Shown here piece by piece: positions 1-64,000 of a DNA stretch of 64,000 bases. The translations under genes and the position numbers were made by a program. This DNA is from Planctomycetota bacterium. GTDB taxonomy: Bacteria > Planctomycetota > UBA8108 > SXIK01. Within the stretch, counting starts at the first letter, position 1, and every line of letters starts with the position of its first letter. A model generated the notes under the pieces. That model saw only the letters and a list, made by a program, of their open reading frames with translations, was not told where the DNA came from and ran no database searches. The DNA lies in the NCBI GenBank assembly GCA_965223265.1, contig OZ244999.1, forward strand, positions 992,001 through 1,056,000, written 5' to 3'.

Positions 1-75
1 GAAGTCGCGGTCTCCGAAGTCTCAGTCTCCGAAGTCTCAGTCTCCGAAGTCGCGGTCTCCGAAGTCTCAGTCTCG
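1..75. repeat. 15-bp tandem repeat (5 copies visible) in the NusA acidic tail
   Basis: gaagtc(gcg/tca)gtctcc x5, encoding SETET/SETAT repeats on the minus strand. Confidence 0.9.
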
Positions 76-1181
76 GACTCTTGATCCTCAGGCGTCGCGG
101 CTGCCCCGGAAGGTTCACTTCCAGCTTCACCTGCAGACGAAGCGTCCGCGCCGTCGGCGGCAGCTTCTCCCGCGCCCGCTGCGGTTTCAGTGTCGCCGCC
201 CTCGGATTCGGAAATGGTTTCGCCTTGCCGTAGTTTCTCGATGTCTTCTTCCGACACCTTGACGATGTCGAGGTCCCACTTCGCCAGCTTCGAGGCCAAT
301 CGCACGTTCTGACCATTCTTGCCGATGGCGAGCGACTGTTGGTCTGATCGGACGTAAACCTTCGCCCGAGTGTTTTCATAGTCAAGATCCATGGAGGTGA
401 TCTCGGCAGGCTTCAAGGCGTTCATGATCAACACTTCAACGGACTCGTTCCAGCGCACGATATCGATCTTTTCGCCGAACAGTTCGTCGACGATGTTTTT
501 GATTCGTGAACCGCGCACGCCGACGCACGCGCCGACGCAATCGACGTTCGAGTCGTAAGTGGTGACCGCGATTTTTGTGCGGTAGCCCGGTTCGCGAACG
601 ATGTCCATGATCTCGATGACCTTCTCTGCGATCTCGGGAACTTCGAGTTCGAAGAGAGCCTTGACGAATGCTGGACTGGTGCGCGACAGGGTGATCTTGA
701 CGCGATGGTTTTTCTTTACGTCCTGGACGAGAACCTTGATGCGTTCGCCGACGCGAAACTTCTCGCCAGGGACCTGATGCGAGCGCGGTAGGAACCCCTC
801 CGTCTTGCCACTCCCGAGGTTGACGATGAGATTCGAGTTCTCCGAGCGCTGAACGACGCCTGTTACTAGTTTGTCCAGCCGATGTTCGTATTCCGCGAAC
901 ACCTTGTCACGCTCGGCCTCGCGGATCTTTTGGAACAAGACCTGCTTGCCCTGCAGCGCTGCCAGCCGTCCCAGGTCGCTGATCGGGACGACCGTTTCAC
1001 CCTCGAAAACAGTGGTTTCCCCGGTTTCCCGGTCGATCGTGACGCGAACGTCGGTCTCCTCACCAACCTTTTTCTTGACGGCAGTGACGATGCAGGCCTC
1101 GACCCCCTGGAAAATGATTTCCTTGTCGATGTCTTTGTCGCGGTGGATGGTATCCACCAGCCTGAGGATTTCGCCATTCAT
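3..1181 (-). CDS. nusA: Transcription termination/antitermination factor NusA (3' end runs off window)
   Basis: Not in the ORF track. Manual translation from ATG 1181 gives MNGEILRLVDTIHRDKDIDKE..., an S1 domain, KH motifs REPGYRTKIAV, VGACVGVRGSRIKNIVDELFGEKIDIV and LAIGKNGQNVRLASKL, then an acidic low-complexity tail. Confidence 0.96.
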   Translation of the reverse strand, partial: MNGEILRLVDTIHRDKDIDKEIIFQGVEACIVTAVKKKVGEETDVRVTIDRETGETTVFEGETVVPISDLGRLAALQGKQVLFQKIREAERDKVFAEYEHRLDKLVTGVVQRSENSNLIVNLGSGKTEGFLPRSHQVPGEKFRVGERIKVLVQDVKKNHRVKITLSRTSPAFVKALFELEVPEIAEKVIEIMDIVREPGYRTKIAVTTYDSNVDCVGACVGVRGSRIKNIVDELFGEKIDIVRWNESVEVLIMNALKPAEITSMDLDYENTRAKVYVRSDQQSLAIGKNGQNVRLASKLAKWDLDIVKVSEEDIEKLRQGETISESEGGDTETAAGAGEAAADGADASSAGEAGSEPSGAAATPEDQESETETSETATSETETSETETSETAT

Positions 1182-1573
1182 ATGGAGTGGCTCCAGAGGG
1201 GAACGTCAACGCGACCGCAACTCGGCGGCCGACCGCGTGGCAGCGGAGAAGACACTAACTTACATGTTGGAAGCCATTTAGTAAAGCCCATCCCACCGCG
1301 CCGACGCACCGTTCGACGTTGCGCAGAAGTCACGCCGAGCCGCGTCGAAAAGTGTAATTTGTTGCCCGCGCGCAGGTTAGGGCCAGGCTTCGGGAAACCC
1401 GTCATCATAGGGCGTCGCTGGGCCCTGTCAAGTCTCGGCAGCACGCCGCCTTAGCGACCTCCTCGGCGCTTTCGTGGGAGCGAAAACTGCTCCTGAAACC
1501 GCTCGGTTGTCACCATGCGGGCCGCAGCCGCACCGCGGATGGCGGCCGCCGTTTCAACGGGCTGTTAGCTTAG

Positions 1574-1751
1574 CAGCCCGTTGAAAAAGTCATTCGGCCG
1601 AGAAACTGGCCTCTTCACGCCCAGATCGACCGCGGCGAGCCTCGCCGTGTATATCTTATAGAAGAGGGCTCGGAGATTACCTGCGTTCGCCGCGACCGAT
1701 CTGGACGCGAAGCGACCAGTTTTCGACTCGAAGCACTTTTTCAACAGGCTG
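1574..1751. mobile_element. Palindromic MITE-like element, copy 1
   Basis: TIRs cagcccgttgaaaaagt / actttttcaacaggctg, long internal imperfect palindrome, TTAG on both flanks (1570-1573, 1752-1755). A close copy lies at 9261-9420. Confidence 0.8.
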
Positions 1752-2537
1752 TTAGGGGATCCGCCGATTTCCTTGGGGCCGAGGTTTCTGCGCGGCGGGT
1801 TTCTGAGCGGCGGCAACTTTTCTGTACGGCGCGAAGTGCCACGAGAGAGCGCGGAACGTATGCACCGGAAATGCGTTCGACCCGGCGCGCCACGCCGCCA
1901 CCAGCTGGGCCCAGAGCTGCGGCACATCGGTGATGCGATCGACGTCATCTAACTTGTGAAGCAGTAAGTGCTTGAGATGTCGAGTGGCGGCCCGCCGGAG
2001 GGTGCATTCGAGTACCCTCGGCGTGCTCCAGGGAATGTTCCGAAAGATCTCGGGGGCCGGACGGCTCAGTCCGATCAGGTAGTAGCCGCCATCACCCGAC
2101 GGCCCTAAGACCAGGTCACAGGTTTTGAGCGCTTTGAAGGCGGAGATGATCTCTTGCTGACCGAGCAGCGGGCAGTCGGTTCCAATGATCACAGCGCGTT
2201 CGCATCCGGAGGCGAACATCGAGGCGAACGTTGCTGCCATGCGAGCCCCCAAGTCGCCGTCCGCCTGCGGGCATAAGGCGAATCGGGATAGCATTTTACG
2301 AGGAAGTAACGAGGCGCACAGGGGGCGCTGCTCCGGAGGGCTGAACTCGGCCCGCAGCGTGTCCACCTTGCAGCCGCCCACCCAGGCGAGAGTGTCCCGC
2401 ACGAAGGCGCGGTAAAGTTCGGTGGCGGCTGACCTACCGCTGTCCCGGGCCAGGCGGGTTTTCACGCGCCCGGGTTGCGGTGCCTTGAGGTAGACCGCGA
2501 GAGCGGTCTTGTTGCGAGCGCCACTGCGCGTTGTCAT
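1752..2537 (-). CDS. DUF2064/TIGR04282-like glycosyltransferase (CofC/GT-A-like fold)
   Basis: Motifs KAPQPGRVKTRLA, QADGDLGARM, IIGTDCP, LVLGPSGDGGYYLIGL, IPWST, DDVD. Start placed at MTTRSG. Confidence 0.85.
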   Translation of the reverse strand: MTTRSGARNKTALAVYLKAPQPGRVKTRLARDSGRSAATELYRAFVRDTLAWVGGCKVDTLRAEFSPPEQRPLCASLLPRKMLSRFALCPQADGDLGARMAATFASMFASGCERAVIIGTDCPLLGQQEIISAFKALKTCDLVLGPSGDGGYYLIGLSRPAPEIFRNIPWSTPRVLECTLRRAATRHLKHLLLHKLDDVDRITDVPQLWAQLVAAWRAGSNAFPVHTFRALSWHFAPYRKVAAAQKPAAQKPRPQGNRRIP

Positions 2538-2667
2538 GATCGCGGCGAGGATGACACAGCCCCGTGAGCGGATCGAGGGGTTTTTCGGACGGATCGTTCG
2601 TGCCGGGCGACATCTGTGACTCTCTGGCGGCGCCACGAGCCTTCGTTGGTCACGCTCCCTTGTGCTG

Positions 2668-2805
2668 CAGGCTGTTAGCTAGACGCAGCCGATCTGGGCT
2701 TCGTCAGTCTAAGCGCAGCTGAGTTGGAGACGACCCGACCCTCGCCCCGGCCGCTCTGGACGCAGCGGCAAGCCCTCAGCTCGAAGCACTTTTTCAGGCA
2801 GGCTG
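2668..2805. repeat. Decayed MITE relative (right-end remnants)
   Basis: caggctg|ttag at 2668-2678 and gctcgaagcactttttcaggcaggctg|ttaa ending at 2805 match the MITE right end. Confidence 0.55.
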
Positions 2806-3246
2806 TTAAAGCTCCTTGGAGTCGACTCCGAAACAGATGGAGTGGGGAAAAATGGAGCCGAGTCGCGCCGTGTCGAGGCCGGCTGGAATCCCGGACGTCT
2901 TGTTTAACTGAGCGGTCGCCTGGAGGACCAGGTACAATCACGATGTCGTGGGCGAAACGAAACAGTTCATTCGGTGCTGCGCCCGGGCCATCCCCGCGGC
3001 CGCCGATCGCACGTCTCCGCTCCGGGGGCGTCGGGGGGGCGAGCTGTCGCGGTGAGCGCCGGCGTCCGGCCCATCGACTTCGCCTTTGTTCGCTTGCCGA
3101 ACTTCTCGCCCATCGTCAGGCGAGTGGCTCGCCTGCATGGCGGCGCCAGCGTACGTGCGACGGATTCGCCATGCGTCACGCGACAGGAAAGCGCTCCCCA
3201 GGCAGCTCTGCGAGAAGTTCTGTACGGTAATCCATACGGTACCCCT

Positions 3247-3789
3247 ATGAAGTGTCAGGCGTGCGGCGATAACGAAGCCACGGTCCACTTGACGGACGTT
3301 TCGAACAACGAGAAACGCGAGGTTCACCTCTGCGAGGATTGTGCCCGCGCACAGCAGGTGACGATCAAGAGTTACCTCCACAAACAGTCGTCGAAGCCGC
3401 AGAAGCAGCCGTTCGAGATCCTCTCGAAACTTGTTCAGTCGCAGACGGAGAGCTATCCGGACGAAAAGGAGCTCGCGTGCCCGCGCTGTGGGACGACGTA
3501 TAAGACGTTTCGAGCGACGGGAAAGTTTGGCTGCCCCAACGACTATGCCGTCTTTAAACAGGGACTCGTGAACCTGCTTGAAAAGATTCACGGCAAAGTG
3601 CAGCACGCGGGAAAAGTGCCTCTGCGTGCGAGCGATCAGATCGAGAGACAACGTCAACTGCGCGCTCTCAGGGCGGAGCTTGAACGCGCCGTGCAAGGCG
3701 AAGCGTATGAGAAAGCAGCCGAGATTCGAGACAGGATATATGACCTTGAAGGGCGCGAGAGAAGCGAAGAACTCGATGGACCTGAATGA
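3247..3789 (+). CDS. mcsA: McsA, protein-arginine kinase activator (CxxC motifs + UVR domain)
   Basis: MKCQAC...HLCEDCA...CPRCG...GKFGCPNDY...HAGKVP, UVR motif EAYEKAAEIRD. Overlaps the mcsB start. Confidence 0.93.
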   Translation: MKCQACGDNEATVHLTDVSNNEKREVHLCEDCARAQQVTIKSYLHKQSSKPQKQPFEILSKLVQSQTESYPDEKELACPRCGTTYKTFRATGKFGCPNDYAVFKQGLVNLLEKIHGKVQHAGKVPLRASDQIERQRQLRALRAELERAVQGEAYEKAAEIRDRIYDLEGRERSEELDGPE

Positions 3790-4891
3790 GATCCCAGCAG
3801 GCGTTGGTGAATGGCTCGGCGGGACAGGACCCGAGTCAGACATCGTCATCAGCTCACGTATAAGGCTGGCGCGCAATCTCGCGGAGTACCCGTTCCTTTC
3901 GCGCGCCACGCCGAAGGAGCGTGGCGAGGTGGAGCGACGCATTCGCAAGGCGCTCCTCGAAGCGGGTCTGGCCGACGATATGAGCTATTTGACGCTGCCG
4001 CCGCTGTCGTCGGTCGATCGCCTGTTTCTTGTTGAGCGTCACCTCATCAGCCGTGAGCACGCATTCGGGAAAGGTCCACGCGGAGTTGGACTCGGTGCTA
4101 ACGAAACGATTAGCATCATGGTCAATGAAGAGGATCATCTGCGCATCCAAGGGCTGAACTCCGGGTTTCAGCTGCGCGCGACGTGGGAGCGCGTCGACGA
4201 AGCCGATACCGTGATCGAGCGGGAGCTGAGTTACGCGTTTCACCCGCAGTTTGGCTATCTCACGATTTGTCCGACGAATGTTGGCACCGGCTTGCGGGCC
4301 TCCGTCATGCTACACCTTCCCGCGCTCGTCATGACGAGACAGATCGACAAGGTGTTTCAAGCCGTCTCGAAGATCAGTCTCGCGGTGCGCGGCCTCTACG
4401 GCGAAGGGACGCAGGCCTCGGGTGACTTCTACCAGATTTCTAATCAACCGACGCTGGGCAAGAGTGAGCTTGAAATCATCCTCAACATTGAGCGGGTCAT
4501 TCCGAAGATCATCGAATACGAACGCACGGTACGTGAGAGCCTTCTCGAACAGCGTCGCGAGGTCGTCGAGGACAAGGTCTGGCGAGCCTATGGCATGCTT
4601 CAGACCGCGCGCACGATCAATTCTGGCGAAACCATGGAGCTGCTGTCAGCAGTGCGGATGGGCGTCAACCTGCAGATCATTCACGACGTCGAAATTTCGA
4701 CGGTGAACGAGCTCTTTATCCTGACGCAGCCAGCTCACCTGCAGAAAATGGAGCGTTCTGAGCTCAACAGTCCCGAGCGCGACATCATGCGTGCCACGTT
4801 TATCCGCAACCGACTCTTGCAGGGAAGTCGGCGGCAGCGCCAGCCCGAAGAGGACGGCGACAAGGATACCAACACGAGCGCGTCGAAGTAG
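3776..4891 (+). CDS. mcsB: McsB protein-arginine kinase
   Basis: SSRIRLARN, MVNEEDHLRIQ, GYLTICPTNVGTGLRASVMLHLP, FYQISNQ. Confidence 0.96.
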   Translation: MDLNEIPAGVGEWLGGTGPESDIVISSRIRLARNLAEYPFLSRATPKERGEVERRIRKALLEAGLADDMSYLTLPPLSSVDRLFLVERHLISREHAFGKGPRGVGLGANETISIMVNEEDHLRIQGLNSGFQLRATWERVDEADTVIERELSYAFHPQFGYLTICPTNVGTGLRASVMLHLPALVMTRQIDKVFQAVSKISLAVRGLYGEGTQASGDFYQISNQPTLGKSELEIILNIERVIPKIIEYERTVRESLLEQRREVVEDKVWRAYGMLQTARTINSGETMELLSAVRMGVNLQIIHDVEISTVNELFILTQPAHLQKMERSELNSPERDIMRATFIRNRLLQGSRRQRQPEEDGDKDTNTSASK

Positions 4892-5279
4892 CGCTCGACG
4901 CCCGCCCGACTTGACGGTAATTCCCTTGAAAAGCAGCCTCAGCGTCGCAAGATGACCCATATTATCGGGACATTCAAGACGGCTCCGCTCGATCGGTTCT
5001 CGGCTGTGAAGGCACCGCATCCTCGGCAGTGTTGCCCCTGAAGCGTGCCTCGGGCGCGCCTGCTAGGCCGCCGATCGTCTGCTGCCGGTGTCTCGGTCAG
5101 CGGGCATTCAGAAAAGCGAGTAGAATTCCGAGAAACACTGAGAGCTCGAGTTGGTTCGGGCTGCGGCGATCCCGTCACGATCGTCGCTGCCTCTGGGAAC
5201 CTCATGAGCCTACGTCTGCACAGCAGCCGACGACAGAACAGCGGACGACTGCAGAGAGATTACGAGAGGAATTTCATCC

Positions 5280-7805
5280 ATGTTTGATCGTTTCACGGAC
5301 AGAGCCCGACGAGTCATGGCGCTGGCGCGCAAGGAGGCGCAGCGATTCAACCATGATTTTATCGGCACGGAGCACATCCTTCTGGGATTGATCCAAGAAG
5401 GCAGTGGTGTTGCCGCAAGTGTCCTGAAGAATCTTGGCGTTGAGACGGAGAAAATCCGGCGCGAGATCGAGAAGAACGTCCAGTCGGGGCCCTCGATGGT
5501 CACGATGGGCCAACTTCCATTCACGCCGCGCGCCAAGAAGGTGCTCGAGCTTTCGATGGAAGAGGCGCACGAGCTCGGCCACAACTACATTGGCACAGAA
5601 CATTTGCTTCTCGGGTTGATTCGTGAGAACGACGGCGTCGCCGCTCAGGTCCTTCTCGACCTCGACCTCAAACTCGAGGAAGTCCGCGAAGCGGTCCTCG
5701 AGCTTCTGGGCGCCGAATCTTCAATGCAGTCTGAGTCGTCTGTCTCTTCGTCGTCGCAGTCCAAGAGCGGACGTTCCAAGACGCCGGCGCTCGATGCGTT
5801 CGGTCGCGACCTGACCGAGCTGGCTCGCGACGGCAAGCTCGACCCGGTGATTGGACGGCACGACGAGATCGAGCGCGTCATCCAGATTCTCAGCCGCCGG
5901 ACGAAGAACAATCCGGTTCTGCTCGGCGAGCCGGGTGTCGGCAAGACGGCTATCGTTGAGGGTCTGGCGCAAGACGTGGTCAACGGTAACGTCCCAGAGT
6001 TACTGCGGGACCGGCGCATCGTTGTTCTCGATTTGGCCATGATGGTGGCTGGTACGAAGTACCGCGGTCAGTTTGAAGAGCGCATCAAGGCTGTCATGAC
6101 CGAAGTGCGGCGCGTCAAGAATGTCATCCTGTTCATTGACGAGCTGCACACGCTCGTCGGTGCTGGTGGTGCGGAGGGCGCCATCGACGCCTCTAACGTG
6201 TTGAAGCCGGCGCTCTCGCGCGGCGAAGTGCAGTGCATCGGGGCGACGACTCTCGATGAGTACCGCAAGTTCATTGAAAAGGACGGCGCGCTTGAGCGGC
6301 GTTTTCAAGTGATCATGGTCAATCCACCTTCGAAGGCGGAGACGATCGAGATCCTCAAGGGGCTACGCGACAAGTATGAAGCGCACCACCGCGTTCAGAT
6401 CACTGATGACGCGCTGGAGTCGGCCGTCGAGTTGTCGACGCGGTATATCTCTGGACGCTTCCTGCCGGACAAGGCGATCGATGTGATCGATGAAGCAGGT
6501 TCGCGGGTGCGAATGCGGACCATGACGAGGCCGCCGGACCTTAAGGACCTGGAACGCGAGATCGAAGAACTCAACAAGGAGAAAGAGGCCGCCGTCGCCC
6601 TACAAGATTTCGAACGCGCGGCGAACTTGCGTGATCAGGCCGACAAGCTGAAGAAGAAGAAAGAACAGATCAAGCGCGAGTGGCGGGAACAGTCGTCGGA
6701 GAGTGGTGGAGTTGTTGACGAAGAAGTCGTGGCTGAAACCGTCTCGAAAATGACCGGGATTCCCCTGACGCGACTTGAGAAGGCGGAGTCGGAGCGCCTG
6801 CTCGGCATGGAGTCGGAGCTCGCCAAGAGCGTCGTGGCGCAGAGACCGGCCATCACTGCGATCTCGCGTGCTGTGCGTCGTTCACGCTCCGGGCTTAAGG
6901 ACCCGCGTCGACCGGTCGGGTCGTTCATTTTTCTCGGGCCGACCGGCGTCGGAAAGACGCTCCTTGCGAAGGCGCTCGCGAAGTTTATGTTCGGTGAAGC
7001 CGACGCGATCATTCAGATCGACATGTCGGAATACATGGAGAAGCACAACGTTTCTCGACTCGTCGGCGCGCCCCCGGGATACGTCGGATTCGAGGAGGGA
7101 GGTCAGTTGACCGAGAAGGTCAGACGACGCCCGTACGCGGTGATCCTTTTCGACGAGATTGAGAAGGCGCACCACGATGTCTTCAACATGCTGCTGCAGA
7201 TCATGGAGGAAGGCCAGCTGACGGACAGCTTCGGCCGTCACATCGACTTCCGCAACACGATCCTCATCATGACGTCGAACATCGGCGCCAACGTGATCAA
7301 GAATCAATCGAGTCTCGGATTCAAACGTACCTCGGTCGATCGCAGTTATGAAGAGATGAAGAAGGAACTTCTCGACGAGGTCGAGAAGAACTTCCGTCCC
7401 GAGTTTCTTAACCGACTCGACGAGATCATCGTCTTTCAGAGTCTACTGCGCGACGATCTGCGCGAGATCATCAATATCGAGATGGCTCACGTTCAGGACC
7501 GACTGCGCAGCCAGGGTCTTCACGTGACGCTCACCGACGCGGCGAAGGACTTTCTGATCGATACGGGGTACAACCCCGAGTACGGCGCCCGACCGCTGCG
7601 CCGCGCGATCGAGCAGAATCTCGAGGATCCACTCGCCGAGGAGCTTCTTCGCGGCGCCTTGACTGGTAAGAACGAGCTCCTGATCGAGGTGCGAGACGGC
7701 CGGCTCTACTTCAACGCCACGCGTGTTGATGAACCGGAAAAGGATTCTCCGGGCGACGAGGAGTCGATCGAGCCGCAGGAGGCCACGGCAGCAGATTCCG
7801 ACTGA
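5280..7805 (+). CDS. clpC: ATP-dependent Clp protease ATP-binding subunit ClpC
   Basis: Clp N repeats, two AAA+ domains ([16 protein letters not shown]), UVR middle domain, LGF loop. Lies downstream of mcsAB. Confidence 0.97.
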
Positions 7806-7846
7806 CGGTCGATCCGCCTGGGTCGTTCTCCGTCCGTGAGCGGCGT

Positions 7847-9196
7847 TCAGCTTGGCTGCCGTTGGCGGCTGTGTGCCAGTGGACGCAAGCGTCCCGCGAG
7901 GTAGAACGACCCGGTGACGATCACAGTCCCTGCGTGCTCTAGCGCGGTGGCGAACGCCATTTCAGCGGGTTCGAGCACTTCGCCGCGGCCGACGCGCTGC
8001 CGGAGAACCTCCGGATCTTCCGATCGTACTGAGTCGCCGCGGGTGAAAATTAGGGAACCCGAGAATCGCTGTAGTTCGGCTGCGATGCGTTCCAGTTGTT
8101 TTCCTTTGGCGAGCGAGAACACCGTGCACCACGGGGCCGGCGCGCCGTGTTCGTTGAGGGTCGCCCGGAGCGCAGCGACGCCTTCGGGCGTGTGTGCGCT
8201 GTCGACCACGACGAGTGGATCGCCGGGAAAGAACTCGGCGCGCGCCGGAAGGGACAACTGCTCGAGTGCACGGGCGATGGCGTCCGCCTCGACGCGTCGT
8301 CCCTCGGCACTAAGGATGCTCTCGTACACGTGAAGGGCGATCGCTAGATTCCGGCGCAGTGCCGGGCCAAGCACGGCGCCGGCCGCTGCTGAAACGCCGT
8401 AGCGTGGCGCCTCGATTTTGGCTTCGTCCGCTTCAGCGTCGACGGCGAGGACGTCGCGGCAGGCGCTGTTGAGCACGGTGATCGGCGCGTCGTTTTCGGC
8501 CGCGACGTGACGGATGACCTCTTCTGCCTCCGCCATCACCGGACCAACAACTAGGGGCACGCGGGGCTTGATGATTCCGGCTTTCTCTTTCGCGATGGCG
8601 GCGAGTGTGTCACCCAGCTGCGCGGTGTGCTCCAAACCGATCGACGTGATCACCGTGCGCTGCGGGGTGACGACGTTCGTCGCATCGAGCCGGCCACCGA
8701 GCCCGACTTCGAGGATCGCCCAGTCGACCGCATCGCGGCGAAAGACCAGGAGCGCGAGCGCCGTCATGAGCTCGAAAAAAGTCGGAAAGAACCGAGGTTC
8801 CTCGTCACGGATCGCCGTCAAGATGGGTACCACGCGGTTGACCGTATCGACGAGCACAGACTCCGAGACCGAGGCGCCGTTGAGTCGAATTCGCTCGGAG
8901 AGATGTTCAACATGCGGCGACAAGTAGACCCCGACTCGATGCCCCGCGGCGGTCAGGAGCGCCTCCAGCATGAGTGCTGTCGATCCCTTTCCCTTCGTGC
9001 CCGCAATGTGCACAATGCGCAGGGAATCCTGCGGCTCACCGCATCGCGTGAGTAGCCGGCGTATGCGCGACAGCCCCAGTGTTCGTTTGTCGTGCTGGAA
9101 TTGGCCGAGGCGTTCGTAGTTTGTGAACTGCGCCAGAAAGAGCTCGAAGTCGCGGAAACTCTCGAGCGGCAGTATGGGACCCTTGGGATAGTTCAC
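7847..9196 (-). CDS. folC: Folylpolyglutamate synthase/dihydrofolate synthase
   Basis: HIAGTKGKGST, SPH, EVGLGGRLDATNV, KEKAGIIK, DSAHT, VTGSFYLAG. Confidence 0.93.
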   Translation of the reverse strand: MNYPKGPILPLESFRDFELFLAQFTNYERLGQFQHDKRTLGLSRIRRLLTRCGEPQDSLRIVHIAGTKGKGSTALMLEALLTAAGHRVGVYLSPHVEHLSERIRLNGASVSESVLVDTVNRVVPILTAIRDEEPRFFPTFFELMTALALLVFRRDAVDWAILEVGLGGRLDATNVVTPQRTVITSIGLEHTAQLGDTLAAIAKEKAGIIKPRVPLVVGPVMAEAEEVIRHVAAENDAPITVLNSACRDVLAVDAEADEAKIEAPRYGVSAAAGAVLGPALRRNLAIALHVYESILSAEGRRVEADAIARALEQLSLPARAEFFPGDPLVVVDSAHTPEGVAALRATLNEHGAPAPWCTVFSLAKGKQLERIAAELQRFSGSLIFTRGDSVRSEDPEVLRQRVGRGEVLEPAEMAFATALEHAGTVIVTGSFYLAGRLRPLAHSRQRQPS

Positions 9197-9260
9197 AGGG
9201 CGACGGGTCGGTGGTCGAGAAGGGCTGTTGTAGAAAAGACTTGGTGACGAGAAGATTCAT

Positions 9261-9420
9261 CAGCCCGTTGAAAAAGTCATTCGGCCGAGAAAACTGGCCT
9301 CTTCACGCCCAGCTCGACCGCGTCAATACTCGAAAATCCCGAAGATTGCCTGCGTTTGCCGCGGCCGACCTGGACGCGAAGAGACCAGTTTTCGGCTCGA
9401 AGCACTTTTTCAACGGGCTG
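9261..9420. mobile_element. Palindromic MITE-like element, copy 2
   Basis: TIRs cagcccgttgaaaaagt / actttttcaacgggctg. Arms are close to those of 1574-1751; the central loop is shorter. Confidence 0.8.
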
Positions 9421-9698
9421 TTATGCGTCGATTCCGAGTGCCTCGACGTCGCCGCAAGCGCGACGCGTTCAACAGAACGGAACTATAATCTGCATCTTGC
9501 GTTTTCTCACGCGCAATCCTTCGTTTCCCGCGCACGTCGAGCTGACGTCGATTCTGTCGATTCTGTCGATTCGGCGCGGGCGGTCCCCTGCAACGCAGCA
9601 CCTGGAGCGATCCGTTCGCATCTCAAGCCGACTGCTCTTTCTTGGCCGCAGCGCGTTGAGTGCGCCTGCTCATTCTCCAGTCGCCAATCAGGCCCAGC

Positions 9699-10865
9699 AT
9701 GGCTCATAAGAAGCGCGTTCTGATTTCCACAGTTGAAAAGTCGGCGGAAACTCATGCCGCTCGACTCGTCCGCGGCGTTGCGGCCGCTGACGACGCAGTG
9801 GAGTTCATCGGCTTTGGCGGCCCGCATCTCGAGGCAGCGGGATGCCGACTCCTCGCGGACACCATCGCGTTGGCCACCATGGGGCTGGGGTTCCTCGGTC
9901 AGGCTGGCGGTTTGCTGCGGACGGTGCGCCTGTTTGACCGCGCCCTACGCCGCGAACAGCCGGACGCGGTCGTTCTCGTGGACTCACCTGGACTGAATTT
10001 TCTCTTTGCTCGCCTCGCCCGGTGGCGCGGCGTTCCCGTGGTTTACTACATCTGTCCGCAGATCTGGGCCTGGGCTCCGTGGCGTCTCGGTAAGCTGCTG
10101 CGATACACCGATCTGTTGCTACCGATCCTACCGTTTGAGGCGGACGTATTGCGCAATGAGACGGTCCCGGTTGTCCCGGTTCGTCACCCGCTTCTCGACG
10201 AGATCGACGAGCTCGACCGCGGCGCCGGAAGTGAGCTGCGGCGCCAGCATGGCATCGACGATGACCAGCAAGTGATCGCGCTGCTGCCTGGCAGCCGTCA
10301 CCAAGAAGTGAGGCAACTGATGCCACTGTTTCGCCGCATACTCGACGAGGCGAAACTTGATGCAGGTCGCAATCACGTCTTGGTGTCCTGTTTTCGCGAC
10401 GATTTCGAGGCGCCGATCCGCGCCGCGATGCACGGGTTCGCTGTGCCTTTCGATGTGCTCAGAACGGATTCGCGTGTGATCACGATGGCGAGCGATTTCG
10501 TCGTTGTGGCGTCGGGGACGGCTTCGCTCGAAGTCGCGTTCTTGGAACGACCGATGATGGTGCTCTACTACGGCGGCCTCTGGCTTCGTGTCGTGAGCGC
10601 TACCCTTGCGGTGACGCCGTACTTCTCTCTGCCGAATCTCTTGGGCGCGGCGCTCAACGACGGCGCACCGATCGTGCCTGAACGCCTCTGCCGCGGTACG
10701 GAGTCAGCGGCTCTCGGCGCTGAGCTCAAGGCGAATCTTGGCGACGGTGAGCGCCGCGCCACCATGGCCATCCAGCTGCGTCAGGTTCGAGAGCACCTCG
10801 AGCGCACGTCCGGAAACCACACAGCCGCTGAGGCGCTCACCGACTTTCTATCACGCCTGACCTGA
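9699..10865 (+). CDS. lpxB: Lipid-A-disaccharide synthase
   Basis: VDSPGLN, YYICPQIWAWAPWR, ILPFE, ALLPGSR, VASGTASLE, FSLPNLL. Confidence 0.92.
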   Translation: MAHKKRVLISTVEKSAETHAARLVRGVAAADDAVEFIGFGGPHLEAAGCRLLADTIALATMGLGFLGQAGGLLRTVRLFDRALRREQPDAVVLVDSPGLNFLFARLARWRGVPVVYYICPQIWAWAPWRLGKLLRYTDLLLPILPFEADVLRNETVPVVPVRHPLLDEIDELDRGAGSELRRQHGIDDDQQVIALLPGSRHQEVRQLMPLFRRILDEAKLDAGRNHVLVSCFRDDFEAPIRAAMHGFAVPFDVLRTDSRVITMASDFVVVASGTASLEVAFLERPMMVLYYGGLWLRVVSATLAVTPYFSLPNLLGAALNDGAPIVPERLCRGTESAALGAELKANLGDGERRATMAIQLRQVREHLERTSGNHTAAEALTDFLSRLT

Positions 10866-10954
10866 CGGCCTCGGCGCCGGCCGCGTCGTTTCATAGCGTG
10901 CGACTCCGTAGCAGATCCGCTCCAGGCGGGCAACCGCGCCGCGAGGGCGATATA

Positions 10955-11941
10955 ATGGTCGGCATGCGTTTTGATCAGCCTTCTGCACGCAGGGAGCGAC
11001 CTGCCCCGCCCATTCTTTGGGGGGCGGTGGTGCTCGTCTTGTTCGCGCTCACCTTCGGCGCTCTTTTGGTGAGCCGACCGTGGGAGCGCTTCTTGATCGT
11101 CGAGGAACCGGTAGCCGACCTGCGGCTTGCGGCAGAACTTGACCTACCGCAGCCGCTCGAACCCCAGGCACCGCTTTCCTACTCGGAGAGTCCTGATCTT
11201 CTCGCTGACGTGGCGGCCAGCGATCGCACGGACGTCCTCCACGAGAGGGGGATCGCGCATTTTATCCAGAGGATCCGCACCGGCAGCGACGCGGACGACG
11301 AGGTGGCGCTGCGCGTCCCCGAAGACGACGGCACCTGGGCGCGCCTCATCGACGACCCGAGCGCGTATCGTGGCAAGCTCGTCGAGGTCGAGGGTTTCTT
11401 GGTGGCTGCCCACCCGCATCGTTTCCCACTCCTACTGACTGGGCTCGAGTACCCGAATCCCAGCGGTCTTGATCGTTTCCACAGATCCTATCTGTACGGA
11501 TCCGATGGGAAGTACTATCTTGTGGCGACGTTCGACGATCCGAGCGAGCTAGAACATCGCGACGACGTCCGTGTTCGCGCCTACTTTTTGCAGCTGTACA
11601 CCAACGAAATCGAGCACCAAGGCCAGATCATGCTTGGCACCGTGCCTTTCCTTGTCGGTCGGAGTTTTGAGCCTCGGCGGCGTCCAGCCGCGACCGCGCC
11701 GATCGATCTTTGGACGGCGCTGGGGATTGGCGTGCCGTTGATCGCGTTTGCGGTCTTCGTCGGCCTCTGGCTTGGTCGTGACCACAGGCGGGCGCAACGG
11801 CGGCGCGTGCGGAAGCAGCGTGGCAAAGAGGTGACGTCGTACCAGGGGACGGCCGACGCCGCCGGTGCCCCTCGCACGCCGTTGGCTCCAGCGAGGCGCA
11901 ACGTTGAAAAAGACCACTCTGACCGGCGTGAGGAGAGCTGA
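10955..11941 (+). CDS. Hypothetical membrane protein (N- and C-terminal TM helices)
   Basis: Long ORF between lpxB and aroB with two hydrophobic segments and a basic tail. Start is uncertain. Confidence 0.7.
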   Translation: MVGMRFDQPSARRERPAPPILWGAVVLVLFALTFGALLVSRPWERFLIVEEPVADLRLAAELDLPQPLEPQAPLSYSESPDLLADVAASDRTDVLHERGIAHFIQRIRTGSDADDEVALRVPEDDGTWARLIDDPSAYRGKLVEVEGFLVAAHPHRFPLLLTGLEYPNPSGLDRFHRSYLYGSDGKYYLVATFDDPSELEHRDDVRVRAYFLQLYTNEIEHQGQIMLGTVPFLVGRSFEPRRRPAATAPIDLWTALGIGVPLIAFAVFVGLWLGRDHRRAQRRRVRKQRGKEVTSYQGTADAAGAPRTPLAPARRNVEKDHSDRREES

Positions 11942-11949
11942 GCCGACAC

Positions 11950-13110
11950 ATGCGACTCCGACGCGTCGAGGTCGAAGCGCCGCAGGCAAAGTATCCGGTC
12001 GTCATCGGTGCCGGCGCCCGGGCGCGGCTCGTCAAGGAAATCGTTGCCCACGGATCCCCATCGCGGCTTCACCTCATCACCGACGAGACGGTCGACCGTC
12101 GTCACGGGCGTGAGCTGGTGAGGCATCTCGAGTCGGCGGGTATCCCGCTTGCCGTCAGTCGAGTCCCCGCCGGAGAACAGTCCAAGTCGCCGCGCCAGTT
12201 AACGCGCCTCTGGCGCGACATGCTGCGGGCTGGGTGTGATCGGCGCGCCTGCGTTGTGGCGTTCGGTGGCGGAGTTGTCGGTGACCTCGCCGGCTTTACG
12301 GCCGCGAGTGTCCTACGTGGCATCGATTTCGTTCAAGTGCCGACGACTTTATTGGCTATGGTCGACGCTTCGGTGGGGGGGAAGACAGGTATCAATCTGC
12401 CGGAAGGCAAGAACCTCGTCGGCGCGTTTCACCAGCCTCGAGCGGTCGTCATGGACCTCGACTATCTGGGGACGCTGTCAGCGCGTCAATTCCGTGCTGG
12501 CTGCGCGGAGGTCGTCAAGACTGCGGCGATTTGGAAGGCGAGTTTCTTCCGGGAGCTCGAGGCACGGACGGGCGATCTGCTGGCGCGTGAGCCGAAGCTC
12601 CTCGCCAGGGTCGTCAGCGAGTGCGTGCGCATTAAGGCTGCTGTGGTGGCTGCAGACGAACGCGAAGCGCGCCTTCGTATGATCCTCAATTTCGGTCATA
12701 CGTTCGGTCATGCGCTTGAAGCCGCCGGGCGCTATCGAGATCTGCTGCACGGCGAGGCTGTCGCCATCGGCATGATTTTCGCCGCGCGCCTTGGCGAGCG
12801 GCTTGAGGTTTCGAGCCGCGGCACAGCCGAGCGGCTGCGCGACGTGCTGCGGGGCTTCAAATTGCCGGTCGCCGGGCCGAAATACAGTCTGCAGTCAATT
12901 CTTCGCTCCATGCTCAAGGATAAGAAGCGAGGTGCCGACGGACTGCGATGGGTGTTGCTGCCGCGTATCGGCAAGGCAGAGATTATCGAAAACGTATCGA
13001 TGGACATTGTCCGCGAGGAGGCGCAGCGCTTTTTGGGACGACCGGCGCGCGCTAAGGGACGCGGCAGGCAGGCCACGCGGAGCGGTACTTCGCGGCGGTC
13101 GAAGCAATGA
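11950..13110 (+). CDS. aroB: 3-dehydroquinate synthase
   Basis: GGGVVGDLAGF, PTTLLAMVDASVGGKTG, KNLVGAFHQP, LNFGHTFGHALE, HGEAVAIG. Confidence 0.96.
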   Translation: MRLRRVEVEAPQAKYPVVIGAGARARLVKEIVAHGSPSRLHLITDETVDRRHGRELVRHLESAGIPLAVSRVPAGEQSKSPRQLTRLWRDMLRAGCDRRACVVAFGGGVVGDLAGFTAASVLRGIDFVQVPTTLLAMVDASVGGKTGINLPEGKNLVGAFHQPRAVVMDLDYLGTLSARQFRAGCAEVVKTAAIWKASFFRELEARTGDLLAREPKLLARVVSECVRIKAAVVAADEREARLRMILNFGHTFGHALEAAGRYRDLLHGEAVAIGMIFAARLGERLEVSSRGTAERLRDVLRGFKLPVAGPKYSLQSILRSMLKDKKRGADGLRWVLLPRIGKAEIIENVSMDIVREEAQRFLGRPARAKGRGRQATRSGTSRRSKQ

Positions 13111-13931
13111 CTCTGCCGCGCGACGAGATCAAAGATCACAATCAGGGGAACCACGTCATGTCAAGCAGGACGGGACGAATGCGAGTAGACGGCAAACAGG
13201 TTATGCTAGGCCGCGAGTGGCCGCGAGTGAGTCGGTGTGTTGGGCTTTTGCTGGGCGTGCTTTGCGGCGCTTGCGATCAAGCGGCAGAGAATGGCGCCAC
13301 GGAGGCCGTACCCAGGGCGGCTCACCCGGCCATGCACGCGCAGGTACAGGAAAACCTTGGGCTTGGGCAGATGCCTCCTGGTCATCCACCAGTGACCTCG
13401 ACGCAGCCTTCCGGCGCGCCGCCAACTTCAGCCGCTGGCGGCGCGGCGACCGCCGAATCCATTCTCGCCCGCCTGCACGAATTCGGCCTGACGACGACGT
13501 TCGACCCTGGCTGGCGTCTGGAAGCCGGCACATCCATGCGCCTGGCGACGATCCGTCTGCCACGTGTCGATGGGGATGCGGACGACGGTGAGATGTCGAT
13601 CATCCCTGCGCGTGGGAGTATCGACGACAACATACGGCGCTGGGAGGGACAATTCTCAGATCAGCCGACTGCGCAGCGATCTGACGTCCAGTCGAGTGCC
13701 GGGGTGAACGTCACCGTCGTTGAGATCGAGGGCACGTTCAATCCGTCGACAGGACCCATGATGCGCGGCACGTCGACGCCGAAGCCAGGAACCATGCTGC
13801 TCGGCGCTGTTGTGCAGAGTCCGGGCCGCGCGGACTTGGTCTTCTTCAAGGCATGGGGGCCGAAGAACACGATGCAGAAGTGGCGTCCGTCCTTCGAAGC
13901 GATGGTGCAAGCTTTCGCCCCAGCGCGGTGA
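13107..13931 (+). CDS. Hypothetical exported protein/lipoprotein
   Basis: Hydrophobic segment ending in GAC, MPPGHPP motif, NIRRWEGQF and FFKAWGP motifs reminiscent of a planctomycete family. Start is uncertain. Confidence 0.65.
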   Translation: MTLPRDEIKDHNQGNHVMSSRTGRMRVDGKQVMLGREWPRVSRCVGLLLGVLCGACDQAAENGATEAVPRAAHPAMHAQVQENLGLGQMPPGHPPVTSTQPSGAPPTSAAGGAATAESILARLHEFGLTTTFDPGWRLEAGTSMRLATIRLPRVDGDADDGEMSIIPARGSIDDNIRRWEGQFSDQPTAQRSDVQSSAGVNVTVVEIEGTFNPSTGPMMRGTSTPKPGTMLLGAVVQSPGRADLVFFKAWGPKNTMQKWRPSFEAMVQAFAPAR

Positions 13932-14064
13932 AGGTTGAGTTTCGTTGTGTTTCGCGACGGTTGTGTTCGGTGACGGTTGTGTCGTGATAATTGCGTCGTG
14001 ACAATTGCGCGCCGTCATCATTCCGTGCAGTCAGAATTAGAATCTCAGCGAAGGATGTGCGACG

Positions 14065-14101
14065 AAAAACGGCCTTTGCAAGTTAGACTCACAAAGGCCG
14101 T
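14065..14101 (-). terminator. Intrinsic terminator after tRNA-Val
   Basis: Stem acggcctttg/caaaggccgt followed by a T run on the minus strand. Confidence 0.7.
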
Positions 14102-14105
14102 CTGC

Positions 14106-14181
14106 TGGTGGGCGATAGAGGATTTGAACCTCTGACTTCTACCGTGTGAAGGTAGCACTCTAGCCACTGAGTTAATCGCCC
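14106..14181 (-). tRNA. tRNA-Val(CAC)
   Basis: GGGCGAT acceptor stem, anticodon arm CTACC-TTCACAC-GGTAG, GGTTCAAATCC, encoded CCA. Confidence 0.97.
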
Positions 14182-14283
14182 ATAGGTCGTCGCGCGTAAG
14201 GCATAGAAGAGGAAGCGATTGCGTGCCTTACGTACGATCTCGCTCTTCGGGGGCACAGTTTAGCACCGACAAAAGGATTTTGA

Positions 14284-15126
14284 ATGACAAATTTCCGGCT
14301 CCTTGCCGTCGACATTGACGGTACCCTCGTCAACGATCAGAAGGCAATTCCGGACGTCAATCGCGCGGCGCTGCGCAGTGCGATTGAGGCGGGCATGTTG
14401 TTTGCGATCGCCTCAGGTCGCATGATTCCGAGCATCGAGCCGATCGCCGAGAAGCTCGGGCTCGACCCGATCATCATCGCCTACAACGGAGGTAAGGTGA
14501 TCGCGCCGCGAAGCGAGGGGCGAGTGGTCATTCGCCATGCGCCGATCTCGCCTGACGTCGCCGAGATCTTCATCCGCCTTTCCAAGGACGAAGGATACCT
14601 GCTCAATTTTTACCTCGACGACGAGGTGTACGCCGAGGACGGGCCGTCGCGGCGTCCGTTCATCGACATCTACAGCCGACGAACAGGCGCAAAGTACAAT
14701 CTCGAATCGGATCTTGGACGATTCGTTGGTCAATCGCCTACCAAGTTGATCCTGCTTGCAGCCGAGGAGGAGCGCGATCGACTCTACGCGCGTTTTCGCG
14801 AAGAGCTCGCGGGCCGGGCGTTCGTCACGCGCTCGGATCCCGAGTACCTCGAGATCATGGCGCCAGGCGTCGATAAAGGGTCGAGTCTTGCGGCGATGGC
14901 CGAGCACTACGACATTTCAGTGGAAGAGATCGTCGGCGTCGGAGACGCGCAGAACGACCTGGAGCTGGTCCGTAGCGCCGGTCTCGGCGTCGCCGTGGCC
15001 AATGCTAGCGCGGAACTGAAGGACGCAGCGGATGCTGTGACGGAGCGGACGAACAACGAGGGCGCGGTAGCAGAAGTCGTCGAGACTTGGTTTCTTGGCG
15101 GCAAGTCCACAGCGCCGGCCGAATGA
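14284..15126 (+). CDS. Cof-type HAD-IIB hydrolase
   Basis: DIDGTL, ASGR, YNG, LEI..PGVDKG, GDAQND. Confidence 0.92.
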   Translation: MTNFRLLAVDIDGTLVNDQKAIPDVNRAALRSAIEAGMLFAIASGRMIPSIEPIAEKLGLDPIIIAYNGGKVIAPRSEGRVVIRHAPISPDVAEIFIRLSKDEGYLLNFYLDDEVYAEDGPSRRPFIDIYSRRTGAKYNLESDLGRFVGQSPTKLILLAAEEERDRLYARFREELAGRAFVTRSDPEYLEIMAPGVDKGSSLAAMAEHYDISVEEIVGVGDAQNDLELVRSAGLGVAVANASAELKDAADAVTERTNNEGAVAEVVETWFLGGKSTAPAE

Positions 15127-15261
15127 CTTTCTCGGTCTGCCTGCTATACTTTGGGCGGCACTCTGGGCGGAACAGTGGGCGGCGCTTTGGGGCCGTCGTG
15201 CCTTGGGCGTTGTTTCGCGCCGATGTCCAGCTCTGATCACCCAGGTTGAGTTGCTTCGACC

Positions 15262-16269
15262 ATGCATATGGCTTGTCTCATCAGTCGTCCATTCGCGCTG
15301 GCCTTGGGGATCTATATCGTCCTCAATTTGGCGATCACGCTCTTCAACCCGCAGCTGGCGACGACGGAGATTTGGTTGAATCTCGGCATTCCTGAACCGT
15401 TCCAGGCGGCGTTCGCGGGGATCGGTGGTTGGGCTCTTCTTGTGCCGCATAGAGCCGCTGCGTCGACCGGGCTGCGGTGGGCGTTGTGCGGCATACTCTG
15501 CGGATTCTGCGTCCTCGTTGCCGCCGGTGCAGTCAGCTTCTATCACGGCATGGAGCAGGGCGCGTTCGCCACGGATTTTCCGTTCCCCTTGAGTCTACTC
15601 ATTTTTCTGATTCTGCTCTTGGAGTTCTCTCGACTCTGGTGGTGGAGTGCAAAGCCGCCGCGTTTGCCGCCGCCCGCTCGCGTCTTCGTGCAGGTGGTTG
15701 CACTGGTCGTGGCGTTTTTATTGGTGACACTCACTCACGTGGTGAGTTACGGCTCGACGGATTTTCGCCGTACGGCCGATGCCGCAGTCATCTTTGGGGC
15801 GAAAGTCGAGAGCGATGGCACGCCCAGCGCTGCGCTCCGAGATCGTCTCGAGATCGGCGTCTCCCTCTTCCACAAGAAGCTGGTCCGCTACCTGATCATG
15901 ACCGGCGGCATCGACGCCAACGGCAACGTCGAGCCGGCTGTGATGATGGACTACGCGATCGCTCGTGGCGTGCCCGCCGACCGGATTCTGGTCGACGAGA
16001 AGGGCGTGACGACGCTGGCGTCAGCGAAGAACTGTCGTGCGTTCGCCGAAGAGTCAGGTTTCGCGCACTTTCTTGCCGTGACGCAGTACTTTCACTGCGC
16101 CCGCGTCAAGATGCTCTTTCAACGGCAAGGCCTGAGATGCTACACGGTGCCGACATCATCGAGTCTCAATCGCGACGCGTCCGTGCCGGTGAAGCTGTCG
16201 CGCGAGAGCTTCCTTTTGTTTCGCGAGACGATCGCTTTCCCGTACTACTTTCTCTGTTACTGGGCGTGA
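15262..16269 (+). CDS. Membrane protein with C-terminal YdcF/SanA (DUF218) domain
   Basis: About 5 TM helices, then VIFGA...LRDRL...MTGG...E...VTQYFHCAR...RE. Confidence 0.85.
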   Translation: MHMACLISRPFALALGIYIVLNLAITLFNPQLATTEIWLNLGIPEPFQAAFAGIGGWALLVPHRAAASTGLRWALCGILCGFCVLVAAGAVSFYHGMEQGAFATDFPFPLSLLIFLILLLEFSRLWWWSAKPPRLPPPARVFVQVVALVVAFLLVTLTHVVSYGSTDFRRTADAAVIFGAKVESDGTPSAALRDRLEIGVSLFHKKLVRYLIMTGGIDANGNVEPAVMMDYAIARGVPADRILVDEKGVTTLASAKNCRAFAEESGFAHFLAVTQYFHCARVKMLFQRQGLRCYTVPTSSSLNRDASVPVKLSRESFLLFRETIAFPYYFLCYWA

Positions 16270-16880
16270 CGCAGGGCTCGGCGCGAGCGGCGGAGCCAGA
16301 GACAGAAGCAGATACAGATATGTGGAGCCGGATCAGACTCTGAGTACGGATGCCCTACGTCAACGGCGATCGATGGCCGGAGGCGCGGCGAGAGGCTGAT
16401 AAGAAGCGCAGTGAGCAGCGCCCGCTACGAAAGCACTTCGGAGCCTCGCTCAGCGAGTGAGACCGCGGAGAAGAGCTAACGATCGAGGGTCTCGAGAGGA
16501 ACTGAGACGTCTTCGGCCCTGAGATCTCCCCAGGCCACAGTGATTCGCAGGGCGGTCTCGACCTCCCGGGCACTGCCGCGCGCAACGCGATAGAGATGAA
16601 GTCGGTCTTTCCCGGAGCGCTCGGCACCCGAGCCGCCGAATTCGAAGCAATGGAGCCCGCAAGTCGCGAATCAAACCAAGACTGACATCGAGAGCGATGA
16701 AGCGCATGAGAAGCCTCCGCAAAGGTGAGTCAAGAGCCCGCCGCATCCGGGCGGCGGTACCCCACGACGCGGAGCGGAGGAACTGTCAAGGGCGCGCAGC
16801 GCCGAGCGCAGCGAGGGCACCCTTGACAGTTCCGAGCACCGCGTAAGCTCGACAAGGCCGCCGCCGTGCGGTGACCCCAA

Positions 16881-17115
16881 CCCACACGGACTCCCACACG
16901 GACTCCCACACGGACTCCCACACGGACTCCCACACCCACGGGAACGGCCGACGCGCACGCCGACAAGGCCGGACGGCACACGGCGTGTGCCTGCCACGTT
17001 GAAGAGGCGCGCACCCACTCCCACACGGACTCCCCCTCCCACTCCCCCTCCCACGCCCACGCAAACGCCCACGCAAACGCCCACGCAAACGCCCACGCAA
17101 ACGCAAACGCAAACG
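16881..17115. repeat. Intergenic 12-bp/6-bp tandem repeats
   Basis: cccacacggact x~4.5 (16881-16935) and cccacgcaaacg-type units decaying to gcaaac (about 17055-17115). Confidence 0.85.
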
Positions 17116-17168
17116 ACCGCCTAGTCGAAAGCGACGATCACTCGGGGCCAGAGATGGCGGCGCAGCGC

Positions 17169-18020
17169 TCAAGCGCTGGCGCGCACTGTGTTGATCAGCT
17201 TCTCGAGTTTCTGCCCGTACTCGACGTAGGTGTCGAACGCTCGCTGTGGATCCACGGCCTCTTGTCCGAGATGAATGACACTGGTGATGTGAGGCTCGAT
17301 GGAGAACCCTCCGTCGTAGCCCCGCGCTAGGAGGTCGGAGATGATTTCGCGGACGTATCCCTTGCCCTCACCGGGAAACACGGCTTTTTCTTTGCCGTCG
17401 TCGCCGACGATGTAGTCCTTGATGTGGACGTAGACGACGTGGTCGCGCACACCTTGGTAGTACTCCCAGGCGTCTTGCTTGTAGGGAATCGGATTGCCGG
17501 TATCAAAAACCAGCTTGAGATGCTCTGAGCCGACGTCGCTGAGGAGATCGAGCGTCTGCTGGGGGCCTTGGCCGCCCCAGCCGTTACAGTTTTCGTGCAC
17601 CAGGGTGACGCCGCCGTCGGCTGCCATCTGCGCAAGTTCACGCATGCGCTGGACCGTGGCGCGGCGCCAGTCGGCATCCGAGAGCTCGGGGGTTGCATTT
17701 GGGTAGCTCATGCAGCGAATGAAAGGCGTGCCGAGTTTCTGCATGCGGGGAATCGCTCGGGTCAGCTCCGCCACGTCGACATCAAACGGAGAGTCGATCG
17801 GCCGCGCCCAATTGGCAAGCTGGGCCGCGAAGCATGACACACTGATCCCTGCCGCGGCTAGCTGATCGCAGACTTTGCCGAAGTCAAGGTCGCTCAAATC
17901 CGTAAGGTTCGTTCCTTCGATCATGCGCAGCTCGATGGACTGCCAACCGAGCTTCTTGTGGGCTTCCAGTTGCCGCGCTAGTTCAGGCGCCGCTTCGTCG
18001 GCGATTCCGGAGAGGAACAT
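17169..18020 (-). CDS. Sugar phosphate isomerase/epimerase (xylose isomerase-like TIM barrel)
   Basis: GIADE, HEN, VFDTGN, VHIKD, SIEPH metal-binding motifs. Confidence 0.88.
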   Translation of the reverse strand: MFLSGIADEAAPELARQLEAHKKLGWQSIELRMIEGTNLTDLSDLDFGKVCDQLAAAGISVSCFAAQLANWARPIDSPFDVDVAELTRAIPRMQKLGTPFIRCMSYPNATPELSDADWRRATVQRMRELAQMAADGGVTLVHENCNGWGGQGPQQTLDLLSDVGSEHLKLVFDTGNPIPYKQDAWEYYQGVRDHVVYVHIKDYIVGDDGKEKAVFPGEGKGYVREIISDLLARGYDGGFSIEPHITSVIHLGQEAVDPQRAFDTYVEYGQKLEKLINTVRASA

Positions 18021-18057
18021 GAGAGACTCCTATCGTTCGGGACATTTCACGCAGCGT

Positions 18058-19476
<1,419 letters not shown>

Positions 19477-19523
19477 AGTGAAAGTCTTCCTCCCAGGCGT
19501 TGGCGTCGCGAGGCACCAAGTGG

Positions 19524-20471
19524 CTATGCGTCAGGCTTTTGCGGACGCCCGAAGAATTTCGGTGGTTGGTCTAGCGTGTACACACGTGTTTCTGAGGCGA
19601 TTTCCTCACGAACGTGGCGTGCCGTCTGTAGAAGTCCGAGGAGTGTCTGTCCGTCCAAGAAGCGAAAGCCGCCGGTCGTGCTTTCCGCCAAGTGCGCGTC
19701 GACCGTCGCTGGATCCGGCCTCGGGTCGATCGCCACGTCGGAGGCGAGAGCAAAGCCCCACGGCTGGCCATACGACGGTACGAACGAACTGTAGGAGTGC
19801 ACGTTTTCGAAGACAGTTTCAAGCGTCTTGCAGAGACGAGCGTGCGGTTTTAGCTCCATCGGCGACGTCGGCCCTGCCTGGAGGACGAAGTAGCCGCCCG
19901 GCGCCAAGGCCCGTTGCGCCCGTTCGAAGTACTCCCTGGTGAACAGACGGTACGACGGGCCTTCCTCGATCGGATCCGACAGATCGGAGATCACGACGTC
20001 CCATTCGGGCTTGGCGCTATCGAGAAAGGCGACGGCATCGCCGATGACAAGCTCCGTGCGCTGGTCGTCAAAGGCGCCTTGATGCATCTCTGGCAGGTGC
20101 TCCTTGCAGGCCGCAACGACTTCGCCGTCGATATCGACCATCGTGACGCGCTCGACGCCGCGCCAACGCAGCACCTCGCGCACTGTGGCGCCTTCGCCGC
20201 CGCCAAGAATCAGTACGCGCCGCGGCGCTCCATGTTGAAGCGCGGCGACATGAACCAGCGGTTCGTGGTAGAGGAACTCATCGGAGACGCACGACTGCCA
20301 TTTCCCGTCCAAGACGAGCCCTTTGCCGTAGGCGCCGCTCTCGACGATGTACATGTCCTGAAAGTCGGTCCTACGGTGAGCATAGATGCGCACGATCCCG
20401 TGGGCCATGCTCGTCCACGGGTTGAGATATTCTGTGATCCACAAGTCCGCATTGACGTTCGCGCCCGGCAT
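19524..20471 (-). CDS. speE: Spermidine synthase (polyamine aminopropyltransferase)
   Basis: [41 protein letters not shown]. Confidence 0.92.
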
Positions 20472-20665
20472 TTTAAATTCCTCGCTTTCGGACCGATTCA
20501 ACTTTGGGGTGCATGAAGTAGGTGAGTCGATCGACACGCCTGGTCAAACGTCTCGCCTGGGCGATGCCCACTTCGGAATACGCGACGGCTGCCGGAGCGT
20601 TGTGCGCAACGCCGGCCTTCGCATGTCGCCGAGCGCTCGACCGCAAGATGGCGACGGCGAGGGGG

Positions 20666-21220
20666 CTAGTTCGTCGCCTCTGCCTGCGCCGGCTTGGGTC
20701 CGACCTGTACTGCAGCGGCGGGGTGCTCGCAGGCCAGTGAGGGTAAAGCAGGCTCATCTTCACCCCCTTCGTCATCGCCCTGCTCGTCGGCGCCAAACCG
20801 CGTCGCGACGAGCGCCGGTGGAGCCGCCAAGACCGGCCCACGCTCGATCTTTCTGAGGACGTAGTTGCGTGCTTGGAACGCTTCGATCAAGAATTCGCAC
20901 GCCTTCTCAGGGGTCGTCGTGTCGCCGCAAGTGAAAGTGTCTGCTGCAGCGTAGCCGAGTTCTGGCCACGTGTGAATGGAGATGTGCGACTCTGCCAGCA
21001 AGGCGATGGCGGTGACACCCTGCGGATGAAACTTGTGTGACACTTCATGAAGCAGCGTAGAGCTCGCCGCCGCGGCAGCCCGCCTGACGGATGCACGCAC
21101 ATGGCGGGCACTGTTGAGGAGCGCCTCGGGGCAATCGAAGAGTTCGAGGATGAAGTGGGATCCGACGTGTGCCAACGGCCCAGCCCCACCATAGCCAGAC
21201 GAGGGGAGTCGGCGCTCCAA
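20666..21220 (-). CDS. speD: S-adenosylmethionine decarboxylase proenzyme
   Basis: FHPQGVT, LAESHISIHTWPE (pyruvoyl self-cleavage motif), DTFTCG. Lies upstream of speE; start is uncertain. Confidence 0.92.
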   Translation of the reverse strand: MERRLPSSGYGGAGPLAHVGSHFILELFDCPEALLNSARHVRASVRRAAAAASSTLLHEVSHKFHPQGVTAIALLAESHISIHTWPELGYAAADTFTCGDTTTPEKACEFLIEAFQARNYVLRKIERGPVLAAPPALVATRFGADEQGDDEGGEDEPALPSLACEHPAAAVQVGPKPAQAEATN

Positions 21221-21529
21221 GGAGCCGCCACCAGTGACAATAAGGGAATCGGTTTATAGGGCAAGTTCGCGTGGGCTGCAAGACAGAATTGCGCCCGAAT
21301 TCGCAAAAATGCGCACCAAGCGGTTTGACTTCAGGGTTTTCCCGATTTCGATGTTTGCCGTGCCCTATTTCGATCCGGCGCGAACGATGAGTGGGGCGAC
21401 CCGCTGGTCGGGGAAAAGAACGCCCTGGAATCGACACGCGTCGGCACTAAACTGATCCCCTGAGGCGTGTGAGGCATCGGAATCCTCACAGCCCGTTCGA
21501 GTCAGACTCTTTTGAACGTTTCCGGAAGA

Positions 21530-21793
21530 ATGAAGCTCACCGTTCGTACTCTTGCGATGTTCTCTCTCCTCCACCTCGCGGCGTTGTCGTCTGGTTGCAT
21601 GAGTCTCGAGCACCTCTTCGACTCTGGGCAAAAGCTGCAGATGTATGGCGGAGTCAAGTCCAGTGCGCGCTACATCGGTGACGAGGCCTCGCCGGTCCTG
21701 GGGAGCATCTGGCGGGTTCTCGATATGCCGCTGACTGCGGTGTTTGACACGCTGATCCTGCCGGTGTCAGCGCCGGTCGAACTGACGCGATAG
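21530..21793 (+). CDS. YceK/YidQ-like small lipoprotein
   Basis: Lipobox LSSGC, YGGV, LDMPLTAVFDTLILPV. Confidence 0.8.
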   Translation: MKLTVRTLAMFSLLHLAALSSGCMSLEHLFDSGQKLQMYGGVKSSARYIGDEASPVLGSIWRVLDMPLTAVFDTLILPVSAPVELTR

Positions 21794-21883
21794 TCGGTCG
21801 TTTCGTCGAGTCGGCGCGGTGTGATCGCGGCGTCTCTCCGTGCCGATCTTGTGCAACCGCCGGAGCTTCGTGAGAGGCTGCAG

Positions 21884-21994
21884 TCAGCTGTTGTCGGCCG
21901 TCGACGAGCCCCGCAGCTTCATGTTGAGCATCTCGACGAAGAACGAGAACCCCATGGCGAAGTAGATGTAGCCCTTTGGGATGTGAAGCTCGAG
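21884..21994 (-). pseudogene. 3' remnant of a TerC-family (YgdQ-like) membrane protein gene
   Basis: Translates LELHIPKGYIYFAMGFSFFVEMLNMKLRG...*, the typical TerC/YgdQ C-terminus. The rest of the gene is missing; tRNA-Leu lies 21 bp upstream. Confidence 0.8.
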
Positions 21995-22015
21995 GGTTTG
22001 TGGGCGGGCTTGAAA

Positions 22016-22104
22016 TGGTGCCGAGAGAGGGACTCGAACCCTCACCCGCGATAAAGCGGACTAGGACCTGAACCTAGCGCGTCTGCCAATTCCGCCATCT
22101 CGGC
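22016..22104 (-). tRNA. tRNA-Leu(CAG)
   Basis: GCCGAGA stem, CTAGG-TTCAGGT-CCTAG anticodon arm, long variable arm, GGTTCGAGTCC, CCA. Confidence 0.97.
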
Positions 22105-22366
22105 ACAAGAATCAATCAGCGTCCAAAGTCGGGGCGGTTCCGACTGAGAAGGCAGAGTGTACGCGCTGACTAGCGGCTGTCAACTCCTTTGAAATCGCAC
22201 CGACTGAAATCGCACCGACGCTGACGGCGCGGGCCTCCTGCCTTCAAATTCGAACCGATCCAGTCCTCACCTGCGGGGTGGTCGGAGGCGCTGCATCGTC
22301 CAGTCGAGACCAAAAGTCTGGGAACGTCGCTTCCGGCCCACTTTGTTCTCGCTGTAGAATCCCACC

Positions 22367-22846
22367 ATGGCACGCAAGAAGTCCAAAGAGAAGCCGTCGG
22401 GCGAGAAGCAGTTTCGCAATCGCCGTGCGTTCTACGAGTTTCACTTCGACGAGAAGATCGAGTGCGGCATCGTGCTCTCTGGTTCGGAAGTCAAATCGAT
22501 CCGGGCCGGCAAGATCGATCTTGCCGATAGCTATGCACGCATCGTCGACGGCGAAGTGTTTCTCCTCAAGTGCCACATCTCTGAGTACAAGAACGCAACG
22601 CACTTCACTCACGAGCCGGTGCGTCAGCGGAAGTTGCTACTCCACCGTCGCGAGATCACGAAGCTCCAGCGCAAGGTCGACTCGAAGGGGTACACGCTGA
22701 TTCCGCTACGCGTTTACTTCAACCAGCGTGGCCTCGCCAAGGTCGAACTTGGCCTCGGTCGCGGCAAGAAGCTGCACGACAAGAGGGCAGCGCTCAAGGA
22801 CAAGGACTCACAGCGTGAGGTGCGGCGGGAGTTGTCGCGGTACTGA
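22367..22846 (+). CDS. smpB: SsrA-binding protein
   Basis: NRRAFYEF, GIVLSGSEVKSIR, RKLLLHRREI, GRGKKLHDKR. Confidence 0.97.
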   Translation: MARKKSKEKPSGEKQFRNRRAFYEFHFDEKIECGIVLSGSEVKSIRAGKIDLADSYARIVDGEVFLLKCHISEYKNATHFTHEPVRQRKLLLHRREITKLQRKVDSKGYTLIPLRVYFNQRGLAKVELGLGRGKKLHDKRAALKDKDSQREVRRELSRY

Positions 22847-22979
22847 GCGCGGCGTTGATGCTGGTTTCGCCGAGTCGTGCACTTCGTCGAACGCCCGACG
22901 ACTCGGTGTTGAGCACGACGTGCCGCGCCCTTGAAGCGTCCCGCGTCGAGTCTTTTTCTCGCGCTGAGACTCGCTCCCA

Positions 22980-24476
22980 CTACGCCAGAATGTCGTGAAT
23001 CACCTCGGCGTCTTCCACCCCCGTCAAGCGACGATCGAAACCGCTGTTGAAGTAGGTCAGTCGCGTGTGGTCAAGCCCCATGAGGTGGAGGATCGTGGCG
23101 TGGAGGTCGCGGACGTGCCGGCGGTCGACCGCAGCTTCGAATCCGAGTGGGTCGGTCTCGCCGTAACTCGTACCGCCTTTGATGCCGCCGCCAGCGAGCC
23201 AGTAGGTGAAGCCCTTGGGGTTGTGATCGCGGCCGACACCGCCGTTTTGTGAGACAGGCTGGCGTCCGAACTCACCGCCCCAGACGACAAGGGTTTCGTC
23301 GAGGAGACCGCGCTGCTTGAGGTCGCTCAGCAGTCCAGCGATCGGCCGATCCACTTCCGGACCGTGGATCTTGAGGTTTTCCTCCGCACCCATGTGTGCG
23401 TCCCAGTTCTGATGCTGTGTGCCGCCGCCGTGATAGAGCTGGACGAAACGAACGCCGCGTTCGACGAGACGGCGCGCCGTCAGGCACTGCTCACCGAATG
23501 GGCGTGGTCCCTGGCTGAGCGGATGCTTCGGCGGTGGGTCGTAGAAACCATAGAGCTCCTTGGTCCGTCGACTCTCCCGCGAGAGATCGAGCGCCTCGGG
23601 CGCCGCACTCTGCAAGCGATATGCGAGCTCGTAGCTGGCGACGCGCGCTTCGAGTTCGGAGTAGCCGGGCACGCGCTGGCGGTACGCTTGATTGAGCTCG
23701 TTGATGGTGCGGATGCGGTCGCGCTGGATAGCAGCCGGAACGTTTCCGGCGGGATTCAGATTCAGGATCGGCTCGCCGCGTGTGCGCAGCACGGTGCCTT
23801 GGTAGGCAGCCGGCATGTAGGCGCTGCCCCAACCGTTGGAGCCGGTGACGGGACCGCCGCGTCGGTCGACCATGACGACGAACGCTGGGAGTTCGTTCGT
23901 GGCGCTGCCAAGACCGTACGTCAGCCAAGCTCCGAGCGACGGGTGGCCCTGCAGCGTCTGGCCGGAATTCATCTGCAGCAGAGCCGAGCCGTGGATGAAC
24001 GAGTCTGCGTAGAGCGATTTCACGACCGCGAGTTCGTCCATGTGCTTCGAGACGTGCGGGAAGACGTCTGAGCACCAAAGTCCTGACTCGCCGCAGCGCT
24101 CGAACGCGCGCTGTGAACCGAGCAGTTTCTTCTTTTGGAAGTTCTGTTGGCGTAGTTCGACCTCCGCCGTCTTGCCGTCGTACTTTTGCAGCTCTGGCTT
24201 GAAGTCGAACGTGTCAACCTGGGACGGTCCCCCGTACATGAACAGGAAGATGCAGCTTTTCGCCTTCGGGGCGAAGTGCGGTTCTTTCTCGGCGAGCGGG
24301 TTACGAAAGCCTTCCGGCGTGGAGGCGCGCGCTGCGTCAGTGAGGGGGAGGTCTTGCGCGAAGAATCGGTCTTTCTCGAGCAGCGACAGCAGAGCAAGGC
24401 CGGTGAAACCAGCTCCGGTCTCCCAGAGGAACTCGCGCCGCGTGCGGCCGCAAAACTGTGAAGCGGGGCGTTGCAT
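22980..24476 (-). CDS. DUF1501 domain protein (Tat-like signal)
   Basis: TRREFL, IFLFMYGGPSQVDTFD, ARRLVERGVRFVQ, WDAH, GEFGR, GRDHNP. Confidence 0.93.
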   Translation of the reverse strand: MQRPASQFCGRTRREFLWETGAGFTGLALLSLLEKDRFFAQDLPLTDAARASTPEGFRNPLAEKEPHFAPKAKSCIFLFMYGGPSQVDTFDFKPELQKYDGKTAEVELRQQNFQKKKLLGSQRAFERCGESGLWCSDVFPHVSKHMDELAVVKSLYADSFIHGSALLQMNSGQTLQGHPSLGAWLTYGLGSATNELPAFVVMVDRRGGPVTGSNGWGSAYMPAAYQGTVLRTRGEPILNLNPAGNVPAAIQRDRIRTINELNQAYRQRVPGYSELEARVASYELAYRLQSAAPEALDLSRESRRTKELYGFYDPPPKHPLSQGPRPFGEQCLTARRLVERGVRFVQLYHGGGTQHQNWDAHMGAEENLKIHGPEVDRPIAGLLSDLKQRGLLDETLVVWGGEFGRQPVSQNGGVGRDHNPKGFTYWLAGGGIKGGTSYGETDPLGFEAAVDRRHVRDLHATILHLMGLDHTRLTYFNSGFDRRLTGVEDAEVIHDILA

Positions 24477-24488
24477 AGTGCTTTGAGT

Positions 24489-27400
24489 CTACTCGATGTA
24501 GATGAATTCGCTCAAGTTGACGAGGACGAGGCAGAGCGACCCCAGAGCGCTGCGGCGGGCCCAGTTCGCCACGTCCCGGCGCTCCGGCGCCTCAATGCGC
24601 ACGGTTTCACCGGCGGGGCTGCGTAGGGCCGCATCCTTAAGTGTTGCTGCTGCGCCCACGGCGCGCACGCCGAACGCAGCCGTTCTGTTGATTAGCTGAA
24701 GACCCTTCAAATCCAGGATCGGGGCGTCGGCGTCCGTCTCAGTTGCCCCAAGCCAGAAGCTCAGACGGTTGCCATCGATTCGCAGTCGGAACGGGATGTC
24801 GACCCCCGCGTTCATCTCGACGGCACCGCTCGCCACGGTCGTCGTCTTCTCCACAGTGTGGTGCCTTAACTCGACACGCGACTCCCCCGGGAGCAAGCAA
24901 ACCTCGTAGCCGCGAAGGAGATCGATCGCCTGTCTCCCCGCCGTTCGTTCTCGATGCACGATCGTGCTGCCGGCGATCAGACCGGCGAGGGTCGTGTTGG
25001 CATCGAGTCGGAGCGCACCACTCACGTCACCGCGCTCGAACGTCTTGCCGTCCCAGAGCGCGAACGGTCCACGCCCGTCGACGACAATCTCCGTGGCGTA
25101 CCATGGGCGCCAGTCGCCGCGGCCGTAGCGCCAAGCGGTGCGCGGGCCGGAGAGCAGATGGTGCGCCGAGAGCTTCGCGAAGAGCGCGGTGGCGAGACTG
25201 TCGGGGACGAGCGGTTCAAAAGTCAACTCGCCTGCGATCGCTTTGTAATGCACTTCCTGTCGCTTGAGAAAGTTCTTGGCGGTTTCGATCTCGGCGGCGC
25301 GCGGGGAGCGCGACAGAGTCAACGCGTACGCGCGTTCAATCTGTGCGGTCGCATCACTTCCGGCGTCTCTTTCAAGCCGGGCAGCGAACGCTTCGGCTTG
25401 ACGCCGAGTGAAGCGGCTGTTGAGCAGCAACAGCGCCTGCGGCGCCACAGTCGTGACTGAGCGGGAGCCCATCGCGGCGACGCTCGGTGTGTAGTCGAAG
25501 CTTTCGAAGAAAGGCGGATGGAGTCCGCGCTTGAGAAAGACGTACAGCGATCGTCGCGCGATTTCGCTCTCGGTGGAGACTTCCCAGCCTCTTCCGGGAA
25601 CGGGCTCGCCGGCCAGGACGCTCCGGTCGAGAAACGGGAATGAACCGCGTCCGCGCATCTTCGAGTTGAGCTCTCCCGAGACTGCGAGGATGGCGTCGCG
25701 AATCCCTTCCGCTTCCAAGCGCCGGAAGTTTTGCCGCCAAAGAAGTCGGTTCGACGGATCGACATGGGCAGCAGCCGGCGCCGTCGCTCGCTGCTGCGTC
25801 GACGCGGCAGTGTCGGTCGCAACCTGGGACGAACTCCGCTGGTAAGTGCGCGAAAGCAGGATCAAGCGATGAATGTGCTTGAGACTCCATCCCGACGCGA
25901 CGAGCTCGCTGGCAAGCCAATCCAGGAGGCGAGGATGCGTCGGGCGTTCTCCCAGTCGACCGAAGTCGTCCGGCGTCGCGACAATGCCGCGGCCGAAGTG
26001 GTGGCGCCAAAGACGATTGACGATGACCCGTGCGGTCAGCGGGTTACTCGGTGCCGCGATCCAGTCTGCGAGAGCCCGTCGACGTCCAGTGCTGGAGGCT
26101 GTCGCCCTCGCTGTGGGCAGGCCGGGTGTCGCCTGCGGCGTCAAAACTTCGAGGAAGCGCGGGTCGACGCGCTCTGCGGGCGACTCCGGACTGCCGCGTG
26201 TGAGTACGTGCGTCGTGCGAGGGCGTGCGCCGCGCTCGCGGACCGCGAGAACCCAATCGAACGGGGCTTCCTGGGCGCGCGCTGCTTCCACGTCGGCTTC
26301 CAAGCGTGATTTCTCCATGCGGCCGTCGACGTCGAGAGCGGCGACGATATCCTCGTCCTTCGGCTGCGCGCGTTTGAGCGCGTCGCGCGCGAGCAGAGAT
26401 TGCTCGGAGTCGCGTTCGTTTTTGGGAATGGCGTACGCTTCTCGCAGTTTCGCTGGCAGTGCGGCGAGGCGCTCTTCAAAGAGTCGTTCGCGCACAGGTT
26501 TGATGAACTCCTGCAGTTTCTTTTCCGCACCCTGCAAGCGTTCGCGGTGTTGTTCTGACCACTTCGCCGCCGTTTCTTTGTCCGTGAGTGGGACAAGGAC
26601 CGAGTCTTCGGGGGAATACTTCGGCTCCGCGTAGGGACGCATGTTGTGAAAGAATGCTAGCGTTCTGTAGTAATCGCGCTGTGAGATCGGATCGGAGCGG
26701 TGATCGTGGCAGCGGGCACAGGCAACTGTCAGTCCCAGAAACGCCGTCGAGGTCGTCTCGATGACGTCATGTAGCTCGTCGTAGTGCGCCAGGCGTTTGT
26801 CGTCGGCAGACATCTCCCACACGCCGAGGCGATAGTAACCAGTCGCGATCAACGACTCGTCGCTGACGCTTTCGAGCTCGTCCCCTGCCAGCTGCTCGCG
26901 CACAAACAGATCGTACGGCTTGTCGCTGTTCCAGCTGTCGACGACGTAGTCTCGATAGCGCCACGCGAACGGTTTTTCACCATCGAATTCGTAGCCGTCG
27001 CTCTGCGCGTAGCGTACGAGATCAAGCCAGTGACGTCCCCAGCGCTCGCCATAACGTGGACTGGCGAGAAGGCGATCGACGACCTTTTCATAGGCGTTGG
27101 GTGAGGCGTCGGCAAGAAACGCCGCCACGTCCCTCGGTCGCGGCGGCAGTCCAGTCAGGTCGAAGGTCAGGCGGCGCATCAAGGTGCGACGATCCGCGGT
27201 TGGCTGCGGCGTGATCTTCTCAGCTTTGAGTCGCGCCAAAACAAACGCATCGATCGCACCGCTGCGGCGGTCACTCCCTTGGGCGTGTGGTGGCTGAGGG
27301 CGGGTGATCGGTCGAAACGCCCAATAGTCGCGATCGGCTGCGGTGATTTGAAGCGTCGCTGCTTCGTCCGGCGGTGGAGTCGAGCTTTGCGGCCACGGCG

Positions 27401-27788
27401 CTCCCATTCGGATCCAACGCTCCAGCGCGTCGACGTGCCGCGCATCGATTGTCTTCTTCGGCGGCATCTTGATGCCCTGCGTTCGCCGCACCGCCTTCAG
27501 GAGAAGACTCTCCTCGGGGTGAAACGGCACAATCGCAGGTCCACGATAGCCGCCAAGCAAAAGCGCGGTGCGTGAGTCGACGCGCAGGCTATTGCGTTGA
27601 CGTTCTTGGCCATGGCAGCCGTAGCAGTTTTCCGCCAGGAGGGGCCGGATGCGGTTTTCGAAGAAGGCCGATTGCTCGCGCGTCGGCGGCGGACGGTCAT
27701 CGCTGGCACGTGTCGCCGGAGCCGCGAGAACCGCGGTCAGAATCGTGATCGTGAGTGTCAGAAGGCGCGTGACAACGTCGGAGCACAT
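24489..27788 (-). CDS. PSCyt1 cytochrome c + DUF1549 + PSD1(DUF1553) protein
   Basis: FFENRIRPLL, CYGCH, CARCHDH, YGERWGRHWLD, TARVIVNRLW, HPRLLDWLA. Usual partner of DUF1501. Confidence 0.93.
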   Translation of the reverse strand: MCSDVVTRLLTLTITILTAVLAAPATRASDDRPPPTREQSAFFENRIRPLLAENCYGCHGQERQRNSLRVDSRTALLLGGYRGPAIVPFHPEESLLLKAVRRTQGIKMPPKKTIDARHVDALERWIRMGAPWPQSSTPPPDEAATLQITAADRDYWAFRPITRPQPPHAQGSDRRSGAIDAFVLARLKAEKITPQPTADRRTLMRRLTFDLTGLPPRPRDVAAFLADASPNAYEKVVDRLLASPRYGERWGRHWLDLVRYAQSDGYEFDGEKPFAWRYRDYVVDSWNSDKPYDLFVREQLAGDELESVSDESLIATGYYRLGVWEMSADDKRLAHYDELHDVIETTSTAFLGLTVACARCHDHRSDPISQRDYYRTLAFFHNMRPYAEPKYSPEDSVLVPLTDKETAAKWSEQHRERLQGAEKKLQEFIKPVRERLFEERLAALPAKLREAYAIPKNERDSEQSLLARDALKRAQPKDEDIVAALDVDGRMEKSRLEADVEAARAQEAPFDWVLAVRERGARPRTTHVLTRGSPESPAERVDPRFLEVLTPQATPGLPTARATASSTGRRRALADWIAAPSNPLTARVIVNRLWRHHFGRGIVATPDDFGRLGERPTHPRLLDWLASELVASGWSLKHIHRLILLSRTYQRSSSQVATDTAASTQQRATAPAAAHVDPSNRLLWRQNFRRLEAEGIRDAILAVSGELNSKMRGRGSFPFLDRSVLAGEPVPGRGWEVSTESEIARRSLYVFLKRGLHPPFFESFDYTPSVAAMGSRSVTTVAPQALLLLNSRFTRRQAEAFAARLERDAGSDATAQIERAYALTLSRSPRAAEIETAKNFLKRQEVHYKAIAGELTFEPLVPDSLATALFAKLSAHHLLSGPRTAWRYGRGDWRPWYATEIVVDGRGPFALWDGKTFERGDVSGALRLDANTTLAGLIAGSTIVHRERTAGRQAIDLLRGYEVCLLPGESRVELRHHTVEKTTTVASGAVEMNAGVDIPFRLRIDGNRLSFWLGATETDADAPILDLKGLQLINRTAAFGVRAVGAAATLKDAALRSPAGETVRIEAPERRDVANWARRSALGSLCLVLVNLSEFIYIE

Positions 27789-27885
27789 AGGACGATCAGC
27801 CGAGAAATGAGGGGCGCGTGAAACTCAGTCCAGTCCTTCATCCATTAGAGTCGGTCGCAGCTCTGCGCGCAAGTTGCTGCCGGGC

Positions 27886-29232
27886 TCAGAACTCGCGCGA
27901 CAGTCGCACCAGAACTTCGTGGCCGCCGTACTTGCCGTCGCGAATCACACCGCTGTTGAACGCGTATCCGACTTGCAAGCGCGTCTGCCAAAAGAACCCT
28001 GTCGTTACTCGCGGGCCAACCGCGAAAAGAATATCGTCCTGGCGCTTGATACCGCTGCTGCGCAAGCGTTCACGATCGACGTAGGCAACGGAGGCCCGCA
28101 AGCCGAGCATCGAAATCGGCAGAATTTGAAATCGGTACTCGCCCGTCAGGACCGCGTAGTTCGACGTGATGAACTCGTCGATGAGGGCGCCGGGGATGAC
28201 CGTTCGCGAGATAGCATCGAATTCACTTTCGTCGGGACCACCTCCAACTCGAAAGCCACTGAAACGGTCGAGGTCAAATCCAGTGCCGCCGTGCAGCGAC
28301 GCGACGAGGCGGTGAGCTTCACTCTCGACCCAAGGAACACCCGCGGCGCCGACGAGATAGCCAGAGAACGCTCCGAACTCTTTGGTCTCGCCACCGGGTT
28401 CGCGGCGGTCGCGTCCCCAGCTGTTCCAGCGGACGCGGTAGCCAATGATGCCGTCGGCGCCGAGGGCGAATCCCGCATGCGGTAGCTCGAGGAAATTGCG
28501 CTCGAGCTTGTCGAGCCGCATCGTGAGGCGGAGCGTCTCGTCGAACGTGTCCAGCGGATCGTCGAAGTCTGTGGCGGCGTCGCCTCCCGTGCTGTCGAAG
28601 TAGAGAAAGCCGCGTTCCTGAATGATCGCAACGCTGAACATGTTGTCGCTGTTTCCGGGTTCATCCAGTTGGACGCGATAGCCGACGCCAAGTCCCAAGT
28701 TGATGTTTCCCCAGAGAAGCTCTTCGTTGTCGATCCGCTCGCCATCGACGAATGTGGCTTCCTCGACTGGGAGCGTGAAGGTGCGGAGCGTCAGGACGAC
28801 TTCGAAAGGGCTGCCGCGCGGCGACCTGGCGTAGAGTGCGTCGTTCCAGATTCCCAACATCGTGGCGCGCATGAATTCGTCGTCATTCGGGCGTTTCCAG
28901 AAGTAGAGGACGCCGTACGGGAGGACTTCGGCTTCCGTCACACCCGGCGCCACCGTGCTGGCACCGATGTCCAGCGCCAATCGTCTGCGGCGGTCGCGCG
29001 GCGCGACGTGGATCGGGCGTCCAAAAAGCTCGGTGCGGAATCCTTCGCCGGCGCGCGGCGTGCGCACCCCTTGCAGGCCGAGGTCGAGATGCGAACCTTG
29101 GTCTGAGGCTGCCGCGGGCAGAACGTGTTTGCCCGGTGGCGGATCTGTCTGAGTCTCGGGCGCCGCAACGATGACACGCGATGCAAAGACGAGCCACACG
29201 AGACAACCGGCTGCTCGGAAGATGATCTTCAC
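27886..29232 (-). CDS. Probable outer-membrane beta-barrel protein
   Basis: Signal peptide, alternating amphipathic strands, C-terminal Phe (LVRLSREF). Confidence 0.6.
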   Translation of the reverse strand: MKIIFRAAGCLVWLVFASRVIVAAPETQTDPPPGKHVLPAAASDQGSHLDLGLQGVRTPRAGEGFRTELFGRPIHVAPRDRRRRLALDIGASTVAPGVTEAEVLPYGVLYFWKRPNDDEFMRATMLGIWNDALYARSPRGSPFEVVLTLRTFTLPVEEATFVDGERIDNEELLWGNINLGLGVGYRVQLDEPGNSDNMFSVAIIQERGFLYFDSTGGDAATDFDDPLDTFDETLRLTMRLDKLERNFLELPHAGFALGADGIIGYRVRWNSWGRDRREPGGETKEFGAFSGYLVGAAGVPWVESEAHRLVASLHGGTGFDLDRFSGFRVGGGPDESEFDAISRTVIPGALIDEFITSNYAVLTGEYRFQILPISMLGLRASVAYVDRERLRSSGIKRQDDILFAVGPRVTTGFFWQTRLQVGYAFNSGVIRDGKYGGHEVLVRLSREF

Positions 29233-29254
29233 ACCGGGTGGATGGCGCAGCTGG

Positions 29255-29773
29255 TTACGAGAGGAGCTTCGGATCGCGGAGCGTCTCCAGCATATCCGAC
29301 GTGCTGTGGTCTTTAGGATCGCCAACGATCGCTACCTGTCCGCCGTAGGCTTCGACAACGGTGCGTTCGGGGATATCCTCGAGGCGATAGTCTGTGCCCT
29401 TGGTGTGAAAGTCAGGGCGCAGGAGATCGAGGAGTTCAGCGGGCGTGCGTTCGCGAAGCGGAACAACGAAATCGACCATCTCGAGGGCCGCCAAGATTTC
29501 GAACCGTTCCGCGTCGGGGTTGACGGGTTTGCGATCAGGCTTGATGACTTTCATCGAGGCGTCCGTATTGACCCCCAAAACCAGGACGTCGCCAAGCGCC
29601 TTCGCCGCCGCAAGGTATCGTATGTGACCGACGTGGAGTAGCTCGAAACAACCGTTCGCGAACACGACCTTGGCGCCACCGCGGCGCAGTTCATCAAGGC
29701 GATCGCGGAGCTTCTCAGGGTCGAGGAAGATCTTCTTAGCGCAAGTGTCTGCGATCGCTCGGTGGAGTTTCAT
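29255..29773 (-). CDS. RfaE domain II-like adenylyl/cytidylyltransferase
   Basis: [27 protein letters not shown]. Confidence 0.88.
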
Positions 29774-30100
29774 CCATCGCCTCAAAAGGGGATTTAACCG
29801 CCGCCCTCAAGATGGCGGATTGTAAGGAGCGTTCGGAGGGGTGTCAATGACAGCTTGTCTGTAGGCGCTCGCCAGCCTGTCGCGCCAAAACGGGTTTTTC
29901 AGCGTTAGGGAAGATGGAAGATGGCCGCAAGTTCTTCGCCCGTCGAAGTGTGTTTCGCCGCAGCGAGAAGAAAAACACTTTCCTCTCCGTGTCGCCTCGG
30001 TGCTAATCTGAAGGTAGGGTCTGGAGTTTGAGCTGCGGCGCCCCGCAAGAGACTCGGCGTTCGCAGCGTGCCAATTCTGCAGCTATTGATAGGTGCTGAT

Positions 30101-31297
30101 ATGAGTGTGTTGATGATCAATTCAAGTCGCCTGGCAGTGAGCCTCGTCGCGGTCTTGTTGTCTGCGAGTATTGTAGGGCCATCGCTTCACTCGGAGGAGG
30201 TCGCAGCGAATGAGGAGGGGAAAGGCGAGAAAAAGGCGCCGCGAGTCAGAGCACCCGCTGACATCACCGACGACGAACCGTTCGCCAAAGTGTTTTCGTT
30301 GGAGAAAGCCGCCGACTACCTGGATCACTCATCGCTTCATTGGCAGCAGTCGAGAAAGTGCGGCACGTGTCACACGAATATTGCCTACATGATGGCGCGG
30401 CCAGCGTTGACGCCGCTGAGGCCGCAATCTGACGACGTGCGCAAGTTTTTCGAATCGATGGTGACAGAGCGCTGGGAGGACAAGGAGAAGGGGCCGCGAT
30501 GGGATGCGGAGGTTGTGTGCGTAGCGGCGACTCTGGCGATCAACGACGCGGCGACGAGCGGCCAGCTGCACGAGACAACGCGGCGAGCGTTGGATCGCAT
30601 GTTCGATCTGCAGCGCGAAGATGGTGGTTGGGACTGGCTGATCTGTGGATGGCCGCCGATGGAGTACGACGATCATTTCGGTGCCACGTTGGCGGCGGTC
30701 GGGATCGGCGCGGCGCCGGGCGACTTCGCGGCGACGGAAAAAGCGAAGAAGAGTCTCGCGGGAATTCGTCGCTACCTGCAAGCGAATCCGCCAGTGTCGA
30801 TGCAGCACCGGTTGATGGTGATGTGGGCGTCCTTGGAGGTTGATGGGCTCATGGGCGAGGTGGAACGGCAGGCGCTGCTGGGCGATGTGATGGGGCAGCA
30901 GAAAGCCGACGGCGGTTGGAACACAGCGACGCTGCTGCCCAAGGAACACAAGCGAAAGGACGACGTGGCGCAGGATTTCGACTCGAGCGATGGGTATGCG
31001 ACGGGTTTCGTGGTCTACCTGGCGCGGCGTGCGGGGATGCCGGCGAGCGATCCCAGGTTGGCACGTGGAATCTTGTGGCTGGCGACGAACCAGAGGGAGA
31101 CGGGTCGTTGGTACACGGCGTCGCCGACCAAGGATAGCAAACACTTACTCAGCAACTACGGTACGGCCTTCGCGGTGCTGGCGCTCGCGGAGAGCGGTTT
31201 GGTGAAGCCGTCGGCGTCGGGCGCGGCGGAGCCGTCGACGGCGGCATCTCAGAATGGCGCCGAAGGTGCGGAGGGCAAGGGCGCGGGCGCGGATTGA
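30101..31297 (+). CDS. Exported prenyltransferase/squalene-cyclase-repeat protein with CxxCH
   Basis: Signal peptide, CGTCH, QW-like repeats QREDGGW, QKADGGW, QRETGRW. Confidence 0.75.
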   Translation: MSVLMINSSRLAVSLVAVLLSASIVGPSLHSEEVAANEEGKGEKKAPRVRAPADITDDEPFAKVFSLEKAADYLDHSSLHWQQSRKCGTCHTNIAYMMARPALTPLRPQSDDVRKFFESMVTERWEDKEKGPRWDAEVVCVAATLAINDAATSGQLHETTRRALDRMFDLQREDGGWDWLICGWPPMEYDDHFGATLAAVGIGAAPGDFAATEKAKKSLAGIRRYLQANPPVSMQHRLMVMWASLEVDGLMGEVERQALLGDVMGQQKADGGWNTATLLPKEHKRKDDVAQDFDSSDGYATGFVVYLARRAGMPASDPRLARGILWLATNQRETGRWYTASPTKDSKHLLSNYGTAFAVLALAESGLVKPSASGAAEPSTAASQNGAEGAEGKGAGAD

Positions 31298-31521
31298 TGG
31301 TGGCGCAGTGGCGCGCCTTCGTGGGAGCGTGGCCTGATCCCGAAGTGCTGGCGGTCAGGCGCAGCGCGTTGGCGACGCGGAAGCCCCGAGTCTTCCGCCG
31401 GGGGGCGTCGGCAGAGCAGGCGGGGTTCGCCGAGCATTGCGGACCCCGCCGAGCGCCCGTCTGGCACTGCCTGCCAGCGCACTATATAATGATGGTGTCG
31501 ACAGACATGCCGAAAGCATTC

Positions 31522-31874
31522 GGGGGCGACCTGGATTCGACCGGACGCAAGGAAGCATGGGCTGCAGGATGAGGTTCCAGGTGGCCTCATAAAACCCCTG
31601 GGCAATCTTAGTTGGCAACACCAACTACGCAATGGCTGCCTAAAGCGGCCCCTTCGCCGATTCCTTCTCCCTTAGGGAGTCGAACGAGGGCCATAACTAA
31701 GGGATAGTGCCGGAGCTTCGCTTCTGGGCGAAGGTGCGAAACTTTCAGAAGCTGGCCTCGACGGATCCTGTCCTTTGGAGCCTGACGGGCGAGACACCAA
31801 AAGAAGGACTATTCCTGTAGACGCTCACGTGGACTCGTCTCGGGACGGGGGTTCGATTCCCCCCGCCTCCACCA
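31522..31874 (+). ncRNA. ssrA: tmRNA
   Basis: 5' GGGGGCGAC..GATTCGAC and 3' GGTTCGATTCCCCCCGCCTCCACCA. Tag ORF 31614-31643 encodes (A)GNTNYAMAA*. smpB is nearby. Confidence 0.96.
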
Positions 31875-31902
31875 CTCTAAATCACCACCCCAAAACGACT
31901 TA

Positions 31903-32427
31903 GTGGAAGAACCGGGGCGTTTTGGAACAGAAGCGCCAGAAACCGGAACGGGACCGGAACCGCGTGACACGCGCGCGGCACAAAGGGACATAGATTGCGA
32001 ACTTACAGATTCGCAAACTGTCACCGACCGGAACGAAGGCGGCGCTAAGGCGCACTATCCCGGAACCGGATTTGGGCCCCCTGTGGGCCCCAGGCCCGAA
32101 CCCGCACAAGAGCTAGAAGAGCTCGTGTCAGTTCTTCGCGCGAAATGGCCGGAGCTTCCACCCGAACTCCGCCAGGGCGTTGTCGGCATGCTTCGTGGAG
32201 CCCTCGGTGCGGTTCCATTCGGAACTGGTGGTGCCGAAGCCTCCGACCCGCCTGGAACCGACGTCACCCGCTGCGCCATTTGCGATGGGTTGGTGACAGT
32301 CCATTGCGTCCTTTGCTCCCGGTGCGAGCGCGCAGCGTGCGCCGGACACTTCGTCTTTGACCCAGGCTTTGAGTGGCTCTGTCCGCATTGCGTGGAGCTA
32401 CTGGGCGGGGAAGTGGACGCTGACTGA
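31903..32427 (+). CDS. Hypothetical protein with a C-terminal Cys-rich Zn-finger-like segment
   Basis: KWPELPPELRQGVVGML helix motif, then CAIC..CVLC..C..C..H..CPHC. Start is uncertain. Confidence 0.45.
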   Translation: MEEPGRFGTEAPETGTGPEPRDTRAAQRDIDCELTDSQTVTDRNEGGAKAHYPGTGFGPPVGPRPEPAQELEELVSVLRAKWPELPPELRQGVVGMLRGALGAVPFGTGGAEASDPPGTDVTRCAICDGLVTVHCVLCSRCERAACAGHFVFDPGFEWLCPHCVELLGGEVDAD

Positions 32428-32463
32428 CCGGAGGCTCCCTGTGAAGAAGCTTCCGTTTCTGCT

Positions 32464-33147
32464 TCAAGTCTGCTCGTCAAGTCTGCGTTGGCGAGAAAAC
32501 CACTCCTCGAGCTCGTCAATCTCTCGCTCAATTCGGTCGCGGACAAACTCTGGCAGGCTCTCGAATTTCTCGCGAAGGCAGCGGCGCATATCGGAAATGT
32601 GCTCACCGTGGGTTGAGCCGGTGAGCCCTTCCGCTGCTGCTTCTTCCCTTCGCGGGTCACGCTCTGGGTCAGAAATCCAGTCGTCTGAAGACGCCCCAAA
32701 CCTCGATTGCTGCATTTCTTCAGAATCGAGCATGTCGTCAAGGCAAGAAATCGTTGCTTCTTCAATCTCAAAGACAACGAGCGAGAGCTCTTCGCCGTGT
32801 TGCTCTGCCCACTCGAGTTGCGTTGCGCTGTATGCCTCAAAGTACTCTGCGTCAGTATCTCCCTTCCTGAGCGAGAGAAAAGAAAGCAGCGCTCCAATCG
32901 TTTTATCTGAGTCGTCAGCATGAAGAGGAGAGCCAGCAAAGCCGTCCCCTTGAAAAATCGTCATGTCACCGTGGCGCATTTCGTAGCCAATTTCGGTCTG
33001 ACCGCGGTCGTCACGCCGGTGGGTATCCCACATATCGAGCACAACTTTCTCACCGTCAATCTCTGTAATGACGAGTCCTTCGTGCAGAAAATCGCGCGGG
33101 TCTTCACGCTCTGTGTCTTGACTTGTGTCCTGTTCTCTTGCGGCCAT
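32464..33147 (-). CDS. Hypothetical acidic protein, possibly phage-derived
   Basis: 227-aa ORF with a globular-looking core (WDT...IFQGDGFAGSPLHADDSD...LLSFLSLRKGDTDAEYF). Divergent from nrdJ. Confidence 0.65.
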   Translation of the reverse strand: MAAREQDTSQDTEREDPRDFLHEGLVITEIDGEKVVLDMWDTHRRDDRGQTEIGYEMRHGDMTIFQGDGFAGSPLHADDSDKTIGALLSFLSLRKGDTDAEYFEAYSATQLEWAEQHGEELSLVVFEIEEATISCLDDMLDSEEMQQSRFGASSDDWISDPERDPRREEAAAEGLTGSTHGEHISDMRRCLREKFESLPEFVRDRIEREIDELEEWFSRQRRLDEQT

Positions 33148-33245
33148 GGGTCATTTTGCCACGACCCTCTTTCTTACTCAAACCACGTGGAGTGTGACCG
33201 AAACACTCTATTTGCTTAGCGTTTCTCGCTGTGAGACCATTAGCC

Positions 33246-36200
33246 ATGCACGAGCCAGCAGTATCGGAGCGCGCACAATCCGAAAGAAAGACACCGCAAC
33301 AAGAGCAGCGAGGAATCAGCATTTCTCGCCACTTTACCGACGCGTCCCAAGACCCGTACGAGACAGCTGTCTGGAAAAAGCGGCGCGCCGAGATAAAAGG
33401 TGCTGACGGTGAAGTCGTCTTTGAGGCTTCCGACGTCGAATTTCCCTCTCACTTTTCAGCCGTTTCAATTGACATTACAGCGTCGAAGTACTTCAGGCGC
33501 TCGGCACCGACTACTCGAGGTGCTGAAACAAGCCTAAAAGAAGTGGTCGGACGCATGACCCTTGCATGGCGCACGTGGGGCGAAAAGCTTGGCTACTTCA
33601 AGACTCCCGCTGACGCGCAGGCTTTCCAAGACGAGCTGACACACATGCTCGTCCACCAAGTAGCAGCACCAAACTCCCCTCAGTTTTTTAACACGGGGCT
33701 CCACGAAGCCTACGGCCTTACGGGCCCGCCGCAAGGTCACTACTACGTAGACCCTGACACCAAGGAGGTCTTAGAGAGCCGTGACACGTATTCGCGCTGT
33801 CAGCCTCACGCGTGCTTCATTAACGCTGTAACTGACGACCTTCTTGGCCCGGGCGGAATCATGGACTTGTGGACGCGCGAGGCGCGCCTTTTTAAATTTG
33901 GAAGCGGCACCGGCACGAATTTCTCGATAATCCGTGGCGAAGGCGAGCCGCTCTCAAGCGGTGGTGTGTCGTCAGGTCTCATTTCGTTCTTGCGAGTTGG
34001 CGACCGAGCTGCCGGTGCTATCAAGTCAGGCGGTACCACTCGTCGCGCAGCCAAAATGGTGTGTTTGGACGACGACCACCCAGACATTGAAGCCTTTGTG
34101 AACTGGAAGCCAGCAGAAGAAAAGAAAGCCAAGGCGCTCATAGCCGCTGGATTTGGCACTGACTTTAACGGCGAGGCGTACGCCACAGTGAGCGGCCAGA
34201 ATTCAAACAACTCTGTCAGAGTGTCTGACGAGTTCATGCGAGCAGTCGAAGAAAAAGGCGATTGGTTTTTGCGGCGAAGGACTGACGGCGAAGTCTCTAA
34301 GGTGCTTCCAGCCACACGGCTATTTGCTCAAATGTGTCACGCAACGTGGGAGTGTGCTGACCCAGGGCTTCAGTTCGATTCAACCATTCAAGACTGGCAC
34401 ACGTGCCCAGAGTCAGGCCGCATTAACGCGAGCAATCCGTGCTCAGAATACATGTTTCTCGATAACACGGCGTGCAACCTCGCTTCGATTAATCTTCTCA
34501 AGTTTCTTGACTGTGAAACCGGTGAGTTTCAGGTCGAAGACTTCCGTCACGCAGTGCGCCTTTGGACCATGGTGCTCGAAATTTCAGTCGCAATGGCGCA
34601 ATTCCCGTCGCCAGAAATAGCAGAACGCTCGGAGCACTTCCGCACACTTGGCCTTGGCTACGCTAACCTCGGGACACTTCTCATGGTCATGGGAATTCCC
34701 TACGACAGTGAAGAGGGAAGGGCAGTTACAGGCGCCATTACGGCAATCATGGGCGGTGAAGCGTACTTTGCGTCAGCTCTTATGGCAGCAAAGCTTGGTG
34801 CGTTTGAAGGCTACGCTGAAAACGAAGAGCACATGCAGCGCGTAATCAGAAACCACCACCGCGCAGCGTACGGAGCACCGGCTAAAGACTACGAGCAAGT
34901 TGGAACACCGCCAAAAGGACTCAGCGAAGACCTCATGCCCGAGAAGTTGCGGTACCTCGTTCGTGAAGCAAGAGACGCGTGGGGCAGAGCTCTCTACACA
35001 GGAGAAGAGTACGGCTTTCGTAACGCTCAAGTGACCGTCCTCGCACCGACTGGAACAATCGGGTTCTATCTCGATTGCGACACCATGGGAGTCGAGCCAG
35101 AGTTTGCGCTGGTAAAGCACAAGACCTTCGCTGGCGGTGGAGACAGGCGGATTGTGAACCAGTCAGTAAAAGGCGGGCTACAAACGCTTGGATACAAGCC
35201 ACCCGAGATAGAGCGAATCCTTTCCCACGTAAAGGAGAATGAGACCGTAGAAGGAGCCCCCGGGCTACGCGAAGAGCACTTGGCTGTCTTCGACACTGCA
35301 AACAGAAGCGGTAACGGCACACGCGTCATTTCAACTGGTGGACACATTCGCATGCTTGCAGCTGCACAACCGTTTCTCTCTGGTGCCATTTCCAAAACAG
35401 TGAACCTTCCTAAGGAAGCCACTGTGGAAGACATTCGCGAGTCGTTTCTCCTCGCACATGAAATTGGAGTGAAAGCGATTGCGCTCTATCGCGACGGCTC
35501 GAAAGGCTCACAGCCGCTAAACACAACAGCGACTTCAACTGACGGCGCAAAGATTGAAATCAAGTGCGCTGGTTGTGGCGATTCCGCAACACCGGAAAAG
35601 GGAGTGATTGCAGTAGCGAAGAAAAACCCGCTCGATAATTTTCCAGACGAGATTACAGCGCTTCCGCAATGGGTCCTTTGGGAACGCGTTGGTGGCAAAA
35701 AGCTTCCGCTACAGATAAACGGCCGTAGAGCCTCAAGCACTGACCCAACTACGTGGTCTACCTTTGGTGAGGCAAGAGCAGCGCTTCAAGCGCAAGGGCG
35801 AGCGGCTGGGCTTGGCTTTGTTTTCACAGACAATGACCCCTTTGTCGGAATCGATTTGGACAAGGTGCGTCAGTCTTGGGACGGGGATTCCCCTGACTGG
35901 GTTTCAGGGCTCATTGAAGACCTTGCCACGTACACCGAAGTGTCTGTGTCTGGTAAGGGCTACCACCTAATTGTTAAGGCACCAAACCAGTACTTTCGCG
36001 GAGGGAAGTGGCTCTACCAAGCGCCAGGTGACGGTGAGCATAAGATAGAGGTGTACCCGCGCGACCGCTTTTTCACCATGACTGGCGACATTCACGTCTA
36101 TGACGGAGCACTCGCAGAGGTTGACGACAGGACCAAGGAATTTGCAGAGTTCTTTTCGCGGCTACGGGAAGAGCCAAGGCCAACTCGCCAAAGACGACCT

Positions 36201-36527
36201 GGTGACAGGTTTCGTTCGCCGGTTAACACAGAGAAAATGCTTGGGCTATTCCGTGAGCTTGGCGTTGACCCAACGGCAAATGGAAGAAAGCACGTCACTG
36301 TCTCTTGCCCGTTTCATGACGACGACGCGCCGTCGCTAAAAATCACGCCTGACCAAGGCTTTTACTGTCATGCAGAAGAGTGGGGCGGAGGAAGTAGCGC
36401 ATTGCAGAGACGAATCGCCGCGCTCTCCGACGACGAGCTTCGTGACGTTGAGCGTCGCACTGGGGTTCCATACGAAACGCTCTCAAAGATTCGCGAGCGG
36501 TTCTTGCCGCCACCGCCAAAGCTTTAG
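33246..36527 (+). CDS. nrdJ: Class II (AdoCbl) ribonucleotide reductase fused to an NrS-1-like primase-polymerase and a CHC2-like Zn finger
   Basis: RNR motifs: [59 protein letters not shown]. PrimPol motifs: [47 protein letters not shown]. Zn finger: CPFHDD..PSL..FYCH. Confidence 0.9.
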
Positions 36528-36539
36528 GAGTGGGTCTAT

Positions 36540-36756
36540 CGCGGACGTTCGCGCTACCTTTCTTCACAACCAGCGAGTCGATGTGGTTGTTTACTTCACC
36601 GACGGCCATGGTAGAGCGCCAGAGCGTCCACCTCGTGTTCCCGTTCTTTGGTGTCTCACACCCAATGGAATGCGCCCGTGCGAGTGGGGTCGCTTCGTCT
36701 ACATGTCGGGTTTCGTAGACGCAGACGTGAGTTCTTTCTCCTGGCTATTGTCGTGA
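36540..36756 (+). pseudogene. C-terminal fragment of a DUF2201-type VWA-like protein
   Basis: VVVYFTDGHG..PERPPRVPVLWCLT...PCEWG motif with no N-terminal part. Confidence 0.6.
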
Positions 36757-36767
36757 GTGGTAGACGC

Positions 36768-37357
36768 ATGATTCGCCAAGAACTTCCAGGCGGTCACCAT
36801 CTCCTAACGGGCGCGCTCCCCGACGAGCTCCGCCTCGGTGAAGGAGAGTTCGAAACGCTTTGGCACCGTCATCCAGACGAATACCACCAAGTCAGGACGC
36901 CGAGAGGACAGCGGGTTCCAACACCTCGCTGGCAGCAGGCCTACGACAGGGACTACGTCTACACCGGAAGCAAGAACAACGCGCTTCCCCTTAGCGTGCT
37001 GACCGACGGTATTCCGAAACTCTCGCGCATCGTCAGGTGGTGTCAGTCAGAGATTGACGGACGCCTAAACGGTGTACTCGTCAATTGGTACGACGGAAGC
37101 CGTGGGCACTACATTGGAAAGCACCGCGATAGCAGGAAAGGGCTGATTCTGGGAACTCCAATCGTCACGCTGTCTTTCGGCGAAACGCGCACCTTCCGGC
37201 TTCGTCCGTACAAAGGCGACGCTCAGCGCTTGGACTTCGACGCCCCGGACGGAACCGTCTTCGTTCTTCCGTTTGAGACCAATCTCGCGCACGGATAACG
37301 AAGTCGAAGCGCTGCCAAGGTCGTCGCGTGTCAGTAACGCTTCGGGCGTTTGTTTGA
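36768..37357 (+). pseudogene. AlkB-like 2OG-Fe(II) dioxygenase, frameshifted near 37294
   Basis: TPRWQQAY, LVNWY, IGKHRD (HxD), TLSFGETR. Stops at HG*, but the shifted frame continues ITKSKRCQGRRVSVTLRAFV* (RxSxTxR motif). Confidence 0.82.
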
Positions 37358-37485
37358 ACGATTGAGCTCCGGTGGAATGGCCACCAGAACGAGCGCTCTT
37401 TCGTGGAGAGCCCGTGAGCGTCTTCGTCGCAGGCGGGTCGAAGCGCGACTGCTATCCCGGCACGCGATTCTGCCGTTGACACCAC

Positions 37486-38223
37486 TCAAGACCCAACCGC
37501 TCGTTCGAAGTTGGCAGACACTCGTGCGGCGGCATCCTCCAGCGAGCAGGACCAAGTTTCCGACAGGTATTTCAGAACAACCGAAACGTCTCTCGGCTCT
37601 GCAGGCCGCTTTCCGTATTTCACAAACGGCCCGTCACTTTCGGTCAAGACGAGGTCGGGTTCCATGCAACGAATTAGCGCTTGCCCGGACTTCGAACGAA
37701 TCATCGCGGGGTTGACCGAGAAGAAAAAGCCTCGACTGGAGGCAGAAGCGACCTCCCTCTTGGAGCCGCTGAAGTAATGGAGGATAGCTGTTCCCCGGAA
37801 GGTAGCCCCCAAAATTGCGAGTACGTCCTTAGACGACCTACGTGAGTGAATCGATAGGACTCTGTCGCCCAGCATCGTGCACGCATCGACCACTTTCGAA
37901 AAAACCTCTCGCTGCAGTGAACGCTCGGCTTCGTCTCTTGTCTGGTAGTCGAGGCCGACCTCCCCTACGAATCTGGTACGTTCCAGCAGCCCCCTGAGTA
38001 GGTCCAGTTCACCTGAACGAGTCTTCACCAACTGCGGATGCAATCCGAGAGCTGCGTGCACAGTGGGATACTGGTGCGACAACTCCAGGGTATGCTCAAA
38101 CACGGAGGGTGCGTTTGTGACGGCGATGAGGTGACAGCCCTCCCCTCGCGACGCGGCAGCAAGGAGCTGTGGTGGTGCGGGAAATAGGTCCACGTGGCAG
38201 TGGGCGTCAACGAGCCGGGTCAT
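37486..38223 (-). CDS. qatD: QatD, TatD-family nuclease
   Basis: DAHCHVD, GLHP, GEVGLD, IHSR, HYFSG, TESDGP. Last gene of the qat operon. Confidence 0.9.
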   Translation of the reverse strand: MTRLVDAHCHVDLFPAPPQLLAAASRGEGCHLIAVTNAPSVFEHTLELSHQYPTVHAALGLHPQLVKTRSGELDLLRGLLERTRFVGEVGLDYQTRDEAERSLQREVFSKVVDACTMLGDRVLSIHSRRSSKDVLAILGATFRGTAILHYFSGSKREVASASSRGFFFSVNPAMIRSKSGQALIRCMEPDLVLTESDGPFVKYGKRPAEPRDVSVVLKYLSETWSCSLEDAAARVSANFERAVGS

Positions 38224-39556
38224 TGGCCGTCCCTTTTTTCTTGTCCGCACTCTCAAAAAACCGAGACAGTTCGTCGATTCCTCGACGATATACGCTGACC
38301 CAATCGCCTACCTCTTCGGGCTCGATTGGGCCAGAACTCAGGACATCGCAAATATCGTGTTCCCGACTGGTCCCCAGGTACCGGTTGAGCGCAATCTGAA
38401 TCGCCCAGGCGTCTCTGCCAGACTCTGTCTCGTGACTGGGAGGGTCACTGAGCACGTCTATTGCGTAAGTCGCATCAGAGCATTTCGCGTGTGCCACAGC
38501 AGCGCGTCTGATGACGCACGGCACGCAGTATCCGCAATGGGTACCCGGCGATAGTCCATGCCAACGGGCTGCCTCAGGGTGTGCGCATGACATCGTGCTC
38601 GGGAGAATCTCGTAGAGTAGCGCCGGATTCGCGGATTCCGCGAGCATCTCGCCCTTGGTTTTGAACCTGTATGGGAAGTCAATCGAGTTCTTTAGCCCGA
38701 GCACAGACAACAGCTCGCGAAACGAAGCTCCGACAAACGGGTGCGTCGTTCGCGTGCTCAGGCTTCCTGAGCGCGAATCTGTAAACGGGACGTTCAGCGT
38801 TATGAGGCCGTTCTCCGATACGTACAGCGGCGTGGCCTCGTCGATTGCATTCGCAACGAGCAAGCCTAACGCGAAGAACAGAAAAGACCGTGAGCGCTTC
38901 GTCGTCTCACGGGTGGAATCGGCTATCGTCGGTGGCTCGACGAAGAAGAACGCCGAAGCTACTCTCTCGCCATAGTGCTTCTTGATTCGGTCAAACACGT
39001 CCGCTTGAAAATGGTGCGTCATGCCCGCGCCGTAATGGCCCACGAGCGCGAGACGACGCCCTCGTTCCAGGAGGTCTATAGTACCAACCAGCGAGTCGAC
39101 TCCTCCCGAGAACAGTGAGACCGCGTTCGGTGCCGACTCCATTTCGCCGGTCGGTTCGAAGTCTGGCGAGTACTCCCTCGTACGAAAGTGTAAATCCCAA
39201 TCATCCCCTGATAGGAACGATAGAAGTCTGGTGAGTGGCTCTTTGGCCTCATTCCACGCTTTCTCGTTGGCTACGGGAACGTAGAGTGTAATCTCGCGTG
39301 TCCAGCCATCGCTGGCAGTGCTTCGTTCGATGCAGTGGTCCGAAGCGTAGACCACCATCGCAAGCACGGCCAGGTCGTACGCTTGCTCCTCGAACTTCCG
39401 CACGGACCGTGGAGCCATAGTCCGCAGCACCCCTTCGCGCATGCGGAATCCATCGGCTTCTTCGGCGAATGAGAGCACGAGCCGCGGAGTGTCCGACGTC
39501 AAATCTGGGAAATAGCAATCTTCCTCTTCGACATGTACGACTACGTGCCATCTCAT
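38207..39556 (-). CDS. qatC: QatC, QueC-like PP-loop protein
   Basis: DGWTR, LFSGGVDS, RSRSFLF, ENGLITLNVP, STRTTHP, SCAH, HCGYCVPCVIRR. Confidence 0.92.
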   Translation of the reverse strand: MRWHVVVHVEEEDCYFPDLTSDTPRLVLSFAEEADGFRMREGVLRTMAPRSVRKFEEQAYDLAVLAMVVYASDHCIERSTASDGWTREITLYVPVANEKAWNEAKEPLTRLLSFLSGDDWDLHFRTREYSPDFEPTGEMESAPNAVSLFSGGVDSLVGTIDLLERGRRLALVGHYGAGMTHHFQADVFDRIKKHYGERVASAFFFVEPPTIADSTRETTKRSRSFLFFALGLLVANAIDEATPLYVSENGLITLNVPFTDSRSGSLSTRTTHPFVGASFRELLSVLGLKNSIDFPYRFKTKGEMLAESANPALLYEILPSTMSCAHPEAARWHGLSPGTHCGYCVPCVIRRAAVAHAKCSDATYAIDVLSDPPSHETESGRDAWAIQIALNRYLGTSREHDICDVLSSGPIEPEEVGDWVSVYRRGIDELSRFFESADKKKGTANDPAR

Positions 39557-40452
39557 TCGGCGACCTCCAGCAGACCGTAGGCGCTGTCGAAAATCTCGTT
39601 GATGATTCCGGAACCCTCCGGGCCGGACCAATCGACACCAAGAACGTCAAGGTCTTTGGTATCGAGCTTCACACACTCTCTGACGTAGTTCTTGACCATC
39701 CTCTCGAGACGAACCGCGGAATCTGGCGAAACAGCCCCCTTTTCGATGCTCTGACCGAGCTCTTCCAGCCACCTTGAGTAGATGTACCCGCTGACCGAGT
39801 CCCGGATGGCGGAGGCGACGTCGTCTCGCGTCATACTCTCGAGCGGCGACAGGTCGTTCGAGTCGAAATCGCACCGCTGAAAAACCCGATACAAGGCTTC
39901 ATTCGCTGCCCTTCGCGCCGCGGTCTCTTCACGTTTTGCACCGTGTGGGGCCAGGGCGTTCGCGATGGCGGCAAAAACCTCGCCGACACTTCTCCCGACG
40001 AATCTCTCAAGACCGAGCGAGCCGAGAGCGGCGCGAACTCCGCCGCGTGCGACATTGGACAGAAACGAGCCAACACCGGCAGCCACGGCCCGACCAGACC
40101 TCGAGGTACGAGTCGCGGCGCGGGAACCACCTCTACCCCGCACGTAAGCGCGACCCGCCGAACGGGGGCCTCGTCCTCCGCCTCCGCCCGAAGCGAATCG
40201 CGTTAGGTTCGCTTTCGCCGTTCTCCAATGAGCTGACGGCTGCACCCGGCCGGAATTGCTATCTGGGGGAGTTGATTGAGTGGCTTCGGGAGGAGAAGGT
40301 GTGGGGCCCTGCTCTGTAGCTTCATCGTTGGGCGGTGCTGCTCCGCCGCCCCCATCGTCCGAGCCGTCCGTCGGTGTCGGCGGAGGAACCGCCCAACTCG
40401 GCAGTAGGCTTTGCTCTGGTGCCGGTCCACCATATGAGTCCGACGTGCCCAC
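39553..40452 (-). CDS. qatB: QatB
   Basis: Characteristic MGTSxSYGGP N-terminus and Gly/Pro-rich region. Lies between qatA and qatC, with an ATGA overlap into qatC. Confidence 0.88.
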   Translation of the reverse strand: MGTSDSYGGPAPEQSLLPSWAVPPPTPTDGSDDGGGGAAPPNDEATEQGPTPSPPEATQSTPPDSNSGRVQPSAHWRTAKANLTRFASGGGGGRGPRSAGRAYVRGRGGSRAATRTSRSGRAVAAGVGSFLSNVARGGVRAALGSLGLERFVGRSVGEVFAAIANALAPHGAKREETAARRAANEALYRVFQRCDFDSNDLSPLESMTRDDVASAIRDSVSGYIYSRWLEELGQSIEKGAVSPDSAVRLERMVKNYVRECVKLDTKDLDVLGVDWSGPEGSGIINEIFDSAYGLLEVAE

Positions 40453-40456
40453 GTTC

Positions 40457-42376
40457 CTAGCGTTCCTTCTTCAACTTCGCGGCAGCCGCCTTCTTGAGCA
40501 TCGGATTGGAGCTACTCAACTCCCACTCACCGATGAGCGTCTCCGCTGCGGTTTCCGCTGAAGAGCCGGAACACGCATTTCGGAGCCTTGGTACAACGTC
40601 CGGCGGCAGCTTCATGTCCGGAGCCCGACGGAGATACCCAACAAGCTCGCCGCCCAAGTCGGACCTCGCTCCGACAAAGTCGAATAGTCGATACAAGACG
40701 CATTCGTCGGTAGTCCAGTCTTGCTCCTGCTCAGCTCGTGCGCCCAGTTCCTGGAAGACAGCCGCAGCATCGGCTGGGCTGAGTTGCGGGGAGGCTCCGA
40801 TGCCACGTCTGCGAATGCTCTCGCTGTCAGAAAGGACCTGGGTGAGCGATTCTTGAGCCTGCGGGCTGAGGCGCTGAATGCTTGAGACCATCGACCCCAG
40901 TACGTCCCGGGAAAAGAACACATACGGCCGAAGGTCAACGCCAGCAAGCGGCGGTTCGAGAGCCAGCCAATCGCGGACAAGCTCGTCGTTTGTCCACGCC
41001 TGGAGTTCGGCAGACAGAGGCGGCTCGCTTGGGCGCTCTGTCTCTTCGTCCGCGTCCGAGGAATCTTCTCTGCCTCGGTCTGCAGCAACGTGAGTCTCCA
41101 GGAGCTTGAGTTCTTTTGGAGTTCCTGCTTGCTCTGCCTGTAGTTGGGCCAGGCGCTTGAAAGACTCCGAGCGCAGGTACTCGAGAAGCATCAGCTTCGC
41201 CAAAACCTGTTGGTCCAGGTCCCCGATGCCCCGTGACTTCGCCATCTCCAAGCGCATGAGCAGCATGTTCAGGAACCGCTTGCACTGCCTCGGATTGCCG
41301 TTCAATCCCGGAGCGAGAATTGCGGATATCCGTGAAGCAAGAGCGAGACGGTCTGGAAGCCCATCGGGAATTGTCTCCAGGGTTTCGTGCGCAGTTGCGC
41401 TCCCGAACGCGCGGCCTTCTCGAATGCTCTCCGTTCGGAAAGCCCATTCAGCGCACTTTGTTATGGCATCCGCGTCCACACCGGCAAGCTGCGTGAACAG
41501 CAGGCTGATGTACGTTTCCATTTCCACGCGGCCGAGCACGGGTACGCGAACAGGATACTGTATGAGCTTTTCGAGGTAGTCGCGCCCCACTTCCGCTCGG
41601 CTCCCCGGGAGCTCTGGAAACCGACGCTGAACGGCGTACTTCACCAATCGCTCGTCCGCCCCGATGATGAATGCCGAGTGCGGAACGAACAGGAACAGCT
41701 TAATCGCCTCCAGCGTCTCAATTATCGTGTCCGGAAGGCAACGGTCCAAGTCATCGATTACAACCACCAACCTCTCGATATCCGCCGCTTCGAGGAGGGA
41801 CTTGAACTCGCCACGAAACTCTCGCACGCTCGTCTGAATTGTCTTCTCAGACTCATCAGCTAGTAGTTTCTCAAGTTCCTCTGGTTTGAGTTTCTCCAGA
41901 GATTCCTGCGCCTTTTCGAGCACTCCCGGAACATCGGAACCTACCGCGACACCGAGTGCCGCCGGACCGCCAATCGCGAGCGCTGTACCATACTTTCCAA
42001 CCGCCTTGCCCACTGTTCCAGCGACTCGAAACCAGTTGATACGGCGGAGAAGCTTGAGCCCAACGCGCTTGGCTACGTCCGAGAGGGTTTTCTTCTTGCG
42101 ACTCAAGAGTTCGCTGACAATGGTCTCGAGGAGGGCAGCTTTCGCGTCGTCAAACCCCTCAAAGAGCCACCCGTTGAACTCTAGAGTCAGAACCTTGGGG
42201 TCTGAACCGAGGCCCTCCGCGACGATTTTGAGTAGACTCGACTTGCCGCTACCCCAATCCCCGAACACACCAATTGTCGCGGGCAGCAATTGGTCGTTCT
42301 TCACGATTCCTCGAACTGCTTCAGCCAAGTGCCCGAAGCCAAGCAGGTCAATAGAGGTTTCGTTATCCGACCACAT
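40457..42376 (-). CDS. qatA: QatA, KAP-family P-loop ATPase
   Basis: MWSDNET..DLLGF, GDWGSGKS, IDDLDRCLP, YLEKLIQYP, GNPRQCKRFLN. Confidence 0.92.
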   Translation of the reverse strand: MWSDNETSIDLLGFGHLAEAVRGIVKNDQLLPATIGVFGDWGSGKSSLLKIVAEGLGSDPKVLTLEFNGWLFEGFDDAKAALLETIVSELLSRKKKTLSDVAKRVGLKLLRRINWFRVAGTVGKAVGKYGTALAIGGPAALGVAVGSDVPGVLEKAQESLEKLKPEELEKLLADESEKTIQTSVREFRGEFKSLLEAADIERLVVVIDDLDRCLPDTIIETLEAIKLFLFVPHSAFIIGADERLVKYAVQRRFPELPGSRAEVGRDYLEKLIQYPVRVPVLGRVEMETYISLLFTQLAGVDADAITKCAEWAFRTESIREGRAFGSATAHETLETIPDGLPDRLALASRISAILAPGLNGNPRQCKRFLNMLLMRLEMAKSRGIGDLDQQVLAKLMLLEYLRSESFKRLAQLQAEQAGTPKELKLLETHVAADRGREDSSDADEETERPSEPPLSAELQAWTNDELVRDWLALEPPLAGVDLRPYVFFSRDVLGSMVSSIQRLSPQAQESLTQVLSDSESIRRRGIGASPQLSPADAAAVFQELGARAEQEQDWTTDECVLYRLFDFVGARSDLGGELVGYLRRAPDMKLPPDVVPRLRNACSGSSAETAAETLIGEWELSSSNPMLKKAAAAKLKKER

Positions 42377-42421
42377 GCTTGCCTCTTTCGCGAATGGAGG
42401 TTGTATGAGTTTTTCGGGTTC

Positions 42422-42949
42422 TCACCACTTCGCCTCAAACTCCTCCTGAACGTGCGCGTCCGTCAAGTTCAGGTAAATGGCCGTAGTCTCAAGCCGGTCA
42501 TGGCCGAGCACTTTCTGTAACCATGGGAGGCTCATGCCTTTTTGAATCGCGCACGTCGCGAATGTGTGACGAAGAACGTGCGGCGTTACGTCACGAGAAA
42601 TCTGTGCTCGGTTAGCAACCGACTTCACGATTCTCTGCGCTTGCCGCACTCCGCAAAACCAGTCCTGGTGAAGTGCAAAGTACGGCTCAAGAATCGTTCT
42701 GACTCGATTCGAAAGAGGAACGACACGATTCTTTGTTCTCTTACCGTACGGTCCGCCCTTGCCCTTGATTCGAAGCTGACGCTGCTGCCACTGAATATTC
42801 TGCGGCGTAAGCGTACACAGCTCCTCAATCCGAAGGCCCGTATCGAGCAGAGTCCATACGATGAGCTTCTCGCGAGAGCTCTCGCAGGCATTGGAAAGCC
42901 GGTCAGCTTCTTCCGAGAGCAGCGGCTCCCGGACGAATTGATAGGCCAT
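42422..42949 (-). CDS. Small tyrosine recombinase (catalytic domain only, 175 aa)
   Basis: TGLRIEE, GKG..K, HVLRHTFAT, LGH, TAIY: the full R-K-H-R-H-Y set. Confidence 0.9.
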   Translation of the reverse strand: MAYQFVREPLLSEEADRLSNACESSREKLIVWTLLDTGLRIEELCTLTPQNIQWQQRQLRIKGKGGPYGKRTKNRVVPLSNRVRTILEPYFALHQDWFCGVRQAQRIVKSVANRAQISRDVTPHVLRHTFATCAIQKGMSLPWLQKVLGHDRLETTAIYLNLTDAHVQEEFEAKW

Positions 42950-42999
42950 TCGTCTCTCTCCACATGTTGCGCCGCTCCTGCGGCGACGCACTTTTCCCA

Positions 43000-43153
43000 G
43001 GAAAGCGACATTAGGTCGCCTTCCATCGAATAGCCTATCAGACTGCGACGGTCTCGAAAAGCCCCTGATTTGACGGCTAAGACCGCCCTATGGAGCCACT
43101 TACACGAGACTTCGGGCGGCGGAGCGTGTCGCCTTTCTATGCCGAAGGCGACA
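43000..43153. promoter_or_regulatory. Two imperfect palindromes, candidate recombinase binding/core sites
   Basis: ggaaagcga-N7-tcgccttcc (43000-43024) and tgtcgcctt-N9-aaggcgaca (43127-43153), upstream of the recombinase gene. Confidence 0.5.
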
Positions 43154-43379
43154 TGGAGACGTTGGGCGCGCTTACGTCCGCGATGAGAGGACCATTGCAC
43201 GGACCCCCAAGGTATTTCTTCCGTCGTGTCGAGGACCAGAATCGTCCGACTTCTTACATTTCGCCGGTTGGTCGCGCACCCCGCGCTGCTGTAGGTCGTT
43301 GCTCAGTCCGGTCAGTTCAGCGTCACTCTTTAGATTTGACGCCTTTTGCAAAAAGTCGACTCGCGGATTCTCTCGAACA

Positions 43380-43994
43380 CTATTCTGCGGTTTCGTCCCG
43401 TTGGTTTGCGGTCGCCGGGTCCTCACCCCTCGTAGACATCCGCAGGGCAACTTTCCAACCACCGTCGTTTTGGCGTCGCACAATCAGCAGGCTAACGCCA
43501 GAGTCCCTAATCGGTTCGGCATCGACGCCGGGCTTTGGCGTGGCAATGTTTGCGTAGGTACTCCAGAGGTATCCTAAGTCGCCGGAGACTTCCGTCTTGC
43601 CCTCGGCAACCTCCGTTGTCCACGTGTAGTCTCCCGGGTTCAAGCCCACCGCTTCCGCCATCGAGGCCATACCACCGCCCTCCTCTTCAGTCTTCGCGGC
43701 CGCAAAGACGTGTTGGTACAGCTCTCGGAGCGCATCTTTTCCAACGATTGGCTCCTCAAGCGACATAATCACGGCAGCGTCATCCGCGTAGCAAGAGAGA
43801 AGAAGTTCTGGGTCGCCCTTGGCCCACGCGGCAGCGTATTCCTCCGCAAATCGCTTGACGGAAGCGACGTCTTCGTCTTGTTTGTTCTTCATAGGGACCT
43901 CCGACACGCCGCTGCCTGTTAGAGAACACCCAGACAGCGCGAGAACAACGGCAGTCGTGACGAAGATTCCATCTCCCACGTTGCCAAAGTTCAT
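43380..43994 (-). CDS. SnoaL/DUF4440 (NTF2-like) lipoprotein
   Basis: Lipobox LSGC, YAAAWAKGD..YADDA, VSGDLGY, RRQNDGGWK. Confidence 0.8.
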   Translation of the reverse strand: MNFGNVGDGIFVTTAVVLALSGCSLTGSGVSEVPMKNKQDEDVASVKRFAEEYAAAWAKGDPELLLSCYADDAAVIMSLEEPIVGKDALRELYQHVFAAAKTEEEGGGMASMAEAVGLNPGDYTWTTEVAEGKTEVSGDLGYLWSTYANIATPKPGVDAEPIRDSGVSLLIVRRQNDGGWKVALRMSTRGEDPATANQRDETAE

Positions 43995-44356
43995 GCCCGC
44001 TCTCCTGCGTGTGCGAACGCGACACACTCCTTTTCTCCTTCTGGGCCAGCAAGAAAGACCCCGGACGCGGCTCGCATCTCGGCAGGACCCGCGCCTGTTC
44101 GCCTTCGTAGACTCTTTCCAAAATGCGCGAACTGTGAAGAGTTCCGTTTTCACGAGAGCCCCGCCCGCAGAGCCTCTCTGATGCTCAGATTGTACCCGAG
44201 GACCACTTACGACTGCAGTATCTTCCGCAGTCGACGGGCGTGGTACCGGAAGACGAGCGAATCCTGCTTCAGGCCCGAGCACATGAGTCGACACGTGGAA
44301 TACCTGCGCTGCGCGACACGCCGTCGCGAATCTTTGTGGAAGGCGACACGAGGCCG

Positions 44357-44845
44357 TCAGTGTGAGTATTTCTCAAGGAGAGGCCTTGGAGGAACCTCTT
44401 CCCCAGTCTCTTCGTCGAGCACTGCGACAGCGCCATTTAACCCCAAGAACCCAGACACCATGATTTCAAACGCTGCGTCGTAGGCCGAACGGGCTTCCTG
44501 AGGAACCTCGTGACGGTCGTACACTTCGTCAATGCAGTCCCGAAAAACTTGGGCGTCTTCACCTGGGATGTCGACCAGCAATGCTTCGCGGGTTACCCAC
44601 GGACCATCAGCATGACGGTCGTCCCATGAAAGCTCATCAGTCTCGAGCCGGTGGAGATTCCAGTACACTTGGTTGTTAAAGAACTGGAATCGTTCCCTGC
44701 TATCCGGTTGTGTCAGTCGATTCAGAACAACGCCACAAGCCTCTTTGCAGGCAGTGAATCCTTCGCCGTTCTCTTCCACGTCTGGAAGCGTGATTTCCTT
44801 GAGCGTCCAAATGGCCTGTTCTTCAGTCATGCGCAACCGTAACAC
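44357..44845 (-). CDS. Hypothetical acidic protein
   Basis: 162-aa ORF, co-oriented with its neighbours, with protein-like composition. Confidence 0.55.
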   Translation of the reverse strand: MLRLRMTEEQAIWTLKEITLPDVEENGEGFTACKEACGVVLNRLTQPDSRERFQFFNNQVYWNLHRLETDELSWDDRHADGPWVTREALLVDIPGEDAQVFRDCIDEVYDRHEVPQEARSAYDAAFEIMVSGFLGLNGAVAVLDEETGEEVPPRPLLEKYSH

Positions 44846-44981
44846 GATTCGGCTGGCAAAGTCACGTACCGCAGACGTCTATCACTGAGTATGCACTGGA
44901 AAGGCCCTCGCGGAGGAAATGCTGAGTGAGCCCACAGGCGGCGTAACGCGGGTGACGAACACAACTGCTCGGCGGTCGGCG

Positions 44982-45600
44982 CTACCCCCAAACTCCGGTC
45001 ATGTTGCAGAACTGATGTCGAATCGACTCGAAGGGGCTCGTACCTTCACGATTGAATCCCTGGAACTCAGCTTCCTCCACTCGAAATCGACCGTTCTCTT
45101 CCACCAGTGCGTCTAGGAAGATGCGCGCCCCTGCGGTAAGGAACCGAGCTATAAGCTCGGCCCGGCGAAGCCGGTCACTGTCGCTATCAGCCCACTCGCT
45201 TCTACGAAAGCGCCCATGTCCAAGTCGCTTCGTGTCCCCGATATCAAACTCGAAGGGCGGCTCAGTGAGCATACAACCGCAGCCAACAACAAGACTTTGT
45301 AGCTCGTTATCGAACTCAGACCTCCGGTTCGCGTCAATCAGCCATCGAAATCCGTTCCCAACCGGGGAGCATCTCGGGCCGAAGGGTCCCCAGCACAGCA
45401 GCCCGTCCGGCCGGAGTGAGGTAGAGCGTCGAGTCCTCTCCGGTCATGACGAAGCCACAGTTCTTGGCGAGGTCTGCGAAGAACACGAACTGGTCGAACG
45501 GTGGCTCTCGCTCCAGTTCCTCTCGCCTCGTTGGGCCCACCTCGTAGAGGTGCTGAACGGCTTGGGCAACTCGGTTCCGTTTCGCTTCCGTTTTCGCCAC
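44982..45600 (-). other. Hypothetical gene, possibly split by a frameshift (45334-45600 and 44982-~45390)
   Basis: GTG at 45600 has an AGGAG RBS. The second frame is open across the first ORF's stop. Confidence 0.4.
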
Positions 45601-45614
45601 GGTTCTGCTATCTC

Positions 45615-48600
45615 CTACTTCGTCCCCGGCGCTAACTCGACAGCCTTCGCGAGCTCGACATACCGGCAGAAAGCGTTCGCGAGCTGCATCTGACGCGGCG
45701 ACCGGCACTCCGGCTCAAAGAGCTTCGCGCTCGCAACCAGAATACACGCACAGCGCGCGCGAGACGTTGCTACATTCAGACGGTTGAGGCTGTAAAGGAA
45801 CTCCATTCCGCGGGGAGCCTCTTCTGGTGACGACGTTGTCAACGAGTAGACCACGACAGGTGCTTCTTGGCCTTGGAACTTGTCGACCGTTCCGATTCGA
45901 GCTTGCGGCAATCGTTCGCTGAGGTCTGCGACCTGCGCGTTATAGGGTGCGACAACGAGTATATCCTCGAAGGAGACCGGGCGCGCTTCGCCGCGCTGGT
46001 TCGTCCAGGTGACAGAACCGGAAACGAGCGATTCGACGATTCTCGCGACGCATTCGACTTCCTCGGCAGACGAGCTTTGGTTCCCAACGTGTTCCACCGG
46101 GACAAAGAAGAGCCCGTGGCCGTCCCAAGTTCCTGAGCCGTTCAGCACCTGGAGCTCAAGGCCGGGACGTGGCCGAAGCCGGTCTTCGTAGAAGAGCTCG
46201 GAAGTGAGCTGGCATATCGCGGGGCTCAGCCGCCATGTTTCTGCGAGAAACAGACCTCGGTAATCCGGTAGCGTCTTTCGATTCCCGAGAATGTGCTCAA
46301 GCGCCGACACTTCCGTGCCGTCCGGGTGAGACCCTTGCTGTGGTTGTTCGAGTTGCCGAGGGTCCCCCAGCAGTACGATACTCTTTGCGGCTTGGGCGAC
46401 CGCGAGCACGTTCGCAAGAGACATCTGTCCGGCCTCGTCGACAAACAAGACGTCGACAGATTCGAAGAACTCCTCGCGCGCCCAGAGCCAGGCTGTTCCT
46501 GCTCCTACCTGAGCCGTACCGTTCTCGAGAGCGTCGCGGACCTTTCCGTTGTCGGTGAACTCAAGTACCGCGGAGCCTTCATTCTTCGCCTTGCCGGAAA
46601 CTTTCTGCACGCACGTAAGAGCAAGGTCGGCTTCGTCTGCGGCTTTGACTACCTCATCGATGAGGTTTCGAATGACCTTGTGGCTTACGGCCGTGATTCC
46701 TACTCGCTTCCCCGCGCGGACGAGCTCGCATACCATCCGAGCTCCGGTGTACGTTTTTCCTGACCCGGGAGGGCCCTGGACCGGTAGAACACCTCCGTCA
46801 AGTGAGAGGCCGAGTCGCTTTGCAGCGTCGAGAGTATCCTCTCCAGGGCGCATGAGCTCGATGCCGCTGGAAAGTCTTGGTGGTCGCCTTAGAAGCAAGT
46901 CCCGGGCACTCCTGTAGAGACCTTGGGTGACGACACCGTTCTCAACGACCCATTCAGCAAGCCGCATGACGGAATCGGATAACACACCTGACCTGACGAC
47001 TGAGTGCGCGAAAACGGCTTCTGGATGAATTCCTGCAGCCTGTCCGGCTTTCTTTATATCGACTGTCCGGTGCGCGAGGTCAACCTCGTCGACTGTCCCG
47101 ACGTTTTCGCCGTTGGCGGTGTGAAGCCTGTCGCGTTTTCTGAGTTGAGCATCTTGCTTTGGAAACGAGTAGCGGTCAACCGGACACTTCGCCGTTCCAC
47201 CGATTCGTTCCACGAACGTAAGGTCAGCAAGTGCTGCTTTCTCGTCGAGGAGCTCTTCATTTGTGAGGTCCTGTAGGCGGAAGTACTCCCACCAAGGAGC
47301 CTTTCCTTCGCGACGATGCCAATCGAGCATGTACGCAAGAAGCCAACGCGCATGTTGCTCCTTGCTCCGGCTGTGCTCTTCTATGGGAACGTCCCGTAGC
47401 AGTGATTCCATGACGACCTGCACACGTCCGCTCCTCTCTTCAAGAGCGTCGCTTGGGTCACCAACGAGCAGCTCGGGTCTTTCGACCGTTTCACCGTTGT
47501 CAATGAGCTCCGTTCTCAGTCTTTCCAACCAATCTCTAAGACGCAGCGTCGAGACGCAGTCGTCTCGGTTGTAGGCCTCTACGACGGAGCGCGTATCCTT
47601 GCTCAGGTCGGCACTTCCGAGCTCAAGAGCTCGCTCAAGAGCTCGCAGATTCGCTGACGCGTCCGGAAGTTCAATCTCGCGCTCATATCCGTAGAACGGT
47701 TCGAGCTCCTTAATCGAGTACCGTTCAACGCTTGCGCGAAGCGATTGCCGCACTACTGCGTGGAGGTCAACGAATACTCCCGCTCGAAGCAGTCGGTCGA
47801 CCTCATCTTCTCGCGTGGCGTACCGACCCATGAGCCGCTTCAGAGCAGCTGTGTCGTACGGTGTGAAGTGATAAACGTGAAGCCCCCTGAAAGCAGTCCG
47901 TCGCTCCACTACGGAATCAACGAAGCTCTGGAAAGCGGCACGTTCTCCCTCACGGTCAAGTCCCCAGAGACCGGTGTAGGCAAGTTCGCCGTCATTATCG
48001 AGAGTTGCCCAGCCAAGGAGGTACTCAAGTCCGTCGCGACCAACGAACGTATCGCCCTCCACGTCGAAGAACATGTCTCCCGGCGAAGGCTCTGGAAGGC
48101 GGGCAAGGCCACGCTCTGGCTCCGTGGGAAGAAGTTCGTAAATTGGAGCGTTTTTCTCTCTGCCTTCAAACTGAACACGAGCTTGTTCCCTGACTCTCAC
48201 GAGTCCCTCTACCGAACCGCGCTGCGGCCGCTTTGAAAGAGGAAGCGGAAGATTGGCTAACCCCTCAAGCGTTCCTACGTCCCAGCTTTCAAGCTCTCTT
48301 CTCTGGATTTTGGAAATGCCTGCAACAAGTGACAGGTGGTCGTCTTCGTGTCGCTTTCGGTCACACGAGGGCCACCAACGACAGATATCGCACTGCGGGA
48401 CGGGCTCGGGATAGATGCTCTCGTGAGAGCTCGGTTCTTGCGCAACGAACTCCTCAAGACGCTTCCTTACGAGGCGGTAGTAGGCGAGGAATTCGCTTAC
48501 GCGAAACGATTCTGGAACAAAGTCAACCCCAGTCGGGACGACATGCGTTCGCTCCGGCAAGGTACCTTGCACTTCGGAAAGAAGGTCAGAGTAGAGACAA

Positions 48601-49043
48601 AGTTGCAGGACGGTGCTTGCACGTGTCTCTTTCGCGAGCTTTGTGTCGTATACCTCGTAAGAGAACCGACCGAGATTGCTTGGCTTCTCGATTCTTCGAA
48701 GCACATCAGCTCGACCGAACCAACGACCTGCTTGCAGGGTCGCCTGAACGATTACGTGCACACCCCGACGAATGGCAGAGCACGTCTGTTCGAAAGCGAA
48801 TCCGGGAGATTCACCGTCGTCAATGCGAACGACTGAGAGCCCGCTTCTTCGGAGGCTTTCGACATAGGCTTCCTCGTGCTCGAAGCCTCTCTGCTGGAGG
48901 ACTTCGAGTGTTGGGTCCTTCCAGCGGGGAGGCTCGAGTTCGCCATGCGCGACCTGCTTATCAAGAGCTGTCAGATACCGGCAGCCAAGGTGGTTCGCGA
49001 GGTCTGAAGCGGACAGGCTAAGTTGTTCAGAAAGGAGTCTCAT
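45615..49043 (-). CDS. TM0106-family RecB-like nuclease / RNase H-like / SF1 helicase
   Basis: SASDL..HLGC, GRADVL..YDTKLA, C..CRW..C, FFDVEGD, YNRDDC, QGPPGSGKT, DEAGQ, GDPRQL, TVDKFQGQE, RLNVATSRA. Confidence 0.9.
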   Translation of the reverse strand: MRLLSEQLSLSASDLANHLGCRYLTALDKQVAHGELEPPRWKDPTLEVLQQRGFEHEEAYVESLRRSGLSVVRIDDGESPGFAFEQTCSAIRRGVHVIVQATLQAGRWFGRADVLRRIEKPSNLGRFSYEVYDTKLAKETRASTVLQLCLYSDLLSEVQGTLPERTHVVPTGVDFVPESFRVSEFLAYYRLVRKRLEEFVAQEPSSHESIYPEPVPQCDICRWWPSCDRKRHEDDHLSLVAGISKIQRRELESWDVGTLEGLANLPLPLSKRPQRGSVEGLVRVREQARVQFEGREKNAPIYELLPTEPERGLARLPEPSPGDMFFDVEGDTFVGRDGLEYLLGWATLDNDGELAYTGLWGLDREGERAAFQSFVDSVVERRTAFRGLHVYHFTPYDTAALKRLMGRYATREDEVDRLLRAGVFVDLHAVVRQSLRASVERYSIKELEPFYGYEREIELPDASANLRALERALELGSADLSKDTRSVVEAYNRDDCVSTLRLRDWLERLRTELIDNGETVERPELLVGDPSDALEERSGRVQVVMESLLRDVPIEEHSRSKEQHARWLLAYMLDWHRREGKAPWWEYFRLQDLTNEELLDEKAALADLTFVERIGGTAKCPVDRYSFPKQDAQLRKRDRLHTANGENVGTVDEVDLAHRTVDIKKAGQAAGIHPEAVFAHSVVRSGVLSDSVMRLAEWVVENGVVTQGLYRSARDLLLRRPPRLSSGIELMRPGEDTLDAAKRLGLSLDGGVLPVQGPPGSGKTYTGARMVCELVRAGKRVGITAVSHKVIRNLIDEVVKAADEADLALTCVQKVSGKAKNEGSAVLEFTDNGKVRDALENGTAQVGAGTAWLWAREEFFESVDVLFVDEAGQMSLANVLAVAQAAKSIVLLGDPRQLEQPQQGSHPDGTEVSALEHILGNRKTLPDYRGLFLAETWRLSPAICQLTSELFYEDRLRPRPGLELQVLNGSGTWDGHGLFFVPVEHVGNQSSSAEEVECVARIVESLVSGSVTWTNQRGEARPVSFEDILVVAPYNAQVADLSERLPQARIGTVDKFQGQEAPVVVYSLTTSSPEEAPRGMEFLYSLNRLNVATSRARCACILVASAKLFEPECRSPRQMQLANAFCRYVELAKAVELAPGTK

Positions 49044-49122
49044 GGCGGTGCAGGGACCTTTCCGGCTGCCGCGCGAGACCCCTGTGTTCTGTCCGGCTCG
49101 CCTCTATCCATAAACGCAGCGC

Positions 49123-51210
49123 CTACTGTCCGGCTCCCTTACCCACGAGGTCTTCCAAGAACTCTGACGCTGGGTCGATTCCTGTCACAAGCAAGTGGTC
49201 ACGGGCCCGCGTGCAGGCTACGTACAGTAAGTGCCTTTCTGTGCTGTAAACCTCTTCTAAGTCAGACGCGTCCGTTACGGCTTCCACTCGTTCCTGTTGC
49301 GGAACTACGTCGTCGTCACAAGCCATGACAACCACTGCGCGAAATTCGAGTCCCTTTGCAAGGTGCATGGTGGCAGCCGCAACACAGTTCTGCTCACTAT
49401 CGACAGCGGCACTCAGCTCGACCGGATTCAACCCAGCGGCCTCAATTGCCTTTCTCGCTCGCCCGATTTCTCTTTCAGACCGGACGATTACTCCTACTTC
49501 ATGCGGAAGCACTTTTTCCGCCACCCGGTCGTTGAGCCAGCTTGCAACTGCCTCTTGTTCTTCCTGCTCTGAACCGACAACGCTTACGGTCGGCTCTGCT
49601 CCGTTAAAGACAGACACCGTGCCCTTCCGAGACTCTTCGTTCCCGTCAACATCTGCGAGTGCTTGTGGGAGGAGATTGTCAGCCTTGCGACGGATTTGGT
49701 GCGAAGTCCGGTAGTTGATGCGGAGAGTTCGCGAGCGGCCGCGGATGTCGACTCCGAGTGACTTCCAAGAGAACGGAGTCTGAAAGATACGCTGACCGAG
49801 GTCGCCACAGAAAAAGAGTGCCGTCTTCCTCTCCCCCGCGAGCGTTGCGAGAAAACGAAGCTGCGGGACACCGATATCCTGTGCTTCGTCGACAACTGCG
49901 AAATCAAACGGCCGAGCTCCACTGGAAGCGAGTGCCTCCGCAAGGAGACTAAACGCAGAGGACAAAGTCACGAGCTTACGTTTCCTAAGCGACGCTCGGA
50001 CGCGTTCGAAGACCTCCCAGAGGGCTCTTCTTTGGTCCTCACCAAGCCGAGTCTTTCGACCAAGGCGCTTGACGTCACGATACTCTTCCCAGCTCGAAAG
50101 CTGCCATGCGTCAACGACGTCTCGCCACTCGTTCCAGAGGAACTGGTGTGTGAATCGCTTGTCATCAACGCCCTTGGCTGCCTTCTGAATCTCAGCGCGT
50201 ATGTCCCCGTCAGTAGCAAGCTCAAGCTCACCGACTTGCTCGGCGTAGAGCTCTTGGCCTATTGCATCCATCGGCCGAACCACAACGCGGTCAAGAACGC
50301 TCGGCTCGTTTCCAGCAAGGCGAGATAGCTTCAGTCTCAACGAATCAGCGAGCGTATCGGAGAAGGTCGTAAGGAGAACGCTTGCGTCAGGACGTGTTCT
50401 TGCGAGATGTGCGGCGCGGTGGAGAGCGACAATGGTCTTTCCGGTGCCAGCAGACCCCGAGACGCGTGCTGGTCCGTTGAAGTCTCTCTCTACAAGGTCT
50501 CGCTGCGCCGGGTGCAGAAAGACGGTCCACTTCTCCCACGGGTAGTCGAGTGCCCGCTCAAGCTCCTCGACGTTTGTCATGATTCGGAAACGCCTTTGTG
50601 CGTCGGGGTGGTCGAACGCGCTGACTGATTCAGCGACTGCCTCCAAGGTTTGCGGCGTCGTTCCTGTCGCAACGTCAAGAAGAGCCTCTGCCGCTTCGCT
50701 TGGTAGATGGTCTGTCAGGTCGAGGATTGTGTCTTCTGTTGCTGAGCGAACCTCTTCGAGCCACTCGACAGGAATGCCGTACTGCAAGAGCTCGTCGTCA
50801 TCCCGGTCGGCAAAAAGCGGAGGCTTTGCCGGGGTCGGCTCTTCAACCTCGACGTACTTCGCAATCGTGACTTCATGGACTCGTTCCCGAACTTCCACAA
50901 GCTGCGCAGCCCCGGTGCGCGGGTGCTTTTCGATTCGCCGTCTTTCGGCCCAAGCGTACGCCTCGTCGTGGTGGTCAACGTAGCAAAGCAGAAGGTCTGC
51001 GTCCGTTTTGTGAACAATCAGTCGAATGTCTCGACTGACCCGGACGGACCAAAAGTTCGGGTCCTTCGCGCGGTCAAGACGGTGAAACTGCATTCCGGGG
51101 TTCGCCGGGTTAAGCTGCAAGTCAAAGGCGGTCGTCTTTACGGCCTTTTGCTCGTCGCCTGTTAGCTTGTTCAGGCTGTCTGTGAACGTGTCGGCGATTC
51201 GGAATTTCAT
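49123..51210 (-). CDS. UvrD/SF1 helicase with a RelE/ParE-like N-terminal domain
   Basis: N-terminal F..SL.KL...WSVRVSRDIRLIVH. Helicase motifs GSAGTGKT, VDEAQD, GDLGQRI, NYR, KGLEF, LLYVACTRAR. Confidence 0.85.
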   Translation of the reverse strand: MKFRIADTFTDSLNKLTGDEQKAVKTTAFDLQLNPANPGMQFHRLDRAKDPNFWSVRVSRDIRLIVHKTDADLLLCYVDHHDEAYAWAERRRIEKHPRTGAAQLVEVRERVHEVTIAKYVEVEEPTPAKPPLFADRDDDELLQYGIPVEWLEEVRSATEDTILDLTDHLPSEAAEALLDVATGTTPQTLEAVAESVSAFDHPDAQRRFRIMTNVEELERALDYPWEKWTVFLHPAQRDLVERDFNGPARVSGSAGTGKTIVALHRAAHLARTRPDASVLLTTFSDTLADSLRLKLSRLAGNEPSVLDRVVVRPMDAIGQELYAEQVGELELATDGDIRAEIQKAAKGVDDKRFTHQFLWNEWRDVVDAWQLSSWEEYRDVKRLGRKTRLGEDQRRALWEVFERVRASLRKRKLVTLSSAFSLLAEALASSGARPFDFAVVDEAQDIGVPQLRFLATLAGERKTALFFCGDLGQRIFQTPFSWKSLGVDIRGRSRTLRINYRTSHQIRRKADNLLPQALADVDGNEESRKGTVSVFNGAEPTVSVVGSEQEEQEAVASWLNDRVAEKVLPHEVGVIVRSEREIGRARKAIEAAGLNPVELSAAVDSEQNCVAAATMHLAKGLEFRAVVVMACDDDVVPQQERVEAVTDASDLEEVYSTERHLLYVACTRARDHLLVTGIDPASEFLEDLVGKGAGQ

Positions 51211-51229
51211 GGAGTGTTGCCCGCGCTTC

Positions 51230-54031
51230 TTAGTCCGTTCGGAAGACCTTCATCACTTCGTCACCCAGGTGGTTGATGACTTTCACAGCAATGCGCCCGG
51301 ACTTTGGCTTCTCAAACAGCCTCGAAGTGTCGCTGTGAAGCGTTTCCCACGCTTCCTTGTCAATCTCGGCCTTGAGCGTGGTCTTGAGCGCCTTGTATGG
51401 GTCGTTTGCACCGAGGAAGTACGCGTGCCGAACAAAGAAGCTCTCTTCGTTGTAGTCTGTGTCGATGAACCAACACGCAATTCCGTCAGCACCGTCACTT
51501 CGAACCTCACCAGTATTCGGGTGGAAGACGTCAACGCCGTTTATCTTCACCTGAATCTGGCCGTCTTCTGCGTCGAGAATGTCAATGTCAGGCTCGCCGA
51601 AGATGACGAAGAGGTTTCCTTTGCCTGTGTTTTTCAGGTCGTCTGCCATGTGAAGGTCGGCGTTCATTCGTGCCTTGAGAACCGGAATGCGACCAAGCTT
51701 CGAGAATTCTGTTGCGTGCGCTTCGTAGTTGAAGGCGCATGCAACGAGGACATCGAAGTCTGCGTCACCCGCCTCTCTCGCCGCGGCGACAAGGTCTGGC
51801 CTCGTGACAGTGCCAAACTCGGGGCCGACGAGGATTCCGGCTCTCTTCACGCGACCCTCCTCGACCCCTCCCTCTTCGTACCGCCCCTCAGCACAAATGA
51901 ACTGCCCCGGCCACGGCGATACGGAGGTGAATCGGATTCGGTCGGCCTTGTGCGCTTGCTGAACCCCAGAGGTCAGCAAATTCTCGAGGACCGTCTTCGC
52001 GAAATCCGTCGTGTCCTCCTCGCCCGAAGCTCCACTCTTCCGAAGGTCAATGAGTTCGTCGTCTTCGTCGACTCCGAGCACTCTATGCGGAGAGAGGCTT
52101 TCGACAGTGAAGGGACCAGAAACTCGGACCTTCGACTGGTCTTCGTAGGGTTTATCGTAGAGATACTCAAAGTCCGCTTGGGCAGCGATACACGCATCAA
52201 TTGCTTCCTGTCTTGCGATGCGACCGTTCCACCAATCGGCGTGGAGTTTCTTCGCCTCTTCTGACCACTCCTTGTCTGCTTCACGAGGTATTTCCCACTC
52301 TTCCCATTCCTGTTCAATCGCTCGATTGAGCTCTTCCTGCAAGTCTTCCAGGTTTCGGGCAAATCGGTCCCATACCACGTCGATTTCAGCGTTGTTGGCG
52401 ATGGATTTGAGAGTGATGTGTGGAACGCGTTGATAGACGAAACCCTGTCGAATGTCGCCACCAGTAACGGACTCCGGACTGGCTTCTGCCCGTGCAATCT
52501 CAGCCTCTGTTCGCTTACCCTCGCGGCTATCAGACAGAACATAGTACGAGTAGCGGGCTGCCATAACCCGAGCACGAGCGAGAGAAAGTGCAACGCGAGA
52601 CGTGTCAACCGTTATCCATCGGCGACCCCACTGCTCAGCGATGTACGCAGTAGTACCCGAGCCACACGTCGGGTCAAGGACAAGGTCGCCGGGGTCTGTC
52701 ACCATCAGGAGGCAGCGCTGAACAAGTTTCGTGCCGGTTTGAACTACGTATATCTTCTCGTCGGTGAAGCTGCCGGTTCCTGTGTCCTGCCAGACGTTTC
52801 CGATAGCTTGGGCTGGAAAGTCGTTGATGAAGCGTATGTACGTCAAGCTGTTCGCGGCTGGGCGGATACGGTTGGCTTTGAGTAGCCGTTCCATTCCGGT
52901 TTCACCGGTCTTCCAGAATCCTTTTCCGGGTCCGAAAACTCGTCCGTTGACCGTCACCGGAAAACCCCCTGGAGGGCGCTGCGAAGTCATGTTGTCGAAC
53001 CGACACACTCTCTCCGTCATGCCGCGGAGTTTTTGCTCGTCTGAGAGTCTCGTTAGTTCGCCCGCGGAGTTCATTACCCATCGGTACACTCCGGCCTTGT
53101 CGCTCTGCAGCCCCTTCTCCACAAGCGGTTGCCGAAACTTTATGTTTGGTCGACTCTTTGCGTACCAAAGTACGTAGTCGGCCGTCCCAGCAATTAGCTC
53201 TGACGTTTGGCCTGCGGTCTTCACGACCGTCAGAAGGGAGCAGAAGTTCTTCTCTCCGAAGACTTCGTCGAGAAGCGAACGGACCAAGTGAACGTTTTCA
53301 TCGCCAATCTGAACGAAGACTGAGCCGGACTCTGTTAACAGGTCCTGGCATAGCGTTAGGCGGTCTCGAAGATACGTGAGATACGAATGAACTCCGTCCC
53401 TCCACGTGTCTCGAAACGCCTTAACTTGCTCCGGCTCTCGGGTGATGTGCTCGCTCTTTCCGTCGACAACGGTTCTGCTTGTCGTAGACCACTGGAAATT
53501 CGAGTTGAACTTGATACCGTACGGTGGGTCGATGTAAATGCACTGAACCTGCCCGCGCAGTCCTTCCCTTTCTGCAAGCGACGCCATCACCTGGAGGCTA
53601 TCGCCAAGAATCATGCGGTTCGTCCAGTTAGCGTCGTGCTGGTAGAACTCGGTTGAACGAGCCTCGTCCGGAAGACCATTGAAATCTGCAAAGAGGTCAA
53701 GCTGCACGGCTTGTCCTTTGCTTTCTCGCTCCTTCGTCTGACGAACCAAATCGTCGACAAGGACCTTCGGGTGAACCTTCTCCTGGATAAAGAGCGGCGG
53801 AGCCTGGACGACGAGGTCAGACCAATCCTGCGCGTCCTTCCCGCGCCAAACAAGCTGTGGGTCGAGGTCACGGTTTCTGCGCTCGTACGCGACCCGTATT
53901 GGGCTTTCGTCTTCTTTCGCCATCACCGACTGAAATTCTGCAGTCGGAATATTCTTCCGCGAAGCCTCGTCATGAGTAAGCGTTTCGACCGTCTTCTTTC
54001 CCGCGGTCTTCTTTCGGGTCTTTCTTGCCAT
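51230..54031 (-). CDS. mod: Type III RM methyltransferase (Mod)
   Basis: IYIDPPY and VLDPTCGSGTT in beta-class order. RBS GAGGAG before MARKT. Adjacent to res. Confidence 0.9.
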   Translation of the reverse strand: MARKTRKKTAGKKTVETLTHDEASRKNIPTAEFQSVMAKEDESPIRVAYERRNRDLDPQLVWRGKDAQDWSDLVVQAPPLFIQEKVHPKVLVDDLVRQTKERESKGQAVQLDLFADFNGLPDEARSTEFYQHDANWTNRMILGDSLQVMASLAEREGLRGQVQCIYIDPPYGIKFNSNFQWSTTSRTVVDGKSEHITREPEQVKAFRDTWRDGVHSYLTYLRDRLTLCQDLLTESGSVFVQIGDENVHLVRSLLDEVFGEKNFCSLLTVVKTAGQTSELIAGTADYVLWYAKSRPNIKFRQPLVEKGLQSDKAGVYRWVMNSAGELTRLSDEQKLRGMTERVCRFDNMTSQRPPGGFPVTVNGRVFGPGKGFWKTGETGMERLLKANRIRPAANSLTYIRFINDFPAQAIGNVWQDTGTGSFTDEKIYVVQTGTKLVQRCLLMVTDPGDLVLDPTCGSGTTAYIAEQWGRRWITVDTSRVALSLARARVMAARYSYYVLSDSREGKRTEAEIARAEASPESVTGGDIRQGFVYQRVPHITLKSIANNAEIDVVWDRFARNLEDLQEELNRAIEQEWEEWEIPREADKEWSEEAKKLHADWWNGRIARQEAIDACIAAQADFEYLYDKPYEDQSKVRVSGPFTVESLSPHRVLGVDEDDELIDLRKSGASGEEDTTDFAKTVLENLLTSGVQQAHKADRIRFTSVSPWPGQFICAEGRYEEGGVEEGRVKRAGILVGPEFGTVTRPDLVAAAREAGDADFDVLVACAFNYEAHATEFSKLGRIPVLKARMNADLHMADDLKNTGKGNLFVIFGEPDIDILDAEDGQIQVKINGVDVFHPNTGEVRSDGADGIACWFIDTDYNEESFFVRHAYFLGANDPYKALKTTLKAEIDKEAWETLHSDTSRLFEKPKSGRIAVKVINHLGDEVMKVFRTD

Positions 54032-54041
54032 TTGCGCTCCT

Positions 54042-57000
54042 CTACACCGCTGCCTCGGCTGCGCCGCTCTCAATCGCTTGCTCGACCATCGCGTCAAACT
54101 TCTCTTTCACCTTCGCCTCAAAGTCGGACTCCATCTCAAAGACGTCCGTGAACTCAGCGAACGCCCACCGGCCGTAGGTCTTGAGGTTGTTAACACCAGG
54201 AACCCAATAGGTCTCCATGGTGGACTTCTTTTCTTTCGCGTCTTCTCGTCGGTAGCCCTTAATCTCAACCACCAACTGAAGCAGGTCGTCCTCGCCGTGC
54301 CCGTCGTCAATGAGCACGACGAAATCCGGAAAGTACTTGCGTGTTTCTGAGCCGTAGCGGTACGGAACCTCGAGGCCAAGGCTGTGGTTCTTTACGTAGG
54401 CCTTTACCTGAGCGTGCGCTTCCGCGACGCGGCAGAACTCAGCCTCCCAATCGCTATCGCAGACAACCCAGTTCACATGACACCGATTGGGTGCAGTCTC
54501 CCAACGGGTCTTCTTCGACGTATTGAAACTCACGTGGGTCGTGCTTCCCGTCGGATTGTACGGGTCGAGCACGGCCTTAATCGGCCGCTCACCAACAAGC
54601 TTCCTCGTGATTCCGGCGGTAACTCTCTCGCACGCCATGTCAGCAAGCGACTGATACATGAGCTGCGCGGGAAAAGTGCCGCCCTTACAGACGAGGTGGT
54701 TGTCGAGCCACTGCCGAGTGATTCGCTTTAGCTGCCCAAAGAGGTGAAGCTTCGGTTCCTCGCCAGGGTCTCGCCACTTTGTGTAGAGAAGTCGCTGCGT
54801 GAGATGAAACAGCAGAGTCGAGCGGCGAAGGTCACCTGTGTGAACGAGGTTTAGGTCTACGCCCTCCCCGATGATTCCTTCGTTCCGGGTCTTTGACGGT
54901 CCAATCACGTCGGGCGTAAGTTCCAGAGTCGAGTCTTCGTTGAACGCCGCCGTGAGTCGCTCTTCCGGAAGCTCAACTCGATACCCTTCAACTCGCGGAA
55001 ACTGAATCTCGCAGTCATCCCGGTCCGGTCGAATTGCCCTTACGTGAACGGATTCTCGTGGAGGCTGCGGGGGAGCGACAACGGGTTTCGCGGTGAAGTC
55101 GAACGGGATGCCGAGAACGTCAGCGTATTCGACGTTGAAGAGTCCCGCTTCGTTTAGGTCGTACGACTGACGCCTAAGAGCTCGTCCGATTACCTGCTCG
55201 CAAAGAAGTTGCGTTCCAAAGGCTCTAACTCCAAGCACGTGCGTGACCGTGTTCGCGTCCCAGCCTTCTGTGAGCATGGAGACAGATACCACGCAGCGAA
55301 TTGATTCGCCCAGGCGACCCTGCTTCCCTACCGTGTTCATCACTTCGCGCAGAAGCTCCTGGTCGGTAATCTTCTCCGCTTGGTGTCGGTCACCGGTGCG
55401 CTCTATTATTTCGCGACGAAACCGCTCGATTTCGTCCTGCGCCATGTCACGGAAATTTTTGTCGAGCGCGTCTCCTGACTCGAGTTGCTCGCTGTCAATG
55501 AGAAGTGTCCGCGGCCGAGCCAACCGGTCGCCGTGCTCATTAAAGTTGCGAAAGAGTTCGAATCGCCCATTCTCGAGCGTGCTTGAACCGTCTTCGTGCT
55601 CTCGGTAGAAACCAGAGATGTAATCGTGGACGAGCTTTGACGTCGAGGTGTTGTTACAGACCACGATGAAGCAGGGTGGTACCCGAATGCCTTCTTCTTC
55701 CCACAGCTCGTAGGTCTTCTTGTAGTGCCCGTAGAGTGCCTCGAGTGCTGTCTGGAGTTCGACAGGAATGCTAAGCGGGTCAAGGGTCTTGCCCTTCCCT
55801 CGTCCCTTCTTTGGCATCTTTGGCCGAATATGCTCCCAGAGGTTCCTGAACTTTGGCATCTCGCCGCCAGGAATGTTGTCAGCTACCGGAACTCGCGGAA
55901 GCTTAACGATGCCGCACTCAATCGCGTCCATGAGCGAGAAGTCACTCATGGTCCATGGAAATAGAGTTCCCTCCGCGTATCCGGAGCCGCGGAGAAAGAA
56001 CGGTGTAGCTGAGAGGTCAACCACACGGGCGATACCGAGCTTCTTCCCGACAGCCTCGAGGCCAGAAATCCACAGGCGGGCTGCCTCTCGGTTCTTCTCT
56101 GCTTCTTTCCTGTCGTCACCCTTCAGGTCACCTTCTGCGTCTTCGCCCGGCTTCTCACGGTAACAGTGGTGCGCCTCGTCGTTTAGCACCATCACGTGTT
56201 TCATGCCCATGAGGCCTGGCATGACCCGCTGAAGCATCTGGCCTTCGGTTTCAACGGTGCTCAGAGGCTCGCCGCGTCCCTGAAGTAGTGAACGCCCTCC
56301 CTTTGAAAGCTCAAGCGTCTCCCGGAGCTTAAAGGCATGGTAATTCGTAATGACGATTCTCGCCTTCCCGAGGTCGCCAAGCATGTCGTTTGGTATGAGT
56401 TCACGACTCTCGTAGTAGCTATCCGGGTCGTTTGGTTGAAGCACCCGCAACCGGTCGCGAATGGTTAGGCCAGGCGCGACAACCAAGAAGCCACGTGTGA
56501 ACTTCTTGCTACTTGGGCGACGCACAGCGTTGACTGTCTGCCAGGCGATAATCATCGCCATGACGGTCGTTTTTCCTGCGCCAGTTGCAAGTTTGAGGGC
56601 GAGGCGAGGTAGCCCAGGATTCGCCACTTCGTTAGCTTGCTCCAGCTGCTCTACAAACGCTCTGTGTGCCTTCTTCTTTGGCGCAACCTCTGTCAACCAT
56701 ATCAGTGTCTCTACCGCTTCTACCTGGCAGAAGAACGGTCGGATATCGCTAAAGCGATGGTGGCGCCAGTGTTGAAGTAGCCGCGCTGTTTCTGGCGTTA
56801 CGCCCCAGACGCTTGGATTCGGTAATGCTCTCCACTTCTCAACGTGGTTGCGTACCGCGTTGATGACTGGGTTTGGGTCGTACTGCTGCTCGTCGGTCGA
56901 GAGTCCCTTGCCTTCGTCGAATACGAACTCCTTCTGGCCGGACTTCCCTTTCCGTTTCTTAGGCTTCGGAATGGGTGTGATGAATTCAGCCAGTCGACGC

Positions 57001-57110
57001 GTTTCAATGACTCTCTGCGTCGGTTGGCCGTTCGGGTCGAGCTCCCAGTGCTTCGCTGGGTACTCATAAGGGGAATTCAGAATCGGTGCCTCGAAGAAGG
57101 ACTCGTTCAT
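54042..57110 (-). CDS. res: Type III RM restriction subunit (BPTD_3080-like Res)
   Basis: ATGAGKT, DEAHH, SATP, MLTEGWD, EQVIGRALR, C-terminal PDF...VEIKG nuclease motif. Confidence 0.9.
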   Translation of the reverse strand: MNESFFEAPILNSPYEYPAKHWELDPNGQPTQRVIETRRLAEFITPIPKPKKRKGKSGQKEFVFDEGKGLSTDEQQYDPNPVINAVRNHVEKWRALPNPSVWGVTPETARLLQHWRHHRFSDIRPFFCQVEAVETLIWLTEVAPKKKAHRAFVEQLEQANEVANPGLPRLALKLATGAGKTTVMAMIIAWQTVNAVRRPSSKKFTRGFLVVAPGLTIRDRLRVLQPNDPDSYYESRELIPNDMLGDLGKARIVITNYHAFKLRETLELSKGGRSLLQGRGEPLSTVETEGQMLQRVMPGLMGMKHVMVLNDEAHHCYREKPGEDAEGDLKGDDRKEAEKNREAARLWISGLEAVGKKLGIARVVDLSATPFFLRGSGYAEGTLFPWTMSDFSLMDAIECGIVKLPRVPVADNIPGGEMPKFRNLWEHIRPKMPKKGRGKGKTLDPLSIPVELQTALEALYGHYKKTYELWEEEGIRVPPCFIVVCNNTSTSKLVHDYISGFYREHEDGSSTLENGRFELFRNFNEHGDRLARPRTLLIDSEQLESGDALDKNFRDMAQDEIERFRREIIERTGDRHQAEKITDQELLREVMNTVGKQGRLGESIRCVVSVSMLTEGWDANTVTHVLGVRAFGTQLLCEQVIGRALRRQSYDLNEAGLFNVEYADVLGIPFDFTAKPVVAPPQPPRESVHVRAIRPDRDDCEIQFPRVEGYRVELPEERLTAAFNEDSTLELTPDVIGPSKTRNEGIIGEGVDLNLVHTGDLRRSTLLFHLTQRLLYTKWRDPGEEPKLHLFGQLKRITRQWLDNHLVCKGGTFPAQLMYQSLADMACERVTAGITRKLVGERPIKAVLDPYNPTGSTTHVSFNTSKKTRWETAPNRCHVNWVVCDSDWEAEFCRVAEAHAQVKAYVKNHSLGLEVPYRYGSETRKYFPDFVVLIDDGHGEDDLLQLVVEIKGYRREDAKEKKSTMETYWVPGVNNLKTYGRWAFAEFTDVFEMESDFEAKVKEKFDAMVEQAIESGAAEAAV

Positions 57111-57169
57111 GTTCTAATCCCCCGAGTTCTCTCTGCACTCAGCAGCGCACGCAAGCTTGCCGAATCCAG

Positions 57170-57361
57170 CTACTTGTCCCTTCCGTTCTCTCCCGTTGAC
57201 TCAAGCCACCGGTCGATTGCCCCGCGGCTAAACCGCCACTGGCGTCCAACTTTCTGGCCCGGAATCCGTGACGCTTGCGCCAACTTGTAGAGTGTTGACT
57301 TCGGTATGCGAAGGTACCGAGCAAGCTCCTCGATGGTCAGGACGTCCTTTTGTCGCGCCAC
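57170..57361 (-). CDS. Excisionase-like HTH_17 DNA-binding protein
   Basis: LTIEELARYLRIPKSTLYKLA...IPGQKVGRQWRF..IDRWL. Confidence 0.88.
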   Translation of the reverse strand: MARQKDVLTIEELARYLRIPKSTLYKLAQASRIPGQKVGRQWRFSRGAIDRWLESTGENGRDK

Positions 57362-57658
57362 GTCACTCTGGCCGCGTGTGGTCCGATTCTGCGGTAAACG
57401 CGCCTCATCGGATCACACGCGGCCAAAATGTCAACAGATGACAGCAATTGGCGAATATTCGACTCTTTTGCGCCCCAGCGGGCGCTGGGTGTGTAACAAC
57501 ACCCCGCCGTATGTGGGCCCCGTGGGCCGGTCTGCCCCGATTATCTTAAGAACGCGAACCGTGAGACACTTGCCGTAGACAAGGTAGGTCGATACACGGA
57601 TTTCGCATGGGGTTTTTGTGGGAAGCAACCACGTCCTTTTTTCACAGGAGACTTCGCA

Positions 57659-58057
57659 ATGTCGAACTTCAACAAAGTCATTCTCATGGGTCGTCTCACC
57701 GCTACGCCCGAGCTCCGCTACACGCCGGGTCGCACCGCTGTCACCGACGTGTCTCTCGCCATCAACCGCAAGTACCGCGCCGGTGGCGAGGGCGGCGAGC
57801 TCAAGGACGAGGTGACCTTCGTTGACGTCACGTACTGGGGCAAGCAGGCAGAAACGCTCTGCCAGTACCTGAGAAAGGGTGCGCCGCTTCACGTCGAGGG
57901 CCGCCTCTCGCTCGACCAGTGGGAGGACAGCGACGGCAAGAACCGTCAGAAGCTGAAGGTCACGGGCGAGAGCTTTCAATTCCTCGGGTCGTCAGGCAAC
58001 GAGAACCGCGAGGCTGCGGACGCCACCGCCCAGGAAGCCGCTACCGCTGGGGTGTAG
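57659..58057 (+). CDS. ssb: Single-stranded DNA-binding protein
   Basis: NKVILMGRLT..PELRYTP, YLRKG..VEGRL...W, RBS AGGAG. No DDxPF tail. Confidence 0.93.
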   Translation: MSNFNKVILMGRLTATPELRYTPGRTAVTDVSLAINRKYRAGGEGGELKDEVTFVDVTYWGKQAETLCQYLRKGAPLHVEGRLSLDQWEDSDGKNRQKLKVTGESFQFLGSSGNENREAADATAQEAATAGV

Positions 58058-58208
58058 TCCCGGCACACTTCAGTAGGGAAGTCCCTTCGCATGGACTTGT
58101 GGGGTGACGCGTTGTCACCCCGCCCTACCTTGTCTATCTCTTAAAAAGTTTCCGTATCTGTAAAGCTCTCTACTTCCGGGCGGGGCGTCCTCGGCGAGAG
58201 CTCCACCC

Positions 58209-59198
58209 TCAAAGCTCACCAGCTGCAAGCCGCTTCTTCCAGCGAAAGTACGTGGCACGGTTGTAGCCACCGTCGCGGCCTGGTCGCAGTCCACGTGTCC
58301 GTTCAGAAAAAAGCGCCGCCTTCTCGTCTTCTTGAAGGTCTTCGCTCTCAAGTATCTCAAGAAACAGCGCGCGAGCCTTGGCTCGTGGATTCTGGGCGAG
58401 AGCTGTTTCGGCCACAGCACCGCGACGCCGTGCGAGATTGTCAAGCTCACGCGACAAACGCTGCGGCTTTCGCTTGAAGTCCTTCCACGCGATAAGAGCG
58501 TGCTCAAGCTTTCGCAAGTCGGTGACGTGCCTTGCCTCAAGCTCGTCAATGACTCTCTCGCAATCCCGGCGCGCGATTCTTACTTCCCTGCCCTTCTTGC
58601 CGTCCCAAATCGCGTAGCCGTTTCGTCGAACCATGACCTCCCGCATGAACGCATAGACGTCAGTTGGCTCGACGGAGAATTCCACCGTCGGGATTCTCGT
58701 TAGAAGTGCTTCTACAATCGGGTCGTTCTCGCGGGGGATTCGGTTTCCAACGAGCACAATTCCGCCGCGATACTCGAAACGTTCAGGAACGCCGATATCA
58801 CGAGAGGTCGAGTAGGTAACGACACGTCTTCGCCTTCCCCCAGGGAGCTTCTTTCCCCAGAGCGCGGACCGGAGAATCCCAACTGAGACCTCCTGCTTGT
58901 AGACCTGCTCGATATCGTCAAGAAGCAGAAGCGGCTGCTCGCGGTGGGCGTAAAGCGTCTGGTAGAGCGCAAGCGGAGTGATATGGCTGTTCTTTCCCTT
59001 CTCTGCGAAATCGACCTTGTGCTTCTCAAGAAGAGTCTCAATCGTGTGGGTTTTCCCTACGCCTCCTGGACCCACCACTGCGAGGCCAGAGCATGTGCCC
59101 TCGAGCACCTTCTCTGCCCAGTACGACGCAGAGTCCTGGAGTTCTACGATTCGCAGCGCCTTCTTCTGACGCAAGGAGTTGCTTGTTGCTCGAACCAT
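58209..59198 (-). CDS. Phage-type P-loop/AAA ATPase with a C-terminal HTH-like segment
   Basis: GPGGVGKT, TPLALYQTLY, LLLLDDIE, FEYRGGIVLVGN, ALLTR, tail YNRATYFRWKKRL. Start is uncertain. Confidence 0.75.
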   Translation of the reverse strand: MVRATSNSLRQKKALRIVELQDSASYWAEKVLEGTCSGLAVVGPGGVGKTHTIETLLEKHKVDFAEKGKNSHITPLALYQTLYAHREQPLLLLDDIEQVYKQEVSVGILRSALWGKKLPGGRRRRVVTYSTSRDIGVPERFEYRGGIVLVGNRIPRENDPIVEALLTRIPTVEFSVEPTDVYAFMREVMVRRNGYAIWDGKKGREVRIARRDCERVIDELEARHVTDLRKLEHALIAWKDFKRKPQRLSRELDNLARRRGAVAETALAQNPRAKARALFLEILESEDLQEDEKAALFSERTRGLRPGRDGGYNRATYFRWKKRLAAGEL

Positions 59199-59491
59199 CG
59201 GAACCGAACCACCCGAAGAGAGAATCGGACGAGGGAGCATACGTTGTGCCACGAGGGAGCTCAAGCGACTTTTGCGACTTTTTGTCCAAACGACTTCTGC
59301 GACAATTGCGCCTACGGCGATGGGATTGCGGGCTACGGTGGATTCGGGTCGCAATCGTCGCAAGTCGCATGCGACGACAAAGCGACTCGACGGAAGCCAC
59401 ATGAACGGGGAAGCCGCCGTTTTTCGCATAGAGCAACTTTCGCCGCTCGTGAGGCTCGGCTGCCAGAAGGTAGAGGCTCTGCGTCGAGTAG

Positions 59492-62476
59492 TTACCGAAT
59501 CGTATTTCGAAGGACAGTCAGCCCGTCAGCGGTACTGACTATGACGTCTACGTCCCCGTCCCCATCAATATCCCCACTTACGATTGCGCTGTCGATTGGA
59601 GGCAAAGGCACTGCCCGCCGCTCAAAACCGACCCCGGTTCTTCCAAAAAGTATACCGCCGTCTGTCACCAGGTCTCCAATTCCGTCCTCGTCTAAGTCGC
59701 TGACAAAAGAGAGACAGGGCCCGACAAATCGACACCCTGCAGCTGCTGCAGATAAGGTCAGTTCGGGAAACTTCGTGCTCGAAAGAACAAAAGACCCCCC
59801 GAAAGTCAGCCCCACAATGTCATCCAAGCCGTCTTGGTCGATGTCAACAAATGAGAGAACAGTGACGACCTCACCAATATCCAGACGAGAGAACTGCTCA
59901 AAGCTCCCTGCCTCGTCGTTTAGCCACACAATGACCTCGTTTCCAATCGCTACTCCCAAATCCGGCCTCAAATCGCCGTCGATATCCCCAAGAGCGGCGT
60001 CGCGAAGCCTAAGGCAGGGCGCAGGGTCACACGGGTCAAAAGGAAGAAGCAACTGAATTGGCAGTTCTTCAAACGTTGCGTCTCCTAAGTTGCGTAGTAT
60101 CGTTGCGACGATGGAAGTGTTGGCTCCGTCTAATTGCACTTGACGCAACAGGTCTATGTGTCCGTCTTGGTCTATGTCTGCAAGGTCACGTGGTGGCCCA
60201 ACGATATCTGGAAGTTCAGAGAATGTGCCCTCTCCGAGGTTTATCGAAACCGTGGAGCCAATCAATTCGGGGAACTCGTCTCCGTTTAGGTCAGCGGCAA
60301 ATGAGGCGCTTATGCCTGGCAGCTCCAAATCAGAAGCTAACTCTCCTTCGGTGTTTACGATTATTGTCACGCCCGCGTCAGTTGTGACTGCAAGGTCTAA
60401 ATCCCCGTCTAGTTCGATATCCAACGTGACTATGTGGCGAGCGCCGCCACCAAACGCATAGTGCCTCTCCTCGTGAAGAGTGCCGTCACCGGCGTTCCGG
60501 GCGACTCGGACGCCGAAACCAGCTGACGCAATATCCAAGTCCCCGTCCCCGTCGAAATCTGCGACTGAAGTAGCCTGAGCCCCCGCCGGTCCGTCAATGC
60601 CGAAATACTGCTTAGGCTCAGGAAACATTCCGCTTCCATCATTTAGGAGCACAAAGAAATCTGCGGCGTTGAAAACAATGTCTAAAGCGCTATCTGCGTT
60701 GAGGTCGCCCGTAGCGTAGTTGCTGCCTCTGTCAATATATATGTCGTCCGTACTTAGCGTCACGACCTCATTAAACACTCCTTCTCCAGCATTATTCACA
60801 CGTAGCTGCCCTGAAACAGTAGTTAGAACTACGTCGCGAGCTTCATCTCCGGTGAAGTCAGCCACTGACATCTTTGAACGTGCGCGAGACGTACCGAAAC
60901 ACGAAACCCCGTCGTCAACCGGGAAAGAAAGGGGGGGGAAGAAGCCTACCTCACCTCGTCCTTCCACGACCCAGAGAGTCGTCTCATCTTCGCCTTGAAG
61001 AACAACGATATCTGGTACGTTGTCTCCCGTGACATCCACCACGTCAAACTCCCCTATTCCAGGGCAACTCCCGCCGGATGTCGGCGACTGGAAGAGGTCT
61101 ATGGTCTCATTTAGCGCGTAGTTTCCTTCGCTGTCATTTAGGTATACAAGCGCTTGAGCTCTGAATTCCCCATCCACAAAGATGGATGTTGAGGCCACAA
61201 GGTCACTGTCGCCATCGCTATCAAGGTCTGATGCAACAACTTCGGATTCAAGGCCCAAGGTTCGGTCCACTGGTCGCGGGCCTTCGCCAAGAGTGCCATC
61301 TCCCATGTTAAAGAACGCATGAACTCCGTTGCCACTAGCGAGTATCACGTCGGGAGAAGAATCCCCGTTTACGTCCGCTAACGTCATACCGGTGACCGAC
61401 GTCGCTAGCGTTGGGGACGAAACTATGTCGCCAAACCCGGACGCTCCACTCGAGGCCAAGACATGCAATGTGCCGTCGCGGTCAATCACGACTAAATCAG
61501 TCAGCCCATCGGCGTTCATGTCGGCCGCCTCGATGTCTTGGACTCTGACCTGGTCCAGATACAGCTCGGCTCCTAGTGCAAACGCTCGGTCAATATCGAC
61601 CACCTCCTGTAGCGACAGCACGCCGACGTCGAGTATTCCCGCTTCTCCCAATAGAAGTCTTCTCTGCGCCTGGTATCTCGTCCCGTCGAGCTCATAGGTC
61701 ACTACGACATTTATCTCCACACCTTCACCGACAGGTACCTCCAAGAACGCGGAAAAGAAACCGTCCTGGTCGCTTTGCGGCTCCCCGGTTCCAAAGGAAA
61801 CGACGACTGTAGCACCTGCGATTGGAGTGCCGTCTGGAAGTTCGACGAAACCTTCGATGGTAACCCTGCGCGTAGCGGGAACGACCGTAAAGAGTCTCAC
61901 GGTTGTAGCCCCTGAATTAAACGCTGTAACGAACGCCACTCCTTTCTGATTCCCGGTAATGCGCCCAGTCTCTTGGTCCACACTCAGTATCGAAGAATTG
62001 CTCGAGCGTAGCAGGGTGTGGTTTATCGTCCCGGTAAGGTCCCTGTGTTCAAGCTTCCCATTACTCAAAAATGTGCCTATGGCCTGTGTGTCAGCCGTCT
62101 CACCTACTTCGAGGGTGAATAACCCGGAAGGCGTCACCAACTCAAGGTGCTCTGGTTCCTGAGGTGGAGTATTAGAAGGAAATACCCCCGGAGCAAGAAC
62201 CGCTTCGCCTTGTCGAATGCGAAAGAAATCGCTAAATGCGTATCGCGTAATGCCACCTTCGGTAGTAACTCCTACGACCTGGACGAAGTTATCAGCTTGG
62301 AAATCAGCGTCCAAGTCAGCCGCTGACACGTTCGGGACGTAGAAGCTCCCATCCGCGTTTGCCTGAACGGATTGCCCGTTTACCGTGAGGGTCCAGGTGG
62401 AGTCGAGTTGAGCGAAGGCTGTTTCAACTAAAAAACACAGAGACAGGCCCAGCCAAACAAAACGTCTACTTAACAC
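59492..62476 (-). CDS. Secreted FG-GAP/VCBS-repeat protein with Ig-like domains
   Basis: Signal peptide, BIG2-like SSNSSILSVD, many DxxGDGxxD Ca-binding repeats. Confidence 0.88.
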   Translation of the reverse strand: MLSRRFVWLGLSLCFLVETAFAQLDSTWTLTVNGQSVQANADGSFYVPNVSAADLDADFQADNFVQVVGVTTEGGITRYAFSDFFRIRQGEAVLAPGVFPSNTPPQEPEHLELVTPSGLFTLEVGETADTQAIGTFLSNGKLEHRDLTGTINHTLLRSSNSSILSVDQETGRITGNQKGVAFVTAFNSGATTVRLFTVVPATRRVTIEGFVELPDGTPIAGATVVVSFGTGEPQSDQDGFFSAFLEVPVGEGVEINVVVTYELDGTRYQAQRRLLLGEAGILDVGVLSLQEVVDIDRAFALGAELYLDQVRVQDIEAADMNADGLTDLVVIDRDGTLHVLASSGASGFGDIVSSPTLATSVTGMTLADVNGDSSPDVILASGNGVHAFFNMGDGTLGEGPRPVDRTLGLESEVVASDLDSDGDSDLVASTSIFVDGEFRAQALVYLNDSEGNYALNETIDLFQSPTSGGSCPGIGEFDVVDVTGDNVPDIVVLQGEDETTLWVVEGRGEVGFFPPLSFPVDDGVSCFGTSRARSKMSVADFTGDEARDVVLTTVSGQLRVNNAGEGVFNEVVTLSTDDIYIDRGSNYATGDLNADSALDIVFNAADFFVLLNDGSGMFPEPKQYFGIDGPAGAQATSVADFDGDGDLDIASAGFGVRVARNAGDGTLHEERHYAFGGGARHIVTLDIELDGDLDLAVTTDAGVTIIVNTEGELASDLELPGISASFAADLNGDEFPELIGSTVSINLGEGTFSELPDIVGPPRDLADIDQDGHIDLLRQVQLDGANTSIVATILRNLGDATFEELPIQLLLPFDPCDPAPCLRLRDAALGDIDGDLRPDLGVAIGNEVIVWLNDEAGSFEQFSRLDIGEVVTVLSFVDIDQDGLDDIVGLTFGGSFVLSSTKFPELTLSAAAAGCRFVGPCLSFVSDLDEDGIGDLVTDGGILFGRTGVGFERRAVPLPPIDSAIVSGDIDGDGDVDVIVSTADGLTVLRNTIR

Positions 62477-62501
62477 GGTGGCTCTCCTCCGAAAGAGGAA
62501 T

Positions 62502-63668
62502 TCAGCGCGAACCCCAGCTTCCCTGAATTCGTATTCGCGATTGGGGCGACACTATCTGTTCCCACTGTTCGAACAGCTCTTTCCATTTCCATCCAACGAA
62601 TTTTTGGTCGTCTGGAATAATGGTAAAGGTGGGATGTTCAGGATTGCGTGTCGCCCGTTCCAGAAAGAAGCTTGTTTGCTGCTCTTGGATTAACCATATC
62701 TCTGATGTGTTGACCACGTATCTTTGTACACGAAATATACGCTGCCCATCGGTTGTTCGAATCTTATTTCGAATTCGGTCTGCATCCTCTTTTGGAAAAA
62801 GAGTCTCCAATGGAACACCGAATCCCGAGAGTGCGGACGCCAATTGGACGAGTAGTGGTAACTCAGACCGATTGTTGTACACGCCTGCCCCTCCGCTATT
62901 AAGAGAAACTCTATATCCTTGGCCTTCAACACCTAAGTGAAAGGCAAGCCGCACTACAATCTCGGAGCTTCTTTCTTTCGGTGGTGGAGGTGGATAAGCC
63001 GTTGTCTTCGGTTTTAAGGTCTGCTCCTCTTGTTCGACCTCTACTTTCCAACCCTCTCCATTTGCGGCTGAATAGTGTTCGGGCCACTGTATCCCCAGTG
63101 GCACTGTAAACGGCAACGTTCTCGAGTCCTGAGACGGATTAGCTTGAGCCGTTGCGGCCAATGTCGCAATTGCGTTTGCATCCGGCGGGCTCGCAAGTTT
63201 CCAGTCGCCGTTCGTCTGCTTCTTAAGTGTCCACAGATTCCTGAGCTCTACCTTACCATTGCTCTTATTGTAGTGAGAAACATCAATGGTTTTGGTCGTG
63301 TCGTCCAGAGTGACTACTCGGTTTACTTCGAAGTAGCAGTCTCTGAACCAACTCTTACGCGTAGCCATGAGAATCGCCTGGTTTTTCCCCTGGGACTCTC
63401 GCGTCCTTTGCGCGAGGTTCTCGGTCATGAACTCGAAAGCAGGGCCTCGACCGCTAGCCACCACCGCGAAGGCCTTCTTGATAACCGTAAGCTCTTTGCT
63501 CAGGCGCTTGGTTGTGTCGAGGCGTACAGGAGGGTCAAGAATTTGTTCTGAGTAAGAGAAGGCGCGTTCGAGTAGCACCGTGCGCCTACTCCATTCGGCT
63601 GCTATCGTGTTCGAAGCAACTACGGACATAAAAATAAGTAGACTAGAAGAGAAGCGTATCAGTTGCAT
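62502..63668 (-). CDS. Hypothetical secreted protein
   Basis: 388 aa with a signal peptide, co-oriented with the FG-GAP gene. Confidence 0.65.
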   Translation of the reverse strand: MQLIRFSSSLLIFMSVVASNTIAAEWSRRTVLLERAFSYSEQILDPPVRLDTTKRLSKELTVIKKAFAVVASGRGPAFEFMTENLAQRTRESQGKNQAILMATRKSWFRDCYFEVNRVVTLDDTTKTIDVSHYNKSNGKVELRNLWTLKKQTNGDWKLASPPDANAIATLAATAQANPSQDSRTLPFTVPLGIQWPEHYSAANGEGWKVEVEQEEQTLKPKTTAYPPPPPKERSSEIVVRLAFHLGVEGQGYRVSLNSGGAGVYNNRSELPLLVQLASALSGFGVPLETLFPKEDADRIRNKIRTTDGQRIFRVQRYVVNTSEIWLIQEQQTSFFLERATRNPEHPTFTIIPDDQKFVGWKWKELFEQWEQIVSPQSRIRIQGSWGSR

Positions 63669-64000
63669 GGCGGCACCAGTAGTGTCTCTCGTGGAAGCCC
63701 CACACCGTCATAAACAATGCCGTCCACGAACGATTTTAACAGAACCGGACCAACGTCTGTTTCGACTGTTATAGGTTCTGCGCCATCCCCAACGGAGAGT
63801 CCTAGGTCAGTCAGAACAAGGTCGATTGGAAATGTCAGGTCGAAGCCTCTTAAACCCCCAGTACGTTCTACTTCCATCAAGAACGACCAGACAACGTTCG
63901 GCGTGTCAATGGCCGGAACGCTTACTACTTCTCCGTCTACACTGAATGAAACCGTCGCCTTTCCGCTCAACACCAATGTGGCGTTCGTATTGTTGAGTAT
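63659..64000 (-). CDS. Partial CDS (5' end outside window)
   Basis: Frame is open from 64000 to the TGA at 63659 and overlaps the next start. Confidence 0.55.
   Translation of the reverse strand: MLNNTNATLVLSGKATVSFSVDGEVVSVPAIDTPNVVWSFLMEVERTGGLRGFDLTFPIDLVLTDLGLSVGDGAEPITVETDVGPVLLKSFVDGIVYDGVGLPRETLLVPPCN

Follow-up and report, generated by a model that had tools for sequence, protein, structure and literature searches.

An open reading frame joining a class II ribonucleotide reductase to an NrS-1-type primase-polymerase in a tmRNA-integrated island of a Planctomycetota bacterium

In phage T4, the synthesis of dNTPs is coupled to replication by the dNTP-synthetase complex, which is a non-covalent, multi-protein assembly. 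The primase-polymerase (PrimPol) of NrS-1 is, in the account given in PMC8718748, a stand-alone protein with a helix bundle (PF22763), a C-terminal helicase and no zinc finger. According to the same account, the enzyme initiates with dNTPs only, S108 and S110 belong to the dNTP-binding loop, and Y146 selects the sugar (PMC8718748). Among the class II ribonucleotide reductases (RNRs), the canonical NrdJd possesses a TSCPD domain and a six-cysteine zinc tail that mediates electron transfer, as described in PMC5704485. For the NrdJd of S. nassauensis, this source states that all six C-terminal cysteines were required for turnover with TCEP, and that the truncated enzyme was active with DTT only (PMC5704485). 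In DNA metabolism, few enzyme families are as well studied as RNRs and primases. No description of the two united in one chain was found in the literature searched, in agreement with the initial annotation, whose author knew of no such fusion.

The window analyzed here is a stretch of 64,000 nucleotides from a Planctomycetota bacterium (contig OZ244999.1), and the fusion gene is one open reading frame of 1093 codons plus a stop with an ATG start (Table 1). An alternative GTG start at 33231 would give a protein of 1098 amino acids. The frame was open from either start to its end, as had been claimed initially, and every motif listed at that time was found in its place, for example the DLD at 35853-35861 and the histidine codon at 35964. 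The order of the protein is NrdJ (residues 1 to about 760), a linker with a CxxC motif, an NrS-1-type AEP PrimPol and a putative CHC2 zinc finger. The base composition matched between the halves, with a GC of 0.546 against 0.545 and GC1/2/3 values of 0.605/0.468/0.565 in one half and 0.629/0.461/0.545 in the other. The region 31800-37500 contained no sigma-70-like promoter, compared with 1.4 expected by chance.

Table 1. Coordinates of the fusion gene, its domains and two neighboring features in the window.
Feature	Position	Strand	Basis
tmRNA gene, with attL as its final 28 bases (31847-31874)	31522..31874	+	ARAGORN
Whole fusion gene	33246..36527	+	Uninterrupted ORF; same GC and GC1/2/3 in the halves
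Class II RNR N-terminal domain, residues 54-138	33405..33659	+	Pfam PF08471
RNR ten-stranded barrel, residues 189-748	33810..35489	+	Pfam PF02867, NCBIfam, PDB 7b9q
Junction and linker with CxxC, residues 761-795	35526..35630	+	Four-protein alignment
AEP PrimPol domain, NrS-1 type, residues 793-981	35622..36188	+	PHROGs, PDB profile, Foldseek
Putative DnaG-like CHC2 zinc-binding element, residues 1013-1059	36282..36422	+	Pfam PF01807, PDB 1d0q, PHROGs
C-terminal helical tail, residues 1060-1093	36423..36524	+	C-half model, alignment
AlkB-like 2OG-Fe(II) oxygenase gene, 120 bases downstream of the fusion gene	36648..37298	+	Pfam PF13532 (E 4e-11); PHROG 'alkylated DNA repair' (E 9.5e-5)

The N-terminal half passed the curated cut-offs for NrdJ, so that its assignment to the class II RNRs was upheld. 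It scored 1027.6 bits with NCBIfam NF005122 (cut-off 859), 570.2 bits with TIGR02504 NrdJ_Z (cut-off 399.95) and 84.9 bits with Pfam Ribonuc_red_2_N (PF08471, E 5e-24, cut-off 27). In addition, it matched Pfam Ribonuc_red_lgC (PF02867) at 412.7 bits (E 2.9e-123) and PDB 7b9q at E 2.2e-263. The motifs QPHAC (186-190), NPCSE (397-401), TACNL (408-412) and APTGT (600-604) were kept in all four fusion proteins now found (P0240, P0298, P0390 and the window protein), with the variants NPCGE (S400G) in P0298 and QVHAC (P187V) in P0390. NPCSE is taken to contain the thiyl-radical cysteine with its asparagine and glutamate, and QPHAC and TACNL presumably provide the redox cysteine pair. Since the half matches the ribonucleoside-diphosphate reductase equivalog, its product is predicted to be a dNDP rather than a dNTP. 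Therefore, a kinase step would be needed between the halves, and dNTPs would not be fed directly.

Compared with NrdJd and 7b9q-type enzymes, the fusion protein has the catalytic barrel and the N-terminal domain in common and retains the first CxxCG of the tail. It lacks two insertions found in 7b9q. The TSCPD domain was not detected by the Pfam search, and the six-cysteine zinc tail of canonical NrdJs was absent on comparison with canonical tails; the absence of a TSCPD/Zn-ribbon tail reported initially was thus borne out. The second NrdJ of the same genome, which is 63% identical to the RNR half, has both a TSCPD-type sequence and a cysteine-rich end, whereas the fusion protein has neither. 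Its linker contains CAGC at residues 774-777 (35565-35576). C774 and C777 did not vary among the four fusion proteins, in contrast to the remaining linker residues (just 21-59% identity), and by its sequence the motif looks like the start of the canonical cysteine-rich tail. [quoted passage not shown] A separate tail encoded elsewhere in the island was also sought by a six-frame motif scan. The one match, ORF 31903-32427, was rejected, as its weak PDB matches were to PHD-type fingers (E 0.07-1.2).

The C-terminal half begins with a domain that matched the DNA-primase families phrog_1829, phrog_13901 and phrog_3022 at residues 793-981 (E 1.4e-38 to 2.1e-32), and the best PDB profiles were the NrS-1 chains 7rr4, 7rr3, 6k9a and 6a9w (E about 2e-28). 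The predicted fold pointed in the same direction. In a Foldseek search with the AlphaFold2 model of the half, which was of moderate quality (mean pLDDT 67.2, built from a 4-row alignment), the top six matches were NrS-1 entries, with E 1.5e-13 to 1.1e-12, probability 1.00 and TM 0.41-0.48. The NrS-1-like character proposed initially was accordingly supported by both profile and predicted fold. The motifs are DLD (870-872), SVSGKGYH (900-907) and EVY..RFFTMTG (935-947). The catalytic residues D870/D872, S900/S902/H907 and E935 aligned to the NrS-1 chain and were invariant in all four proteins. S108/S110 of NrS-1 corresponded to S900/S902, and Y146 corresponded to F942, which is a tyrosine in the three other members. 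The fusion thus shares with NrS-1 the DxD, the S-x-S dNTP loop, the histidine and an aromatic residue at the Y146 position. Unlike NrS-1, it has a putative CHC2 zinc element in place of the helix bundle, no helicase, and an RNR in front. PF22763 was not detected in the window protein, P0240, P0390 or P0298, but was detected in the PrimPol relatives P0002, P0003 and P0433. Family searches of the window protein revealed no helicase or ATPase module, and only 34 residues lie beyond the zinc element.

The zinc element comprises CPFH...CH at residues 1021-1042, with C1021, H1024 and C1041-H1042 as predicted ligands. The motif was found where the initial annotation had placed it, but the fourth cysteine is missing in the window copy (CHAEEW, compared with CHGC in the three other members), and its score with Pfam Zn_ribbon_DnaG (PF01807), 20.2 bits, fell below the cut-off of 24.9. 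With the same family, P0240 reached 25.5 bits, above the cut-off, and P0390 reached 16.2 bits. Moreover, the element matched PDB 1d0q, the zinc domain of DnaG (E 1.3e-3), as well as phrog_2304 and phrog_360. With neither the third cysteine of the linker nor the fourth zinc ligand, the window copy is the most eroded of the four. For the C-terminal tail, the C-half model has predicted helices at its residues 266-301 (block pLDDT 65-90), and D1062, R1071 and R1083 were invariant in all four proteins.

The other three fusion proteins were obtained from searches on a large scale. A filter-free phmmer search of 1.84 billion representatives with the full protein returned P0240 at the top (1077 amino acids, 51% identity, one stretch covering query residues 15-1084) and also P0298 (query 247-1086). 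A profile of the C-terminal half retrieved P0240, P0298, P0001 and P0390 at 437-603 bits, all with PF02867, and the next match was at 117 bits. P0240, P0390 and P0298, which are encoded on contigs of 584, 11.5 and 6.4 kb, have the same junction and are 49-51% identical to the window protein; P0298 may be truncated at its 5' end. These independent proteins speak against a one-off readthrough, which had been raised as a way in which the fusion might fail. Besides the PrimPol residues given above, the four-way alignment had C399/E401, C410/N411, APTGT, C774/C777, G905, R941 and C1041/H1042 as invariant positions. Pairwise identity was 59-70% for the NrdJ core and 34-63% for the C-terminal half. 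The order of identities was equal in both halves, P0390 and P0298 being nearest to each other and the window protein being the most distant. A tree built from 86 NrdJ cores placed the four proteins on one side of a branch and joined three of them at a support of 99, but the grouping of all four had a support of just 33, and the canonical NrdJ P0270 lay inside the same clade, supported at 95. The same domain order is thus seen in four proteins that have diverged from one another, with the catalytic motifs of both enzymes intact.

With 4 members in about 15 billion proteins, the family is very rare. Among non-fused proteins, the closest relatives of the C-terminal half (34-51% identity) were PrimPol-helicases of mobile elements such as P0004 and P0002, in which an AAA_25, DUF3987, D5_C or DnaB-like module follows the PrimPol. 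P0004 has a Cys/His element after its PrimPol domain that aligned to the zinc finger of the fusion. All PrimPol-helicases carried the ATPase/helicase module and none carried an RNR, whereas PF02867 occurred only in the fusion proteins among the 120 matches listed per search. No RNR-PrimPol fusion was found among 72,556 plasmids, 50,697 phages, 122 listed PrimPol loci and 30 relatives, and no NrdJ lay within 10 kb of the PrimPol at the 122 listed loci (95 + 27). At least 74 of these loci were on metagenome contigs, 21 on viral contigs and at least 27 on genome contigs, and those on genome contigs were all ordinary. A first scan of genome contigs gave no fusion relative among 599 pattern matches. 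From 6127 candidates, a word-based search with the C-terminal half yielded 183 proteins, which apart from the query were all PrimPol-helicases; the three homologues were missed and came to light only in the filter-free search and in the profile search, which was directed at longer proteins.

The continuity of the locus was examined in sequencing runs, among which no RNA run was listed. For each of the runs X1, X2 and X3, which represent two samples of one study that was possibly the source of the assembly itself, a Logan contig spanned 33000-37000 unbroken with 0 differences. The misassembly at 35500-35700 considered initially was therefore not found, as these contigs run across the junction. 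A further contig, from run X4, covered 35554-35731 and also crossed the junction. Another X4 contig (60 bases, depth 2) departed from the reference at 35583. An unfused variant with a stop codon was considered for it and rejected. Its 30 divergent bases were an exact copy of a distant, unrelated site in the same genome, with no repeat shared between the places, and the contig is therefore regarded as a chimeric read.

The fusion gene lies 1.4 kb inside an island of about 71 kb that is integrated at the tmRNA gene. An exact 28-bp repeat of the tmRNA 3' end serves as attR 71.3 kb downstream, at window coordinate 103154; within the window, no internal copy of the repeat was found at up to 3 mismatches. 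The GC content drops from about 0.62 to about 0.55 at attL. The island encodes a tyrosine integrase (Phage_integrase, E 1.5e-15), a TrwC relaxase (E 1.3e-70) and a TrwB-type coupling protein (TrwB_AAD_bind, E 4.4e-40). By its att repeats at the tmRNA, integrase, relaxase and coupling protein, the carrier is an integrative mobilisable or conjugative element and not a phage. The link of the fusion to mobile elements comes from one genome. The fusion gene sits between attL and a complete QatABCD, beyond which the island has helicase-rich genes and a type III restriction-modification pair. The AlkB-like gene is possibly an operon partner of the fusion gene.

In the preferred explanation, this genuine fusion protein is maintained by selection and carried as cargo of the island, and its function would be that of a DNA primase that acts on ssDNA without a helicase and has deoxynucleotides supplied by its own RNR half. 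The N-terminal half would carry out the adenosylcobalamin-driven reduction of ribonucleoside diphosphates, with the conserved CxxC of the flexible linker acting as a truncated redox shuttle. With the zinc element as a guide, the C-terminal half would start DNA chains from deoxynucleotides and extend them briefly. As the protein is without a helicase, the template is assumed to be single-stranded, and the candidates are a conjugatively entering strand, the excised element or lesion gaps. Through its linkage to the RNR, the primase would have deoxynucleotides available locally in cells with low pools, with an NDP kinase acting between the halves. The 'self-supplying replication module' and the 'counter to dNTP depletion' of the initial annotation may both be descriptions of such a protein. 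Taken jointly, with the mechanism included, this explanation appears to us about evenly balanced between right and wrong.

Docking of the two halves was also predicted. The score was 0.53 ('weak support'), and the best of three controls scored 0.00. Of 80 solved complexes, 58 reached the docking mark, as did 2 of 110 mismatched pairs, but at scores of 0.60 or less just 7 of the 80 did so, together with both of the mismatched pairs. In the docking runs, which took a 4-row alignment as input, contact agreement was at least 59% and partner pLDDT was at least 80.

A cargo for DNA-damage tolerance or repair is the alternative that fares best, although it is rather unlikely. The PrimPol would re-prime or fill lesion gaps like other bacterial and eukaryotic PrimPols, the RNR would supply non-growing cells, and the AlkB-like enzyme would remove alkyl lesions, so that the host, and through it the island, would benefit rather than the replication of the island. 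The oxygenase gene close behind the fusion gene on the same strand suits this explanation, but this co-occurrence was seen in one genome only. The lack of a helicase and of an origin-binding helix bundle fits a gap or ssDNA enzyme more than a replicative one, and the island also encodes a DnaQ-like exonuclease. Furthermore, PMC9751324 and PMC8718748 discuss a PrimPol of Thermus that is carried on an ICE, in connection with repair and defence. However, among the matches listed, the relatives of the PrimPol half were nearly all primase-helicases of mobile elements.

A role in defence, as part of an anti-phage arsenal of the island, or in counter-defence, by which an incoming element would overcome the dNTP-depleting defences of a new host, is unlikely. 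The attL, QatABCD and type III restriction-modification surroundings are a typical defence-island setting, but the neighborhood by itself is weak evidence, and the fusion protein gave 0 matches to 5027 PADLOC models at E <= 0.001. To our knowledge, no known defence system makes use of an RNR, which also counts against this role.

It is somewhat more doubtful still that one half alone is active, either as an RNR with the PrimPol and zinc parts as an oligomerisation or regulatory replacement tail, or as a PrimPol with the RNR as a nucleotide-sensing or non-turnover domain. The loss of the six-cysteine re-reduction tail, the incomplete zinc site of the window copy and the faster divergence of the C-terminal half relative to the RNR core could be explained in this way. 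Against it, the catalytic residues tested in both halves were invariant or conservatively replaced in all four proteins despite identities down to 34%, and the loss of either activity is thus hard to reconcile with the alignment. An artefact or recent accident (misassembly, a stop lost to a sequencing error, or a one-off deletion joining two genes) is very improbable: the short X4 contig leaves the reference exactly at 35583 and every run holding the sequence is from one study, possibly that behind the assembly, but the loose end is chimeric, the other contigs cross the junction, and the identical junction in three further proteins contradicts such an origin.

With the genuine, self-supplied ssDNA primase as the preferred explanation, a more far-reaching version may be considered, which is possible but tentative. 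The fusion would be a single-polypeptide 'ribonucleotide-to-DNA' enzyme, in which the RNR and a dNTP-only primase-polymerase dock and pass the product through one kinase step. By this means, a mobile element, once transferred or excised, would start its complementary strand in cells depleted of dNTPs, either in stationary phase or under dNTP-depleting immunity. The idea of a precursor supply beside the DNA-synthesizing machinery is shared with the T4 dNTP-synthetase complex, whereas the link in the fusion is covalent and leads to a primase-polymerase rather than to a replisome. If true, this would be the first covalent tie of precursor synthesis to priming and a novel type of device for establishment or counter-defence.

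Since the fusion is conserved, it provides direct genetic evidence that the supply of precursors can be functionally coupled to the initiation of strands, and a single protein offers a simple system for studying the hand-over of substrate. If active, it would be a class II RNR working without the six-cysteine tail thought necessary for turnover in its subclass, which bears on the re-reduction of NrdJ. A primase capable of making DNA primers out of ribonucleotide precursors could find use in enzyme technology. For mobile elements, the fusion suggests a route by which incoming ssDNA may be established under deoxynucleotide scarcity.

The fusion of a class II ribonucleotide reductase (RNR; NrdJ) to an NrS-1-type primase-polymerase (PrimPol) was confirmed to be real and conserved. 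As the initial annotation had claimed, the gene is a single open reading frame (ORF), which runs uninterrupted from 33231/33246 to 36527 (+) and encodes 1093 residues from the ATG with no stop, and every motif claimed there was found in its translation at the expected coordinates (see table). The GC content and the GC by codon position were alike in the NrdJ part and the PrimPol and zinc part (C-half). The continuity across the junction also held: Logan contigs from three sequencing runs (X1, X2, and X3) spanned 33000-37000 in one piece with 0 differences. These runs represent two samples of one study and are possibly the source of the assembly. In a fourth run (X4), a contig covered 35554-35731, and a 60-base contig of depth 2 (35554-35583 side) departed from the reference exactly after 35583. 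An unfused variant with a stop right after CAGCGD was rejected as the explanation of this join, the foreign part having been copied from elsewhere: its 30 bases were an exact copy of C1:6084798 (-), 5 Mb off on the same genome. No likeness to the junction was found around C1:6084798, and the 30 bases before 35583 were unique in the genome. The contig was judged to be a chimeric read, because the 30 foreign bases were unique and unrelated to the junction.

Two homologues were obtained when 1.84 billion representatives were compared with the full protein by phmmer, run filter-free. The top match, P0240 (1077 aa, 51% identical), was an independent full-length homologue aligned in a single stretch (query 15-1084), as the initial annotation had led us to look for, and P0298 (839 aa, 49% identical) matched query 247-1086. 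A word-indexed search with the C-half returned only PrimPol-helicases. When the C-half profile was compared with longer proteins, P0240, P0298, the window protein, and P0390 (1081 aa) scored 437-603 bits, all four containing PF02867, and the next match scored 117 bits. The 90% cluster of each fusion protein contained at most one other member, and the sources differed. The order of the parts was the same in the four-way alignment, in which the residues of both active sites, the CxxC, and the core of the zinc finger were invariant. The pairwise identity was 59-70% in the NrdJ core and 34-63% in the C-half. The ranking was equal in both halves, with P0390 and P0298 closest and the window protein most distant, as expected if a single old fusion was followed by co-divergence. 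A FastTree phylogeny of 86 NrdJ cores comprised the four fusions, the paralogue, and those 81 of 150 listed matches that had 700-1300 aa; 68 matches outside this length range were omitted. The four fusions together made up one side of a weakly supported branch (33). The support was 99 for the joining of P0240, P0390, and P0298 and 95 for that of all four fusions with P0270, a canonical NrdJ with TSCPD.

The N-terminal part of the fusion is, by its sequence, a class II RNR. It exceeded the curated cut-offs of the NCBIfam equivalogs NF005122 (1027.6 bits versus 859) and TIGR02504 (570.2 versus 399.95), the latter being named ribonucleoside-diphosphate reductase. The closest solved structure was 7b9q (E 2.2e-263), followed by the Thermotoga NrdJ 1xje (E 3.9e-47). 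The RNR half would thus be of the type that makes dNDPs and would require a kinase, which is a weak point of the mechanism proposed below. The same genome encodes a second, canonical NrdJ of 1174 aa, 63% identical to the RNR core of the fusion, which fell in another clade of the tree. Most of the best 120 of the nearest NrdJs carry TSCPD (PF12637) and, if complete, a Cys-rich end. In short canonical NrdJs, the terminal array has six Cys (CxxCG, about 10 residues, then CxxCxxCG..C), whereas the fusion proteins keep only its first CxxC(G). One further tail Cys was retained in three of the four members. The window copy lacks two Cys present in its relatives, this one and the fourth zinc ligand, which is a further weak point. 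For the NrdJd of S. nassauensis, activity with TCEP is reported to depend on every one of the six cysteines, and the truncated enzyme was active with DTT only (PMC5704485). The canonical re-reduction tail is gone from the fusion, which is another weak point of the proposed function.

The C-terminal part combines a primase-polymerase and a zinc element. The PHROG DNA-primase families were matched by residues 793-981 (E 1.4e-38 to 2.1e-32). The likeness to NrS-1 noticed in the initial annotation was reproduced, the C-half profile matching NrS-1 chains 7rr4, 7rr3, 6k9a, and 6a9w (E ~2e-28), and profile positions 222-262 matched the DnaG zinc-binding domain 1d0q (E 1.3e-3). With an AlphaFold2 model of the C-half (4-row alignment, mean pLDDT 67.2, pTM 0.54), the top six Foldseek matches were NrS-1 entries (E 1.5e-13 to 1.1e-12, probability 1.00), followed by the CRISPR-associated Prim-Pol and pRN1 ORF904. 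The zinc finger of the window protein scored 20.2 bits in Pfam (cut-off 24.9), and its fourth Cys was absent (CHAEEW versus CHGC in the three relatives). The nearest non-fused relatives are PrimPol proteins carrying the NrS-1 helix-bundle domain PF22763 and an ATPase/helicase module (AAA_25, DUF3987, D5_C, DnaB-like), whereas domain searches of the fusion proteins found neither. One PrimPol-helicase relative, P0004, has a Cys/His element where the fusion has the zinc finger, followed by AAA_25. The C-half therefore resembles the opening ~300 residues of a protein of this kind. The NrS-1 study (PMC8718748) states that this PrimPol uses only dNTPs for initiation, that the incoming dNTP is bound by the loop S108-P109-S110, and that Y146 adjoins the 2' position of the sugar. 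The loop aligns with S900/S902 of the fusion; Y146 aligns with F942 of the window protein and with Tyr in the other three members.

The carrier is not a phage but a ~71-kb island. The gene begins 1.4 kb from attL, the tmRNA 3' end, where the GC content falls from ~0.62 to ~0.55; an exact 28-bp repeat lies 71.3 kb downstream (C1:1095154-1095181; L110:19154-19181). The integrase, relaxase, coupling protein, and defence genes mark the carrier as an integrative element, mobilisable or conjugative, whose cargo includes defence systems. A complete QatABCD anti-phage system (37486-42376, -) lies right next to the fusion gene. Two large helicase-like genes are adjacent to each other (45615-51210, -), which may form another defence module; one product (1142 aa) has MkoA/MkoC/DpdJ-like matches at its C-terminus, and the other (695 aa) is UvrD/GajB-like. 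A 191-aa ORF in another frame overlaps and lies upstream of the short integrase ORF (42422-43200, -). This short integrase hints at a composite island: the two ORFs may be one frameshifted integrase that marks a smaller, older island, which would make the 71 kb a tandem composite. A search allowing up to 3 mismatches revealed no internal att repeat. An AlkB-like 2OG-Fe(II) oxygenase gene follows the fusion gene after 120 bases on the same strand, and a divergent upstream ORF of 227 codons has a coding-like base composition and matched no known family. Right after attL, the ORF at 31903-32427 (+) ends in eight Cys/His ligands (CxxC-x7-CxxCxxC-x4-C-xx-H-x11-CxxC). Its PDB matches were weak and to PHD-type fingers only (E 0.07-1.2), a homologue of its N-terminal part was present in a relative's genome (G001, E 6.1e-17), and the motif scan behind it gave 3 six-frame matches in the whole genome. 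The island also carries a 973-aa Ser/Thr protein kinase fused to an FGE-sulfatase-like domain (L109:5446-8367, -), adjoined by an ECF sigma factor gene (L109:4823-5527, -).

Features of the fusion protein (residues), the window (plain numbers), and the genome (C1, contig; L109, L110, and L011, stretches with their own coordinates)
Feature	Position	Strand	Remark
Class II RNR N-domain	residues 54-138	+	Pfam, E 5e-24
RNR barrel	residues 189-748	+	Pfam, E 2.9e-123
QPHAC	residues 186-190	+	translated ORF
NPCSE	residues 397-401	+	translated ORF
TACNL	residues 408-412	+	translated ORF
APTGT	residues 600-604	+	translated ORF
CAGC	residues 774-777 (35565-35576)	+	translated ORF
DLD	residues 870-872 (35853-35861)	+	translated ORF
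SVSGKGYH	residues 900-907	+	translated ORF; His codon at 35964
EVY..RFFTMTG	residues 935-947	+	translated ORF
CPFH...CH	residues 1021-1042	+	translated ORF
tmRNA gene	ends 31874	+	last 28 bases (31847-31874) repeated
QatD	37486-38256	-	E 3.9e-70
QatC	38207-39631	-	E 2.2e-115
QatB	39553-40452	-	E 2e-38
QatA	40457-42376	-	E 3.5e-149
Integrase-family ORF, 189 aa	42422-42991	-	catalytic domain only, E 6.9e-30
Type III methyltransferase	51230-54097	-	PADLOC MTase_III, 1393.6 bits
Type III restriction subunit	54042-57110	-	ResIII + endonuclease protein
DnaQ-like exonuclease	L109:13549-14226	-	inside island
TrwB-type coupling protein	L109:15557-17158	-	inside island, E 4.4e-40
TrwC relaxase	L109:17155-19692	-	inside island, E 1.3e-70
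ParA-like ATPase	L110:3526-4248		inside island
Tyrosine integrase	L110:17644-19242		adjoins distal repeat, E 1.5e-15
Canonical second NrdJ	C1:6799053-6802577 (L011:1554-5078)	-	TSCPD-type sequence, six-Cys end

The fusion was rare in the collections searched. In tblastn with the whole protein, 496 of 72,556 plasmid records and 913 of 50,697 phage records gave matches, but at no place in them was 80% or more of the protein covered. Among the loci listed (74 metagenome, 21 viral, and 27 genome), no NrdJ was within 10 kb of a PrimPol. The 30 relatives' genomes contained NrdJ but no PrimPol part joined to it; the zinc-finger part by itself had two weak matches there (E 1.7e-4 and 4.3e-4). No second PrimPol copy was found in the own genome. 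In agreement with the initial annotation, no described RNR-primase fusion was found in the literature, as judged from titles and the starts of abstracts. In their main texts, a survey of AEP domain architectures (PMC5862659) does not contain "reductase", and a survey of RNR insertions and extensions (PMC9669993) does not contain "primase", "polymerase", or "fusion"; in a jumbo-phage survey (PMC7824862), each enzyme is mentioned, but never together with the other. While the two domains themselves are well known, what we judge to be new is that they are combined, that each side has lost its usual partners, and that AEP and CHC2 are arranged together.

Both active sites are intact and conserved. 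The fusion lacks both a helicase and an origin-type helix bundle, and its gene is on a mobile element. The docking of the two halves was weakly supported by complex prediction (residues 140-784 versus 785-1093, own 4-row alignment). The score was 0.53, against 0.00 for the best of 3 controls, with contact agreement between runs of at least 59% and partner pLDDT of at least 80; of 80 solved complexes, 58 reached that mark, as did 2 of 110 mismatched pairs, but only 7 of the 80, and both mismatches, did so at 0.60 or under. We infer the following function. The C-half would make DNA primers and would need deoxynucleotides when it initiates, and the fused RNR would raise their local supply. The conserved CxxC on the variable linker is the strongest candidate for the role of a shortened redox shuttle. 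Since there is no helicase, the enzyme would act on single-stranded DNA, which could be the strand being transferred, the excised element, or gaps at lesions.
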